Assembly (NCBI GenBank): GCA_963810935.1
Contig: CAWEPK010000003.1
Coordinates: 1-64,000 of the forward strand
Source: an uncultured delta proteobacterium
GTDB lineage: Bacteria; Desulfobacterota; Syntrophorhabdia; Syntrophorhabdales; WCHB1-27
DNA: 64,000 nucleotides
Direction of reading: 5' to 3'
Every line of letters starts with the position of its first letter. Positions within the stretch are counted from its first letter, which is position 1. Position numbers and translations under genes: made by a program. Below are positions 1-64,000 of the stretch, piece by piece. A model generated the notes under the pieces. It was given only the letters and a program-made list of their open reading frames with translations, made no database searches and was not told the DNA's origin.

Positions 1-78
1 TTTTCAGAAGGCGAAGGGCGCAATAATCATGGGGTTCAAGAGCGGGAAGAGTCTCTTAATGGACGTGTAGCCTTCTTT

Positions 79-1440
79 TCAGGAAGGGGTGTTCGTCTTG
101 ACGGGGTGGGGGGGGCGGCGCCCGCGGCGGCGTTTCCCGCGTCTCCTTCTTCGTTTTTTGCCGGTTGGCCCATCGGCCGCTGCCTCCGGGGCCGGCAGGA
201 CCGGGTTGCCTGAGATAAACGCTTCCCACCATCCGAGGGCGTCCCTGTAATCCGGCGCAGTGTCTGCAGTCAGCCGGAGATACACGAGGGCCTCTGCGAA
301 TTCCGGCCTGGATGTAATCGAGGCGGGCCGCCTCGGCGGGATCCTGCGCAACGAGGCCTGAAGTGCGACTATCGCCCGCATCCTGAAGCCGACCCTGCCC
401 GGAATAGCGACCGTCTTCGACAGTTCCTTGGTAAAAGCGCCGCAAACCGCGTCCATGGCCTGCTGATAAGGAATGCCCTCGCGGTGCAGGGCAAGGGCTG
501 CCTCCTCCAGCGCGGGCCCGAAAACGGAGGCGAGAAATATCGCAAGGGAAGGCGGGTTACCTTCGCGTTGGGCCTGGTCGAGCTGCTCGAGGTTTGTTTC
601 AAGGACCGTCTGCCGCTGACTCTCTTCGCGCAGCCAGTCTTCGAGGCCGGGAAAAAGTGCGCCGAAAAGCCCGCTTTTTCCAAGGAGAGTGGCGGCAGGG
701 CGGGCGGACCCGAGGAGAAAAAGCTTCAATGCCTCCTCGTAAAGCCTTGACGGAGAGACGCGCGCGACGATCGACGACAGGCCGCAGATGCTCTCCCAGG
801 CGGTCTGTTCTATGACAAAGTCGTGGGACGCTGCGAATCGTACGGCCCGCAGCATACGCACGGGGTCTTCCGTGAACCGGACATCGGGGTCGCCTATCGT
901 GCGGATGAGGCGCTGCTTAAGATCGGCCAACCCGGTGCTGTAGTCGATGACCGACGAGTCTGCGATATCGTACGCCAGGGCGTTGATGGTGAAGTCGCGC
1001 CGCAGGGCGTCTTGTTCCGGCGTGCCGAAGACATTGTCCGCGAGGACCATTCCCGCCTCGTCCTTCAAGTGGCGCGGGAAACGGCCGGGATGGGCCGCCT
1101 CGTCCGCTTGCGCCTCGTCTGCCGGAAGGCCGGCGCCCCGGAATGTCGATACCTCCAGAATCTCGTCCTGAAAATGGAGGTGGGCGAGCCTGAAGCGGCG
1201 GCCTATGAGGCGGCAGTTGCGGAAAAGCCGCTTGATCTGGCCGGGGGTTGCGTTCGTCCCGACGTCGAAGTCCTTGGGGGTACGCCCGAGCAGCAGGTCG
1301 CGGACGCACCCGCCCACGAGGTAGGCGATAAAGCCGTGGGCCTGAAGCCGGTAAAGCGTGCGCAGGGCGTTAGGGCTTATGTTCCTTCGTGATATACGGT
1401 GTTCCTTGCGGGAGACGACTCGCGGTTCCACTCCAATCAC
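79..1440 (-). CDS. pcnB: Poly(A) polymerase I
   Basis: YLVGGCVRDLLLG..PKDFD, LIGRRFRLAH, RRDFTINAL and RFTEDPVRMLRAVRF motifs; basic C-terminal tail. Confidence 0.93.
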   Translation of the reverse strand: MIGVEPRVVSRKEHRISRRNISPNALRTLYRLQAHGFIAYLVGGCVRDLLLGRTPKDFDVGTNATPGQIKRLFRNCRLIGRRFRLAHLHFQDEILEVSTFRGAGLPADEAQADEAAHPGRFPRHLKDEAGMVLADNVFGTPEQDALRRDFTINALAYDIADSSVIDYSTGLADLKQRLIRTIGDPDVRFTEDPVRMLRAVRFAASHDFVIEQTAWESICGLSSIVARVSPSRLYEEALKLFLLGSARPAATLLGKSGLFGALFPGLEDWLREESQRQTVLETNLEQLDQAQREGNPPSLAIFLASVFGPALEEAALALHREGIPYQQAMDAVCGAFTKELSKTVAIPGRVGFRMRAIVALQASLRRIPPRRPASITSRPEFAEALVYLRLTADTAPDYRDALGWWEAFISGNPVLPAPEAAADGPTGKKRRRRRGKRRRGRRPPHPVKTNTPS

Positions 1441-1537
1441 AATATCATAACCGGCGAAAAATTAAAATCCGCTTCTACGCGGCTTCACCGGCGACGGCGC
1501 TTTCGGCAATCTCCGGCATCGTTGTGATACAGGAGCC

Positions 1538-1906
1538 CTACTTCGCTGTCTTGAAGTCTCTGACGATCCAGACAACCTTGTTTACGAGGTCCGGAAGCTC
1601 AGTCATTACGCGCCTGTATGAGAGAACTGCCGTATTCGCGCTTTCTTCGTCTCCGGCCTTCAGGATGGCGTTGAGAAGGACCCCGGCGGTCTTAAAGGCC
1701 TTGCAAGCCTCGGCATATGCCTCCTGAAACTCCCTTTTCTGGTCTTCCGTGAGGCCGGGTTCCTTCTCTTTGTAGGTCGTGACTGCGCTCTGGAGCTTAT
1801 CGCCGAACGCGAGGTACGACGTGGAATCGCGGCCCTGGAAGCCCATGGTCGCACATGATGCCAGGACCAGAAGCAAAAGACCGAACACCAGCAATCTCTT
1901 TCGCAT
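1538..1906 (-). CDS. Hypothetical lipoprotein
   Basis: AAGGAGG RBS before ATG at 1906; signal peptide MRKRLLVFGLLLLVLASC with lipobox. Confidence 0.75.
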   Translation of the reverse strand: MRKRLLVFGLLLLVLASCATMGFQGRDSTSYLAFGDKLQSAVTTYKEKEPGLTEDQKREFQEAYAEACKAFKTAGVLLNAILKAGDEESANTAVLSYRRVMTELPDLVNKVVWIVRDFKTAK

Positions 1907-2124
1907 ATATTCCTCCTTTGTTCCTGCAAGCTTTCCGGGCCGCCAGGCCCGGCCTATCCATAGCAACACGACTCTTCTTGGTCAAAACTCCCTGCAACAA
2001 TTATATATAAGCACGGTGGAAGACGCGCACCATTACGCGACGACCCGCGCCCTCAATCTTTTCATTGCTTTTGCGATGGCAGATATGAGAAAACCTTTGG
2101 CAATATGGATAGGAGGTACGGCCG

Positions 2125-3066
2125 CTGAAAGTCCGCGGAAAAATAGCCGTCTGGTCCCTGTTACTCGCCTTGTCCGCTCTTGCCCTGAGCACCCCCCTGT
2201 TTGCGCAACGAAGGGGCGGCCAGAGCAGCGGCAGCTTGTTGCCCGGGCGGGGCATGGATATGGAAAAGCTGGTCCCCCTGGAGTATGACAGCGCCCCCTT
2301 CGACATCACCCGCGCGCGGCTGCCTGTCGCATACGGCGGCCACGACATACAGGCCATTTACACCTCGGTCGAAAACCGTATGCCGCAGGCCGGGGGCGCC
2401 GGGGCGGCCGGCTTCCGGCCGGTCGTGTCGCAATCGTGGACTGTCAGGCCGGGCAGCGTCTACGCGTTTCAGGTGAAACCCTCCGATATCGACTACGACA
2501 AGCGCGAGCAGACCATATCGGCCTATTGCACGTTATGGGCGGTCCTCGCCCGGGGCGCGCCTGACATGAGGAATCTCGGCTTCAGGATCGCGTATGCCCC
2601 TACGGTGGACAACAGGTACGTCTATACTGCGCCTAATGGCAAAAAGGTCGAGATCGAAGAGCTGAAATTCCGCGAATATACTGTCGCATTCGAGAACCTT
2701 TCCGACTTCCCGGTCCAGAAGGAGCCGCTGGCGGAGGCAGAGCAGGAAAAGGGGAAATCGTTAAGCAGCCTCGATGATGCCTTAATGGTCTCCAGCATCG
2801 TCTTCGGGGCCCCGGCCGGGAAAAAGGAGGCAGAGCAATTACAGCGGAACGTCAGGCTGCTTGTCCTGTGCGCACCGGTCGAGCCGTATGTCACGTCGGA
2901 GACGGTGCAGGTGAAGCCGACGGCCGAAAAACCGGGTGAATATCTGGCCCAGCACCGGTACGTGCACGTCCGGCTGCTCCAGCTATGGGTCTATGACGCA
3001 TACAGCGGCAGGATACTGAAAAAAATCGGGCCGTCCGAAGAAGGGCGGCAGATAAACAAACCTTAA
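2125..3066 (+). CDS. Hypothetical secreted protein (probable CTG start)
   Basis: ORF 2170-3066 extends in frame to CTG at 2125 behind AGGAGGT, which restores a full signal peptide. Confidence 0.65.
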   Translation: MKVRGKIAVWSLLLALSALALSTPLFAQRRGGQSSGSLLPGRGMDMEKLVPLEYDSAPFDITRARLPVAYGGHDIQAIYTSVENRMPQAGGAGAAGFRPVVSQSWTVRPGSVYAFQVKPSDIDYDKREQTISAYCTLWAVLARGAPDMRNLGFRIAYAPTVDNRYVYTAPNGKKVEIEELKFREYTVAFENLSDFPVQKEPLAEAEQEKGKSLSSLDDALMVSSIVFGAPAGKKEAEQLQRNVRLLVLCAPVEPYVTSETVQVKPTAEKPGEYLAQHRYVHVRLLQLWVYDAYSGRILKKIGPSEEGRQINKP

Positions 3067-4109
3067 TCCTTCCGATATCCTATACCCTCTATAGACACCC
3101 GTCCCGGCGCATCTATCTCTCCCTCAACAACAATATCTGCCCCGATGAATCTTCTTACGACCCCGATATTGGTAACGAGGTGGCGTGTTATCCGCGTTGT
3201 CGTGTACTCCGAGCGCCCTTGCGCGAGGGCAAGATAGAGGACCACCTGGTCCGATATGTAAGGGTCGAGACAGCCCGGCCGCTTTATGTGGGCAAGAAGG
3301 CTGCCCGCGCTTTCCGCGCCCACAACCTCTGCCCGCTTGCCGCGCACCCCTATGGCGGAGAAGCCTGCCGGGCACGCGCCCTCGGTTTTCAGGAAAAGAA
3401 ATGTGCCGCGGCCGGGGGAAGGCACGGAAACTACGCCGATTTCCGCATCGATATTCGCATTCTCAAGCATCGAGGCAGCCGACGCCCTCTGCCTTTCCGC
3501 AATAGAAAGGGGCAGGTTGGCGACGGCCGAGGTCCCCCTGACTGCCGATACGCCCTTTTGCCCGGCAAGCGAAAGCGGGGCGAGGGCACGTCCGGCGCAA
3601 GGTTCGATATGCGCCTCGACGCGCCCGCCGCCTTTGGGGTAGAAGCCGTAGGGACCGACCGAGCAGGTGAGCCGGACGCCCATCAGTGCGAGAATGGGAA
3701 AGAACACCTGCTCGATGAAGTCGAAAGGCGGGCTGATGGGCACATGGGTGCCTCCAGTAATAGCAAGGTGGGAACGGCCCCCCGCGAAAAGCAGGGGAGG
3801 GATGAGCGCCTGAAGGACAAGGGATACGGCGCCGGCAGTCCCGATATCGAAGCTGTATTCGCCGGGCTTTGTCATGTGAGGCCGGAAGAGAAGCTCCGGC
3901 GAGCCGATGCGGGCCCCCTCGACAGCGGCCCCGCTGATAGCTGCTGCTGCCTGCACTGCCGCGAGGTGCTGCGGCCGCAGCCCCGGTTTCGGCCTTTTCA
4001 TGCGGATATTATGTATACGGAAGGGGGTGCAGGTCAGGGCGGAGAGGCTCAACGAGGTCCTTACTATCTGGCCCCCTCCCTCGCCCGTACCCCCGTCTAT
4101 CTCCAGCAT
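3063..4109 (-). CDS. rtcA: RNA 3'-terminal phosphate cyclase
   Basis: IDGGTGEGGGQIVRT, RPKPGLRPQHL, GGTHV and GFYPKGGG motifs. Confidence 0.92.
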   Translation of the reverse strand: MLEIDGGTGEGGGQIVRTSLSLSALTCTPFRIHNIRMKRPKPGLRPQHLAAVQAAAAISGAAVEGARIGSPELLFRPHMTKPGEYSFDIGTAGAVSLVLQALIPPLLFAGGRSHLAITGGTHVPISPPFDFIEQVFFPILALMGVRLTCSVGPYGFYPKGGGRVEAHIEPCAGRALAPLSLAGQKGVSAVRGTSAVANLPLSIAERQRASAASMLENANIDAEIGVVSVPSPGRGTFLFLKTEGACPAGFSAIGVRGKRAEVVGAESAGSLLAHIKRPGCLDPYISDQVVLYLALAQGRSEYTTTRITRHLVTNIGVVRRFIGADIVVEGEIDAPGRVSIEGIGYRKD

Positions 4110-4227
4110 CGCCCCTCCAAAAGTGCGCCCGCATCGCCTGCGCGGGCCGCCGTAGGCCTATCCGCAATTATTGTATGCATTTACAATTCCTTTTAAAAGT
4201 CATATAATGTTTACTCATTTTGCTTAT

Positions 4228-5628
4228 ATGGCCCACGTAATGATCATCGATGACGATGTGGTCATGTGCGACATGCTCTCAAGCATGGTGCATAGGACAG
4301 GTCACGATGCCCAATCGGCGCATACCCTGACCGACGGGATGAGGCAGCTTTCCAAAGACAGCTTCGACATAGTCTTCCTCGATATCCGCATGCCTGACGG
4401 CTCAGGCCTGGACATCCTTCCCAAGATAAGAGAGATAAGCCCCCCTCCCGAGGTTATCATAATGACCGGCTATGGAGACCCGGACGGGGCGGAGCTTGCC
4501 ATCAAGAACGGGGCATGGGACTACATAGAGAAGCCGTCATCGATAAAGGAGATGATGCTCCCCTTCTTAAGGGCATTGCAGTACAGGGAAGAAAAGAGGG
4601 CAAGGAAGCCTGCGGTTGCCTTGAAGTGGGAGGGCATCATAGGCTCCTCCCCCAGGATGCGAAGCTGCTTCGATGTTTTAGCCCAGGCGGCAAACTCCGA
4701 CGCCTCGGTCTTAATCATAGGGGAGACGGGCACAGGCAAGGAGTTGTTCGCCAGGGCCATACACGAGAACTCCCCGAGGGCCAATAAGAACTTCGTTGTC
4801 GTAGACTGCACAGCCTTGCCTAAGACACTGGTAGAGAGCACCCTGTTCGGCTATGAGAAGGGGGCCTTCACAGGGGCCGATAAGGACCAGGACGGCCTTG
4901 TCAGGCAGGCGCACGGGGGCACCCTCTTCTTAGATGAGGTGGGAGAGCTGCCCCCTGTCATACAGAAGGCCTTCTTAAGGGTATTGCAGGAGCACAGGTT
5001 CAGGCCCGTCGGCTCGAAGAAGGAGATAGAGTCGGACTTCAGGCTGGTGGCTGCTACGAACAGGAACCTGGATGAGATGGTCGAGTCCCACCACTTCAGG
5101 AGGGACCTTCTCTTCCGTCTCCAGACCTTTACCATAGACCTGCCCCCTCTAAGGGAGAGGAAGGAAGATATAAGGGAGCTTGTCATGTACCACATGGCAA
5201 AGCTCTCCGAGAGATACGGCATAGGGACCAAGGGGTTTGCGCCTGAGTTTTTGGACTCCCTGTCTACCTATGAGTGGCCGGGGAACGTGCGGGAGCTGGT
5301 AAATGCTATAGAAAGGGCCCTTACCATGGCAAGGCATGAGCCTACCTTGTTCCCCAAGCACCTGCCTACCCATATAAGAGTGAGCCTGGCAAGGGCGTCT
5401 GTGACCAAAGAGACCCACCTGCCTGCTAAAGAGAGTGCCCCTTCTTCACCCCTTCCTCCTTTGAAGGGGTTCAGGGAGTCTGCCTTACAAGAGGCGGAAA
5501 GGCAGTACCTTGAAGACCTTATGAGCATAGCGGGCAGCAACATAAGGGAAGCCTGCAGGATATCCGGGCTGTCCAGGCCCAGGCTCTATGCACTTATGAA
5601 GAAGTATAGGATAACCAGGTATGGGTAG
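4228..5628 (+). CDS. Sigma-54-dependent response regulator (REC-AAA+-Fis HTH)
   Basis: REC IIDDD/LDIRMPD; GETGTGKE; GAFTGA; LFLDEVGE; WPGNVREL; C-terminal HTH. Confidence 0.93.
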   Translation: MAHVMIIDDDVVMCDMLSSMVHRTGHDAQSAHTLTDGMRQLSKDSFDIVFLDIRMPDGSGLDILPKIREISPPPEVIIMTGYGDPDGAELAIKNGAWDYIEKPSSIKEMMLPFLRALQYREEKRARKPAVALKWEGIIGSSPRMRSCFDVLAQAANSDASVLIIGETGTGKELFARAIHENSPRANKNFVVVDCTALPKTLVESTLFGYEKGAFTGADKDQDGLVRQAHGGTLFLDEVGELPPVIQKAFLRVLQEHRFRPVGSKKEIESDFRLVAATNRNLDEMVESHHFRRDLLFRLQTFTIDLPPLRERKEDIRELVMYHMAKLSERYGIGTKGFAPEFLDSLSTYEWPGNVRELVNAIERALTMARHEPTLFPKHLPTHIRVSLARASVTKETHLPAKESAPSSPLPPLKGFRESALQEAERQYLEDLMSIAGSNIREACRISGLSRPRLYALMKKYRITRYG

Positions 5629-5730
5629 GGGCGGAATATGCGGGAAGCTGCGACGGCAGGCCGGTCTTTCATGCGGCAAACAGGCGATTTCTCTTTACAG
5701 GCGCGCCGTCGTCGGATATAGTTGAGCGTC

Positions 5731-6336
5731 ATGACACGCAGCAGGAGAAGAGGTCGCGGACGTCCCAAGCCGCCTTCCGGCCAGCAGGAGGGCGCGAAGA
5801 CCCCTCATGGCCCGCCGCCCGCGCGCGAGGCTGCCCACGGCAACAAAGGGCAGCAGATGCCTCCCATGCTCCGGATTACCCTGGAAAGGGCGACTGACAT
5901 GGTAAAAAGGGAGTTGGGCGAGCGCGGCCGGGTGGCCCCTACAGCGGTCTTCGGATACCAGGTAGAAGCCGGGCCCGGGGATGAGCCCGTCCATATTTTC
6001 AAGGCCGTGTCGCTTGCCTGGCGGACCGAGCTTCAGAAAGAGGCCGTGCGGAAAAGGGTCCGGGAGAAGGCGGCAGCCGAGGGCGCGGCTGCCCTGGTTG
6101 TCCTGACGCGGGCGGCCGGCGACGGCCCCCGCACCCGACAGAAGGAAAGCCCCGAGCTAAAGGGCACCCTCGTCTTCACAGGGGCCGTCGCCGGGGCCAG
6201 GGGTGTGGCACGCGTCGATTTTGTCCTCCAGAAGGAGGCGGGCCAATTCACCTCGTGGGACGTGCGCGTTTCGTCCGAAGCGCTCGAGAACTTCTTTCTT
6301 AACGGGATCTTCCCGGCTCCGCGGCAGACCCGGTAG
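5731..6336 (+). CDS. Hypothetical protein with basic low-complexity N-terminus
   Basis: Open frame filling the gap between co-oriented genes; no family recognised. Confidence 0.55.
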   Translation: MTRSRRRGRGRPKPPSGQQEGAKTPHGPPPAREAAHGNKGQQMPPMLRITLERATDMVKRELGERGRVAPTAVFGYQVEAGPGDEPVHIFKAVSLAWRTELQKEAVRKRVREKAAAEGAAALVVLTRAAGDGPRTRQKESPELKGTLVFTGAVAGARGVARVDFVLQKEAGQFTSWDVRVSSEALENFFLNGIFPAPRQTR

Positions 6337-6354
6337 GCGAATCCGCGGCAGTGC

Positions 6355-7032
6355 ATGCAAAAACCAATGACTGAAAAATGGGGCGTTTTGGTCGTAGACC
6401 TCCAGGGTGATTTCACTGAGTGGAAAGGAGGGTCTCTCGCCGTGCCGGGAACCGGGCCGGACTATATAAAGAGTGTCGAGAAGTCGACGCGCCTGCTGAA
6501 AGAAAAGGGCCTTCCGATATTCGGCTCCCAGGACTGGCACCCCGCCGATCATTTATCCTTCGTCACGAGCCATCCCGGCAGAAAACCCTTCGACACGATC
6601 CTCATCGCCGGCAGGGAGCAGGTGCTCTGGCCTCCCCATTGCGTCGCCGGGACCGAAAACGCCCGCATCCTTGTAGATAACAGCCTGTTTTCAGGGATTG
6701 TCAAAAAGGCTGAAGACCCGGCCTTAGAGGGTTACTCAGCATTCCGGGACGAATCCGGTAAAAAGACCGGGCTCGACGACATGCTAAAGACAAACGGAAT
6801 CACTCATCTTTTTGTCTACGGCCTGGCGACCGACTACTGTGTGCAGGCAACCGCCCTGGACGCAGTCGTTGCCGGGTACCGCGTCTGCCTCGTAGAAGAC
6901 CTTTGCAGGGGCATCAGCCCGGCGGCAACCGCGGAGGCCCTCGACCGCTTGAGGCGCGGCGGTGTGGCGGTCATAAAATCCGTCGAGGAAGCGCTTAGGG
7001 TCGCTGCGGGGACCAATGACCCTGTCGAATAA
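6355..7032 (+). CDS. pncA: Nicotinamidase/pyrazinamidase
   Basis: VVDLQGDF, QDWHPADH.SF, LWPPHCV, GYSAF and GLATDYCV motifs. Confidence 0.9.
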   Translation: MQKPMTEKWGVLVVDLQGDFTEWKGGSLAVPGTGPDYIKSVEKSTRLLKEKGLPIFGSQDWHPADHLSFVTSHPGRKPFDTILIAGREQVLWPPHCVAGTENARILVDNSLFSGIVKKAEDPALEGYSAFRDESGKKTGLDDMLKTNGITHLFVYGLATDYCVQATALDAVVAGYRVCLVEDLCRGISPAATAEALDRLRRGGVAVIKSVEEALRVAAGTNDPVE

Positions 7033-7140
7033 CCGACCTCTTTGTTGCCGCTACTTTGAGTCCCGGCGCTCCGTATTGTATCCCGCTTCCTGTTCTGGTA
7101 CTCTAATAAGAGAGAATTATTCCCTTTCGGAGGTCCTCAG

Positions 7141-8049
7141 ATGTCGCTTCTTTCCGCCATCGGAAATACACCCCTCATTGAGCTGATGCAGGTAAACGGC
7201 AACGGCGGGGTGCGTATATTCGCCAAGCTCGAAGGCTGCAACCCCGGCGGGTCGGTCAAGGACCGGCCGGCCTATTCGATGATAAAGAGGGCGGAGAATA
7301 AAGGGGATTTGACCCGTGACAAGATCATCCTCGAGCCGACGTCGGGCAACACAGGGATCGCCCTTGCCATGATAGCCGCCGCTAAGGGGTACAAAATAAA
7401 GCTGTTTATGCCGGAGTGCGTCAGCTCGGAGAGGCGCATCATCCTGGAGGCCCTGGGCGCGGAGGTGCTCCTGACCCCCGCGAAGGAGGGCACGGACGGC
7501 GCCATCCGGAGGGCGCACGAGCTTAACGACGCAGAGGCCGGCAAGTACTACATGCCGAATCAGTACGACAATGAGGCCAATGTGCTCGCCCACTATGAGA
7601 CGACCGGACCCGAGATTTACGAGCAGACGCGAGGTGAAGTGGACGTTTTCGTCGCAGGTATGGGTACTGGCGGGACGCTCATGGGCACGGGGAAGTACCT
7701 GAAAGAGAAAAAACGGGGCGTCAGGGTGGTGGGCGTAGAGCCGACGCTCGGCCACGCCATACAGGGCCTCAAGAATATGCACGAATCGATTGTCCCGAAG
7801 ATCTACCACCCCGAGGAGCTGGATGAGAAGATCGTCGTCGAGGACGGCGAGGCCTTCGAGATGTCGCGGGACTTGGCGCGGAATGAAGGCATATTTGTCG
7901 GCATGTCGAGCGGGGCGGCGGTCGTCGGCGCCCTTAAAGTAGCCCGGACAATGAAGAAGGGCACGATCGTTGTCATACTACCCGACCGTGGGGACCGCTA
8001 CCTGAGCGTCATGCAGTTCAGGTCGATCTGCGCGAAATGCCCGCCGTAG
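7141..8049 (+). CDS. cysM: PLP-dependent cysteine synthase (CysK/CysM family) with C-terminal CAKCPP
   Basis: IGNTPL, KLEGCNPGGSVKDR, EPTSGNTG, GMGTGGT, GMSSGAA and PDRGDRYLS motifs. Confidence 0.88.
   Translation: MSLLSAIGNTPLIELMQVNGNGGVRIFAKLEGCNPGGSVKDRPAYSMIKRAENKGDLTRDKIILEPTSGNTGIALAMIAAAKGYKIKLFMPECVSSERRIILEALGAEVLLTPAKEGTDGAIRRAHELNDAEAGKYYMPNQYDNEANVLAHYETTGPEIYEQTRGEVDVFVAGMGTGGTLMGTGKYLKEKKRGVRVVGVEPTLGHAIQGLKNMHESIVPKIYHPEELDEKIVVEDGEAFEMSRDLARNEGIFVGMSSGAAVVGALKVARTMKKGTIVVILPDRGDRYLSVMQFRSICAKCPP
8003..8048 (+). repeat. attL-like 46-bp direct repeat (3' end of cysM)
   Basis: TGAGCGTCATGCAGTTCAGGTCGATCTGCGCGAAATGCCCGCCGTA, identical to 16556-16601. Confidence 0.93.
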
Positions 8050-9199
8050 AAATCTTATTTAATTGCAAGGTGTTAGAGGCAGTAGCCGATACCTTTATTG
8101 CAGACGATTGAAAGGTTTCTAACGGATTTCTAACGCAGTCAAGTTTCAACTCCAAGAGTCCTACCTGTTGTTTTGTGAAGCCTTCATCCTGAAACAAATG
8201 CCCGTAGGTATCAAGGGTTATCTTGATGGAGGCATGACCTAGTTGGGTTGACAGATACTTAATGTTCTGGCCAGCCGCAATCCTTAACGAAGCATTTGAA
8301 TGACGTAGGGAATGGAAGGATACCTGCCTCATCCCCGCCCTTCTCAACAATGGACGAAAATATCTGTTCATAACGTTCTCATGGTTAACCCTATGGCCTT
8401 CGGGTGATGGGAATACCAAATCGTCGATAGAGATAGGACAGGCCAGTTTCCACTTCTTCAGTTCGGTCAGCAACCTTTCGGAGATATCAACTTTCCTTAT
8501 AGCTGTTTTAGTCTTCGGGAACTGAAAGCTCCCCCTCCACAATGAACGAACTACATGGATTTTGCCAACTTCCCAATCAATGTCTCTCCATTGTAGCCCC
8601 CATAGTTCGCCAGCCCGTAAACCTGTTTCAATAGCGGTTCTAAATGCAACGTTATAGGGATTGGTCTCTTGCCCTGCCTGGGAAAGCATTCGGCTAATCT
8701 CATCCGGTTCAAGTAAATCTATTTCAGGTTTGGCGTACTTGGGCCGGTCAATGCTCAGGGCGGGATCATTTTGGAGATATCCCCACTTAAGGGCATGACG
8801 AAAAAATAGCTTGATAAGCATAATATCACTTTGAATCGTGTGGGTAGATACCTTTTTCAGCCTGTTTACAATGTACATCTGTAGCTGCTTTGTGGTGATA
8901 TCTGACAGTCTTTTTCCCTCAAAAGCTTTTGTAAACTCTTTCATCATGTCCTTGTAATGTTTTTGAGTGGACGGCTTGAGACTAGCTTCCACGTGCATTC
9001 CAATCCAAAGCTTGCTATATTCCTCAAAGGTTGTTTTAGGAATATCTTTATATGTACCGTTATCTATGTCGCCCAACTTATCTGTTAGAACTTTTTCGGC
9101 ATCCTTTTTTGTGGTCCCTCCTTTGAACCACTTTCTTTTCAGGCCAACAGCAACCACAGCATAATAGATGCGTCCCTTTTTTTGAATAGAACCTCTCAT
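8018..9199 (-). CDS. int: Tyrosine recombinase (phage integrase family)
   Basis: TGLRAGELWGLQW, KTK, FHSLRH and LGHASIKITLDTYGH catalytic motifs; N-terminal arm-binding-like segment. Confidence 0.95.
   Translation of the reverse strand: MRGSIQKKGRIYYAVVAVGLKRKWFKGGTTKKDAEKVLTDKLGDIDNGTYKDIPKTTFEEYSKLWIGMHVEASLKPSTQKHYKDMMKEFTKAFEGKRLSDITTKQLQMYIVNRLKKVSTHTIQSDIMLIKLFFRHALKWGYLQNDPALSIDRPKYAKPEIDLLEPDEISRMLSQAGQETNPYNVAFRTAIETGLRAGELWGLQWRDIDWEVGKIHVVRSLWRGSFQFPKTKTAIRKVDISERLLTELKKWKLACPISIDDLVFPSPEGHRVNHENVMNRYFRPLLRRAGMRQVSFHSLRHSNASLRIAAGQNIKYLSTQLGHASIKITLDTYGHLFQDEGFTKQQVGLLELKLDCVRNPLETFQSSAIKVSATASNTLQLNKISTAGISRRST
8116..8135 (+). repeat. Tandem TTTCTAACG pair, candidate integrase arm-type site
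   Basis: TTTCTAACGG-A-TTTCTAACG; recurs at 9580 and 16406. Confidence 0.65.
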
Positions 9200-9444
9200 T
9201 CTTCCTCCTTCTTCTGTTTCGTCCCAGTTTTCCTATTTGCCCGTACTTCTTTCTTGCCTCCACCTCCTTCCTTATCATCAATAAATAATCTCAAGTTTTC
9301 CTCAGTGATGAAATACCGCTTGCCGATCTTCTTTCCCCTGAGTTTGCCGCTGTTGAACCAATCCCGAATGATACGGGAATTAACGTCGAAAAGCTCATGC
9401 AGGTCGTCTACATCATAGAGTTTTATGTCTCCTAGCTGCCGCAT
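9196..9444 (-). CDS. Excisionase-like HTH protein
   Basis: LYDVDDLHELFDVNSRIIRDW...GKLRGKKIGKRYFI; overlaps the int start by 4 nt. Confidence 0.8.
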   Translation of the reverse strand: MRQLGDIKLYDVDDLHELFDVNSRIIRDWFNSGKLRGKKIGKRYFITEENLRLFIDDKEGGGGKKEVRANRKTGTKQKKEEE

Positions 9445-9469
9445 CGGTTCTCAATTCCTCCTTGTTGAT

Positions 9470-9498
9470 ATTATATGTATATGACATGTATATATCAA
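9470..9498 (-). promoter_or_regulatory. Sigma-70-like promoter of xis-int inside an imperfect palindrome
   Basis: TTGATA-17nt-TATAAT on the minus strand; flanked by inverted TTGATAT...ATATCAA. Confidence 0.6.
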
Positions 9499-9579
9499 GC
9501 AAAAACGTGTAGACGACCTGCATTTTTATAGTATTACTGTCGGACTTTAAATTGAATGATATTAATATGTTCGTTAATG

Positions 9580-9600
9580 TTTCTAACGGCTTTCTAACGG
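9580..9600 (+). repeat. Tandem TTTCTAACGG pair, candidate arm-type site
   Basis: TTTCTAACGG-C-TTTCTAACGG. Confidence 0.6.
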
Positions 9601-9607
9601 GTCTCAG

Positions 9608-9880
9608 TTACGGGCTTGTTATCCATTCTGTGATCGCTTTTCTAGAGAATCGAAGAGACTTACCGGCTTTCATAAAAGGAAAGCCACCTACGCCATGTGA
9701 TGAATTGTGGACCCATTGATAGATTTGTCCTTTGCTTTTACCCAGCATCTTGGATACGCCGTCAATGTCCATCAATTCTTCTTCATCGTTGTCCTGATTC
9801 TGGTTTAGATAGGGCTTCATCATCATTACAACCGCCTCCGCTATCCGCTTGATGTCATCTGCTTCTATCTCCGTCTTCAT
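9608..9880 (-). CDS. Excisionase/AlpA-like HTH protein
   Basis: LMDIDGVSKMLGKSKGQIYQWV...FPFMKAGKSLRF. Confidence 0.8.
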   Translation of the reverse strand: MKTEIEADDIKRIAEAVVMMMKPYLNQNQDNDEEELMDIDGVSKMLGKSKGQIYQWVHNSSHGVGGFPFMKAGKSLRFSRKAITEWITSP

Positions 9881-11030
9881 TTTCCAGGCCTCTTTATGCC
9901 CCCAGGTAACGTTACCTTGGCATGGTTGAGGGGAAGTAAATTGAATACTCCACTAATCTGCAACGAAGAATAGTTGACCCATCGCCCTTGATTAATGATT
10001 GGGCTTACCACTCAGGATTCCTATGCCAGACTAAAAACGAAAGCCAATCAACAATTACATATAGCCGTAAATTTCATGAACGACAAAAAACGTAATTTGA
10101 TAAGTGATTGAAGGTATCAGAGCGGATTGAAGTGGGGAATGGTAATTGAGGTAATAAGTAATAAGGGAACAACTTCTATACGGCTAATCCTATTTCATTT
10201 CTACACCTCCTTTGCTATTAGAGCTATAAAATATATCCACTTACACCGCTATTCCTATTATCTTGCATTGCAAGTAAAGCGCCTGTATTAGTGGAACGCA
10301 AGTGTTTCCATAAAATATCGTTACCAATTATTTCTGTAGTTCTTTTGGCGTAGATATTCCTATAGCGTCTATTAAATAAAGACGGATTACGAATTTAACA
10401 GTGTAATTCGGAACACGTGAATCATTGAATTTCTGAATGAATGACCTTCGCTGCGTGGTTAAAAAAGTACACCCTGTCGGGGCCAAAAGTCAATACAAAA
10501 ATGCAGCAACACAATAAATGCTTTTTCAAGACGCTGGCCGAAGCTTTTTCGGGGCATCGGATAGATTTGGACCCGCTTAAGCGTAGCATGTTACCTGCCG
10601 GACCCGTCTCTAAGCTATTTTTCAAAAATCTTCGCCTACCCCCCTCAAACCATGAACACTTTTGTCAAAAGGAAGCAATAATAGTATAGAAGGGCAAGTT
10701 AGAGAAACCGAATACCTCAATTACAATTGTAGTCTAGACAAACCTTTTGTAACCCCAAGGCGCAAAGCCGGTCGGAACCGCCGGTAAGATGCAGGGTAAA
10801 AGAGTTCCCTGCTTAGTTCTATTTGAATGAGGCAGCTACAGAAGATCGGAAACGATCTTCTTGGTTTCCATCTATATCTAAAGTAAGAAAGAAATATAAA
10901 CCATCAAATAACAAGTAAATATAAGCTAATTTGAGAATATTAAGTAATTCAATACATGAATTCCTGATAGTTATTTTCATTTCTGTTGAGAGATAAAGAA
11001 AATAAAAACACTTGTAGGAGGAGATAGAAA

Positions 11031-11540
11031 TTGTCATACGTTTACAATAATGAAATAAGAAATGGCTTTACTGAATGGTTATCCGGTTATCCCTTTGAAT
11101 GGTTTACTACTCTAACGTTTCCAAAATCAATATCTCAAGAAGAAGCTAAACATAGATGTAATAAATGGACTGTTGAATTATGTGTTGCAGAAGGACTTCA
11201 GATAGCCCATATAGGTGTTCTTAATGGACTTCGTCATCCTCATATTCATCTATTAATGCTTGGTAGAAATCGCAATGGTAAGACTTTAGGAAATGTAGAC
11301 AGTGCTATTTGGTCCGATAAATGGCTTCCTGGTGTACGTAATGACCATAAAGCAGTTATAAAACCCATTTACTATCTTGAAGGTGCTGCCGGTTATGTGG
11401 CTAATAATCTTCGTCTATATGATACTTATTCTCATATCGTTAATTACAATATAAAGCTTCTCAATAAAACTAAGATTAATAGAGGCAATGAACGCTTTGA
11501 CATAGATGTAGGAAGTGATCCATTAGAAGCTGTTGGCTAA
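11031..11540 (+). CDS. Small HUH-endonuclease-like (rolling-circle Rep-like) protein
   Basis: AGGAGG RBS plus TTG; motif I FTTLTF, motif II HPHIHLL and motif III-like AGYVAN in canonical order. Confidence 0.65.
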   Translation: MSYVYNNEIRNGFTEWLSGYPFEWFTTLTFPKSISQEEAKHRCNKWTVELCVAEGLQIAHIGVLNGLRHPHIHLLMLGRNRNGKTLGNVDSAIWSDKWLPGVRNDHKAVIKPIYYLEGAAGYVANNLRLYDTYSHIVNYNIKLLNKTKINRGNERFDIDVGSDPLEAVG

Positions 11541-11576
11541 AGAGGTCCATACAGGTAGGGAGAAAGAAAAGGAAAG

Positions 11577-11849
11577 ATGGAGAAGATAACTTTTACAGCA
11601 GAAATGAACTTGCCAGAGGATGCTATTAATCAAATAATTAAGAAAATCAGAGATAGCGGTTTTGTTTCAGCTAAACAGGAAGATCACTATTTTGGAGTTG
11701 CAGAGCTGGCCGAATATCTCAATGTTTCCCGTAAATGGCTATATAAAAGGACGTCCCAGAGGACAATTCCATTTAGTAAAATTGATGGAACTTTATTATT
11801 CAAAAAGTCATTAATTGATGAGTGGGTGACTGGAAATAACATTTCCTAG
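11577..11849 (+). CDS. Excisionase-like HTH protein
   Basis: YFGVAELAEYLNVSRKWLYK...IPFSKIDGTLLFKKSLIDEW. Confidence 0.82.
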   Translation: MEKITFTAEMNLPEDAINQIIKKIRDSGFVSAKQEDHYFGVAELAEYLNVSRKWLYKRTSQRTIPFSKIDGTLLFKKSLIDEWVTGNNIS

Positions 11850-11899
11850 TCCATAAAAGTTACCTCCAGTGCCACATTAAATACTTTTTCATAATTATA

Positions 11900-12572
11900 T
11901 TATTTTGGTGGATTTCCTAAGCCTTTATCAATGGCTCCTTGATCAAACTTTACGGGCTTGATAGATTCGTTGCGTGATGATTGCGCCAGCGTGGATAAAT
12001 TATTTCTTACAAAGAGTAAAACCGATTCTGCCAAATCCTTGTACATAAGCGCCAGAGCATCCTCATAATCCGATACTAATACCATATTTGCTTCAGTTTT
12101 TCCTCTTACCACGATTGTTTCTTTCTTTATCAACTCAGAGCCTTTTGCTAATTCTAAATCTACATTCATAAAAGAGGATAAGCCTACACTCCTCCATCCT
12201 ATTCGTACTTCGTTATCAAGCATGAGAATTTTTCCGCCCAACATGTATTCCCCATGGTCTACAACTTTAAAACCTGCCTTCTGTAAACCTAGTATTATAG
12301 AGGCTGGTTGTAAATGATGAGACATCCGAATCCGCACTTATTAATCGGCCTTGCGTTTTTCCACGATTGGCGTTTTTAAAGTAAACGAAGTTTGGATCAT
12401 CGTCTACTTTTCTTGCATCTACGATTGTCCCGACAGAAATCGTGGGAAGATTTTCCTGAGTTGTTATTATATTAGGATTCTCACATCTCAGCTTAAGTGT
12501 ACTATCTGTTAATGCGCATCCTGCTAAAAGAAGCACTAATCCAATTGCTATGGATACCTTCAGGCTTTTCAT
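11900..12572 (-). pseudogene. Lipoprotein (YajG-like), split by a frameshift near 12302 (possibly a sequencing error)
   Basis: Lipobox LLLAGC in 12267-12572; frame continues in 11900-12337 (SIILGLQKAGFKV) if one base is removed. Confidence 0.6.
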
Positions 12573-12670
12573 TATACCCTCTCCCCCATATTGCCATCGT
12601 TAGGTTATTCACATTCCTTTTAGCGTTAATAAAATGAAAGCGCCTATCCACTAATTAATCCGCCTCTTGG

Positions 12671-12865
12671 TTACGCTGTCTTCTTTCCTACGGGCTTTCT
12701 GCCCCTTTTAGGTTTCTCTGGTTCTGTAATTGCTCCTATGGCTTTCAAATAAGATTCCAGGGGCTTTAATTCTTTATCCACGTCAGCCAGTTCTTGAGAC
12801 AACTTATCTTTCTTGGCTTTTAAATCTTCCAATTTCTGCTTTGCTAAATCTGCTAATTCGGCCAT
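12671..12865 (-). CDS. Small coiled-coil protein with AT-hook-like C-terminus
   Basis: AAGGAG RBS; heptad Leu pattern followed by KPKRGRKP. Confidence 0.7.
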   Translation of the reverse strand: MAELADLAKQKLEDLKAKKDKLSQELADVDKELKPLESYLKAIGAITEPEKPKRGRKPVGKKTA

Positions 12866-13289
12866 ATTAAAAACTCCTTTATAGTGAAATAAGGTGTTGC
12901 CGATTATACCACATTTATTTATGAAGGGTTAATAATTTAGTTTGCCGGCGGTTAGCAGGAAATCTGCTATAATTCACAGCACACCAGTTTAGTTGGAACA
13001 AAAGAATCCCAAGCAATAGCGGACGTATTCTATGATTCTAGTCTCTATAAGGGAAATTCGGATAATTACCTAAAAATAGGGAATAATTACGTAAATCAGG
13101 CCGAAAACCTCACATAATTACCCCAACAATACCGTTTTTACCGTTCTTGTTCTCTTTCGTTCTATGGTGAGAGAGCTGAATTATGGCCTGCTGCGTAAGG
13201 GGAAATAGGGAGAAGGTCTATTCGGAGGGTATTCTTAAGGGGCGAAAATCTGTAAAAAGAATCATCTACGGTTTGTTCGATGTCGTTAT

Positions 13290-14372
13290 TTATTTACCTG
13301 ATTTTCTTCGGTTGTCGTCCTTGCAAAGCATTTGGCAATTGTCTTCAATTGTTTTCCCCCCTTCATGCCAAGGCGTAATATGGTCGGCTTCCATTGACGA
13401 AATATCGAAATGCTCACCGCAGACTGCACACTTACCTTTTTGCTTTTCATAAACCTTCTGTTTAATGGCATCAGAAAAGCCACGAATTGAGAGATACTTT
13501 TCATCACGTGTAAGAATGTATGGGTAAATCCCGCTCTTTCTTTCCACGTCATCATCAAGAATCAACCTTGCCGTTTCTTCCTCAATCTTTTTAGCGTTAA
13601 CTTTCTTATCTTTGTATTTGTTGTAAAGAGAACCCCAATCCACACCTTTCATGAATTTTCTCTTTTTCGTGAAAGTGGCACTAACCCATGTAATGACAGA
13701 TTGAAAATATATCCATAAGGCAGTGGCGTTAGGGTCATGCTGATGCTTAGACATATGAACTTCTATATTGCCCTTTGAAATCCAGTCTATGGCTGTTTCC
13801 AAATACTCCTGACGAATAGATGAACCGTTGAGATAATCACTGGCTATTTGAAATGCAGGGCATCCAGTTTTGCTAAAATAGCGTTTAGCGTCTGAAACCC
13901 ATGTGCCCGCATAGACAGCATTGAGCAATTCCTGATCAGTAAGTTTTTCACCTGCTATGTTTATTGTCCTGTACCAGTCTAACGTTTCACTATCTGTGCC
14001 ACTGCACAGATAAATCATGAGTTTGTAATCAAGGATTTGTTGTTTTTCGTCAGCTTGCAGATTATGAAAATACCTGAACATATATGCAAAATCGCCGTTA
14101 ACGTACTGGCAAACCGAAATGGTTCGTTGTTGCCCGTCGATTATCTCAAAGTTCCCATCCTCCCTTACAGCCCAATACATCACGTTTAGGGGAAAGTTCT
14201 TCGTAACCGTATTAATGACAGCATCCCGCTGTTTGTCCTTGTAAATAAATTCCCTTTGGTAAGGTGGGCGAATATCCAATTTGCCTCCGAAACCCACTAC
14301 GCCGCCTTCGGCTTTATCCTCATAACCTTCTGCTAATTCACGTACAGTTATTTCTTTGAGTTCTATTTTCAT
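13290..14372 (-). CDS. DUF262 (GmrS/ParB-like) plus HNH endonuclease
   Basis: RPPYQRE and IIDGQQRT; C-terminal CAVC..EADHITPWHEGGKT..NCQMLC..DN. Confidence 0.85.
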   Translation of the reverse strand: MKIELKEITVRELAEGYEDKAEGGVVGFGGKLDIRPPYQREFIYKDKQRDAVINTVTKNFPLNVMYWAVREDGNFEIIDGQQRTISVCQYVNGDFAYMFRYFHNLQADEKQQILDYKLMIYLCSGTDSETLDWYRTINIAGEKLTDQELLNAVYAGTWVSDAKRYFSKTGCPAFQIASDYLNGSSIRQEYLETAIDWISKGNIEVHMSKHQHDPNATALWIYFQSVITWVSATFTKKRKFMKGVDWGSLYNKYKDKKVNAKKIEEETARLILDDDVERKSGIYPYILTRDEKYLSIRGFSDAIKQKVYEKQKGKCAVCGEHFDISSMEADHITPWHEGGKTIEDNCQMLCKDDNRRKSGK

Positions 14373-14377
14373 TATAT

Positions 14378-15358
14378 TTATCCTAATTGTTTGTTGCGGA
14401 TAAACAAACGCTTAAATGTTTCTTTTCCATTCAAAAATGAACCTCGCCCATAAACCCCATTTGGATCTTGATCAACACCTCTATTACATCCAATTATCTC
14501 AAATTGTGCAGGATTGTATTTATTAAGGAAGGTTATAGGCACACCCATTACTCCCGCATAATCCATCGGTATATCAACCGTCTTAGCTACTTCAATTGCG
14601 TCATAGTTTTCATATTTAGGATATTGTTCGGGATGATATTTCTTATACAAGATTAATTCTTCATGGCGTTTGTTAATGTCTAAATTAGTAAACCATTGAA
14701 CTCCAGATACTCTTATCATTCCTTCTCTATGGTCAGCATCTGAAGCGTAGTCAACATAATTCCTGTTTATGAAGTGGGCGCAATTACGGTTAAACCCATA
14801 CCCTAACCATAATTTGTTATCCTTTATCAATTTGAAGATATTTTTGTACGTTATAGCGTTTTGATGTCCTATAATGAGAAATTTCTTATCGTATTTTACC
14901 AGTTGAGCAACGTATTCCCTAAACAAAGAGAATGGTGGATTTGTTACGACAATATCCGCTTGTTTTAAGAGTTCAATACATTCCTTGCTACGGAAATCAC
15001 CATCAGCTTTTAAATGCTTAATGCCTATCTCCTGGGGATCAGGAATGTTGTTCGCAGTTTTGCTACCATCATATTCCAAATAGATTGCTCTCTCAGAATC
15101 ATTTTTGCTAAACAGGTCTGCATTCTGATTCTTGTAGCAGGTGGTGATCAGTTTTTTGAGTCCCAGCTTTGCAAAGTTGTAAGAGAAATAGTGGAAGAAG
15201 TAGCTCACACGTGGATCATCGCAATTGCAAAAGACGGTCTTGTCTTTAAAATGGGCCTTATAATGCATTAGCTCTTTTTCAATGTCGGATAATTGAGTGT
15301 AAAACTCATCTCTTTTTGAACTGCTTGCTCTTTGAAGATGAGTATTTTTGTTAGGCAT
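14378..15358 (-). CDS. Adenine-specific DNA methyltransferase, EcoRI family
   Basis: DEFYT, VFCNCDDP, GDFRS.EC, DIVVTNPPFSLFREY and GVMGVPITFL motifs. Confidence 0.88.
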   Translation of the reverse strand: MPNKNTHLQRASSSKRDEFYTQLSDIEKELMHYKAHFKDKTVFCNCDDPRVSYFFHYFSYNFAKLGLKKLITTCYKNQNADLFSKNDSERAIYLEYDGSKTANNIPDPQEIGIKHLKADGDFRSKECIELLKQADIVVTNPPFSLFREYVAQLVKYDKKFLIIGHQNAITYKNIFKLIKDNKLWLGYGFNRNCAHFINRNYVDYASDADHREGMIRVSGVQWFTNLDINKRHEELILYKKYHPEQYPKYENYDAIEVAKTVDIPMDYAGVMGVPITFLNKYNPAQFEIIGCNRGVDQDPNGVYGRGSFLNGKETFKRLFIRNKQLG

Positions 15359-15442
15359 GTTTAATGTTCCCTCTTACTTGGTTTGTCCTTTCCAAACCCT
15401 ACCATGGCCTAAAGAATACGACTGATCAGCGAATATCGTAAC

Positions 15443-15492
15443 ATTCTACCACCATCGTCCCAAAGGAAGTCAATCAGATTGTTTAAGATCAG
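15443..15492 (-). promoter_or_regulatory. Promoter-like repeat copy 1 (upstream of the methylase)
   Basis: Minus strand TTGACT-19nt-TAGAAT; near-duplicate of 15657-15703. Confidence 0.55.
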
Positions 15493-15554
15493 GACCGGTC
15501 AGCTCACAAATTATCCGTTACCCTTCCTGGCCTGTGGCATTACCTATGGGGGGT

Positions 15555-15650
15555 AAAAAAGAAAGCCCTGCTCCGGTGCAGTCCGAAGCAGGGCTATTTA
15601 TGGGAGGTAGGATGAAAAGCTAATATGCGTATTCAGAAGGTCAACGCTGT
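15555..15650 (-). ncRNA. Candidate ~95-nt small RNA with anti-SD/anti-AUG tract
   Basis: Upstream promoter (15657-15684); 13-bp terminator stem 15564-15595 plus U-tract; internal GCUUUUCAUCCUACCUCCCAUA. Confidence 0.55.
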
Positions 15651-15656
15651 TTATGT

Positions 15657-15703
15657 ATTCTACCACCGTCACAATAGAAGTCAATCAGATTGTTTATGAT
15701 CAG
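15657..15703 (-). promoter_or_regulatory. Promoter-like repeat copy 2 (drives the candidate sRNA)
   Basis: Minus strand TTGACT-16nt-TAGAAT with extended TGn -10. Confidence 0.55.
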
Positions 15704-15856
15704 AGCCAGGGGTTTATCCTATTTGATAATGGGTGTTGAATGTACCTGATGGTTTATACACGGCATTCTGGGCCCGCCAATGGACATATTGTGCGATTAT
15801 TACTTTGACAAAGGTTTGGGTGAAAGATAGAATGGCCTATTGTGAGGGGGTGGGGC

Positions 15857-16360
15857 ATGTGGGAAAAAATAGGACGTTGGGCAAGCATTTTAGGGGCAAT
15901 TCCGACCATCTACATCATCGGGTCCAAGGTCGGTGAGGTAGTAGGCATGATTGATAAAACTGTGTTTCTGGAAATAGCTATAGTCGCAATAACGTTGTCT
16001 GGCCTTGGAATTTATCTTGTTGAAAAATACAAAGAGCTTAGAAGGAAGCGTGTCGAAAAGGAAGAGACCCACAACAAAACGCACGACCAGCATGATGATA
16101 GGCTTAAAAAAGTGGAAGAGTTTATAAATAAATACGTTTACAATGCTGATGTGTTAATGAGGGAAGTCAAAAAGATTGATATTGAACGGCAGCAGATTCT
16201 AAACGATGTAAACAACTTCTATAATGGGCTTACGGCAAGAATAGAGAAGCTTGAATACAAGAGTAGCTCAGAAAGAAAGGTTCTAGGGGGTAGCGCACTC
16301 ACCGAAGAAGCTATTCGGCAGGTCACTGGCAATATTAAAGAACTTGGCGATAAAAAATAG
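15857..16360 (+). CDS. Hypothetical membrane protein (two hydrophobic segments plus charged coiled coil)
   Basis: Hydrophobic N-terminus; preceded by TTGACA-17-TAGAAT at 15805-15833. Confidence 0.7.
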   Translation: MWEKIGRWASILGAIPTIYIIGSKVGEVVGMIDKTVFLEIAIVAITLSGLGIYLVEKYKELRRKRVEKEETHNKTHDQHDDRLKKVEEFINKYVYNADVLMREVKKIDIERQQILNDVNNFYNGLTARIEKLEYKSSSERKVLGGSALTEEAIRQVTGNIKELGDKK

Positions 16361-16390
16361 GGGTAGCCGCCTCTTGGACTGCTACCCCTA
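16358..16390. terminator. Hairpin terminator
   Basis: TAGGGGTAGC/GCTACCCCTA 10-bp stem; A-run on the left gives a U-tract on the minus strand. Confidence 0.55.
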
Positions 16391-16405
16391 TCCCTGTCTG
16401 AAACC

Positions 16406-16425
16406 CTTCTAACGCTTTTCTAACA
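16406..16425 (+). repeat. Tandem TTCTAAC pair near attR, candidate arm-type site
   Basis: CTTCTAACGC-T-TTTCTAACA with the same 11-bp period. Confidence 0.6.
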
Positions 16426-16555
16426 AGGCAACGTAAAATCGCCCATAAACAGGCCATCCTCTCTTTTTATCCTGCTTCCGCTTAAACAGCTTCAGCAAAG
16501 GACAATCTTATGTTGCTCATACATGCGTTTATACTGCTTTATGGCCTCATTCATA

Positions 16556-16601
16556 TGAGCGTCATGCAGTTCAGGTCGATCTGCGCGAAATGCCCGCCGT
16601 A
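16556..16601 (+). repeat. attR-like 46-bp direct repeat
   Basis: Identical to 8003-8048. Confidence 0.93.
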
Positions 16602-16628
16602 AATATCAAGTAATTACATTGCGTTAGC

Positions 16629-17284
16629 TAAATCATCTACCCCCGGCAAAGCCGGGGGTTTGTTAAAACCGTGAACCGCTCAAAGCGGTTAGTTGTGCGT
16701 TAGCTGCCTAAAGGCAGCTATTTGTCCTTCTCAAACAGTTTCATCTGGTCGAGCCTTCGATCTGTCTCTTCCTGGGCTTGGATGTACGCTCGTATGGCTT
16801 GCTCGTCCAACCCTATGGTCGATACGCAATAACCTCTGGCCCAAAAGCTCTGACCTACGAAGTTGCGTCTCCTGCCGCTCATCCGGGCTATGTAGATCGC
16901 GCTCTTCCCTTTGATAAAGCCTACCACCTGGGCAACGGCATACTTTGGGGGAACCGAGAGCAACACGTGGACGTGGTCCACTACCAGTTTCCCCTCCAGC
17001 ACCTCGCTCTCCTTCTGTCGCGCCAGCTCCTTGATGATGGGCCCTATCTCCTTCCTGAGCTTTCCGTAGAGCACCTTTTTCCGGTACTTCGGAATCCACA
17101 CCACATGATACTTGCAATCCCATACCGTATGACATAAGCTCTGAATATCTTCCACCGAAAGCCTCCTTAACTCTGCCGACCGCCTAAACGGTTCACGGAT
17201 ACAGGAGGCTTTCCTATATATTCCCGGAATTGTCAAACTCCGGGATTCCCCCGGCAGAGCCGGGGGTTTACCAGAATGAAATTA
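16629..17284 (-). mobile_element. IS200/IS605-family element (tnpA only); ends approximate
   Basis: Subterminal hairpins CCCCCGGCAAAGCCGGGGG (16640-16658) and CCCCCGGCAGAGCCGGGGG (17248-17266) flank tnpA. Confidence 0.85.
16718..17155 (-). CDS. tnpA: IS200-type Y1 HUH transposase
   Basis: CKYHVVWIPKYR, DHVHVLL, IKGKSA, FWARGY.VST.G and IRAYI.Q; AAGGAGG plus GTG start. Confidence 0.93.
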   Translation of the reverse strand: MEDIQSLCHTVWDCKYHVVWIPKYRKKVLYGKLRKEIGPIIKELARQKESEVLEGKLVVDHVHVLLSVPPKYAVAQVVGFIKGKSAIYIARMSGRRRNFVGQSFWARGYCVSTIGLDEQAIRAYIQAQEETDRRLDQMKLFEKDK

Positions 17285-17856
17285 TCGGCGGATGGCCGGT
17301 CTTTGTCGTTTCCCAATGCCTGGTCGAAGGACTCCCGCACCCTGCCTATCTCCAGCACCCTGAAGTGGACGAACCTGATCCGCATCATGTCCTCGACGGT
17401 TGCGCCGGTAAGCCACTTCTGCTCGTAGACCTCCTCGAACAGGTTGGCGCCCCGGTCTACGGTCGGCTTCACGCTCACTGTCCGCCTCGATTCGTAGCGG
17501 AACGTGCCGTCGTCCTTCTGGTGGATGATGACCTGCAGCTTCCCTGCGCGCCCCGGCTCCGGATTGGCGTCCAGGGTCTCCGGGTATAAAGCGTTCGCGC
17601 GGAGCCACGTCGTCAAGCCCCCCATGATCTCCCTTGCCTCGGGTATGGAATACCGGAGGCATGAGACGAGGTGGGAGCCGAGGTAGACCTCGAACGCCTG
17701 GTCGGGGGAAAGAAGGCGCGTCCGGCCGCATTGCATGCCTGCCTTCCTGTCGGGCGGCAGGAACTCCCGGCACCAGCGTTTCCACGTAGCGGGCTTTACC
17801 TGGAAGAAAGAAGCGACCTGTTTGGCGGTAAAAGTGCTGTTTTCGGCCGTCATCAT
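17233..17856 (-). CDS. Hypothetical protein with N-terminal MerR-like HTH; C-terminus runs into the IS end
   Basis: FTAKQVASFFQVKPATWKRW...GRTRLLS. Confidence 0.6.
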   Translation of the reverse strand: MMTAENSTFTAKQVASFFQVKPATWKRWCREFLPPDRKAGMQCGRTRLLSPDQAFEVYLGSHLVSCLRYSIPEAREIMGGLTTWLRANALYPETLDANPEPGRAGKLQVIIHQKDDGTFRYESRRTVSVKPTVDRGANLFEEVYEQKWLTGATVEDMMRIRFVHFRVLEIGRVRESFDQALGNDKDRPSADNFILVNPRLCRGNPGV

Positions 17857-17946
17857 ATTGATAGCACAATATGACAACCACATACGGTTGTCAACAAAAT
17901 TATCGCACCAGGATTGGGGAATCGGCGATTTTTGTCCTGATTGACT

Positions 17947-19422
17947 TTAATCAGGACGTTTTGCGGCGCCACTGAAGATGGCCGCTATCTTTTCCTTCGC
18001 CTCGCTGATCTGGCCGGGGCTTACCGCACGCCCGCCCGGCGTCTGCAAGGGGGCCTCGGTTATCCTGTAGGTCCGTTCCACGAGCGATTCCTGCAGCCTC
18101 ATGCGTGGCGGCGGCTCAGGGATAACACCCGTGGCCTTCGCCACGTCCTCCGGGAACTTCCCCGGGTCGGCCGTCTCGTAGATAACCGCCCGGCCCGTGG
18201 CCCCGGCGGCCCGGTAAATCTCAAGGGACTTCCATCCGACCGCACCGTGGGGGTCGAGGACAATCCCGTACTTTTCGTACACGTCCCTCATCGTGCTGAA
18301 GTGCTCGGTATTATTGACACTCACTGAGAAAAGATCGCGCCGCATCTCCTCGATGTCGGGCATCCTGCCGATGACGCCGGGGCGCAACACGTTCCCCGTA
18401 CCCGGGTCACGCTCGTCCCTCATGGTCCCGCCGTAAAAATCGATGAGCCGGGCCAGATTGCTCGGGTGGGAAACGATCATCGCAGAGGAGGGCGATGGCT
18501 TTGACGCCGTTACCCTGTACTCGCCGCCGTACAGGAAGTCGGGAAACTCCCTGTTTTCATTGACGCCGCACACGATACATGAGATGGGCAGACCCATCGC
18601 CTTGGCTATCACTGTGCCCATCATGTCCCCGAAATTGCCCGAGGGGACGCTCGTGACAAGAGGACCGCCGTCTGTGACCGTCCTCGAATAGGCATAAAAG
18701 GGATAGACCGCCTGGGGCAGGAGCCTTCCGAGGCTGATCGAGTTGGCGGACGTGAAGCGGTCGCTCGCGCCGAAGACCGCCTTGCTGAACGCCCCGTCCC
18801 CGAGGAGGTTCTTCGCCAGTGCTTGGCAGACGTCGAAATCGCCGTCCACTTCGAAGGCATAGACGTTCCCGCCAAGGGTCGTCATCTGCCTGCGCTGCCC
18901 CTCGCTTATGGAGCCTTTGGGAAAAAAGACAATATTATCGACGCTTTCCAGCCCCCACAGGGCGTCAGCAACTGCGCCGCCCGTGTCGCCGCTAGTGGCG
19001 ACTACGACAGCCCGCCGCAGGCCGCGCCGTTTCAGGAAGTAATTGAGGGCACGGGCGAAGAACCGGGCCGCGTAGTCCTTGAAGGAATACGTCGGCCCCT
19101 TCGTGAGCCACATAATGAAGGTCTCGTCGGTAACCCGCTGGACTTCGGTCGGGATCGTCCCGTCGCTATACGCGTCATCGAGGAGGGACGTGAGGTCGTT
19201 TTCGGGGATTTCCGCGCCCAGGAACGGGTAGAGCACCTCGAAGGCGATGCGGGCATACGACATGTCGCGCATGGCCCGGACCGTCCGTGGGTCCAGCTTC
19301 GGGATATCGGCCCTTTCGACCATATAGAGGCCGTAATCGGGCGCAAGGCCACGCAGCAGGGCCGATTCGAAATCGACCCTCTGGGCAGAGTTATTGGTGC
19401 TCTTGTACAGGATCTGCTTCAT
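17947..19422 (-). CDS. thrC: Threonine synthase
   Basis: YKSTN, GLAPDYGLY, GPTYSFKD, ATSGDTG, SANSI, VPSGNFG, DPHGAV and TADPGKF motifs. Confidence 0.92.
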   Translation of the reverse strand: MKQILYKSTNNSAQRVDFESALLRGLAPDYGLYMVERADIPKLDPRTVRAMRDMSYARIAFEVLYPFLGAEIPENDLTSLLDDAYSDGTIPTEVQRVTDETFIMWLTKGPTYSFKDYAARFFARALNYFLKRRGLRRAVVVATSGDTGGAVADALWGLESVDNIVFFPKGSISEGQRRQMTTLGGNVYAFEVDGDFDVCQALAKNLLGDGAFSKAVFGASDRFTSANSISLGRLLPQAVYPFYAYSRTVTDGGPLVTSVPSGNFGDMMGTVIAKAMGLPISCIVCGVNENREFPDFLYGGEYRVTASKPSPSSAMIVSHPSNLARLIDFYGGTMRDERDPGTGNVLRPGVIGRMPDIEEMRRDLFSVSVNNTEHFSTMRDVYEKYGIVLDPHGAVGWKSLEIYRAAGATGRAVIYETADPGKFPEDVAKATGVIPEPPPRMRLQESLVERTYRITEAPLQTPGGRAVSPGQISEAKEKIAAIFSGAAKRPD

Positions 19423-19436
19423 ACCGGCCGCAAACT

Positions 19437-20417
19437 CTACCCTAGGCAGCTTGCGATTTCCTCCACGAGGCCCTTGCAGCCCACATAGAGCGCGGTGCGC
19501 TGGTGGTGGTGGCCGGGTTTGATCTCCAGTATGTCTTCCCCTTTTTCGTTGACCGCCCGACCACCCGCCTCCGCACACATGAAGGCGACGACGGCAGCCT
19601 CGTACATCAGGCGCAGCTTCCCGTCCGGCCGGTTCTTTTTGGGGTTCGGGTGGTTCACGATGGCCGGGTACATGAACATGCCGCCGTTTGAGAGTATGCG
19701 GTGAAAATCGCCTGCAAGTGCGCCTAAATACCTGAAGGCGTACTTGTCTTCATGCTCTGTTATCCATTTCTGCACGCCTTCGGCATAGGTCGACCTGTTC
19801 GCGGCGTTGAAGGAGAGCTCCCAGCTTTTCCTGTCTTCAGGAAGCGTCACGCGTGTAGGCCGCACGTACGTCATCGTCTCGTCTATATGGAACCGCCAGG
19901 TGCCCGCTCCTTTCAGCCCTATCGTGAAGGCCCCGGTCGGTATAACGAACATACCCGACGCGATGAAATCCTTCCCTGCCCTGAGGTGGCCGTCCTCCGG
20001 ACCTTCGAGGTTGCGCTTGGCGATGCCGAACAGGAACCCCACCGGCAGGCCGTGGGCCACGTTGGACGAGCCGTCGAGCGGGTCGAAGTAGACGAAATAA
20101 CGCCCGTTTTCAGCTTCTATGGGTATGATCTCGTCCGATTCCTCGCTGATCGCGTGGATGACCCTATCGGTGCTCTTTAAATAATGGATGACGATCTCGT
20201 GGGCGATCTGGTCCATCCGCAGGACCTCCTCGCCCTGCACGTTGATCGCCCCGGCCCGGCCGAGCAGGCCCTTGAGCGCGCCGGTCAGATAGTAGTGCTG
20301 GATATGCTTCGCGGCGCTGATCAGGGCATCCATGAGGATCAGAAAATGACCCGTGCGGTTATGCCTTTCCTGATGATGCAGGAGAAAATTGGTGAAAGTT
20401 TGCTCGAAATCGACCAT
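19437..20417 (-). CDS. fbp: Class I fructose-1,6-bisphosphatase
   Basis: NVQGE, ISEE, FDPLDGSSN, FRYLGAL.GDFHR and GKLRLMYEA motifs. Confidence 0.92.
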   Translation of the reverse strand: MVDFEQTFTNFLLHHQERHNRTGHFLILMDALISAAKHIQHYYLTGALKGLLGRAGAINVQGEEVLRMDQIAHEIVIHYLKSTDRVIHAISEESDEIIPIEAENGRYFVYFDPLDGSSNVAHGLPVGFLFGIAKRNLEGPEDGHLRAGKDFIASGMFVIPTGAFTIGLKGAGTWRFHIDETMTYVRPTRVTLPEDRKSWELSFNAANRSTYAEGVQKWITEHEDKYAFRYLGALAGDFHRILSNGGMFMYPAIVNHPNPKKNRPDGKLRLMYEAAVVAFMCAEAGGRAVNEKGEDILEIKPGHHHQRTALYVGCKGLVEEIASCLG

Positions 20418-20564
20418 ACGGCGCTCCTTGTCTGTTATTACGGTACCGCGCTTGCGGCGGGACCTTTTGACCGGGTGCCGGCCTATCTTTATTGTAGCAC
20501 TCGCCGAAAAAAAAATCCCGACTAAGATTTGGGGTGCGCTGCACGTACCTCCCGCGCCGGATCT

Positions 20565-20903
20565 TCAGCGCGGCAGGAAGAGGTAGAGGGCGTCCGAATG
20601 CGGTCCGTATGCGTTGCCGTTCTTCGTTATGGTCTCGGTTACCTTCCCGTTTAAGAAGATGACGAAGAAATCGCATCTCTCGTAAAGGGAAAGGTTCGCG
20701 TTGCAGATGCGGTGGTCATACCGGAAGAGCACATAGAGAGAGTCTGCCTTCCGCACTGTTTGCGTGCTGTCCGGCCCGCCCATTATGCTCTCGACCTGCG
20801 GATAAACCATACCGATATCGATTCTTTTGAGCTTCGACTGGGTGCTGGAACAAGCGGAAAGCGACAGCACAAGCAGAATGGCAACTATTGCCCGCGAAGA
20901 CAT
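20565..20903 (-). CDS. Small lipoprotein (SmpA/BamE-like)
   Basis: Lipobox LSAC; IDIGM..QVESIMGGPD. Confidence 0.6.
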   Translation of the reverse strand: MSSRAIVAILLVLSLSACSSTQSKLKRIDIGMVYPQVESIMGGPDSTQTVRKADSLYVLFRYDHRICNANLSLYERCDFFVIFLNGKVTETITKNGNAYGPHSDALYLFLPR

Positions 20904-21018
20904 GAGCTCGGTCCCTCCATCTAACAATTACCACGCGGGGTCAATCCTTGGCAAGCGAAATCTGACCTTTGTCATTTGAGAATCAAAACCGCATTGCCGG
21001 ATATGGGGGATATAAACA

Positions 21019-21049
21019 AAGGGAGGGAAGCTTTTGGCTTCCCTCCCTT
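21019..21049 (-). terminator. Rho-independent terminator
   Basis: AAGGGAGGGAAGC/GCTTCCCTCCCTT stem followed by TGTTT on the minus strand. Confidence 0.75.
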
Positions 21050-21071
21050 GTCTGGTCTGTTTGGTAAAAAC

Positions 21072-21314
21072 TTACTTCGCCGGTGCAGGCGCAGGCGCTG
21101 CAGGAGCCGGAGCTGCTTCTTCTTTCTTCTCGGTCTTCTTCATCTTCTTCGTCTTCTTCGGGGCCTTCTTCTCGGCCTTCTTCTCATCCTTCTTCTCTGC
21201 CGCCGGTGCTGCCTTCTCAGGGGCCGCCGGGGCCGCAGGCGCCTGGGCAAAGCCCGTTCCTGCGAACACGAATGCGATCATTGCTGCGAACACGAACACC
21301 ATTACTTTCTTCAT
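21072..21314 (-). CDS. Small secreted Ala/Pro/Lys-rich protein
   Basis: AGGAGG RBS; signal peptide MKKVMVFVFAAMIAFVFAGTGFA; low-complexity mature part. Confidence 0.75.
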   Translation of the reverse strand: MKKVMVFVFAAMIAFVFAGTGFAQAPAAPAAPEKAAPAAEKKDEKKAEKKAPKKTKKMKKTEKKEEAAPAPAAPAPAPAK

Positions 21315-21354
21315 CTTTCTCCTCCTATAGGAAATGTTTGATAACAATACATTG

Positions 21355-21370
21355 TGCATAAAACATGCCG
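21355..21370 (-). promoter_or_regulatory. Sigma-54 -24/-12 promoter
   Basis: CGGCATGTTTTATGCA (GG-N10-GC) about 40 nt upstream of the ATG. Confidence 0.6.
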
Positions 21371-21510
21371 CTTTGAAACGCAATGGCCACTTTTTCCCGG
21401 AGCTGACGCCCCGTCACCCATTACAAGCCATTGCCCCTGTAATTGCGGCCATTTCCGGAGCCGTCTACCGGCGTAGACGCAAAAAAGAGCAGGAAGAGCA
21501 GTAAGGAATG

Positions 21511-21558
21511 GTCGGAGATTTCCGACTTACCGGGTGTTACGGGACGGAGATTTCCGAC
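21511..21558. promoter_or_regulatory. Paired palindromic enhancer-like sites
   Basis: GTCGGAGATTTCCGAC and GACGGAGATTTCCGAC, 32 bp apart. Confidence 0.55.
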
Positions 21559-21577
21559 TCTATGGCAGCCGCGTCTT

Positions 21578-22288
21578 TTACTTGTAGCGCAACGGGTCCT
21601 TTACTCCCGCCTCGGCAAAACCTTTGAGACGCAGTAGGCAGGCATCGCACTCGCCGCACGCCCGGCCGGCCGGCGTTGGGTCGTAGCAACTGGTCGTAAG
21701 GCTGTAGTCCACTCCCAGCTCCAGCCCCCTCCTTACGATCTCCGCCTTGCTCATCCTTATAAGGGGGGCATGGATGGTGACGTGCTTGCCCTCGACGCCC
21801 GCCCGGGTCGCCAGGTTCGCCATCTTCTCGAAGGCCTCTATATAGGCTGGGCGGCAGTCGGGATATCCGCTGTAATCAAGCGCGTTTACGCCGATGAAGA
21901 TGTCGCCTGAGGCAAGGCCCTCCGCCCAGGCAAGGGCGAAAGACAAAAAGATCGTGTTGCGCGCCGGGACGTAGGTGACGGGGATGCCGTGCTGCATCTC
22001 ATCCGGCCGCCGGCCTTTCGGCACGGGCACGGCGCTGGTAAGGGCAGAGCCGCCGCCTAAGTCCCCGATATCTATGTGTATGATTTTATGGCCGGCAACA
22101 CCGGCTGCGTCAGCTACGCGGCGCGCGGCCTCGATCTCTATTTTGTGACGCTGGCCGTAGTCGAAGGTGAGCGCATACACCTGAAACCCTTGCGATTTTG
22201 CGATGGCGAGGGCTGTGGCGGAGTCGAGCCCCCCGCTCAGCAGTACCACCGCCGTCTTCGTCTCGCCCGTCAGGCTATCCGTCTTCAT
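21578..22288 (-). CDS. queC: 7-cyano-7-deazaguanine synthase
   Basis: [30 protein letters not shown] and CGECDAC motifs. Confidence 0.95.
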
Positions 22289-22318
22289 GGGTTATAAGGA
22301 TAACCGTTTTAATTCCGG

Positions 22319-24949
22319 TTACTCTTCCTCGTCCCACTCGTCGAGGCCGCCGTCCGCACCTGCGGAAAGTACCGAGAGCTTGACCGCTCCGATCATCCGG
22401 TAAACCTCGCCGGGCGCCCGCTTGCGCCCGCCTACCGTGAGAAGCTCATCCACCGTCACGCCGAAAAGGCGCTCGTTCTCCTCGAGATACGGCTTTATAA
22501 GCGCCCACTCCGCGTCTCCGAAGGGAAGGAACTGGCCGCCGTTCAACTGCTCGTCAACGAGAGCGCCCGCCGGATCCCTGACGAAAATGGCGCCGCCGGA
22601 GGCAAGGGAAAACAGGTTTGAGCCCGGATAGGGGGTCTCCTGGGGCACGACACGCCCCTCGTCGTCAAAGGAAAGGCCGTTCACGATCACGAACCCGCCG
22701 TTATTGTACGGGTCGCCTGCCATAAATGACTCAGCGAGGAAGTCAAGGGCGGTACCGTTGATCACGACCCTGGGGCGCCCCGCCGCATTTATGAGCGGCC
22801 TGCCTGCCGCATTTCCCATCACGTAGACCTCTCCGCCCTTGGCACCGTACATGAAGGTCTGGCCCACGTCGCCGTGGATGACGAGCTTGCCTGCTTTCAG
22901 TATCTGGCCTATCTGGTCCTGGCCGTTCCCGTGAACGTGCAGCTCTGCCCCGTCTATGCCGGAGCCGAGGTAGTCGCCGGTAGCCCCGTATGCATCGATC
23001 CTGACGCCCTGGGTGTCCGGACCGAGACCGCAAGCCAGGAATCGCTGCCCCCGGTGGCCGAAGCAGATGAAGCGCCGCCAGCCGAGCTTATATGCGTCGC
23101 AAACGAGGCGCGCGTGCGCATCTTCCCCTTCAGCCGGGAAGTCGCCCGCATCGGTGACCAGCAACTTCTCGCCCCTTTTCGGCCGCCTCAAGGTGTGCCG
23201 GCTGGCAAAATCGCACCTGACGTAGGCTGCTTTTTCGGCATGGGCAAGAAGCGGGACGGAGCGGAAAATTTCGTCCAGGGAACCCTGGATCATCTGGAGC
23301 AGGGAGCGTCTCCTCTTGCCGCCCGTCGGATAACGGCGGTCGAGAAGGCGCGTAAGGAGCTCGATCACTGCCGGTTTGGCTTTGTCCGAGGCTGCCAGAT
23401 CGACCAGCGAGGCAAGGCGGCTGCGCACCTCTTCGAAATTCCAGGAGACAAGGCCGTCCATGAAATAGCCGAACAGGACGTCCGCGTCCCCGGCCACTTT
23501 TTTCTTAAGGTCGGAGGCGGCCGTTTTCAAAAGCGGCGCAACGGCAGGCGCAGACTGGAAGGCATATGGCGTTTTGCCGGCAGGCACGCCTATCTCGCGA
23601 CCGAACTTGTCCGTGCAGGTCATAGTGTGGCCGCTGCCTGCCTCGCCGATCGTGAAGATAAAGGCGCCGCCGTCCGTGTAGCTGCCGCCCCGGGCGTTCC
23701 AGTAACGGTCTGCCACCTTCCCGAAGCGCGGGTCTTCGGCCGCGAGGCTTTCCAGGGTCGCGTCGATCGCCTGCTTTTCCGAGCAGATGAGGCCCACCTG
23801 GAAGTCGCCCTCCTGGAGGGCAAAGACCTGCGGCCGGAGCATGGCCGTATCCGTGATGCCGATAAGCTGGAACTTGCCCTCTTTCGGCATCGAGCGGGCG
23901 ATGATGAAGAACCAAGGCCCATCGGGGGAGCCGTGGATCTGCGTTGCCTGTATCTGCCTGTAAATACGCTGCTTTTCCTTGGGCAGGTGGTCGAAGTCCG
24001 TCTCCGTCGTCGGGGCGAGGGCTTCGATAATGTATTCGAGGGGGTAGCCATAGACCCTGTTCAGCAGGTCGAAAACCTGTACGGAGACCTCTGTGTCGGT
24101 AAGGAAGAGGGGGTATACGTTCCTCTGGCGCAGGTACTCGGTAACGGAATAATAGTTGGCGAAGTCCCCGTTGTGGACGAGGGCCTCGTCCAGCCCCGCG
24201 AACGGGTGGGCGCCGCCGGGGTGCCAGACGCGCCCCTTGGTCGGGTATCGCTGGTGAGCTATCCAGACGTGGGCCTTGAAGGACTCGAGCTTGTAGTACA
24301 GGGCCACCTGCTCCGCGTAGCCGACGATCTTGAGGATCATCATATTCCTGCCGTGGGAGAGGACGAACGCCTTTTTTTCGCCGAGTGCGCTGTAATATGC
24401 CCGGTTAAGAAGGAAGGTGTTCTGGTAGACGAACTCTTCTTCCACTTTTTCGGGCGGCAGGTCGAGAAGACCGCGCTCGGCAGCGAAGCGCTCGACAACT
24501 TCCGGCTTCACCCGGACGAAGTAGCGCTTTACGGCGGGCGGCTTCATCTCCAGGCCGGGCACGTCCCGGTAGTCGTCCACCGTTTCTATGAAGGCTTCGT
24601 GGTCTACCCTGAAGTGAGGCCTGATGTACTCTTTTTCAAGCTCCGGCAGGGCGGTTTCGTCGAGCAGGGCAACCTGAAGGAGAAAATCGTTCTCCAGCGT
24701 TTTTTTGTCTACGCCCAGCCTGTCGGCCGCAAGGCCCACTGCCGCGATACCGCCTCCCTTGCCGTTCCCCCGGTTGTGCATCTGCACGGACGGTTCTATG
24801 ATGTGGCGGCCGCTCACCGGTATATTGCAGGCAAAACCGGTTACGCCGCACCCGCCTTCCTCCGCCTCGCAAGAAGCCTGCGCGGGCGCTTTCTCCTTCA
24901 TCCAGCGCCGGGAATCGGTTATGAGCCTTCCGTACAGTTCCTCTTTCAT
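22319..24949 (-). CDS. Glutamate synthase-like subunit: Ntn amidotransferase fused to GXGXG beta-helix domain
   Basis: Propeptide then CGV; HQRYPT, GGAHPF, HNGD and TDTE; C-terminal GDYLGSG/GNAAGRP repeats. Confidence 0.88.
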   Translation of the reverse strand: MKEELYGRLITDSRRWMKEKAPAQASCEAEEGGCGVTGFACNIPVSGRHIIEPSVQMHNRGNGKGGGIAAVGLAADRLGVDKKTLENDFLLQVALLDETALPELEKEYIRPHFRVDHEAFIETVDDYRDVPGLEMKPPAVKRYFVRVKPEVVERFAAERGLLDLPPEKVEEEFVYQNTFLLNRAYYSALGEKKAFVLSHGRNMMILKIVGYAEQVALYYKLESFKAHVWIAHQRYPTKGRVWHPGGAHPFAGLDEALVHNGDFANYYSVTEYLRQRNVYPLFLTDTEVSVQVFDLLNRVYGYPLEYIIEALAPTTETDFDHLPKEKQRIYRQIQATQIHGSPDGPWFFIIARSMPKEGKFQLIGITDTAMLRPQVFALQEGDFQVGLICSEKQAIDATLESLAAEDPRFGKVADRYWNARGGSYTDGGAFIFTIGEAGSGHTMTCTDKFGREIGVPAGKTPYAFQSAPAVAPLLKTAASDLKKKVAGDADVLFGYFMDGLVSWNFEEVRSRLASLVDLAASDKAKPAVIELLTRLLDRRYPTGGKRRRSLLQMIQGSLDEIFRSVPLLAHAEKAAYVRCDFASRHTLRRPKRGEKLLVTDAGDFPAEGEDAHARLVCDAYKLGWRRFICFGHRGQRFLACGLGPDTQGVRIDAYGATGDYLGSGIDGAELHVHGNGQDQIGQILKAGKLVIHGDVGQTFMYGAKGGEVYVMGNAAGRPLINAAGRPRVVINGTALDFLAESFMAGDPYNNGGFVIVNGLSFDDEGRVVPQETPYPGSNLFSLASGGAIFVRDPAGALVDEQLNGGQFLPFGDAEWALIKPYLEENERLFGVTVDELLTVGGRKRAPGEVYRMIGAVKLSVLSAGADGGLDEWDEEE

Positions 24950-24969
24950 CTATCCCTCTTAACTTATCA

Positions 24970-25075
24970 TTGGGGCTCAGCGCCCCCTCCACCGGCATCA
25001 GCCGGATGGAGCCTCCCCCCTCGTCGCTGCGCATGCGCTTGCTTAAATGCCCTGCTGCAAGCAGCAGAGCATTTA
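24970..25075. repeat. REP/MITE-like palindromic repeat
   Basis: TTGGGGCTCAGCGCCCCCTCCACCGGC..GCCGG..GGAGCCTCCCCC shared with 34149, 34262 and 34508; trailing CCCTGCTGC hairpin shared with 32860-32890. Confidence 0.7.
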
Positions 25076-26584
25076 ATCGAGCTCCCCGTCGATCTCGTCC
25101 GGCTTCATATAATCGATATGGACCAGGGCGTCCGTGCGGCCTACCAGCTCGGTAACGCTCTTCATGCCGAGACGGGCAAGCAGCCGGGTCAGGTGCGTGC
25201 GCCAGGCGAGATAAAGGTTGATGATGCGCTGGGTGCCCCATTCGACGTTCATCAGCCCGGTAAGCTCATCGTCGGTCGTCGCGATGCCCCTTGCGCAGCC
25301 GCGCCCCGATTCGCAGTGGTGGCAGCGGAGGCATTCAAGGGCGACGAGGTCTGCGGTGCCGAGGCAGACGGCGTCTGCTCCGAGGGCGATGATCTTCGCC
25401 ATGTCGTGGGGCGTCCTTATGCCGCCGCTCGCGACTATCGTCACGTTCTCCCTGATGCCCTCTTCCACGAGGAACTTGTGCACCTTGGGTATGGCGTACT
25501 CTATCGGCATTGCTATGTTTTTCTTTGCTATGTCGGGGGCCGCGCCCGTCCCGCCGTAACTGCCGTCGAGCTGGATGATGTGCGCCCCCGCGAAGTAGCT
25601 CCCTACCGCGACCATATCGACGTCGGTGGGGGTCGATACCTTGACGCTCACGAGCGCCCTGGGGTTGATCTCTTTGATCCAGTCAACGTGCTTCTTGTGG
25701 TCCTCCACCGAGTAGACGCTATGGAAGGGGAACGGGGAGAAAAGGGCGCTTCCCGGCACCGCCTCCCTCATGGCAGCCACTCTGGGCGTAACCTTGTCGC
25801 CCAAGAGGTGGCCGCCGAGTCCCGGCTTTGCCCCCTGGGCATACTTGAACTCTACGATAGGGACGCGCTTTATTGTCTCTTCCCTTACCCCGAAGAGGCC
25901 CGTCGCGACCTGCGTAATAATGTTGTCCCCGTACGGGACCAGCTCTTCCGGGAAGCCGCCTTCGCCCGTGCAGCAGAAGGTGCCGATGGCCGCGGCCGCC
26001 CTTACCCTGGAGAGCATGGAAACGATGCTGATGGAGCCGAAAGACATGCCGCCCAGGTAGAAGGGCATGGGTATGCGCACGCTCGGCCGGCCGTCGTGTG
26101 AGCGGTTCAGCTCGACCTCGCACGAAACTTCTTCGGGTTTTACCTTGCCGTTTTCCTTCGGAAAAACGAAGCGTATCTTATCGAAGCCGCCCCCGGAGTC
26201 GCCCGTCTTATAATTGAGGCCCTGGTAAGGGAGCTTGCCTGTCTCGGCCATATACCACGAGCTTGCCAGCAACTCGGCCGTCCACCGCCTGTCGCCGAGC
26301 ATCTCGAAGGAGGGGTTGACGGCTATCTTTATCGCCTTGACATGGCAGCGGCTTACGCAGCAGAAGGCCTCTTTTTCGCATGCGGGGCCGATGCACAGGT
26401 GGTCCCCTATGACTTTCGGCCGCCGGGCGCCTTTCCTGAAAACGCCGTAAGGGCAGTACCTTACGCATTTGCCGCAGTTGTCGCAGGCTGCGTCGATCCT
26501 GACCCTGTATTTCGAAAGGGGGTTGCGGAAGCGGGTGGGCGTCGGTTTCGCCTTGGGTAACGTGTGAGTCTTCTTCTTTGCCAT
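25073..26584 (-). CDS. Glutamate synthase FMN-binding subunit with N-terminal ferredoxin
   Basis: CDNCGKC..CP; GGMSFGS, TGEGG, QVATGLFG, AQGAKPGLGGHL, DG..GGTGAA and CLRCHHC. Confidence 0.9.
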   Translation of the reverse strand: MAKKKTHTLPKAKPTPTRFRNPLSKYRVRIDAACDNCGKCVRYCPYGVFRKGARRPKVIGDHLCIGPACEKEAFCCVSRCHVKAIKIAVNPSFEMLGDRRWTAELLASSWYMAETGKLPYQGLNYKTGDSGGGFDKIRFVFPKENGKVKPEEVSCEVELNRSHDGRPSVRIPMPFYLGGMSFGSISIVSMLSRVRAAAAIGTFCCTGEGGFPEELVPYGDNIITQVATGLFGVREETIKRVPIVEFKYAQGAKPGLGGHLLGDKVTPRVAAMREAVPGSALFSPFPFHSVYSVEDHKKHVDWIKEINPRALVSVKVSTPTDVDMVAVGSYFAGAHIIQLDGSYGGTGAAPDIAKKNIAMPIEYAIPKVHKFLVEEGIRENVTIVASGGIRTPHDMAKIIALGADAVCLGTADLVALECLRCHHCESGRGCARGIATTDDELTGLMNVEWGTQRIINLYLAWRTHLTRLLARLGMKSVTELVGRTDALVHIDYMKPDEIDGELD

Positions 26585-26587
26585 CGC

Positions 26588-27958
26588 CTAACCCCGCTTT
26601 CCTAAAGCAGCGAATTCCTTTTCGAGGTCCTCGTAGAACATGGCCCTCCCCATCTCGCCCCGCAGGCGCCGCACCTCTCTGATCCCCATTGCACCGAGGA
26701 CTTCGAGGAGCTGGTTGTGCCAGCCCGCGACCAGGTTGCGGATGCGGGCCGCACCCCATCCTTTCTCCACGGTGCCGAGCTCGACCGGGCACGATATGCT
26801 CTGCCTGCACCGCTTGCACAGGCGGCACTCCATGGCGACCAGCAGCGGGACGTCTATTCCGACCGCATCGGCGCCGCAAATGATGAGCTTTGCCATATGC
26901 TCGGCCATCGCCACCCCGCCGGTGCCGATGATAGTCACGAGGTCCCTGACGCCTTTATCGACGAGGTGGAGGTGGACCTGTTTCATCCGGTCCTTGATGA
27001 ACATCCCCGAAGGGTCCCTGCCGTGGAAATCGGCGACAAAGTGGATCACTTCAGCGCCGCCCTCCGTCAACTCGGCTGCCCGCTCTGCGGACGTCTCACC
27101 TGCCTGCGCCCTTATGGCGACGACCAGATTCGGGTGTTTCGCCTTGAGGCTCGCCTGGCGGGACGGGGCGTCGGGTGAGTCCGGTATCTCCACGAGACGC
27201 AGGTCCGCGAGAAGCGCATCCGTTTCCGGGCCTGCTTTATCGAGATAAAGGAGCGTATTCCCAAGATAAGGGGCATAATCGTCGCCCCATTCGGAGGCCC
27301 GCACGACCGCCAAAGTCTTCAATTGGCGGGCGGCTGACAGGACTGCACGGGTAATCATCCTTCCGGGCGGTCCGAAGGGGAGGAAATCGAAGATTACCGG
27401 CAGCGGCAGCTCGACGAGAGGGGGGATAGGGTCGGGGACTAACCCGTTGCCTTTCCCGAACGTGAGCGCCCTCACCTTCCGGCCGAGGTCTACGGTAGTG
27501 CTTATATACTCCCTGCCGTGTATGCCGTCCCGCGTCGGGCGCACGATCTCCGACATGTCCGTCCACATGGCATCGAAGCCGGGCCCCGAAAAAGGGCCGC
27601 CGTAGCCTGCGCCGGATACGGGTATCCGCCCGGTCTCCGCCTGGAACCACAGGTTCGAAAGGACCTCGGGCGTCCAGTAGTCGTCGCCCGCAGCCTTCCA
27701 CGCAGGGTTGAAACCTTTCTCTATCAGGCGGTTCGGGCAGTTCTGAACACACCGGAAGCAATCTTTGCAGATGCTGTCGAGGGTATCGACGAGCTGCGCG
27801 TCGAGGGCCCGTTTCTCATAGACCTTGTAGACGCACTCTTTCTTGACGCATTTCACGCACTTAAGGCAGCCCTCTTCCCAGGCGATGACGCCCGAGCGTA
27901 TGACAGGCGCGAACCTTGAAGGGACGGGTTGGGTGCTTATATGGTATTTTGCAGGCAT
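26588..27958 (-). CDS. Degenerate glutamate synthase FMN-domain paralog with Fe-S motifs
   Basis: CKDCFRCVQNCP, GPGFD, GTGG..MAK...GADAVG and CRLCKRC; lacks GGMSFG/TGEGG/GAKPG. Confidence 0.8.
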   Translation of the reverse strand: MPAKYHISTQPVPSRFAPVIRSGVIAWEEGCLKCVKCVKKECVYKVYEKRALDAQLVDTLDSICKDCFRCVQNCPNRLIEKGFNPAWKAAGDDYWTPEVLSNLWFQAETGRIPVSGAGYGGPFSGPGFDAMWTDMSEIVRPTRDGIHGREYISTTVDLGRKVRALTFGKGNGLVPDPIPPLVELPLPVIFDFLPFGPPGRMITRAVLSAARQLKTLAVVRASEWGDDYAPYLGNTLLYLDKAGPETDALLADLRLVEIPDSPDAPSRQASLKAKHPNLVVAIRAQAGETSAERAAELTEGGAEVIHFVADFHGRDPSGMFIKDRMKQVHLHLVDKGVRDLVTIIGTGGVAMAEHMAKLIICGADAVGIDVPLLVAMECRLCKRCRQSISCPVELGTVEKGWGAARIRNLVAGWHNQLLEVLGAMGIREVRRLRGEMGRAMFYEDLEKEFAALGKRG

Positions 27959-27968
27959 CGCCCCTCCT

Positions 27969-28889
27969 TTAGCCTTCCGGCCTCGGGAGCAGCCCCGCTT
28001 TTTCGACGAGCTCGGGGACGGCTTCTTCCCACTCGATCGCCATTATATGGACACCCCGCACGCCTTTTATGCTTTTTAGCGCCTCGATCGTCTCGACCGC
28101 GACCTTGATCCCCTCGGCGCGCTGCTGGCCGGCGGGTACGCCCTTCATGCGGGCGATCACCTCTTCCGGTATGTCCATGCCCGCCACGTTCTTCGCCATA
28201 TACTCGGCCATCCGGGCGGATTTAAGCGGGGTAACGCCGGCGAGGATCGCGACTTTCGCCTCGAGGCCCTTGTCCGTCACTTCCGCCATGAACGCCTTGA
28301 AGCGGGCGAGGTTGTACACGCACTGGGTTTGGATGAACTCGGCCCCGGCGCGCACCTTCTTTGCGAGCCTCGCCGTGCGATAGTTCATCGGGTCTCCGAA
28401 GGGGTTCTCGACTGCGCCGATAAAAAGGTCGGGCGCGCTTGAGAGCTGGTCGCCCCCGAGAATCACGCCACTATCGCGCATCTCGCGCACTACCTTAAGC
28501 AACTGTATCGAGTCGAGGTCGAAGACACCCTTTGCCTCCGGCTGGTTGCCTAAGGCCTGGTGGTCGCCCGAAAGGCAGAGGATGTTCCTTATGCCTAGGG
28601 CGGAGGCGCCGAGGACGTCCGACTGCAGGGCGATCCTGTTGCGGTCCCTAGTCACCATCTGCAGGACGGGGTCGAGCCCTTCCTGCCTCAATATCGCGCA
28701 CGAGGCGAGGCTCGACAGGCGGACGACGCCCGTCTGGTTGTCCGTAACGTTTACGCTGTCCACGAAGCCTTTCAGAAGCAGCCCCTTTTTCCGCACTGCC
28801 TCGGGGTCTGCCCCCTTCGGCGGACCGCACTCGGCGGTCACAGCGAAACGGCCAGTCGTCAGCACTTTTTTCAGCCGGCTCTCGATCAT
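27969..28889 (-). CDS. metF: Methylenetetrahydrofolate reductase
   Basis: AECGPPKG, NVTDNQ, RDRNRIALQS, LCLSGDH, KVRAGAEFIQTQ and GVHIM motifs. Confidence 0.88.
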   Translation of the reverse strand: MIESRLKKVLTTGRFAVTAECGPPKGADPEAVRKKGLLLKGFVDSVNVTDNQTGVVRLSSLASCAILRQEGLDPVLQMVTRDRNRIALQSDVLGASALGIRNILCLSGDHQALGNQPEAKGVFDLDSIQLLKVVREMRDSGVILGGDQLSSAPDLFIGAVENPFGDPMNYRTARLAKKVRAGAEFIQTQCVYNLARFKAFMAEVTDKGLEAKVAILAGVTPLKSARMAEYMAKNVAGMDIPEEVIARMKGVPAGQQRAEGIKVAVETIEALKSIKGVRGVHIMAIEWEEAVPELVEKAGLLPRPEG

Positions 28890-29557
28890 CACGCTCTCTG
28901 GTCCTCCCTGACGATTTTCCTGGGCCCTTTGCCCTGCTTCTTTGCCCAGTTGGCGGGTGGGTGCACCTCTTCCATCGACGCAAGCCGGCCCGTCTCTTCC
29001 AGGCGCGTGATGATAAGCTGCCAGGCGCACGGGCTGTCGGGGTCCGCCTCGCATTTGCCTTCTTTGGAGCCGCCGCACGGCCCGTTGAAAAGCCCTTTGG
29101 CGCAGCGCGTTATGGGACAGATATCGGCGAAGGTGTCGAGCTTGCAGTCTCCGCAGCCGCGGCAGTCCTCAATCCAGACGCCTGCTTCCCGCGTCTCCGC
29201 TATGGCGGTCGTGTTGAGGGCCGGGACGATGTGTATCTTCGGCAGCACCTCGGCCATCGCCTGCACGCCCGCGCCGCAACCCAGGGAAAGGATCGCGTCG
29301 TATTTGTCCGCGACGGGGGTGACCTGGTCGATGAACTCGTAGACGCACTGCCTATCTAGGGTCATCTCTTTTATTTCGATTTTCTTGTGCTCCTTCGACG
29401 CATCGATGCGGAGCTGAGACGCCAGGAGGGCCACTTCCTTCTCGCCGCCGGCCGCACACTCTGCCACGCACGTGCCGCATCCGACGATGAGGATCTTCTT
29501 GTAGCGGCCGATGCTCGCCTTTATCTCCTCGAAGGGTTTTCTTTCAGCGCTGATCAT
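28889..29557 (-). CDS. metV: MetV-like Fe-S subunit of methylene-THF reductase
   Basis: GCGTCVAEC, CRGCGDC.L....CP.TRCAKGLFNGPCGG...KCE and CAW motifs. Confidence 0.85.
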   Translation of the reverse strand: MISAERKPFEEIKASIGRYKKILIVGCGTCVAECAAGGEKEVALLASQLRIDASKEHKKIEIKEMTLDRQCVYEFIDQVTPVADKYDAILSLGCGAGVQAMAEVLPKIHIVPALNTTAIAETREAGVWIEDCRGCGDCKLDTFADICPITRCAKGLFNGPCGGSKEGKCEADPDSPCAWQLIITRLEETGRLASMEEVHPPANWAKKQGKGPRKIVREDQRA

Positions 29558-29615
29558 CGTTCACTCCTTATTATAGCCCCGGCGCTATTCGACGTGCGCC
29601 GGGCGTCTCGCTCTT

Positions 29616-30005
29616 TTAAGGCTTGGGAAGACCGAGGAGCTCGCGGGCGAGGACGTCTATCGACACGGGTTGGGCCCCCGGCGTCACCGCCTCCAGGCAC
29701 TCTGCGGGAACGCCTATCTCCTTGAGGAGGCCGCGCGCGTATTCGAGCCGCTTTTTGGCGCGCGCGTTGCCCTCGCGGTACCTGCACGCCCCTTCCGGGC
29801 ACGTGACCAGGTAGACTTTTTCGGCGCCCGCCTCTATGGCCCTGAGCAGATGGAGCGATTCTATTCTTCCGCTGCATGGCAGCGGGAAGAAACGGATCGT
29901 CCCACCGGACTCCTTTTCAAGGGCGCGCCTGTTCGTGTTTTCGTTCGGGTCTATCTGACGACAGAAAAAGATATTGGTGTTGGTACGGATATTTTCGGTT
30001 TTCAT
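29616..30005 (-). CDS. mvhD: MvhD-like 2Fe-2S subunit
   Basis: PCSGRI..LHLLRA...GA..V....CPEGACRY..GN..A. Confidence 0.8.
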   Translation of the reverse strand: MKTENIRTNTNIFFCRQIDPNENTNRRALEKESGGTIRFFPLPCSGRIESLHLLRAIEAGAEKVYLVTCPEGACRYREGNARAKKRLEYARGLLKEIGVPAECLEAVTPGAQPVSIDVLARELLGLPKP

Positions 30006-30024
30006 GCCTTCCGCCCGTCGTAAT

Positions 30025-30073
30025 AAAAAGGACGTCCGGAGTGGACGTCCCGTCTTTTTGACACCCCTCTGTG
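30025..30073 (-). promoter_or_regulatory. ANTAR-type attenuator of the mvhD-metVF-gltB operon
   Basis: CAC-AGAGGG-GTG, then GAC-GGGAC-GTC overlapping terminator GGACGTCC-actcc-GGACGTCC-TTTTT. Confidence 0.6.
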
Positions 30074-30080
30074 GTCGGCT

Positions 30081-30109
30081 AGTTTAACAAAACAAACAAC
30101 GCATGTCAA
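30081..30109 (-). promoter_or_regulatory. Sigma-70 promoter
   Basis: TTGACA-17nt-TAAACT. Confidence 0.65.
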
Positions 30110-30192
30110 TGCCTATGGGCGTTATTCGTTGCGTGCCCGGCGTAAGTCGGCGAAAGAGCGGTATATCTCACGCCGGGCACGCAAGTACCCGA

Positions 30193-32289
30193 TTAAAGCT
30201 TGAACAGGAGATCCGCGTAATTCGGCACCGGCCACATATCCTTAGGCACCAGCCCCTCCATCCGGTCTACGTCACCGCGCAAATCCTTCATTGCGGGAAC
30301 GACCTTGTCGCGGAGCCATTCTGCCTTCTTCACGACGTCGCCTATCCCCTCCGCCTTCGCGGTTGCCGCTTCCAGTTGGGCCACGCTCTTAAAAGAAGAC
30401 GCAAGGATGTCCGCCAGTTGTTTCAAAAGCTCGGTCTGGGCGGAAGCCGCCACGCCGGCGGACTTGAAACCGGCTGCGGAATCGGCCAGGAAGGTCGCGT
30501 ATTTCATCCCGGCGGGCAGGAACTGTTTCCTGGACATATCGATCGCCGTAAGCGCCTCTATATTGATCTGTTTAGCATAAGTGTCCACGTAGATGTCGTA
30601 GCGCGAGTGCAGCTCCTTGTGCGAGAGGACGCCGTATTTCTCGAAGAGCGCCAGCGCCTTCTTGGTGGTGAAGGCTTTTAGTGCGTCAACGGAGTTCCCT
30701 ACGTTCGGCAGGCCGCGCTTTTCCGCCTCCACGACCCATCCTTCCGAATAGTTGTTTCCGTTGAAGATCACCCGGCTATGCTTCTTATAGATGTCCTTGA
30801 CTATCGCCGCAGCTTCCAGGTTCTTGTTTTTGGCCTTTTCGAGGCGGGTCGCTATCTCGTCGAGGGCTTCGGCCGTGATTGTGTTAAGGGCTACGTTTGG
30901 CCCCGAGATCGACTGGGCCGAGCCGACGGTCCGAAATTCGAACTTATTGCCCGTGAAGGCGAATGGCGAGGTCCTGTTACGATCCGTATTGTCCTTGGGG
31001 ATCATGGGCAGCGTGTCAACGCCCACCTTGACGAATTGCGCGCCTCTTGCCGAGAACTTTTCGCCTTTCGATATCTTCTCGAGGATTTCCGTAAGGTCGT
31101 CGCCCATAAAGACCGAGACGATGGCCGGCGGGGCCTCGTTGGCGCCGAGCCGATGATCGTTTCCGGCGCTCGCGCAGGTAGCCCTGAGTATATCGGCATG
31201 CGTATCTACGGCCTTCAGGAGGGCGCTCAGGAAGAGGAGGAATGTTACGTTTTCGCCCGGCGTGTGTCCGGGTTCGAGCAGGTTGATGTTGTCATCGGTC
31301 GAGAGAGACCAGTTGTTGTGCTTGCCCGACCCATTAATACCGGCATACGGTTTTTCGTGAAGCAGGCACACGAGCCCATGGCGGAAGGCCACCTTCTGCA
31401 TCGTCTCCATGACGAGCTGGTTGTGGTCGGCAGCGATATTGGTGGTGGTAAAGACAGGGGCCATCTCGTACTGCGCCGGTGCAACCTCGTTATGCTTGGT
31501 CTTGGAAAGGATGCCCATCTTCCACAGCTCGGTGTCGAGGTCTTGCATGTAGGCGGAAACTCTGTCTTTAATCGCTCCGAAGTACTGATCCTCAAGCTCT
31601 TGCCCCTTTGGAGCGGGGGCGCCGAACATGGTGCGGCCGGTCAGCATGAGGTCGGTGCGCTCCATATAAAACTTCTTGTCCACGAGAAAATATTCCTGCT
31701 CGGGACCGACAGTCGATGTCACTTTCGACGATGTGGTGTTGCCCAGTGCCTTCAGCACCCGCAACGCCTGCTTCGAGACTGCGGCCATCGAGCGGAGCAG
31801 GGGCGTCTTCTTATCGAGTGCTTCGCCGTTATAGGAATAGAAGGCCGTCGGGATGGTCAACGTTACGTTGCCGCTTTCGTCTTCCTTGAGGAACGCCGGA
31901 GACGTGCAATCCCAGGCCGTATATCCCCTCGCCTCGAAGGTGGCGCGCAAACCGCCGCTCGGGAACGAAGAGGCATCCGGCTCGCCCTGTATAAGCTGTT
32001 TTCCGGAAAATTCCATGACGATGCCGCCGTCCGCGGTCGGGGATATGAATGAATCGTGTTTCTCCGCCGTTATGCCGGTCAGGGGATGGAACCAGTGCGT
32101 GTAGTGTGTGGCCCCTTTCTCAATGGCCCAGTCCTTCATGGCGTTCGCAACTATGTCCGCGACATGCGGCTGCAAGGGCAGATCTTTTTCGATCGTTTGC
32201 CTCAGGGCCTTGTAAATTTCCTTGGGGAGTCTTTCCTTCATGACCTTATCGTTGAAAACGTTGGAGCCGAAAACTTCCGTAAGCTTCAT
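30193..32289 (-). CDS. glnA: Glutamine synthetase type III
   Basis: [49 protein letters not shown] and [25 protein letters not shown] before ATG 32289. Confidence 0.93.
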
Positions 32290-32398
32290 GGTCTTATTTT
32301 TCCTCCTTGCTTTTTTGTAAATCCTCTCGGACATGGGAGAACAGGCCCAATGACCTTACAGGTCCATTTTTATGCGAGATGTGTAACGTCTCGCCGTT

Positions 32399-32428
32399 TA
32401 CAAGTAAAATCTACACTAATATGGTAAC
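32399..32428 (-). promoter_or_regulatory. Candidate alternative-sigma promoter GTTACCA-N16-ACTTGTA (glnA)
   Basis: Exact 7+7 nt boxes with a 16-nt spacer; also at 34472 and 44169. Confidence 0.72.
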
Positions 32429-32471
32429 TCCCGCCACTGGATTCTCTCGGCGGCTGCCGGAATCCGGCGGC

Positions 32472-32813
32472 CTACCCTATGGCGCTGCCGTCGCGCTCGC
32501 CGGTCCGTATCCGGATGCACTCCTCCAGGGGCAGCACGAATATCTTGCCGTCCCCGATTTCTCCGGTACGGCCTCCCTTGATGATCGCCTCGGTCGTCCG
32601 CTCCACGAAATCATCGTTGACTGCTATAAGAAGCTGGACCTTTCTGAGCAGGTTTCCCATCTCCTTGACGCCCCTGTAGACTTCGGTCACGCCCATCTGG
32701 CGTCCGTGGCCCAGCACCTCGCTTACCGTTATCAGGTTTACTTCCGCCTTGTACAGTTCTTCCTTTACCGCCTCCAGCCTGTCCGGTTTAATAATGGCGA
32801 TAATTACTTTCAT
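32472..32813 (-). CDS. glnK: PII nitrogen regulatory protein (amt-linked)
   Basis: IAIIKP, GHGRQ.G..EVYRG and TGEIGDGKIFV..E..RIRTGE. Confidence 0.9.
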   Translation of the reverse strand: MKVIIAIIKPDRLEAVKEELYKAEVNLITVSEVLGHGRQMGVTEVYRGVKEMGNLLRKVQLLIAVNDDFVERTTEAIIKGGRTGEIGDGKIFVLPLEECIRIRTGERDGSAIG

Positions 32814-32836
32814 GCTCTCCTCCCTCCTCTTAACTT

Positions 32837-32890
32837 TCGGCGCTCGCATACGCTCGCTTTAATACCCTGCTGCTTGCAGCAGGGTATTTA
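32837..32890. repeat. Partial REP-like repeat with hairpin
   Basis: TCGGCGCTCGCATACGCTCGCTT plus AATACCCTGCTGC-TT-GCAGCAGGGTATT. Confidence 0.6.
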
Positions 32891-32893
32891 TCG

Positions 32894-34120
32894 TTATTCG
32901 AGTATCGTATATGCGTTCTCGTTGTGCTGCGTGAGGTCGAGGCCCATGATCTCTTCCTTTTCGGGGACCCTCATACCTATCACCCAATCGACCACCTTGT
33001 AAAGAATAATACTTGCGACGAAGCTGTACGCGAGGGTCACCCCGACGGCCGCTGCCTGGATCAGGAGCTGCTTGGGGTTGCCCAGGAAAAGGCCGTTCGC
33101 ACCATCCGGGTTGACGAGCTTCGAGGCGAAAAGCCCGGTGGCCAGCGCGCCGAAGACGCCGCCGACGCAATGGACGCCGAAGGTGTCGAGCGAGTCGTCA
33201 TATCCGAGCAGCGGCTTCACGATTGCGACGGCCAGGAAGCAGAAGAGGCTGACGAATATGCCTATAATGATGGCCGGGATGACGCTTACATAGCCGGACG
33301 CCGGCGTGATCGCCACGAGTCCTGCGACTGCACCCGTTGCCGTACCGAAGGCCGTCGGCTTGCCGTTGTGGATCCATTCTATAAACGCCCATGAAAGGCC
33401 GGCCGTCGCAGCGGCTGTATTAGTCACCACAAACGCGTTTACCGCCAGGCCGTTCGCAGCCAGGGCGCTGCCCGCGTTAAACCCGAACCAGCCGAACCAG
33501 AGCAGCGCGGTGCCAAGGATAACGTGCGGCAGGTTGTGGGGCGGAATGGGCTTCTTATCGTAGCCTTTCCTTTTGCCTATCAGGAGGCAGGTGGCCAGCG
33601 CCGCGATGCCGGAATTGATATGGACGACGGTGCCCCCCGCGAAATCGAGCGCCCCCAGGTCCTTAAGCCATCCGCCTATGCCCCATACCCAGTGTGCGAC
33701 GGGGTCGTAGACAAAGGTGGCCCAAAGGACAATGAATACGCAGAACCCGGAGAACTTCATGCGCTCCGCGAATGCTCCCACGATCAGGGCAGGCGTTATG
33801 ATGGCGAACATGGCCTGGAAGATCATGAACGCCTGGTGGGGGATCGTCGGCGCGTAATCCTTAAACACTTCCAGGCCGACGCCGTTCAGGCCCGCCCACT
33901 GGAGGCCGCCCCAGAACCCCTTGCCGGGCCCGAACGCAAGGCTATACCCGTAGAGTACCCACTGGAGGCTGATAATCGCGAGGATCGTAAAGCACTGCAT
34001 CAGCACGCTGAGGACGTTCTTGCGCCGAACCATACCCCCATAAAAGAAAGCCAGGCCGGGGGTCATGAGCATTACCAGTGCCGAGCACGCCAGCACCCAT
34101 CCAGTATCACCCGTGTTCAT
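32894..34120 (-). CDS. amtB: Ammonium transporter (amt1)
   Basis: MTPGLAFFYGG, GAFAER, DFAGGTVVH, WFGWFGFNAGS and DDSLD.FGVH. Confidence 0.95.
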   Translation of the reverse strand: MNTGDTGWVLACSALVMLMTPGLAFFYGGMVRRKNVLSVLMQCFTILAIISLQWVLYGYSLAFGPGKGFWGGLQWAGLNGVGLEVFKDYAPTIPHQAFMIFQAMFAIITPALIVGAFAERMKFSGFCVFIVLWATFVYDPVAHWVWGIGGWLKDLGALDFAGGTVVHINSGIAALATCLLIGKRKGYDKKPIPPHNLPHVILGTALLWFGWFGFNAGSALAANGLAVNAFVVTNTAAATAGLSWAFIEWIHNGKPTAFGTATGAVAGLVAITPASGYVSVIPAIIIGIFVSLFCFLAVAIVKPLLGYDDSLDTFGVHCVGGVFGALATGLFASKLVNPDGANGLFLGNPKQLLIQAAAVGVTLAYSFVASIILYKVVDWVIGMRVPEKEEIMGLDLTQHNENAYTILE

Positions 34121-34148
34121 GAAAGTCTCCTCCTTGGACTCAAACAAT

Positions 34149-34310
34149 TATTGGGGCTCAGCACCCCCTCCACCGGCAAAGCCGGCGGAGCCACCCTGCT
34201 CGGCGCTTCGCATTCGCTCGCTTTTTACTGCCGGCGCTCGGTACTCGCTCCGGCAGTAATCGGGTTTGACACCACCTCCACGAGCAAAGCTCGCGGAGCC
34301 TCCCCCTCAT
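34149..34310. repeat. Two tandem REP/MITE-like units in the amt1 leader
   Basis: CCCCTCCAC-hairpin-GGAGCC(T/A)CCC core at 34149-34225 and 34262-34310. Confidence 0.65.
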
Positions 34311-34324
34311 AAAAAGGAAAGGGC

Positions 34325-34445
34325 AAAATAAAAAGGCGCCTCCTGTCCTTCAAGTACGTGGACAAGGGACGCCTTCGTCCGGTCGCCAGGGCAAAAAAAT
34401 GGCGCTCTTTTCTAAGAACGCCGCCGTTTTAACACTTCAACGTGT
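34325..34445 (-). promoter_or_regulatory. Double ANTAR-type attenuator of amt1-glnK
   Basis: ACAC-GTTGAA-GTGT; AAC-GGCGGC-GTT overlapping terminator 1; GGAC-GAAGGC-GTCC overlapping terminator 2. Confidence 0.72.
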
Positions 34446-34471
34446 CTGCCCGATCTGCGGGCTTATATGAC

Positions 34472-34501
34472 TACAAGTAAAAGTTTAAGTCTTTTGGTAA
34501 C
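34472..34501 (-). promoter_or_regulatory. Candidate alternative-sigma promoter GTTACCA-N16-ACTTGTA (amt1)
   Basis: Exact match to the other two copies. Confidence 0.72.
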
Positions 34502-34507
34502 CGGCAA

Positions 34508-34600
34508 TTATTGGGACACCCGCAAGCGGGTACCCGGTCGCCCCCTCCACGTGCGAAGCCCGTGGAGCCTCCCCCTCACAGACTCGCTTTCGCTCGTGGT
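34508..34600. repeat. REP/MITE-like unit
   Basis: TTATTGGG...CCCCCTCCAC..GTGGAGCCTCCCCCTC. Confidence 0.6.
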
Positions 34601-34601
34601 C

Positions 34602-35834
34602 CTAGGTACCCGGCGGTTTGCAGCAGGGTAATCTCGAAAGGCCCGGAAAGAGGCGCGCCCATGTGCACCTTGCCTTGATAAGCCCGCCTGTTTCCTGCGA
34701 GACGTCGATCTTTTTGCCTATCAGGCTCACGTAGAGGCCCTCGTTCTGCACGTCGCCCACAAAGGCGAAGCCTTTGAGCACGCCGTCTTCCATCAGGACC
34801 TTCCTGCAAGACCGCTCGTCCTCTTCCCGCAAGACGCCCGGCCCTTCGTCCCTGCTCCTGCCGGCAGTAAATATGGAGACGCCGAATACGCGCAGGACGT
34901 TCCTGGCAAGGCTTCCCGCATATGCGGCCTGCGCCCCCGACATATTGAAGGCCGCTATCCTGCCCTGCTCCACAGCGGCGGGCCACAGGGCATTTACCCT
35001 CGGCTCCCCGTAAACGACGTCCATCGTCTCGACTGCGTCGCCCGCCGCAAAAATGCCGGGCAGGCTTGTCTCCTGGCGATCATCGACGCATATGCCTTTC
35101 TTTACGTCTACGCCGCTGCTTGCGAGAAAGGCGGTGCAGGGGCGGACCCCTTTGCCGAAAATTACCAGGTCGCAGGCCCTCCCGCCGCCCGATTTAAGAG
35201 AAACTTCTCCGTCCTCCCCGATCTCCGTGATGTCGTCGCCGGTGAGGACCTCCACCCCCAGCGCTTCTGCTTTCCGGCGGACGAATTCCGCTGCCGGCTT
35301 GTCGAGCATCGAGGAGAGAATGCGGTCCGAGGAGACGACATAGGTGATTTCCATGCCCAACTTGCGCAGCGCGTCGCCCGTTTCCATGCTCACCGGGCCC
35401 GCGCCCGCTATAACGGCCCGGCCTGCGCTCCCCTTGACCAGCCCCTTCATCCGGGCCACATCGGGCAGGTCGCGGACGGTGAAGACAAACGGCAGGGAAG
35501 CGCCCTTCGTTTGCGGTTTTTCCGGGACGCCGCCGGTCGCGATAAGCAGCCTGTCATAGCTGAAGTCCCGGCCCGGACGGACAAGCACCCGGCGCCTGTA
35601 GTGGTCTATCTCCGTAACCTCCGCACCGGTAATGACCGATACGCCTTCCGGGACAGGCAGAAAAATGTGCTTTTCTTCCACCTCATTCGAAAGGCGGTAG
35701 GGCAGGGCCATCTTCGCGTAGGGGGCGACCCCCTCCTTCGACAGAACCGTAACGGCGCTTGCGGGATCGAGGCGTCGCAGCCATGCAGCGGCCGTCATCC
35801 CTGCGGGACCTGCGCCTATGATAAGGTAGTTCAT
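34602..35834 (-). CDS. FAD/NAD(P)-dependent oxidoreductase (AorC-like)
   Basis: IIGAGPAG, LLIATG and TS.PGIFAAGD; last gene of the AOR operon. Confidence 0.85.
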   Translation of the reverse strand: MNYLIIGAGPAGMTAAAWLRRLDPASAVTVLSKEGVAPYAKMALPYRLSNEVEEKHIFLPVPEGVSVITGAEVTEIDHYRRRVLVRPGRDFSYDRLLIATGGVPEKPQTKGASLPFVFTVRDLPDVARMKGLVKGSAGRAVIAGAGPVSMETGDALRKLGMEITYVVSSDRILSSMLDKPAAEFVRRKAEALGVEVLTGDDITEIGEDGEVSLKSGGGRACDLVIFGKGVRPCTAFLASSGVDVKKGICVDDRQETSLPGIFAAGDAVETMDVVYGEPRVNALWPAAVEQGRIAAFNMSGAQAAYAGSLARNVLRVFGVSIFTAGRSRDEGPGVLREEDERSCRKVLMEDGVLKGFAFVGDVQNEGLYVSLIGKKIDVSQETGGLIKARCTWARLFPGLSRLPCCKPPGT

Positions 35835-35843
35835 TGTCCGGTC

Positions 35844-37647
35844 CTAAAGGTCGAGCTCAGCGAGCTTCTCCTTGCCCGGCACCCCTGTCGCGCTCCATCC
35901 GCGCAGGCTGTAGTACTCGGGCAGCATCTTCACAAGCTCGCTCACGTGCCCCTTCGCTCCGCCTTCGGCCAGAGGCACTTTCAACAGGCGCTCGGGCAGC
36001 GTATCGTCTTTCGCCGTAAACCCGGCCTTGATATTATAAAGGCGCTCGAGGTTCCAGATGCGCTCGCCCGCCTTCATAAATTCGTCGGTCGTGTACGGGA
36101 CGCCGGTAGCAGCGCTCAATAGCTCCGCGATCTCGTCCGCGCCGATGCCGAAGGTGGCAAAGAGGCACATGCCCGTCGAATCGAGGGCCGCTGTCAGGTT
36201 CTGGAAGATAATGACCCACTGTGCCTTTCCAACGGTCGCCGTCATATCGATTTTCACAGGGTTGCCGAGCACCTCCACCGCCGTCGTGTAGCCCCGGACG
36301 TGGCAGCCGCCCCGGTTGCCCGTTGCATAATTGAGCCCTATGCCCTGCAGGGCCCGCGGGTCGTAAGCGGGCATCTCCTGCTTCTTCACGGTCATCGAAT
36401 ACTCCGGATGCTCGTAGCTCGCTGCGAGCCGGTAGCTCCCCATCCCAAGCTTTTTGCCGAACCCGACGCCGACGCCTGTCAGGCGGACCATCTCGACCAT
36501 GGCCTCCGCGTTGCCGAAATTCAACGGTATGCCCCCCGTCTCATCGAGACCGATAATACCGTCTTCGAACATCTCCATCGCGCAGGCGACGGTCGAGCCC
36601 ATGGAGATCGTGTCGATGCCGTATTCGTTGCAGAGGTAATTCGCCTTCGTCACCGCATCGAGGTCGTCGACGCCGCACGCGGGCCCGAAGGCCCAGGCGC
36701 TCTCGTACTCCGGCCCCTCTCCGTGGCCCGCGTATTTGGGGTTGGTGACCCGCGTCGCGCGGCCGCAGCTTATGATGCAGGAAAAACACCCTCTGGGGCG
36801 CGTAAGGATCTGTTTGGAAAGCGATTCGCCGCCGACCCTGTCAGCACCGGCAAACATGGGCTGCCGGAAGTTACGGGTGGGCAGGCCGCCGCTTTCGTTG
36901 AGGATATTGACCAGCACGTCCGTTCCGAAGGCCCGCAACCCCCCGCCGCCCACGGGGTGGCTCTTTATCTTCGTCCAGGCATTCGTCATCGCCTTCCGGA
37001 AGGCGTCCGCGTCGGCTACCCGGACCGCGCCTGTGCCCCGGACTGCCACCGCCTTGAGGTTCTTGGCGCCCATGACGGCCCCGACGCCGGTCCGCCCGGC
37101 CGCCCGGCCGTACTCGTTCATGATATTCGCCATGAGGACACCACGCTCTCCGGCAGGCCCGATGCAGGCGACGCTCGCCTCCGGGTCCGTCTCGAGCCGC
37201 ACCGTGTCCGTAGTCTTGTCGGCCGTTTTCCCCCAGAGATGGGCCGCGTCGCGGACCGCAACCGCGTCGTCGTCGATCCAGATATAGACCGGTGTTCTTC
37301 GCCTGCCCTTCAACGACCAGAAGGTCGTAGCCCGCGTACTTCAGCATGGGGCCGAAGACGCCGCCCGAGCTGGAGGCCGCGATCGTGCCCGTAAGGGGGC
37401 CTTTCGTCACGACATCGAAGTGGCCCGCGGACGGGGCGTTCGTGCCCGAAAGCGGCCCAGGCGCGAAGATCAGCTTGTTCTTCGGGCCCAGCGGATCGAT
37501 GGAGGGGTCCGTCTCAGCGAACATCAGATAGGTCCCGAGCCCGCGGGCGCCGATATATTTTTTCGCCGTTGAAAGATCGAGCGGCTCTTTGACGATCGAC
37601 CCGCTCGATAAGTCGATTCGGAGGATCTGGCCGGTCCAGCCGTTCAT
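35844..37647 (-). CDS. aor: Aldehyde:ferredoxin oxidoreductase (W/Mo-pterin), split by a 1-nt frameshift near 37296
   Basis: GW.G.ILRIDLS in 36871-37647; IGPAGE, GR.G.GAVMG.KNLKA, GPEYE and G.DTIS.G in 35844-37313. Confidence 0.88.
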
Positions 37648-37649
37648 CG

Positions 37650-38126
37650 CTACACCTCCTCAAAGCTCTTTTTCAGTTCCGAGGCAATGGCCCTCTGGCG
37701 CGACCGCACGGCATCGGCCTCGTCGACGTAGACGATGGCCTGGGTGGGGCAGAAGGCTACGCATTCCGGCTCTCCCCCGCACAGGTCGCACTTGACGATG
37801 CGCCGCTTCGCGGTCTCGTAAACGACCGCGCCGAAGGGGCAGGCAAGCGCGCACATACGGCAGCCGATGCATTTTGCCTCGTCCCAGCCAACGAGGCCGA
37901 GGGCGCGGTCTTCGTGCATTGCCGTGGTAGGGCAGACCCCAACGCATGGTGCGTCCTCGCACTGCTGGCAGGTGGTGGGCACGGAAAAACCATCCGGCTC
38001 CCACGAAGCGACGTGGATGCGCGCCGTGTGGGGACGGAATTCTCTGTCATGGAAGAAAGAGCACGAAAGCTCACAGTTACGGCAGCCGGTGCACCGGTCC
38101 GGATAGATCATCAGCATTTTACTCAT
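37650..38126 (-). CDS. 4Fe-4S dicluster protein (AorA/DmsB-like)
   Basis: CTGCRNCELSC, CQQC..PC..VCP, CIGCRMC..ACP and KCDLC...PEC...CP. Confidence 0.9.
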   Translation of the reverse strand: MSKMLMIYPDRCTGCRNCELSCSFFHDREFRPHTARIHVASWEPDGFSVPTTCQQCEDAPCVGVCPTTAMHEDRALGLVGWDEAKCIGCRMCALACPFGAVVYETAKRRIVKCDLCGGEPECVAFCPTQAIVYVDEADAVRSRQRAIASELKKSFEEV

Positions 38127-38499
38127 TGCATGCCTCCCTAAGATAGAAGACTATCCGCGCATACCGGGGCCGCGCCGAAGGTACTTATTTGCGAACGGCC
38201 CCATATGCCTCTTTCCAAAGCATATACGCGCGGTTAGGCGACTTCAATATGTCTTATTTGACATAAATAGAGTGTTTTTTGCGGCTGGACTCGGACCTCC
38301 TGATTTAAGGATGCAAGGCGCACCGAACGTTCGTCGTCCTCGCTGCAAGGAGTAACAGTGTTTCTCTCGCCTCAGCTTTCCCTACACTATTACGAGTGGC
38401 AATCGATGAGGCTTGTAGTTTCCAAAGCAATCAGCTAATATTTACGGCTATTGTACACAATCCTCGACACGCTGACACAGGTTACGGAGGGTCCGGAGC

Positions 38500-41400
38500 A
38501 TGTTGGGCAGATTTCGTTCATGGTCCATAAGCACACATTTAATAACTTTGATAGCTTTCCTGGCAGTCCCCTCCATTAGCCTCATTATCTACTCGGGAAT
38601 AGCCGCGCGCAGGACGGCGATAGACGATGCCGGCGGGGAATGCCTGACACTAGCGGGCAATATTGCGGGTCAGCAGCAGTCCATGGTTGCAGGCGCGGAA
38701 CAACTAGGGGCCGCGCTCTCTGCTCTTCCCCAGGTGCAATCTCGAAACCCCGTCGCCGTCAATGCCCTTTTCTCCGAGCTTTTAAGAAAGAATCCTCAAT
38801 ATGCCAATATCGCCATCTGCGACAAATCGGGCCTGGTCTGGGCATCGGCGCTCCCCGAGGGGGAAAGGGTATCGGTGGCCGACCGGAGGTTCGTTCGGGA
38901 AGCGTTCCGCACGGGGATGTTTTCTTCCGGTGAATACATCGTAGGCCGAATATTGAAAAAACCTGCCATCAGTTTTGGATATCCCGTGAAGGACGTGGCT
39001 AATGAGGTGACAGCAGTAATAGGAATTGTCCTCAACCTGGAATACGCCCAGGGGATGTTCGATAAGCTCGACCTCCCTTCCGGAGCGTCGTACGCCCTTC
39101 TCGACCACCAGGGGGTCATTCTCACCAGAAATATAAATGATCCCCTTACAAAGGGCCTTGTCGGACAGCGTGACACTGTGAAAGAGCTGTTCACAGGCAT
39201 GAAGGCTCCGCCCGAAGAGACAACTTTTCAGGCCATGGGGAACGAGGGGAAGTTCAAGCTGGGCGCCTACAGGAGGATTCGCCTGCCGCATGAGGCGGAG
39301 CCCTATATGTATGTCCGTGCCAGCATACCTCTTTCCTCCGCCGTCGCCGCTGCAAACGCGGCCATGTTCCGCAACCTGGCAACCTTCGTGTCCTTGTTCC
39401 TCACCGGGTTGTTTCTGGCCTGGTTCATCGGGAAGCGCGTCATAGTGAACCCCTTGATGATGTTAAAGGGGGCAGCCGGGCAGTTGGCCGCCGGTGCGGA
39501 TACGGTCAATGTGGCTTCCGTTGTGACAGGCGGCGAACTCGGAGAGTGGCTCGCGCATTCGACGATATGGCTGAGACTTTGATTCAGGAAAAGACCGCCC
39601 TTCGGACAAGCGAGGAGCGTTGGTCCACCACCCTCGCCAGCATAGGGGATGCAGTCATTGCAGCCGATGTTGAAGGAAAGATCACATTCATGAACGCCGT
39701 TGCTGAAGGGCTGACCGGCTGGACTCTCAAAGAAGCCGGAGCGAAACCAGTGACGGAGATATTCAACATCATCAACGAGCAGACCCGTGATCAGGTTGAG
39801 AACCCTGTCATAAAGGTGCTCCGGGAAGGCGTGATCGTCGGTCTTGCGAACCATACGGTCCTCATTAGGAAAGACGGATCGGAGGTCCCCATAGACGACA
39901 GCGGCGCTCCCATAAGAGATGAGGTCGGTAACACCAGCGGGGTGGTACTCATTTTCCGCGATATCACCGAGCGTAAACTGGCCGAAGAGGAGCTTCGTCA
40001 AAGCGAAAAGCGGTATCGGGAACTCTTCGAGACGATGTACGAAGGTTTCATCCTCGGGGAAGTTATAACAGACGAGCAGGGCAGAGCGGTGGATCACCGA
40101 TATCTCGATATCAATCCTCGTGCGGAGCAGCAATTCTTTAAGCGTCCTAGAGAGGAGATTGTTGGCAGTACATATAGAACGGTTGGAGGGGCACGGGCGG
40201 CTGATGAGTGGGCAGAACTGCTCGGTAATGTCGCAATAACTGGCGAGCCTGTATCTGTAGAGCGTTATGCGCCCGTAGGCGATCAGTGGATACACTTGGC
40301 TGCATACTCCCCCCGGATCGGGCAGTTTGCCGCAGTCTTCGAGAATATCACCGAGCGCAAGCAGGCCGAAGAGGCGGTTCAAACAACTCTAAAGCGCCTC
40401 TACACCGTTCTTGCGAGCATGTATGGCGGTCTCTTACTTGTAACGGACGAGAGCCGAGTTGAGTTCGCCAATCAGGCGATTTGCGACTATTTCGATTTGA
40501 GCGAGTCACCCGCAGACCTTGTGGGGCTTACCTCATCCGAAATCTTTGCAAAAATCACTGAAGCCTATTTGCACCCTGATGAAGCGACTGCCCGCGTCAA
40601 GGAAATAGTGGATCGAGGACAACCCGTAGCAAACGAAGAAGTGGCCATGCACAACGGGCGCGAACTCCTACGGGATTTTATCCCCATACGTGTAAACGGA
40701 AAATCGTCTGGCCGGTTGTGGTACCACACAGACATCACCGAACGCAAGGCTATGGAGGAGGCATTACAAAAGGCCCACGACGATCTTGAACAACGAGTGA
40801 TCGAGAGAACTGAGCAGCTCGTTAATAGCGAAAAGGAGTTTCGCTTACTTGCCGAGGCCATGCCCCAAATTGTCTGGATTACCAGAGCGGACGGCTGGAA
40901 CATCTATTTCAACCAGCAGTGGGTGGACTACACGGGACTAACGCTTGAAGAAAGCTACGGTCATGGCTGGAACACACCGTTCCATCCCGATGACAGGCAA
41001 CGCGCCTGGGACGCCTGGCAGAATGCGGTAACGAACAACGGCACTTATTCTCTTGAATGCCGTTTGCGGGCAGCGGATGGGACATATCGCTGGTGGCTGG
41101 CCCGTGGCGTGCCTATTGTGAACGAGGAAGGAGAGACTACGAAGTGGTTTGGTACCTGCACCGATATTGAGGAGCTTAAGAGAGTTGAGGCTCAGCTCCG
41201 CCAGGCGCAGAAAATGGAGGCCCTTGGCACGCTCGCGGGAGGCATCGCCCACGACTTCAACAATATCCTCGCCGCCATCATCGGGTTCACTGAGCTTGTG
41301 GAGGACCACGTCCCTAAAGCGAGCCGGGAGGCACATCACCTGAAGAGGGTCCTGGAGTCTTCCTTGCGAGGCAGGAACCTGGTGCGGCAGATGCTCACCT

Positions 41401-42332
41401 TCAGCAGAAAGGGAGAGCAAGAGAAGAAACCCATGAGTTTGAGCAGCCTCGTCAAGGAGACTGTCAAGCTCATTCGGGCGACCACGCCGACGACGATCAG
41501 CATCAAGGTCAGCACCGGAAGCGAATCGGGTATAATCCTCGCAGACCCTACACAGATGCAGCAGGTCGTCATGAACCTCTGCACCAATGCTGCGCACGCC
41601 ATGCGGGAGAAGGGCGGGACCCTCGACATAAGATTGAACAATTACAACGTCTCTCCATCGGATGGATACCCCCACGGGATCAACCCCGGCCTTTATACGA
41701 GGTTGACCGTCAGTGATACCGGCACCGGCATGTCCTCCGACATCCTCGATAAGATATTCGACCCCTTCTTTACCACGAAGAAATTGGGAGAGGGCACGGG
41801 TCTCGGCCTTTCCGTTGTCCACGGTATCGTGAAGCAATCCAACGGGCATATTACCGTATACAGTGAGCCGGGCAGAGGGTCCGCATTCACCCTGTATTTC
41901 CCTCAGATCACAGACACGGGAGAGCAGGAAGCCTATGCAGCTACTGACGACGAGATTCCCACCGGCTCCGAGCGCATCCTCTTCGTCGATGACGAAGAAG
42001 CTATCGTGGAAATGGGCGAAGACATCCTCGCGGAGCTTGGCTACGACGTGACGTCCCGGGTGAGCAGCAGGGAGGCCCTTGCGCCCTTCAAGCTCGACCC
42101 ATCCCAATTCGATCTTGTCATTACCGACCAGACCATGCCCGAAATGACGGGCGTTGAACTTGCGAAAGAGATCCTCGCTCTCAGGGTGGACATGCCTATC
42201 ATCATGTGCACGGGTTTCAGCTATGTAGTCAATGAGGACAAGGCCAAGGCGGCAGGCATCAAAGCCTTTGCCATGAAGCCCCTAACGAAAAGGGAGATCG
42301 CCCAGACGATCAGAAAAGTACTCGACCAGTAA
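38500..42332 (+). CDS. Hybrid sensor kinase (Cache-HAMP-multi-PAS-HisKA-HATPase-REC), split by a 1-nt frameshift at ~39546
   Basis: HAMP GELGE|VARAFDDM spans the two ORFs; GIAHDFNNIL, FFTTK..GEGTGLGL and REC VDDE/TDQTMP. Confidence 0.88.
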
Positions 42333-42635
42333 GCCCGGTTGCACCTTCCGACTGGTAATCGGTCGTATTCTTCAAATCTCGATTCCGATCAGTTGTAGGT
42401 GAAGGCAACAATCTATGTATGCACTTCCTTAATGTAAATTTCAAAACACATTGAATACTTTTGCGCAATTTGAAGTAAAGAATGACGAGCGCCTCGTTGG
42501 AAGTAAAACGCGTCGGATTCCGTCAGTCTTTAGCCCTCGGTGCACATCCACGTCTAATCGATTTCTTGAGGCGCTCATCCGCCCGTTATTGCCGCAGAGA
42601 TGTCTTTGGAGGACGAGGAACGCGCCGGGCAAGAA

Positions 42636-42761
42636 GCGGCTGCGTATAAAGATGCAGATTTGGTGAAGCGCAAGCCCGAGGAACGGAGGCGTACTCTTTG
42701 TGTACGTCGGAGTCCCGCAGGGCGCGGCGCTACGCCAAAGATGCGCTTTATACGCAGCCGC
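42636..42761. repeat. 126-bp palindromic MITE-like element
   Basis: 16-bp perfect terminal inverted repeat GCGGCTGCGTATAAAG/CTTTATACGCAGCCGC with further internal pairing. Confidence 0.7.
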
Positions 42762-42767
42762 CCACCC

Positions 42768-43997
42768 CTACTCCATTACGGTATAGGCCGACTCGCGGTG
42801 CTGGCTCAGGTCCAGCCCCACAATCTCTTCCTTCAAGGGCACGCGGACGTCGGTGAAGAGATCGACTGCCTTATAGATGATGTAGGTGGCGACCAGGCTG
42901 TAAGCCGCGACTGCGCCAGTTGCCAGGAGCTGGACAAGGAACTGCCGGCTGTTGCCGAAGAACAGGCCGTCAGCCCCTGCCGCGTTGATCGCCTTCGAGG
43001 CAAATAGGCCCGTAACCAGCATGCCGATGATGCCGCCTATGCCGTGCACGCCGAATGCGTCGAGGGAGTCGTCGTAGCCGAGCTTCGGCTTAATCAGGCT
43101 GACGCAGATAAAGCATATTATGCTCGCGATGAGCCCTATGATTATCGCGGGGAAGGTGCCCACGAAGCCGGAGGCCGCCGTGATCGTGGCAAGGCCCGCG
43201 ATCGAGCCGGTTATCGTGCCGAACATGGTGGGCTTGCCCGTGAAGAGCCATTCGAGAACGGCCCACGTCAGCCCTGCGGTCGCAGCGCCTATGTGCGTGA
43301 CTACCAGGGCATGGACCGCAAGGCCGTTCGCGGCCAGCGCGCTGCCTGCGTTGAACCCGAACCAACCGAACCAGAGCAGCGCTCCGCCCAGCACGGTGAA
43401 GGGCAGGTTGTGCGGGGGAACGGGCCTGTTCTTATATCCGGTGCGCCGGCCGATGACCAGGGCCGTAACGAGGGCGGCGATGCCCGCATTGATGTGGACG
43501 ACGCTGCCTCCCGCGAAATCAATCACGCCCATCTCTTTCAGCCATCCCCCCACGCCCCATACCCAGTGGCAAACGGGGTCGTAAACGAAAGTCGCCCAGA
43601 GGACGGTGAAGATAAGAAAAGCGGAGAACTTCATGCGCTCGGCGAACGCGCCGATGATGAGGGCAGGCGTGATGATCGCAAACATGGCCTGGAAGATCAT
43701 GAAAGCCTCATGCGGAATAGTCGGCGCGTAGTCGGCGTAAGGGGCTGCGCCGACGCCCGCGAGACCGGCCCACGCAAGGCTGCCTATGAACTTATTGCCC
43801 GGTGCGAACGAAAGGCTGTAACCGAAGAAGACCCACTGGAGCGTAAGAATACAAAGGACTACGAAGCACTGCATGAGGACGCCGAGTATGTTCTTGCGCC
43901 GCACCATCCCGCCATAAAAAAAGGCAAGCCCTGGCGTCATGAGCATCACGAGCCCGGTAGAGATCAACACCCACGCGGTATCACCTGCGCTTATCAT
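42768..43997 (-). CDS. amtB: Ammonium transporter (amt2)
   Basis: Same Amt motifs as amt1, with both pore His residues (VVHIN, FGVHG). Confidence 0.95.
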   Translation of the reverse strand: MISAGDTAWVLISTGLVMLMTPGLAFFYGGMVRRKNILGVLMQCFVVLCILTLQWVFFGYSLSFAPGNKFIGSLAWAGLAGVGAAPYADYAPTIPHEAFMIFQAMFAIITPALIIGAFAERMKFSAFLIFTVLWATFVYDPVCHWVWGVGGWLKEMGVIDFAGGSVVHINAGIAALVTALVIGRRTGYKNRPVPPHNLPFTVLGGALLWFGWFGFNAGSALAANGLAVHALVVTHIGAATAGLTWAVLEWLFTGKPTMFGTITGSIAGLATITAASGFVGTFPAIIIGLIASIICFICVSLIKPKLGYDDSLDAFGVHGIGGIIGMLVTGLFASKAINAAGADGLFFGNSRQFLVQLLATGAVAAYSLVATYIIYKAVDLFTDVRVPLKEEIVGLDLSQHRESAYTVME

Positions 43998-44082
43998 TCC
44001 TCTCCTCCCTGGAGTTATCTATGCGGCGACCGCGCCTGCTTGCTTGCGCGGCAACGCCCTTTCGAAAGGCCTTCAGGTGCGC

Positions 44083-44138
44083 AAAAAAGGCTTTCCCTTA
44101 CCGGTAACCTCAATGTTTCCTCGACACGCCAATGTGTC
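44083..44138 (-). promoter_or_regulatory. ANTAR-type attenuator of amt2
   Basis: GACAC-ATTGGC-GTGTC, then AAC-ATTGAG-GTT overlapping imperfect stem AGGTT..AGCCT-TTTTT. Confidence 0.65.
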
Positions 44139-44168
44139 AGATTGCGCTTTGGAAGGACTTCCGCCTTT

Positions 44169-44198
44169 TACAAGTCGAAAAGGTGCGTTGATGGTAAC
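44169..44198 (-). promoter_or_regulatory. Candidate alternative-sigma promoter GTTACCA-N16-ACTTGTA (amt2)
   Basis: Exact match; about 20 nt downstream of the sigma gene stop. Confidence 0.72.
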
Positions 44199-44217
44199 TC
44201 GGGGGGGTGCGGCTCGT

Positions 44218-44859
44218 TTAGTTCCGGCAGCCTGCGGTGAGGCGCCTGCTGCCTTTGCGGCCGGCTGCGCGCCCGTTGAGCCTCTCGTATTTTGCCCTTA
44301 TCTTATTGCGGATCTTCACGACGCTGACATGGGAGATGCCCAGTTTCTGCCCTATTTCCCTCGTGGTCAGGCCTTCGAGGCAGAAAAAAAGGACGTCCCG
44401 TTCCCTCTGGCTCGTGCCGGACCCCGTCATCGCCTCAACCTCCAGTATGGTCTCCACCTGGTCGCACGACGGGCGGCCCTCCGCAATGAGCATCTCTTCG
44501 AGGTGCGGCCCGTCCTCTTCCATTATGCGGTTGAGGCTCAAAAGCGTGGTGGGGTCATGCGCTTTCCTTATGTAGTTCTTGAGGTGGAAATAGCAGCCCT
44601 GGAGTATATAACTGTCCGTCTTGTCTTCCAGGTTGCCCGCCAGGAAATCGCACCACAGGTGGATCAGGGCCTCCTGAAGAAGGTCCTGGTCGTCCATGAA
44701 GGAGAAATGGCCGTTCAGCTTGCGGGCAATCCTGCGGAGCGTGGGCGAGAGCTTATCGACGAGGGACTCAAAGGAGAAGTAGCCGGTCCTCGTGCGGACC
44801 TTCTGCGTTCCGGCCGTGTTGTCTACGCTTACAAGATGTCTGCTCGCCATTTCTTCCAT
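44218..44859 (-). CDS. Alternative sigma-70-family factor (regions 2+4; ECF/SigH-like)
   Basis: Region 2 DDQDLLQEALIHLW...NYIRK; region 4 SQRERDVL...EGLTTREIGQKLGISHVSV. Confidence 0.85.
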   Translation of the reverse strand: MEEMASRHLVSVDNTAGTQKVRTRTGYFSFESLVDKLSPTLRRIARKLNGHFSFMDDQDLLQEALIHLWCDFLAGNLEDKTDSYILQGCYFHLKNYIRKAHDPTTLLSLNRIMEEDGPHLEEMLIAEGRPSCDQVETILEVEAMTGSGTSQRERDVLFFCLEGLTTREIGQKLGISHVSVVKIRNKIRAKYERLNGRAAGRKGSRRLTAGCRN

Positions 44860-44876
44860 CCTATGCCCCTCAAACG

Positions 44877-44971
44877 AAAAAAGGCGTCCGAACCCTTTTT
44901 AAGGTTCAGGACGCCTGAGTCCTCTGATTGTCTTTTGCCTACGCAGGCAACGGGAAAGACTTCAATGTCTT
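44877..44971 (-). promoter_or_regulatory. ANTAR-type attenuator of the sigma gene
   Basis: AAGAC-ATTGAA-GTCTT; AGGAC-TCAGGC-GTCCT overlapping terminator AGGCGTCCTGAACC..GGTTCGGACGCC-TTTTTT. Confidence 0.72.
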
Positions 44972-44980
44972 CTTTTCAGT

Positions 44981-45009
44981 AGTATCCTACAAAAACGTAT
45001 CCCTGTCAA
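44981..45009 (-). promoter_or_regulatory. Sigma-70 promoter of the sigma gene
   Basis: TTGACA-17nt-GATACT immediately upstream of the first hairpin. Confidence 0.6.
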
Positions 45010-45080
45010 GCTTGATCGGACGGTAAAACGCGTTTTTTTCTTAGGGGTTGTAAGAGGAGGGCGGTTCGCCGGCTGCTTTT

Positions 45081-46304
45081 CTAACGTCTTATGTCCGCTG
45101 CCACGATGATCGCGTCAGCCACTTCCCTCATGCTCTTTCTTAAGTCCATGCTCTTTTTGTGGATCTTCTTGTACGCCTCGTCCTCTCCGATGCCCATCTC
45201 CTTCATCAGCACGCCCTTGGCCCTCTCTACGACCTTCCTCGTCTCCAGGGCCTCTTTCGCCGACAGTATCTCCTGGTCGAGGCGCGTGTTCTCGATCGCC
45301 ACGGCCGCCTGGTTGGCGATGGCCTGCATGATGTCGATCTCCTCCCTGGAGAAGTTGTGCTGCTTCTGCATGTAGCTGTTTATGACGCCGATGACCCTGT
45401 CCTTAATCATCATCGGCACCGCTATCATGGAGACGACGCCCTCTTTCTTTGCGACGTGCGGGTACATATAGCCCGGCTCTTTCGTAACGTCGGCAACAGT
45501 GATGGGCCGTTTTTCGAGCACCACCCTGCCTGCACTCGATTGGCCCACCTTCAGGTTCGGCTTGTTGATGTATTCCTGGCTGAGGCTCTGCGTTGCCGCA
45601 ATGACAAGCTCCTGCTTCTTTTCGTCGAGGAGCATGATCGAGCAGATCTTCGTGCCCATCACCTGGGCGGTCATGGTCACGATAAGCTGGAGTATCTCTT
45701 TCAGGTAGTAATCGGAGACGATGGTGCGGCTTACCTCCGACAGGAGGTCGAGCTGCTTGGCTTTCCTGTTGATCTCTTCGTAGACGACCGCGTTCTCGAT
45801 GGCGCTCCCCAGGTACTTCGAGATCGTGAAGAGCAGGTTTACCTGGTCCTCGGGATACTCGTACTCTTTTTTGTGGTGCAGGTTCATAACGCCCGTGATC
45901 TTGTCCTTCGCAAGGATGGGGACCGCCAGAAACGCCTCGTACTTGTCTTCGGCCAGCGCGGTGAAGCTCTTGAACCTCGGGTCCTTGTACGCCTGGCGCG
46001 CGAGCGCGACGGGCTTCTTTTCCTTTGCGGCCCAGCCGGTCACGCCTTCGCCCAGCTTAAGCTTGATCGCACCCACGACCTTGCTGTGGCCCGTGCCCGC
46101 GGCGCGGAGCGTCAGTTCGTCGTTCTGCTCGCTATAAAGATAGATAAGGCACGAGTCTGCGCCGGTCAGGCCGACCACCATATCGACGATATGGGCGAGA
46201 AGCTCGTTCAGCTCCAGGTTGCTGCTGATATGCTGGGCCACCTGGTGTAAGATGGCCATCTCCTGTTCTTTCGCGCTCTGTTTCCGCCCTGCTTTGGTCG
46301 CCAT
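45081..46304 (-). CDS. GAF-GAF-ANTAR RNA-binding antiterminator
   Basis: Two GAF domains (GEGVTGW..LAVPI; MIAVPM..VIGVI); C-terminal LETRKVVERAKGVLM...EDEAY..I.KKSM..RKSM.EVA. Confidence 0.92.
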   Translation of the reverse strand: MATKAGRKQSAKEQEMAILHQVAQHISSNLELNELLAHIVDMVVGLTGADSCLIYLYSEQNDELTLRAAGTGHSKVVGAIKLKLGEGVTGWAAKEKKPVALARQAYKDPRFKSFTALAEDKYEAFLAVPILAKDKITGVMNLHHKKEYEYPEDQVNLLFTISKYLGSAIENAVVYEEINRKAKQLDLLSEVSRTIVSDYYLKEILQLIVTMTAQVMGTKICSIMLLDEKKQELVIAATQSLSQEYINKPNLKVGQSSAGRVVLEKRPITVADVTKEPGYMYPHVAKKEGVVSMIAVPMMIKDRVIGVINSYMQKQHNFSREEIDIMQAIANQAAVAIENTRLDQEILSAKEALETRKVVERAKGVLMKEMGIGEDEAYKKIHKKSMDLRKSMREVADAIIVAADIRR

Positions 46305-46342
46305 TGGTGCTCCGTACGAGAATAAGCCCGGAATAAGAGTCT

Positions 46343-46371
46343 ATCTTATTGTATCGCACCCCCTTTGTCAA
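46343..46371 (-). promoter_or_regulatory. Sigma-70 promoter of the ANTAR gene
   Basis: TTGACA-17nt-TAAGAT. Confidence 0.55.
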
Positions 46372-46473
46372 CCTTGCCCTGCCTTGCGTTTCAGCCGCTC
46401 CCGGCTCGCGAATAAAATCTATTTCCCATAGAGATTGTTATGTGATAGAAAGATGTGCGAGGTAAATCCGGAA

Positions 46474-47505
46474 ATGGTTGGCAGACAGAACGAGATGGAC
46501 CGGCTGCTCCAGGCCCTGCGCGACCCCGACTGGGAGAAGCGCTTCAAGGCCGCCGAGGGGCTCGGCAAGCTGAAGAGGGCTAGGGCAGTGCGGCCGCTTA
46601 TCGAGGCGCTCAAGGACGAAGAGGAATACGTCCGGGAGGGGGCCGCCTGGGCCCTGGGCGAGATAGGCCACAAGATGGCGGTCGAGCACCTGACGGAAAC
46701 GCTCGCAGACAAGGACAGGTACGTGCGGGAGGGGGCCGTGACCGCCCTCGGTAAGATAAAAGACCCGGGTGTCGTCGCTCCGCTCGCGGGCTCGTTGAAA
46801 AACCCGGAAGAATCGATGAGGCGGGCCGCCGAAGAGGCCCTGGGAGGGCTCGGGCCCGCCGCACTCGGAGAGATTGCCGGTCTGCTGACGGATGCGGACT
46901 GGGATATCAGGTGGAGGGTCACGCACATAATGGGGCGCATCAAGGACGGCTCGGTCGTCCCCGCCCTGTGCGCAAGCCTGAAGGACGAGAACAAATACGT
47001 GCGGGAAGGGGCGGCGGCGGCGCTCGGCGAGATAGGGGACAAAAAGGCCGTGCCGGCGCTGGTCGAGGCCCTGGGCGACCAGAATAAATACGTGCGCGAA
47101 GAGGTCGTGAACGCCCTGGGCGAGCTGGGCGACAAAAGGGCGGTTGATGCCCTCATGGGCGCCCTCGACGATGCGGACTGGGGCGTCCGGTGGGGCGCAA
47201 CGAACGCCCTTGGCGAGATAAGGGACAAAAAGGCGATTGATGCACTCATCCTCCGCCTGAAAGACGAAGCGCGATACGTCCGCGAGGGCGCGGCGCTCGC
47301 CCTCTCCAGGATAGGCAGGGCGGCGGTCCCGACGCTCATCGAATCCCTCAGGGACAAAGACCGCAACATAAGGCGCTGGGCCGCCTGGACCCTGGGTAAG
47401 ATCAAGGACGAGAGGGCCGCCAGGCACCTCATAGGGGCGCTCAACGACGAGGACGGGGGAGTGCAGTTCGCCGCAGAAGTCGCCCTCGCCGAGATGGAAG
47501 AGTAA
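46474..47505 (+). CDS. HEAT (PBS lyase-like) repeat protein; start uncertain
   Basis: About 31-aa repeats of the form L.D....VREGAA.ALGEIGD..AV..L. Confidence 0.88.
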   Translation: MVGRQNEMDRLLQALRDPDWEKRFKAAEGLGKLKRARAVRPLIEALKDEEEYVREGAAWALGEIGHKMAVEHLTETLADKDRYVREGAVTALGKIKDPGVVAPLAGSLKNPEESMRRAAEEALGGLGPAALGEIAGLLTDADWDIRWRVTHIMGRIKDGSVVPALCASLKDENKYVREGAAAALGEIGDKKAVPALVEALGDQNKYVREEVVNALGELGDKRAVDALMGALDDADWGVRWGATNALGEIRDKKAIDALILRLKDEARYVREGAALALSRIGRAAVPTLIESLRDKDRNIRRWAAWTLGKIKDERAARHLIGALNDEDGGVQFAAEVALAEMEE

Positions 47506-47548
47506 CCGTAGCGCAATCTACGAAAAAGGAATATCTTAAGGTAAGACC

Positions 47549-48448
47549 ATGACGTGCTACATGTGCGTAAAGGTGCCCGTAGCGAACCTGCGAAAGACGC
47601 CCAAAGAGGCCATGCCGCTCCTCGTCCGCGATGAAATGCAGGAGAGCCAGCTTCTTTTCAACGAGGTCGTCGCAGTCCGGGAGGAGCGCGGCGATTGGCT
47701 GGCGGTCGATGCGCTCGAGCAGCAGAAGCTCGTCGACGGCACATGGCAGGGCTACCCCGGCTGGATGCGAAAAAAGGACCTTGCGCCTGCGGACGGGCCT
47801 GCACCCTATAACGGTGTAGTAAAGGCGCCCTTCACGACGGCGCGCATTTTACCCGCCGCAAAAGCAGCGGCCGTTTTCCCTCTGGGCCTCGGCACGAGAC
47901 TCTCTTTCACGGACGAGGCGAAGGGGTTTCTGGGGTTTGCGATGGAAGGCGGGAAGCCTGCGTGGGTGGCAAAGGATGCGATTGCGTCGATGCCGCCCAA
48001 AGGCGGCGTAAAGCCCGCGGAAGTAGTCAGGCTCGCACGCCTTTTCCTGGGCGCCGTCTACCTGTGGGGCGGCCGCTCGATGCCGATGCCCTGGGCGGTC
48101 GGCCCCGTCATGGGCATCGATTGCTCGGCCCTCGCGAACCTCGCCTTTCGCGCTGCAGGAATCGATTTACCGAGGGATGCCCACGATCAATGCAAGGCGG
48201 CATCGTCGATAGAGGCAGCATCGTTGAAGGCGGCGGACCTGGTCTTTCTCGCCTCGGCAGGCGTTGACGATACGGTGCGCCACGTGATGGTCCACCTGGG
48301 CGGCGAGCGCCTGATCGAAGCCGCCCAGACGGGCGACATGGTGCGGATAAGCACGTTTCGTGAAAGGCTCGGCGTCTCACTGAAGGAGATCGCGAAAGGG
48401 CATGGCACAGGCCCGGAGAGAAAAATATACTTCGGAAGGATTCTATAA
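47549..48448 (+). CDS. SH3 plus NlpC/P60 (C40) peptidase, YkfC-like
   Basis: GYPGW, YLWGG, GIDCS, LPRDA.DQ and HV motifs. Confidence 0.85.
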   Translation: MTCYMCVKVPVANLRKTPKEAMPLLVRDEMQESQLLFNEVVAVREERGDWLAVDALEQQKLVDGTWQGYPGWMRKKDLAPADGPAPYNGVVKAPFTTARILPAAKAAAVFPLGLGTRLSFTDEAKGFLGFAMEGGKPAWVAKDAIASMPPKGGVKPAEVVRLARLFLGAVYLWGGRSMPMPWAVGPVMGIDCSALANLAFRAAGIDLPRDAHDQCKAASSIEAASLKAADLVFLASAGVDDTVRHVMVHLGGERLIEAAQTGDMVRISTFRERLGVSLKEIAKGHGTGPERKIYFGRIL

Positions 48449-48460
48449 CGGGAGGAAAAT

Positions 48461-48775
48461 ATGTCTGTCTTGTTGGAGCTTGCGATGTTCCCCACGGACA
48501 AGGGCGCGAGCGTGAGCACCTACGTTGCGCGGATCATCGGTATGTTCGATAAAAAGGGCCTTGATTACCGCCTCACGCCGATGGGTACGGTGATCGAGAC
48601 GGACGACCTCGAAACGGGGCTCAAGGCAATCGCCGACGCCTATAAGGAGCTCGAGCCCGACTGTGGAAGGGTCTACGCGACGGCTAAGCTCGACATCAGG
48701 AAGGGCAAGGGCGGCAGGCTCACGCAGAAGATCGAATCCGTCGAGAGCAAGATGGGGAAAAAGGCGAAGACCTGA
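48461..48775 (+). CDS. Thiamine-binding (MTH1187-like) protein
   Basis: SVS.YVA, Y.LTPMGT.IE, RV...KLD.R and KIESV motifs. Confidence 0.85.
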   Translation: MSVLLELAMFPTDKGASVSTYVARIIGMFDKKGLDYRLTPMGTVIETDDLETGLKAIADAYKELEPDCGRVYATAKLDIRKGKGGRLTQKIESVESKMGKKAKT

Positions 48776-48797
48776 GAAAGCCTCGCGCCGCCCCCGG

Positions 48798-49697
48798 TCA
48801 GGCCAACCGGATACGGAACTTCTCGACCATGCGGTCCGGGTTATAGGATAGCTTCGCCTCCCTCAAACCCGGCTCCCCCAGGTCCTGCTCGCGGTTGACG
48901 AAAGGTACGCCCGACCATTCACGCTCGCAGAACTGCTGGTTTATCGCGGCGTAAAGACCGCGTATCTCGACATTCGCTTTCTCTATATGGACGACGGCGG
49001 TCTGCGCATTGAGGCGCTCACCCAGGGTGAACGCCTCGACTTTGCCTTCGATGAGGATCGCCCCGCCTTTTATCTGCAATGCGCGGAAATTCAGGAGGGC
49101 TTCCCGCGTCGCGTCGCCCTCGCCGATCAGGTTCAGGTCCTCTTCGCACCGCCGCAGCTCGCACCACGTGACCGCCATTTCCAGGCAGGCATCGATATGG
49201 CCTTCCTCTATAGGCTCATAAACAAACCTGTAGGAGCGCATGAGGTAATTGAGGTGGTTCCGCTTGGACCGGTACGCCTTGCCTTCCAGCCTGATGAGGT
49301 CGTCGGTCCGGTAGACGTAATCGAAGTGGTCGCGCACGGGCTCGGATGCGAAGCCCCCGTCGGAGGCAAGCTCGGCCGCGAGCCGCGCGTCCGCCCTGTC
49401 TATGCGCGGCGCCTCGACGTGCCTCTCGTCTGCCAGCCACGAAAGGAGCATCCGGGTAACTTCCGCCCGTGACGGCGGCCCGATAGGGGGTAGGGCACAG
49501 ACGCCGTTTCCTGAAGGTGAGCCGATTACCAGCAGCCAATCGCCGAATACGGACCAGGAAAACCCGTAATGCGACCTCCATATGAACATGTTGGTGAAAT
49601 TCAGCTCGGACGTTTCCGGCCCGTAGGCCTCAAGCCTGCCCCTGATGAAGTCCCTGTCTTCGATGCCGACAGGCTTGAATTCCGGAAACTCAGGCAT
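48798..49697 (-). CDS. DUF2156 / GNAT-fold protein
   Basis: SELNFTN, DYVY...L..L.G....KRNH, HIEKA and NREQDLG..GLR.AK.SY.P. Confidence 0.85.
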   Translation of the reverse strand: MPEFPEFKPVGIEDRDFIRGRLEAYGPETSELNFTNMFIWRSHYGFSWSVFGDWLLVIGSPSGNGVCALPPIGPPSRAEVTRMLLSWLADERHVEAPRIDRADARLAAELASDGGFASEPVRDHFDYVYRTDDLIRLEGKAYRSKRNHLNYLMRSYRFVYEPIEEGHIDACLEMAVTWCELRRCEEDLNLIGEGDATREALLNFRALQIKGGAILIEGKVEAFTLGERLNAQTAVVHIEKANVEIRGLYAAINQQFCEREWSGVPFVNREQDLGEPGLREAKLSYNPDRMVEKFRIRLA

Positions 49698-51763
49698 CAG
49701 GACGGTTCCTTTTCGGGAACTTGCGCGAGCGTGGCCTTCCAAGCTTCTGCGCAGGCGTCGCTCGGGGCGCGCCAGTCGGCTCGCGGAGAGAGGGAGCCGC
49801 CCGACCCTACCTTCGGTCCGTTGGCTATGCAGCTTCGCTTGTACTGGCTCGTCTCGAAGAAGCGGTCGACGAAAACGGAGAGCCAGCGCTTGATCTCGCC
49901 TATGGTGTAAGAGACGCGTTTTGCTTCAGGCACGTCGGGCCACGCGCCCTTGCTCTTGTCGTGCCACGCGGTCCATGAGAGGAAGGCCGCCTTCGGCGGC
50001 GCGTAACCGAAACGGAGTATGTAGTAGAGCGTGAAATCCTGCAGGCTGTACGGCCCGACTACGTCCTCCGAGCGCTGCCCCGGCTCTTCGCTGTTTTCCG
50101 CAGGGATAAGCTCCGGGCTGATCTCCGTGTCGAGGACATCCATAAGGGCCCTGCTCGCCTCAGGCCCGAAGAACTCTTTGTCGGCAACCCAGCGGATAAG
50201 GTACTGGACGAGCGTCTTGGGCACGCTCGAATTTACGTGGTAGTGCGCCATGTGGTCACCCACGCCGTATGTAGACCATCCGAGGGCAAGCTCCGACAAA
50301 TCGCTCGTCCCTACCACGAGGCCGCCCCGCAGGTTGGCAAGCCTGAACAGGTGGCTCGTCCGCTCTCCCGCCTGTACGTTCTCGAAGGTAATGTCATAGA
50401 CAGGCTCAGCCTTAGCAAAGGGGTGACCGATGTCTTTGAACATCTGGAGGCACGACGGCTTTATATCGATCTCTTCGAAGGAGCAGCCCAGCGCGGCAAT
50501 CAGCCTGCGCGCCTGGTCCATCGTGCGGGCGCTCGTCGCAAAACCGGGCAGCAGGCAGGCGATGACGTTCGTCCTCGGCAACCCCCTGACGTCCATGGCC
50601 CGGACTGCCACGATGAGCGCCTGCGTAGAGTCGAGGCCGCCTGATACGCCGATCACGACCTTCTTTATGCGCGCGAAATCGAGCCGCTTTGCCAGCCCCT
50701 GCACCTGTATCTCGTAGACCTCTGCGCACCTGTGGTCCTGACCCTCGACGTCCGACGGCACGAAGGGGAACCGCTCGTAGGCGCGGTCGAGTAAAAGGGC
50801 CTTGTCCCGGGGGACTGCCGCGTCGACGGGGAGCGTGCGGAAGGCCGCGACATCGCCGGCGTGGCGCAGGACCGATTGGCCGAAGCTGTTCTGCCGCATC
50901 CGGTCCTGGCTGAGCCTCTCCAGGTCTACATCGCCGGTCACAAGCTGCGCTTCGTAGGAGAAGCGCTTCGATTCGGCGAGTTTCGTCCCGTTCTCGTAGA
51001 TCATGGCCTGGCCGTCCCAGGCGAGGTCTGTCGTCGATTCGCCGAACCCGGCCGACGTGTATACGTAGGCGGCGATGCAGCCGGCCGACTGGTTGGCGAC
51101 GAGCTGCCGCCTGTACCCTGCCTTACCGACAGTTACATTCGACCCCGACAGGTTGACGAGGACGGTCGCGCCTGCGAGGGCCGCGTAAGACGAAGGCGGG
51201 ATGGGCACCCACAGGTCTTCGCAGATCTCGACGAAGAAGCGCAGGTCCGGCTGGGCGGGCGTCTGAAAAATGAGTTTCGTCCCGAAGGGAACGTCGTGTC
51301 CGAAAAGCGCGATCCGGTCACAGGCCGCGTAGTCCGCCGGCGCGAAGTAGCGCATCTCGTAGTACTCGCGATAATTTGGCAGGTACGTCTTCGGCACGAC
51401 GCCGATGATATTCCCGCCGTAGATGGTTGCCGCGCAGTTGAAAAGAAGGCTGTTCAGGCGGAGCGGCAGGCCGACTACCGTAACAATGGGGACCCCTGCG
51501 GAGGCCTCGGCGACTTTCGAAAGGGCGTCGAGGCAGCCTGCAAGCAGCGCCTCCTGGTGGAAGAGGTCATCGCACGAATAGCCGGCAAGGCCCAGCTCCG
51601 GGAAGGCAACGACGAGCGCGTTTCGCTTCGCCGCCTCTTTCATCAAGGCGATTGTCTGCTCCGCGTTGAAAGCGGGGTTTGCTACGCGGACCGCAGGTAT
51701 CGCAGCGGCTATGCGGACGAAATTATGGTTATAAAGGTTGAAAAACTCACCTTCCTGCACCAT
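49697..51763 (-). CDS. nadE: Glutamine-dependent NAD+ synthetase
   Basis: Nitrilase domain FPEL, PK.YLPNY.EY.E.R.F, EICEDLW; synthetase GVSGGLDST, ENVQAGER, SPEL. Confidence 0.93.
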   Translation of the reverse strand: MVQEGEFFNLYNHNFVRIAAAIPAVRVANPAFNAEQTIALMKEAAKRNALVVAFPELGLAGYSCDDLFHQEALLAGCLDALSKVAEASAGVPIVTVVGLPLRLNSLLFNCAATIYGGNIIGVVPKTYLPNYREYYEMRYFAPADYAACDRIALFGHDVPFGTKLIFQTPAQPDLRFFVEICEDLWVPIPPSSYAALAGATVLVNLSGSNVTVGKAGYRRQLVANQSAGCIAAYVYTSAGFGESTTDLAWDGQAMIYENGTKLAESKRFSYEAQLVTGDVDLERLSQDRMRQNSFGQSVLRHAGDVAAFRTLPVDAAVPRDKALLLDRAYERFPFVPSDVEGQDHRCAEVYEIQVQGLAKRLDFARIKKVVIGVSGGLDSTQALIVAVRAMDVRGLPRTNVIACLLPGFATSARTMDQARRLIAALGCSFEEIDIKPSCLQMFKDIGHPFAKAEPVYDITFENVQAGERTSHLFRLANLRGGLVVGTSDLSELALGWSTYGVGDHMAHYHVNSSVPKTLVQYLIRWVADKEFFGPEASRALMDVLDTEISPELIPAENSEEPGQRSEDVVGPYSLQDFTLYYILRFGYAPPKAAFLSWTAWHDKSKGAWPDVPEAKRVSYTIGEIKRWLSVFVDRFFETSQYKRSCIANGPKVGSGGSLSPRADWRAPSDACAEAWKATLAQVPEKEPS

Positions 51764-51810
51764 CTTCCGTCCTCCGTTGGTTAGGGGCGGTTAAAAGGCG
51801 GACGCCCGCG

Positions 51811-55465
<3,655 letters not shown>

Positions 55466-55476
<11 letters not shown>

Positions 55477-56011
55477 GTTTTATCTTCCATAGGGGGGCAT
55501 AAACGGCGCCGCCCGGCGTCAGCGTGCTGCTGTAAAGAACGAGATGCTCTATCGAGAACGTCTTTCCCTCGATAGGTGGGGGGTCGCCGTCGAGAAACGC
55601 CCTCGGCACCCTCCTCCTCCCCAACGTGATATGGGGCACAAAGCCTCTCTTATCCTTTTCTATGTCCAGGGCCGCAAGCCTCTCTTCAATATCCGCGAAT
55701 ACGGCCTGGGTCTCCGCGATGCCTTCCTGCAGGCCCACCACGATGACCCGCGCGCTCCTTTTGCTGGGGAAGGCATCGAGTTGCCCGAGCCTGGCGGCGA
55801 TGGGGCCATGCAGCCCGCTTATCGGGGCCAGCGCCTCCTGCATGGGCAGCACCATCGATTCGGCGATCTCGCCCAGGAACTTCACCGTTATATGTATGCC
55901 TTCGTTCCTGACCCAGCGCACCCCTTCGGTCCGCTTAGCCAGCCTGTCGATCACGCCCTTCAGGTAGGCGGTGATATCGCCCGGGACGTCGAAGGCGAGG
56001 AACGTCCTCAC
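55466..56011 (-). CDS. thpR: RNA 2',3'-cyclic phosphodiesterase (2H family)
   Basis: Two HxT motifs: HITVKFLG and PHITLGR. Confidence 0.9.
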
Positions 56012-56487
56012 AACTGCCTCCCTTCGAGATAGTCGATCGCGAAAGCGAGCGCCTTGTCAGCGCTTTGTTGTTTTATCGCCGGACGGCCGCCCGTGAGCAT
56101 GTGCCGCCTGACGTAAACCCCTTCCTTGACGGCAAGCCCCATGTAGACCGTCCCGACGGGCTTGTCCGGCAGGCCGCCGCCGGGGCCTGCGATGCCTGTA
56201 ACGGAGAGGCCGATATCTGCGCCTGTCGCTCTTTTGACCCCTTCGGCCATCTTCCCGGCCGTCTCCCGGCTCACCGCCCCTTTTGCGGCAATTGTCTTCT
56301 CCGGCACGGACAGGAACGATTCTTTCGCCGCGTTACTGTACGTCACAAGGCCGGCAAGGAAATAGTCCGAGGACCCCGCTATGTCGGTGATCCTGCTCGA
56401 AATGAGGCCGCCCGTGCAGGATTCCGCGACTGCGATGGTCAGGCCCCTTGCCCGCAACGTCTCGCCCAGCCTTTCCTCGGGGCTCAT
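56008..56487 (-). CDS. cinA: CinA C-terminal domain / NMN amidohydrolase
   Basis: VAESCTGG, GSS.YF, GAVS and TGIAGPGG...KPVGTV. Confidence 0.9.
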   Translation of the reverse strand: MSPEERLGETLRARGLTIAVAESCTGGLISSRITDIAGSSDYFLAGLVTYSNAAKESFLSVPEKTIAAKGAVSRETAGKMAEGVKRATGADIGLSVTGIAGPGGGLPDKPVGTVYMGLAVKEGVYVRRHMLTGGRPAIKQQSADKALAFAIDYLEGRQL

Positions 56488-56921
56488 AAGAGCTTCTCCA
56501 AAATAAGGAGCGCAACGTTCGCGTAAGCGCCGGCGAGTATGTCGTCCGCGATGATGCCGTAGGCGCCCGGCAGGCGCTCCAGGTTTCTTACCGGATAGGG
56601 TTTTAGTATATCAAAGACGCGGAAGAGAATAAAGGCTTCGATGATCGTCTGGACGGTAAGGACATGACCTCCCAGGGCGATCAGCATGCCGAGCATCTCG
56701 TCCACAACGATGCGGCCCGGGTCCGTTTCCCCCCTCCTTGCCACCTCTACGGCGGGATAAGCCAGGATCGCAACGATAGTTATAACAGCGGGGTTGCCGA
56801 AGGAGGGGATGAGGTAGAGGATGATGCATGTGAGGGCCGAGGCCCACGTGCCCGGCGCGATGGGCAGGTAACCCGAATAACTGCATGTGGCGTACCACTC
56901 GCAGACCCTATCTTTTATCAC
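56484..56921 (-). CDS. pgpA: Phosphatidylglycerophosphatase A
   Basis: APGTWAS, DP..IVVDE..G, FR.FDI.KP and DD.LAG. Confidence 0.9.
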
Positions 56922-57294
56922 CGTAGACCGCTTCCTCGTCGAACACCTTCTCGCCGGCCGTCTCCCAGCCGTCTTTCCATGTCCTGTAGAAGCAACTGAA
57001 ATACCCCGTGTGGCATGCCGCGACCTGCTGGTCGACGACGAGCAGTAGCGTGTCCGCGTCGCAGTCGAGACGGATATTGCGCACTTGCTGGTAGTGGCCG
57101 GACGTCTCCCCCTTGAGCCACAAGGTCTTCCGGGAGCGCGAGTAGTAGTGCGCGCGGCCGGTTTCCTGCGTGAGCTTCAGGGCCTCCGCGTTCATATATG
57201 CGACCATGACGACCTGCCTCGTCTTCTCGTCCTGCACGACTACCGGGACCAGGCCGTTTGCATCCCATTTTATCAATTTGGTTATATCTTCCAT
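56908..57294 (-). CDS. hisI: Phosphoribosyl-AMP cyclohydrolase
   Basis: [20 protein letters not shown] and ACHTG..SCF. Confidence 0.93.
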
Positions 57295-57310
57295 ATTCTT
57301 TGCCTCTAGG

Positions 57311-58066
57311 TTACAGCCGGACGTTTACCCCCCTGGATTTCAGGTATTTTTTTGCATCAATCACCGTGTGCTCGCGGTAGTGGAAGATCGAGGCAGCGAG
57401 CACCGCGTCGGCCTTTCCGTCGACGAGGCCTTCATACATGTGCTCGAGCGTCCCGACTCCGCCGGAGGCGATAACGGGTATATTGACCGCCTCCGAGATC
57501 GTCCTCGTCAGCGGTATGTGGTAGCCGATCTTGGTGCCGTCCCTGTCCATGCTCGTAAGGAGTATCTCGCCTGCGCCGAGGCCTTGCGCTTTTTTCGCCC
57601 ATTCGACCGCGTCGACGCCCGTGGCCTTTCGGCCTCCGTACGTGTAAACCTCGTAGCCGTCTCCTTTTGCCTTTGCGTCGATGGCTACGCAGATGCACTG
57701 GCTGCCGAAAATCTCGCTTGACCGGGCTATGATGTCCGGGTCCTCGACTGCGGCCGTGTTGATAGTCACTTTGTCCGCCCCCGCGAGGAGTATGTCCCTT
57801 ATGTCGTCGAGGCCCCGTATCCCGCCGCCTACCGTAAGGGGCATGAAGACCTCCGCGGCTACCGCCTCGACTACGTTGATGATTGTCTTCCTCGACTCGT
57901 GGGACGCGGTTATGTCGAGGAAGCACAGCTCGTCCGCCATCTGCTCCTCGTATGCCTTTGCGTTCTCGACAGGCCCGCCTGCGTCCTTCAGGTCGATGAA
58001 GTTCGTACCCTTCACGACCCTTCCTTCCTTGACGTCGAGGCAGGGGATGATCCGTTTAGTCAGCAT
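57311..58066 (-). CDS. hisF: Imidazole glycerol phosphate synthase cyclase subunit
   Basis: [29 protein letters not shown] and LAASIFH. Confidence 0.96.
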
Positions 58067-58763
58067 AACTCATTGCCTCCCCGATGCCGATGCGCCCTTC
58101 GTAAAACGCCTTGCCGACGATTGCGGCCCAGACGTCCAAGTCTTTGAGCGCCTTCAAATCGTCGATGCCCGCCACCCCGCCGCTGGCTATGACGGGGAGG
58201 TCCGTCATCGATTTTATTTTTTTCAGGCCGGCGTAATCCGCGCCTGTCAGCATACCGTCTCTCGCGATGTTCGTGCACAGGAGCGCCATGATGCCCACCC
58301 TGCGGGCGTCTTCCAGGGTCTTTTCCAGCGTGACGGCGGCAGCCTCTTTCCAGCCTTTCACCATCAGCTTGCCCTCGTACGTGTCGAGGCCGAGCACGAT
58401 GTTGCGCCAGGCGGCGAGGCCTTCGAAGAAGACGGGGTCCGTAAGCGCCCTCGTCCCTACGATCAGGCCGTTCACGCCTGCGGCCTGGTATGCGGCTATA
58501 TCTTCCGTGGAGCGGATGCCGCCCCCGACTTCCAGGTAGCCCGCAATTTTTTCGCGGATCGCCTCTATCACGGGGCGGTGCGCTGCGCTGCCCGTCCGCG
58601 CGCCGTCCAAGTCGATCACGTGGAAGTCGCGCGCGCCTTCGGCAGTCATGCGCCCGATCATCGCGGCCGGGTCGCCGCCGTAGACGGTCATCCGCTCGAA
58701 GTCGCCCCGGACGAGCCTGACAAAGCGCCCGCCTGATAAATCCATCGCAAAGAGTATCTTCAC
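58056..58763 (-). CDS. hisA: ProFAR isomerase
   Basis: [29 protein letters not shown] and ASGGV. Confidence 0.92.
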
Positions 58764-59302
58764 TGCCCTTCTGCCTGGCGGCCAGGCGCAAGCTCCTGCG
58801 CCATGCTGTCGAGCGCCTTATCGACGCCCTCTCGCGCAAGCGCCTCCGCAGTGATCCACTTCGCCCCGCGCCGCAGGAAAGTAAAGAAGCCGAAGACGTT
58901 CTCGGAGAGCGCCTGCTGCGTCTCCTGGAAGACATAAACCTTCAGGAGGCCTCCGGGGCCGATGAGGTGGACGTGGTAGCCTACGCTCGCAGGCCGCTCC
59001 ACCGAAAAATTGCCGCCCCTGCGCTGCTGGAAGCGGTAAACGAGCACGTTGAGGTAGCTCGTCTCCCCCTGTTCCGTCGTAAACGATATGCCTCTTTCCC
59101 GGAGTGCGCTGCCGAACTCCGTTGAAAGCACGGTCTCCGCGTCTTCGTGTACGCCCCCCGGCACGATCACCCGGTGGCAGATAGGGCAGACGTTCGTCTC
59201 CGTATCCGCGAGCCGCTCTACGTAGAGCCCCAGGGCTGAGGCGCCGCCGGCCAGCCCCAGAAGCATGACGAGCATCATGACTATCGGTCTTGCTACGCGC
59301 AT
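58760..59302 (-). CDS. Hypothetical secreted protein with CxxCH-like motif
   Basis: Signal peptide MRVARPIVMMLVMLLGLAGGASA; CPICH; overlaps hisH and hisA. Confidence 0.7.
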   Translation of the reverse strand: MRVARPIVMMLVMLLGLAGGASALGLYVERLADTETNVCPICHRVIVPGGVHEDAETVLSTEFGSALRERGISFTTEQGETSYLNVLVYRFQQRRGGNFSVERPASVGYHVHLIGPGGLLKVYVFQETQQALSENVFGFFTFLRRGAKWITAEALAREGVDKALDSMAQELAPGRQAEGQ

Positions 59303-59898
59303 AAGCGCACAAAATTCCTCAGGAGCTGCATGCCGATGGCCTGGCTTTTCTCGGGATGGTACTGGCAGGCGAAGATGTTCTCCTTCTGCAGCGCCGAGGT
59401 GAACCGCCCGCCGTAATCGGTAAACGTGGCGGTGACCGGCTCCTCCGGCGACGGATAGTAGGAGTGGACGAAATAGAAGTAGGAGCCGTCGGCGACGCCG
59501 TCGAACATGGGCGACGGCTTTGCGATCTCCACGTTGTTCCAGCCCATGTGGGGTATCTTCATGTCGCCCTTGAAACGGACCACCCGGCCCCGGATCACGG
59601 ACATGCCTTCGACCCCCGGCGCCTCTTCGGATGAATCGAGGAGGATCTGCATGCCGAGGCAGATGCCGAGATACGGCTTGCCGGCCGCAATCGCTTCCTT
59701 GATGACGTCTATAAGGCCCGAGTTCCTCAGGTTCTCCATGCACTTGCCGAAGGCGCCTACGCCCGGCAGCACGAGGCCGGCTGCTTCCCTGACGGTACTA
59801 GCGTCGCTCGTTATCATGATGGGAGCGTCGAGGCGCCTGAAGGCGTTCGTAACGCTCCTCAGGTTCCCCATCCCGTAGTCGATTATTGCTATCATCAC
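59293..59898 (-). CDS. hisH: Imidazole glycerol phosphate synthase glutaminase subunit
   Basis: DYGMGNLRSV, LPGVGAF, LGICLGMQ, PHMGWN, YFVHSY and HPEKS. Confidence 0.95.
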   Translation of the reverse strand: MMIAIIDYGMGNLRSVTNAFRRLDAPIMITSDASTVREAAGLVLPGVGAFGKCMENLRNSGLIDVIKEAIAAGKPYLGICLGMQILLDSSEEAPGVEGMSVIRGRVVRFKGDMKIPHMGWNNVEIAKPSPMFDGVADGSYFYFVHSYYPSPEEPVTATFTDYGGRFTSALQKENIFACQYHPEKSQAIGMQLLRNFVRLCA

Positions 59899-60479
59899 AG
59901 GCAGCCTTTTGTCGAGAGCGCTCCCTTCACCCTTTCGTCGCAGGTCACCGCGTCCCGCAGCGCCCTTCCGGAGGCCTTGAATATCGCTTCGATCTTATGG
60001 TGCAGGTTTTCGCCTGCCATGAGGTTCACGTGGAGGGTGATGCGCGCCTCGTTCGCGAAGCCCCTGAAAAATTCCTTTATCACCTCGCCGTCGAAGGAGC
60101 CCACCTTGCCGTTGATATCTCCCTGCCAGAAAAGGCCCGGCCTGCCGGAGAGGTCTACGGCGACCATGCAGAGCGCCTCGTCCATGGGCAGCACGCAGTG
60201 GCCGAACCGCCTTATGCCTTCGAACGCGGGCAGCGCCTCCCGCAATGCCTTCCCGAGGGTGATGCCCGTATCCTCGATCGTGTGGTGCGAGTCGATATCG
60301 ATGTCGCCGACTGCTTCTATGGTGAGGTCGAAGAAGCCGTGCCTGGCGAAAAGCTCCAGCATGTGGTTGAAGAAGGGGACCCCTGTAGACACCTTGTAGG
60401 TGCCGCTGCCGTCGAGCTTCCAGCCGACCTTTATCCGGGTCTCGTTCGTCTTCCGCTTGACTTCCGATTTCCTCTTCAT
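59895..60479 (-). CDS. hisB: Imidazoleglycerol-phosphate dehydratase
   Basis: RKTNET, FFNHML, HHTIED, PMDEAL and NLHH..EA.FKA. Confidence 0.95.
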   Translation of the reverse strand: MKRKSEVKRKTNETRIKVGWKLDGSGTYKVSTGVPFFNHMLELFARHGFFDLTIEAVGDIDIDSHHTIEDTGITLGKALREALPAFEGIRRFGHCVLPMDEALCMVAVDLSGRPGLFWQGDINGKVGSFDGEVIKEFFRGFANEARITLHVNLMAGENLHHKIEAIFKASGRALRDAVTCDERVKGALSTKGCL

Positions 60480-60488
60480 CGCCTCCCC

Positions 60489-61358
60489 CTAGAGTATAAC
60501 CTTATTCAGCGGATATTCCACGATGCCCGTGGCCCCCGCCCTGCGCAGGGTCGGTATGATGTCCCGCACTATGTTCTCGTCGATGATCACCTCTATCGCG
60601 ACCCATTCCCCGTCTGCCAGGCCCGAAACCGTAGGCGTGTGCAGGGAAGGGAGGATGCGCGTCACGGCGGCCAGCTTGTTCTTCGGGATATTCATCTTGA
60701 GGCCGACCTTCCCGTCGGCCAGAAGCGCCGCGTCGAGGAGCATGACCAGGTTTTCGATCTTCGTCTTTTTCCACTTGTTCTGCATGGCCGCCTTGTTGGC
60801 GATCACGACGGTTTCCGATTCGAGTATCGTCTCTATGATGCGCAGGTTGTTTGCCACAAGAGAGGCGCCCGTCTCCGTCACCTCGACGATGGCGTCTGCC
60901 AGCCGCGGCGGCTTCGCCTCCGTCGCGCCCCATGAATACTCGACGACTGCGTCGATCTTCTGCGATTTGAGGTAGCGCGTCGTAAAGCCGACGAGCTCGG
61001 TCGCGATCTTCTTTCCCTTAAGGCCCGAAATGCTCTTTATGGGTGAATCGACCGGCACGGCCACGACCCACTTGACGGCCCGGAAGCCGACTTTGCCGTA
61101 GCGCAGTCGCGCCACTTCGACGACCTTGGCGTTCTGTTCGAGCACCCAGTCGAGGCCCGTGATCCCCATGTCCAGGATGCCGTTCTCGACGTAGCGCCCC
61201 ATCTCCTGCGCCCTTATTACGAGCCCTTCGAGCTCGGGGTCGTCGATATCCGGCACGTAGGAGCGCTCACGCAGCTTCACGTGATACCCGGCGTTCTTGA
61301 AAAGCCTGAGCGTGCTCTCCTGCAAGCTCCCTTTCGGTATGCCTATCTTCAATATCAA
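60489..61358 (-). CDS. hisG: ATP phosphoribosyltransferase (long form)
   Basis: [22 protein letters not shown] and C-terminal PTVS domain; AAGGAG plus TTG start. Confidence 0.92.
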
Positions 61359-61360
61359 CT

Positions 61361-62635
61361 CTAAAGCTCCTTTCTCGCCCTTATCGCCTCGCCGTGCGCA
61401 TACAACCCTTCCGTATCTGCGAGCCGGGCAGCCCATTCCCCGTGTTTTGCGAGGAATGACTCATCTATCTTAACCAAAACCTGCCTCTTTGTAAATCGTT
61501 CCACGGAAAGCCCCGATGAGAACCTGCCCGCCCCGCCCGTAGGCAGCACGTGGTTCGTGCCTATCGCGTAATCGCCCATGGCTACAGGCGTAAGAGGGCC
61601 GATGTAAGTGACGCCCGCGTAGCGGATGCGCTCGGCCAGCTTTTCGTCGCCTATCACTTCCAGGTGCTCGGGCGCTATGCGGTCGATTGCGCGGATCGCA
61701 TCCTCGACGCTCGTGTAATGGACCAAAAAACCGTTCTTGGCCAGCGCCCGCTCCACGATGGCCCGCCGCTTGTTGCCGCCGATGAGGCGCTCCATGCACT
61801 TGAGCAGGCCGTAGAGCTCTTCCTGGGAAGGGGAGAAAAGTCCGACCGTCGCCATCTCGTCATGCTCCGCCTGCGAAAAGAGGTCCCATGCGAGCGCATC
61901 CGCGCTCATGCGTTCCTCGGCAAGGATGATAAGCTCGCTCGGGCCTGCGAGCATGTCGATGCCGACTGTGCCGTAGACGTCCCTTTTCGCCTCTTCGACG
62001 TATGCGTTGCCCGGCCCCACGATCATGTCGACTTTGGGTATCGAGCCGACGCCGTAGGCGAACGCGTAAATTGCCTGCGCTCCGCCGATACGGTAAAGGC
62101 CGGTGACGTTAAGGAGCTTCGCTGCAGCGGCGATGTGCGGGTTGATCGCCCCGTCATGGGCGGGTGTCGTCGCATAAATCCTCTCGACCCCCGCAATCCG
62201 GGCCGGCACGGCCCCCATTACGAGGCTCGAAGGGTAGGGCGCAGTGCCGCCGGGCACATAGACGAGGGCCGTCTCGACCGGCACGGGCCGGTCCGTCACT
62301 TTAAGGCCCTGCCTCCTATACGTGCGCACCCGCTGCCGCTGGCTGCGGTGAAAGAGGGTCACATTGCGTATCATCGCCTGGAGGGCAAGCTTCTCTTCTT
62401 TGCCGATGCCGGAGGCGCACGCCTCGATCTCTTCGTCGCTTACCTTAAGGGGGTAGTCGCGCGTCCAGCCGTCGAATTGCCTGCCATATGCGCACAGGGC
62501 GGCCTCACCTTTCTCGACAACCCCGGCCTTTATGGCCGCGACCCTTCCTCTGACATCCGCCTTCCGCCCCTCTCTCGCAGAACAGACCGCTTCGATGAAG
62601 GCGTCGAATTCGCTCTCAAGATGCCAGATTTTCAT
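61361..62635 (-). CDS. hisD: Histidinol dehydrogenase
   Basis: [42 protein letters not shown] and GTNHVLPT. Confidence 0.94.
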
Positions 62636-63890
62636 CCTTCCTCCTCTCGATGCGCGCGCCGAGGCTGCGCAGTTTCTTTTCTATCGCCTCGTAACCCCTG
62701 TCTATGTGGTAGATGCGGGAGACTTCCGTAGTTCCGTAGGCGCAAAGCCCCGCCAGGATAAGCGAGGCGCTCGCCCGGAGGTCCGTCGCCATCACCTTTG
62801 CGCCCTGGAGGCTCTTCACCCCTTTGACTATGGCCGTATTGCCCATAACCTGCACGTCGGCGCCCATCCTCCGCAGCTCCGCGGCGTGCATCATCCTGTT
62901 TTCGAAGATCGTCTCGCTGATCACGCTGACCCCGCCGGTTATGCACATCAGGGCCATTACCTGGGCCTGCATGTCCGTAGGGAACCCGGGGTAGGCCAGT
63001 GTTTTGGCGTCGAACGCCATGGGCCTCTTCCTCGTCATGGACGCGTTAAGCGCGTCTCCTTTCTCCTCTATCTCCATGCCTGCTTCCCTCAGCTTCTCGA
63101 TCACCGCCTTCAGGTGGTCCGCCCTGGCGTCTTCAAGGGTGACGCTGCCGCGCGTGATGCCGCAGCCTACGAGGAAGGTCCCCGCCTCTATGCGGTCGGG
63201 GATGACCTTGTGGTCGCACGTCGTAAGCCCGTCGACGCCTTTTATCCGCAGGGTCTCGGTGCCGACGCCGTCGATCTGCGCGCCCATCTTTACGAGCATG
63301 TCGGCCAGGTCTACCACCTCCGGCTCCCGCGCGGCGTTCTGGATGATCGTCTCGCCCTCCGCCAGCACCGCGGCCATCAAAATATTCTCCGTGCCCCCTA
63401 CCGTGGACGAGTCGAAGGCCACCTTGCCGCCGCGGAGCTTGTCCGCCCTTACGTCTACGTAGCCCTCGTGGATGCGCACGTCGCAGCCTAACTGGGCAAG
63501 CCCCTTCAGATGGAGGTCGATGGGCCGGACCCCGATGGCGCACCCGCCGGGATACGAGACGACTGCGCGCTTCAGCCTTCCGACGAGGGCGCCGAGGACG
63601 AGGACGGAAGCCCGCATCTCCTTCACCATCTCGTACGGGGCCGTATAGTTCTGCGCGGCCGTGGTATCGACAATAAGCTCGCTGTCTCCCGTACGCTCGC
63701 ACTTCGCGCCAATGAAGGAAAGGAGCTTAACCATGGAGCCCACGTCGCGTAAGGCCGGGACGGACGTTATCCTGTACGCGCCTTCGGCGAGCAGGGTTGC
63801 CGCCAGCACGGGGAGCACCGCGTTTTTCGACCCGCTCACCCGGACGGAGCCCCTAAGACGCTCGCCGCCTTCTATTACAAACTTTTCCAT
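62616..63890 (-). CDS. murA: UDP-N-acetylglucosamine 1-carboxyvinyltransferase
   Basis: SGSKNA, MRAS, PGGCAIG.RP.DLH, PDRIEAGT, PGFPTD.Q and TDLRA. Confidence 0.96.
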   Translation of the reverse strand: MEKFVIEGGERLRGSVRVSGSKNAVLPVLAATLLAEGAYRITSVPALRDVGSMVKLLSFIGAKCERTGDSELIVDTTAAQNYTAPYEMVKEMRASVLVLGALVGRLKRAVVSYPGGCAIGVRPIDLHLKGLAQLGCDVRIHEGYVDVRADKLRGGKVAFDSSTVGGTENILMAAVLAEGETIIQNAAREPEVVDLADMLVKMGAQIDGVGTETLRIKGVDGLTTCDHKVIPDRIEAGTFLVGCGITRGSVTLEDARADHLKAVIEKLREAGMEIEEKGDALNASMTRKRPMAFDAKTLAYPGFPTDMQAQVMALMCITGGVSVISETIFENRMMHAAELRRMGADVQVMGNTAIVKGVKSLQGAKVMATDLRASASLILAGLCAYGTTEVSRIYHIDRGYEAIEKKLRSLGARIERRKDENLAS

Positions 63891-64000
63891 AACCCCCTCA
63901 AAAGTCTCTGCCGCCCTGCGAGGTCAGCCAGGACCGCAGTCTCGAAGCCTGCGTCCTGGAGGCGCGCGCTTAAAGACGCGCCTTGAGCATCGCCGCCTAT
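63875..64000 (-). CDS. prmC: C-terminal fragment of release-factor glutamine methyltransferase (runs off the window)
   Basis: IG...Q...GF.....DLAGRQR; typical position upstream of murA. Confidence 0.6.
   Translation of the reverse strand: MGGDAQGASLSARLQDAGFETAVLADLAGRQRLLRGLWKSL

Follow-up and report, generated by a model that had tools for sequence, protein, structure and literature searches.

A conserved two-box motif before nitrogen genes as the likely promoter of an adjacent small sigma70-family factor

Bacterial nitrogen regulons are known to be controlled either by sigma54 together with enhancer-binding proteins or by conventional DNA-binding regulators. In a 64,000-nt stretch of DNA from an uncultured member of the Syntrophorhabdales (assembly GCA_963810935.1, contig CAWEPK010000003.1, positions 1 to 64,000; hereafter the window), the bipartite sequence GTTACCA-N16-ACTTGTA stands before three nitrogen genes, and one copy lies 22 nt past the first base of the stop codon of a gene for a small sigma-like protein. 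The question raised by this locus is what reads the motif. An earlier note, made from the letters of the window, had proposed the adjacent sigma factor. From the sequence comparisons below, the best explanation is that the motif is very probably a -35/-10 promoter read by this protein.

Results

Motif copies in the window and source genome

Three exact copies of the motif were present in the window (Table 1), compared to none in 100 dinucleotide shuffles, and a chance origin was ruled out by the shuffles together with the scan controls. The coordinates, minus-strand placement and 14/14 box identity given in the earlier note were verified for all three copies, as was their orientation toward type III glnA, amt1-glnK and amt2. 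The spacers were a constant 16 nt and differed in sequence except for a common T-run, which adjoins the downstream box. Known nitrogen operators such as those of GlnR/TnrA and NtcA are palindromic. No such dyad symmetry was found in the motif: 2 of the 14 box positions match their own reverse complement, as expected of the non-palindromic element described earlier, and 122 of 122 copies in homologous loci were one-stranded.

The genome-wide scan that had been recommended returned four exact copies and one copy with a single mismatch, all with N16. No N15 or N17 version with up to one mismatch was found genome-wide, and the homolog loci likewise showed N16 alone, which ruled out spacers of 15 or 17. 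The fourth exact copy was located outside the window, upstream of a NifA-like gene; NifH was not found in the source genome, the best match being partial (E 2.3e-06). The one-mismatch site (G000:C3:115286), before an APC-type permease gene, scored 15.8 versus 26-42 for the four exact sites. Among four relatives, one had a one-mismatch site at the permease (390 nt upstream) and another a three-mismatch site, and it is doubtful that this is a genuine target. An Rfam search of positions 29000-47000 returned nothing at E<=1.

Table 1. Positions of the motif copies, genes and leaders in the window
Feature	Position	Strand	Remarks
Motif copy 1, predicted -35 GTTACCA / -10 ACTTGTA	44169..44198	-	Before amt2; predicted start ~44163-44162
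Motif copy 2	34472..34501	-	Before amt1-glnK; predicted start 34466
Motif copy 3	32399..32428	-	Before type III glnA; predicted start ~32393-32392; leader without detected attenuator
amt2, ammonium transporter	42768..43997	-	
amt1, ammonium transporter	32894..34120	-	Start = ATG after ribosome-binding site
glnK, PII protein	32472..32813	-	
glnA, glutamine synthetase type III	30193..32289	-	
Small sigma70-family protein, 213 aa	44218..44859	-	sigma2 ~30-100, linker, sigma4 ~134-196
GAF-GAF-ANTAR RNA-binding protein, 407 aa	45081..46304	-	PF03861 1.4e-20; the genome's only ANTAR match
Housekeeping-type promoter match, TTGACA-17-GATACT	44981..45009	-	Upstream of sigma gene
Sigma gene leader	44873..44975	-	Hexaloop hairpin 1 44972-44955, conserved; hexaloop 2 44922-44909 overlaps strong terminator; z -4.19
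amt2 leader	44083..44138	-	Hexaloop hairpin 1 44138-44123; hexaloop 2 44117-44106 overlaps weaker U-tailed terminator-like stem
amt1 leader	34325..34446	-	Hexaloop 1 34446-34431; hexaloop 2 34428-34417 overlaps terminator 34422-34401; then second hexaloop/terminator

Predicted promoter geometry

Downstream of the motif, a pyrimidine-purine step peaked 6 nt past the second box (106 of 149 copies; next best position, 65), and the core of the hairpins began at least 9 nt past this box (range 9-47 nt). Six sigma70-type matches were found in the region; at none of the three motif sites did one of them fall on the strand of the gene. Sigma54 promoters are described as carrying a GG and a GC dinucleotide, both conserved, at -24/-12 (PMC2995071); by position frequencies, no such pair was seen in or beside the boxes. 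RpoN is encoded in the source genome. A search for RNA data yielded one run, consisting of contigs only and sharing 7% of words, which was unusable for start mapping because contigs cannot show starts.

The adjacent gene encodes a small sigma-like protein

The gene next to copy 1 is single-copy in the source genome. Its 213-aa product matched TIGR02937 over residues 30-190 (E 2e-10) with a score of 40.5, below the cut-off of 42.9, and its best Foldseek matches were ECF/SigH factors. Structure comparison matched sigma2 and sigma4 separately (Z 7.7-10.2). For sigma2, three confident predicted helices at 30-100 matched 1sig, 8b3z, 1h3l and 5uxx (Z 7.7-8.3), while sigma4 aligned to 2h27 over 61 residues (Z 8.3, rmsd 1.9). 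At the profile level, the sigma4 helix-turn-helix was matched by Pfam GerE (2.4e-06, the best Pfam match) and Sigma70_r4_2 (9e-04). Pfam Sigma70_r2 gave no match in the protein at E<=0.001 and was carried by 14% of one Atlas cluster of look-alikes; an RpoE profile matched with 13% probability only.

When the sigma2 domain was modelled with the beta' clamp helices of its own genome, a score of 0.68 was obtained against 0.01 for the best control, a pass that may reflect likeness to solved holoenzymes. Of the solved pairs, 116 of 157 attained the mark applied to these scores, as did 2 of 215 mismatched pairs. The runs had at least 93% of contacts in common, with a partner pLDDT of at least 84, and the predicted interface includes Q62, E63 and W69, all three invariant in 119 homologs. 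These models predict that the protein docks on the beta' subunit of RNA polymerase.

Long open frames had suggested sigma fusions; these were rejected, the translated frames there being 174-177 codons. The sigma gene is not autoregulated: of 114 loci, one had the motif in the 500 nt before the gene.

Motif and sigma across genomes

The 80 loci that surround homologs of the 213-aa protein contained 122 exact copies on the sigma strand versus none on the opposite strand, all with N16, and the exact motif was present in 69 of these loci. The genes behind the 122 copies were mostly amt, glnK, glnA, GOGAT or porin, with nifH seen once, in an Omnitrophota genome. Exported proteins of unknown function also belong to the putative regulon.

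In an Omnitrophota sample, a relaxed pattern was detected in 30 of the 33 genomes with the sigma and in 5 of the 128 without it; the reversed-motif control matched 22 of 161. The ANTAR protein was present in 32 of the 33 sigma-positive genomes; a further 77 genomes had ANTAR without sigma, and two of them contained the exact motif. Motif presence follows sigma, not the ANTAR protein. In the source order, the exact copy was absent in 15 of 46 sigma-positive genomes and present in 3 of 15 sigma-negative genomes (75-92% complete), before nifA-like or glnA genes. For G216 (Omnitrophota), no sigma was found in the locus and the upstream box of the amt copy was eroded. An exact match in G195 lay inside an open frame with no nitrogen-reference match nearby and was taken as chance.

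Covariation of boxes and sigma domains

Covariation was scored at the site adjoining the sigma gene by a symmetric site rule, with clades taken from a quick tree. The canonical sigmas (n=82) had 66 exact sites, no changed site and 16 loci without a site. All 13 sigmas altered in region 2 showed a change, a relaxation, in the downstream box only, and both sigmas with an altered region-4 helix showed a change in the upstream box only, these counts representing two clades, i.e. two evolutionary events. In the two genomes with altered region 4, all four genome-wide matches to GTTNNCA-N16-ACTTGTA carried the upstream-box change. The bases changed in this family are motif positions 4-5, and residue 181, the altered one, lines up with Arg171 of RpoE or, in another alignment, with Phe175, which are given as -31/-32 determinants in PMC7776599. 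A possible third case (L134) had ATTACCA twice; it was assigned post hoc, and the residues concerned also occur elsewhere beside exact boxes. Of 16 sigmas with a CYY-type region 2, 12 had no site adjoining the gene. In this comparison, the two boxes vary with their expected sigma domains, the upstream one with region 4 and the downstream one with region 2.

Leaders and ANTAR-type hairpins

The amt1, amt2 and nifA-like leaders carry dual hexaloops that overlap a terminator and whose loops have a purine as first and G as fourth base. Dual hexaloops followed 58 of 146 motif copies compared to a shuffle mean of 1.06. The structures in the amt1 leader had z values of -2.95 and -3.32; the amt2 leader as a whole was not significant (z -0.87). 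The earlier note had placed all three copies upstream of attenuators, which was borne out for amt1 and amt2 and not for glnA, whose leader has neither a U-tailed terminator nor a G4 hexaloop. Upstream of the sigma gene, the TTGACA was invariant in 9 of 9 aligned family loci. The sigma leader is atypical, with a loop spacing longer than usual and a second loop that begins with U. The presence of ANTAR-type hairpins and terminators after the amt1 and amt2 motifs and also before the sigma gene suggests a feed-forward loop.

Discussion

Which factor reads the motif?

The proposal that the motif is the promoter of the adjacent sigma gained strong comparative support from the sigma2-plus-sigma4 architecture, the cross-genome co-occurrence and the box-by-domain covariation. 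The motif could instead serve some unlinked transcription factor as its operator, or another sigma as its promoter, in either case co-travelling with the cluster by chance. The three sigma-negative genomes of the source order and G216, in which a nitrogen gene is still preceded by an exact copy, might be taken to point that way. Such an origin is very unlikely given that the boxes are without dyad or direct-repeat symmetry, that strand and 16-bp spacing are strict, that the motif tracks sigma in two phyla and that the boxes change together with the matching sigma domains; in G216 itself, the amt copy is eroded in its upstream box where no sigma was found in the locus.

A very unlikely variant is that the adjacent protein recognizes the motif but needs a partner, or is a LuxR-type activator or repressor acting beside a housekeeping promoter. 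The three-helix sigma2 fold, both predicted and matched, the predicted beta' docking via invariant residues and the lack of any of the six regional sigma70-type matches on the gene strand at the motif sites all speak against this, even though the best Pfam match is GerE/LuxR with none for Sigma70_r2, region 2 is divergent and a TAATGT-like stretch follows many Omnitrophota copies. An RNA element within the ANTAR leader, brought to mind by the hairpins that usually come directly after the motif, is highly improbable: the motif follows sigma rather than ANTAR, the boxes are not complementary, the spacer is fixed while the hairpin distance varies, and no hairpin leader follows the motif at glnA.

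Proposed circuit and its meaning

If the adjacent sigma reads the motif, this small factor would steer RNA polymerase to genes for nitrogen scavenging. Its sigma4 domain would bind GTTACCA at -35 to -29 and its sigma2 domain would melt ACTTGTA at -12 to -6, with transcription beginning 6-7 nt beyond ACTTGTA. Transcription of the sigma gene itself would begin at the housekeeping promoter and end at the terminator except when the GAF-GAF-ANTAR protein is bound to the hairpins of the leader. Antitermination of the amt1, amt2 and nifA-like leaders would also require this protein, creating a feed-forward AND gate, whereas glnA in the source genome would need sigma only. The trigger is assumed to be nitrogen limitation.

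On balance, we favour a wider reading in which an undescribed sigma70-family 'nitrogen sigma' replaces sigma54/Ntr at the level of initiation in the Syntrophorhabdales and part of the Omnitrophota. This factor would be turned on by RNA antitermination rather than by an anti-sigma, would stand above NifA-like/nif genes and would have passed from one phylum to another as a module whose 14-bp promoter hardly varies. A literature search confined largely to non-subscription journals turned up no account of this sigma or of its putative promoter, nor any sigma70-family factor devoted to a nitrogen regulon. If correct, the circuit would be a form of nitrogen control absent from the literature searched, in two distant, mostly uncultivated bacterial groups. 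The exact motif would make the nitrogen regulon of such lineages readable straight from their genomes, including the exported proteins and the nifH of one Omnitrophota genome. The natural sigma variants with matched box changes would allow the sigma-promoter code to be tested on existing pairs, and the stringent 14-bp promoter would be a candidate orthogonal switch.

Comparison with known systems

In its sigma2-linker-sigma4 layout with no modelled sigma3, the protein resembles ECF (group 4) sigmas such as E. coli RpoE and M. tuberculosis SigL/SigH, and the motif resembles the ECF promoters described in PMC7776599 in having two stringent boxes, a 16-bp spacer and covariation with sigma2/sigma4 residues. 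As described in PMC7826278, the ECF classification extracted its members by Pfam sigma2 and required Pfam sigma2 and sigma4 matches without sigma3; the 213-aa protein differs in having no Pfam sigma2 match. About half of ECFs are reported to have an autoregulatory upstream promoter (PMC7776599), whereas here no autoregulation was seen and the predicted promoter lies just 3' of the sigma gene. The ECF-type T-tract is -35-proximal in PMC5758882 and beside the -10 box here. No anti-sigma candidate was identified, and the regulon is nitrogen assimilation, which also sets it apart from ECFs.

SigH-like proteins (the B. subtilis SigH model, 9a4r, and F. nucleatum SigH, 3mzy) are of similar size and ranked with the top structural matches (Foldseek E 9.6e-05; VIA Z 10.2, rmsd 3.1, 77 aligned). 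They differ in sequence (~21% identity) and gene context, and SigH promoter boxes differ from GTTACCA/ACTTGTA.

A close parallel in logic is the Geobacter sulfurreducens Gnf cascade, in which GnfL/GnfM with GnfK/GnfR control initiation and then, by ANTAR antitermination, the leaders of glnK, amtB and nif (PMC2995071), the same two layers as proposed here. Initiation in Geobacter uses RpoN -24/-12 promoters with an enhancer-binding protein, compared to the sigma70-family initiation predicted here; its ANTAR regulator is phosphorylated and its genes lie below the master activator (PMC2995071), whereas here a one-component GAF-GAF-ANTAR protein would act above sigma. GAF-ANTAR proteins were described as uncharacterised at the date of PMC3369931. 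The leaders resemble the targets of EutV, NasR and AmiR in their tandem short hairpins with 6-nt loops, purine 1, G4 and terminator overlap before nitrogen genes; unlike the targets described in PMC3369931 and PMC12591593, the hexaloops here are coupled to a putative dedicated sigma promoter and are also found on the sigma gene itself.

Motif copies and their geometry

The earlier note had placed three minus-strand copies of GTTACCA-N16-ACTTGTA before glnA, amt1 and amt2, and all three were recovered at the claimed positions (table); none arose in 100 dinucleotide shuffles. They had also been described as lying upstream of attenuators, which was borne out for amt1 and amt2; in the glnA leader both a U-tailed terminator and a G4 hexaloop are lacking. 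The genome-wide scan proposed in the same note was performed on the 4.06-Mb genome and returned four exact copies and one single-mismatch copy, the spacer being 16 nt in every case. The exact copy outside the window (G000:C7:726) is upstream of a GAF-sigma54-activator gene whose product scored 508.6 bits on the NifA model, slightly below the cut-off of 528.85, and two terminators follow this copy. The single-mismatch site, upstream of an APC-type permease gene, is doubtful as a real site.

Copies of the bipartite motif in the window
Feature	Position	Strand	Gene behind it
Motif copy	32399-32428	minus	type III glnA
Motif copy	34472-34501	minus	amt1-glnK
Motif copy	44169-44198	minus	amt2

In 80 loci around homologs of the predicted sigma factor next to amt2 (1,125,110 bases), whose record titles read Syntrophorhabdales or uncultured delta proteobacterium, Omnitrophota, Planctomycetes-labelled MAGs and one Elusimicrobia, 122 exact copies were present in 69 loci, every one on the sigma strand. 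No site with a spacer of 15 or 17 was found in these bases at up to one mismatch. The first copy mostly sits at the sigma stop codon or directly 3' of it. In many Omnitrophota loci (e.g. L036:10522 and L016:10557), either the motif opens with the G that ends the sigma TAG stop, or the upstream box lies within the last codons of the sigma gene. Three loci of one genus (L089, L090 and L092) have a NifA-like gene directly 3' of the sigma gene, and the intergenic promoter is absent or altered, with a 17-nt spacer in L092.

Setting the first G at -35 puts the second box at -12 to -6 and the predicted +1 at 6 nt past it. A pyrimidine-purine step peaks at this position (106 of 149 copies; next best 65) and a hairpin core follows 118 of the 149, starting at the earliest 9 nt past the box, although these counts overstate independence because the copies share ancestry. 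The last six spacer positions are occupied by a T-tract.

Co-occurrence of the motif with the predicted sigma factor

Among 61 sampled genomes of the window's order, 46 had a strong sigma match, and the exact motif was present in 31 of these and missing in 15. Of the 15 genomes lacking a strong match, three (75-92% complete) had one motif copy and 12 had none. In Omnitrophota, sigma was found in 33 of 161 genomes; the exact motif occurred in 19 of these 33 versus 2 of the other 128, and a relaxed pattern, drawn up after variants were seen, in 30 of 33 versus 5 of 128 (reversed control, 22 of 161). ANTAR was present in 109 of the 161, and 2 of the 77 genomes with ANTAR but no sigma match had the exact motif. 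The motif thus tracks sigma. Within the window's phylum 6 of 251 genomes had a sigma match, every one in the window's own order; in all these counts related genomes are non-independent, and absence means not found in the genomes searched.

Covariation of the boxes with the sigma domains

For 114 distinct sigma rows (two identical of 116 removed), the best site with an N16 spacer and no more than three mismatches was taken between -90 and +300 relative to the stop codon. Canonical sigmas had an exact site in 66 cases, a changed site in none and no site in 16. In one clade, where region 2.3-2.4 is rewritten and the region-4 helix is the usual one, GTTACCA was kept in 13/13 and only the final three downstream-box bases were changed (13/13). 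Conversely, in two genomes of one family whose sigma region-4 helix carries M178 and W181, the upstream box alone was changed (2/2); a genome-wide search there with GTTNNCA-N16-ACTTGTA gave four matches, GTTGACA (3) and GTTTACA (1), upstream of amt, of glnA or of the gene that comes first after sigma. This covariation amounts to two events on a quick tree, and its L134 case is post hoc. Among 16 sigmas whose region 2 is more mildly changed, 12 had no site, two an exact site, one an upstream-box change and one a downstream-box change.

Sigma residue 181 corresponds to RpoE Arg171 by ungapped extension of an hhalign result (probability 13% only), and to Phe175 in the MAFFT register. The consulted part of PMC7776599 links these RpoE residues to promoter -31 and -32, corresponding to motif positions 5 and 4 provided that the first G is -35.

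Co-occurrence, the separation from ANTAR and the box-by-domain covariation all support the proposal in the earlier note that the motif is the promoter consensus of the adjacent sigma. On comparative evidence, the motif is likely the cognate promoter of a predicted nitrogen-regulon sigma factor for which no description was found in the literature searched.

The predicted sigma protein

The sigma ORF (44218-44859) is single copy in the genome. Pfam matched only a LuxR/sigma4-type HTH, while the NCBIfam sigma70 superfamily model spans residues 30-190 (E 2e-10, slightly under its cut-off). The AlphaFold model (mean pLDDT 67) has three helices, a disordered linker and four helices; its top Foldseek matches were ECF and SigH factors, and VIA-align matched it to both sigma2 and sigma4 domains. 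Look-alikes in the Atlas were unnamed clusters, mainly Omnitrophota where the phylum is known. The names 2.2, 2.4 and 4.2 are region labels positioned by alignment to RpoE.

Residues 28-104, co-folded with the beta' clamp helices of the same genome, scored 0.68 versus 0.01 for the best control; among reference pairs, 116 of 157 solved ones attained this mark, as did 2 of 215 mismatched ones. Separate runs had at least 93% of their contacts in common, with partner pLDDT of at least 84. Sigma2-beta' is a textbook pair, and the model may have passed through likeness to solved complexes. The predicted interface uses Q62, E63 and W69, all invariant in 119 homologs.

Genes behind the motif

BLAST assigned 88 of 163 distinct sites to genes of the window, chiefly amt (39), glnA (27), glnK (9), GOGAT (5) and NifA-like (5), a few labels being distant matches. 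Of 77 remaining candidate ORFs, 48 were scanned for families: type I glutamine synthetase (9), BBP2 porin (8), class I amidotransferase (2), and one each of GOGAT, NifH, amino-acid permease, ABC binding protein, NifA-like, prismane, Fis-HTH and PNPOx; 21 of the 48 had no family match. Glutamine synthetase is type I behind the motif in relatives (L006:18366, L011:4968 and L112:4223) and type III in the window (30193-32289), which by sequence appears to be a gene swap with the promoter retained.

The sigma-adjacent promoter is frequently followed first by an ORF of 260-320 aa whose start is signal-peptide-like and which matches no Pfam family at 1e-8 (e.g. L033:4541-5341, L036:10693-11493 and L085:5819-6787); at other loci a BBP2 porin takes the same position. 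In an Omnitrophota record (L043:1042-2039), motif and hairpins directly precede a full-length NifH-family gene (E 9e-125). Locus L139 (G216:C41) has an ANTAR-nadE-amt-glnK-glnA cluster and no sigma match; the upstream box of its amt copy is eroded while its glnA copy still matches exactly, perhaps as part of a decaying regulon.

In the window, glutamate-synthase-like genes follow glnA in the same operon as MTHFR genes (22319-30109, minus strand), with their own sigma70-type promoter match at 30109-30081, where the motif is absent. Two opposite-strand, PAS/histidine-kinase-like ORFs between amt2 and the oxidoreductase operon (38500-42332, plus strand) look like an insertion, because the amt2-amt1 promoter distance is ~5.4 kb in the close relatives L005 and L006 versus 9.7 kb here. 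The aldehyde:ferredoxin oxidoreductase gene (35844-37647, minus strand) lies over two frames, AFOR_N running from one ORF into the next, and this split is a frameshift or assembly error. Alanyl-tRNA synthetase (51811-54433, minus strand) is also in two ORFs; as this gene is essential, its split suggests sequence errors in the assembly. An EcoRI-type adenine methyltransferase gene adjoins a GmrSD-N/HNH nuclease gene (13290-15358, minus strand) as a restriction-modification-like pair.

The proposed ANTAR layer and comparison with known systems

The gene upstream of sigma encodes a GAF-GAF-ANTAR protein, the sole ANTAR match found genome-wide. Of 92 loci with enough flank, 53 carry such a gene no more than 3 kb upstream of sigma. 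Between the two, a gene similar to glutamine-dependent NAD synthetase is often present in L087-L099; the window's nadE (49697-51763) is ~3.4 kb upstream of the ANTAR gene. Dual hexaloops, defined as in the consulted part of PMC3369931, follow 58 of 146 motif copies versus 1.06 in shuffles. Upstream of the sigma gene lie a match to a housekeeping-type promoter, a hairpin with a hexaloop and a strong terminator, an arrangement kept in 9/9 family loci aligned. The motif was found upstream of the sigma gene itself in 1 of 114 loci, and the window's sigma gene has none. In the wiring that we infer, the ANTAR protein would act on the sigma gene, and sigma and the ANTAR protein together would act on the target genes.

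Sigma-specific promoters and ANTAR attenuation are each of a known kind. The literature searched held no account of this sigma family or of the motif, and the text of the ECF reclassification (PMC7826278) mentions none of nitrogen, ammonium, ANTAR and Omnitrophica in the part consulted. The closest described analogue is the Geobacter GnfM/GnfR cascade, which according to the consulted part of PMC2995071 runs on RpoN, whereas a sigma70-family factor is predicted here.
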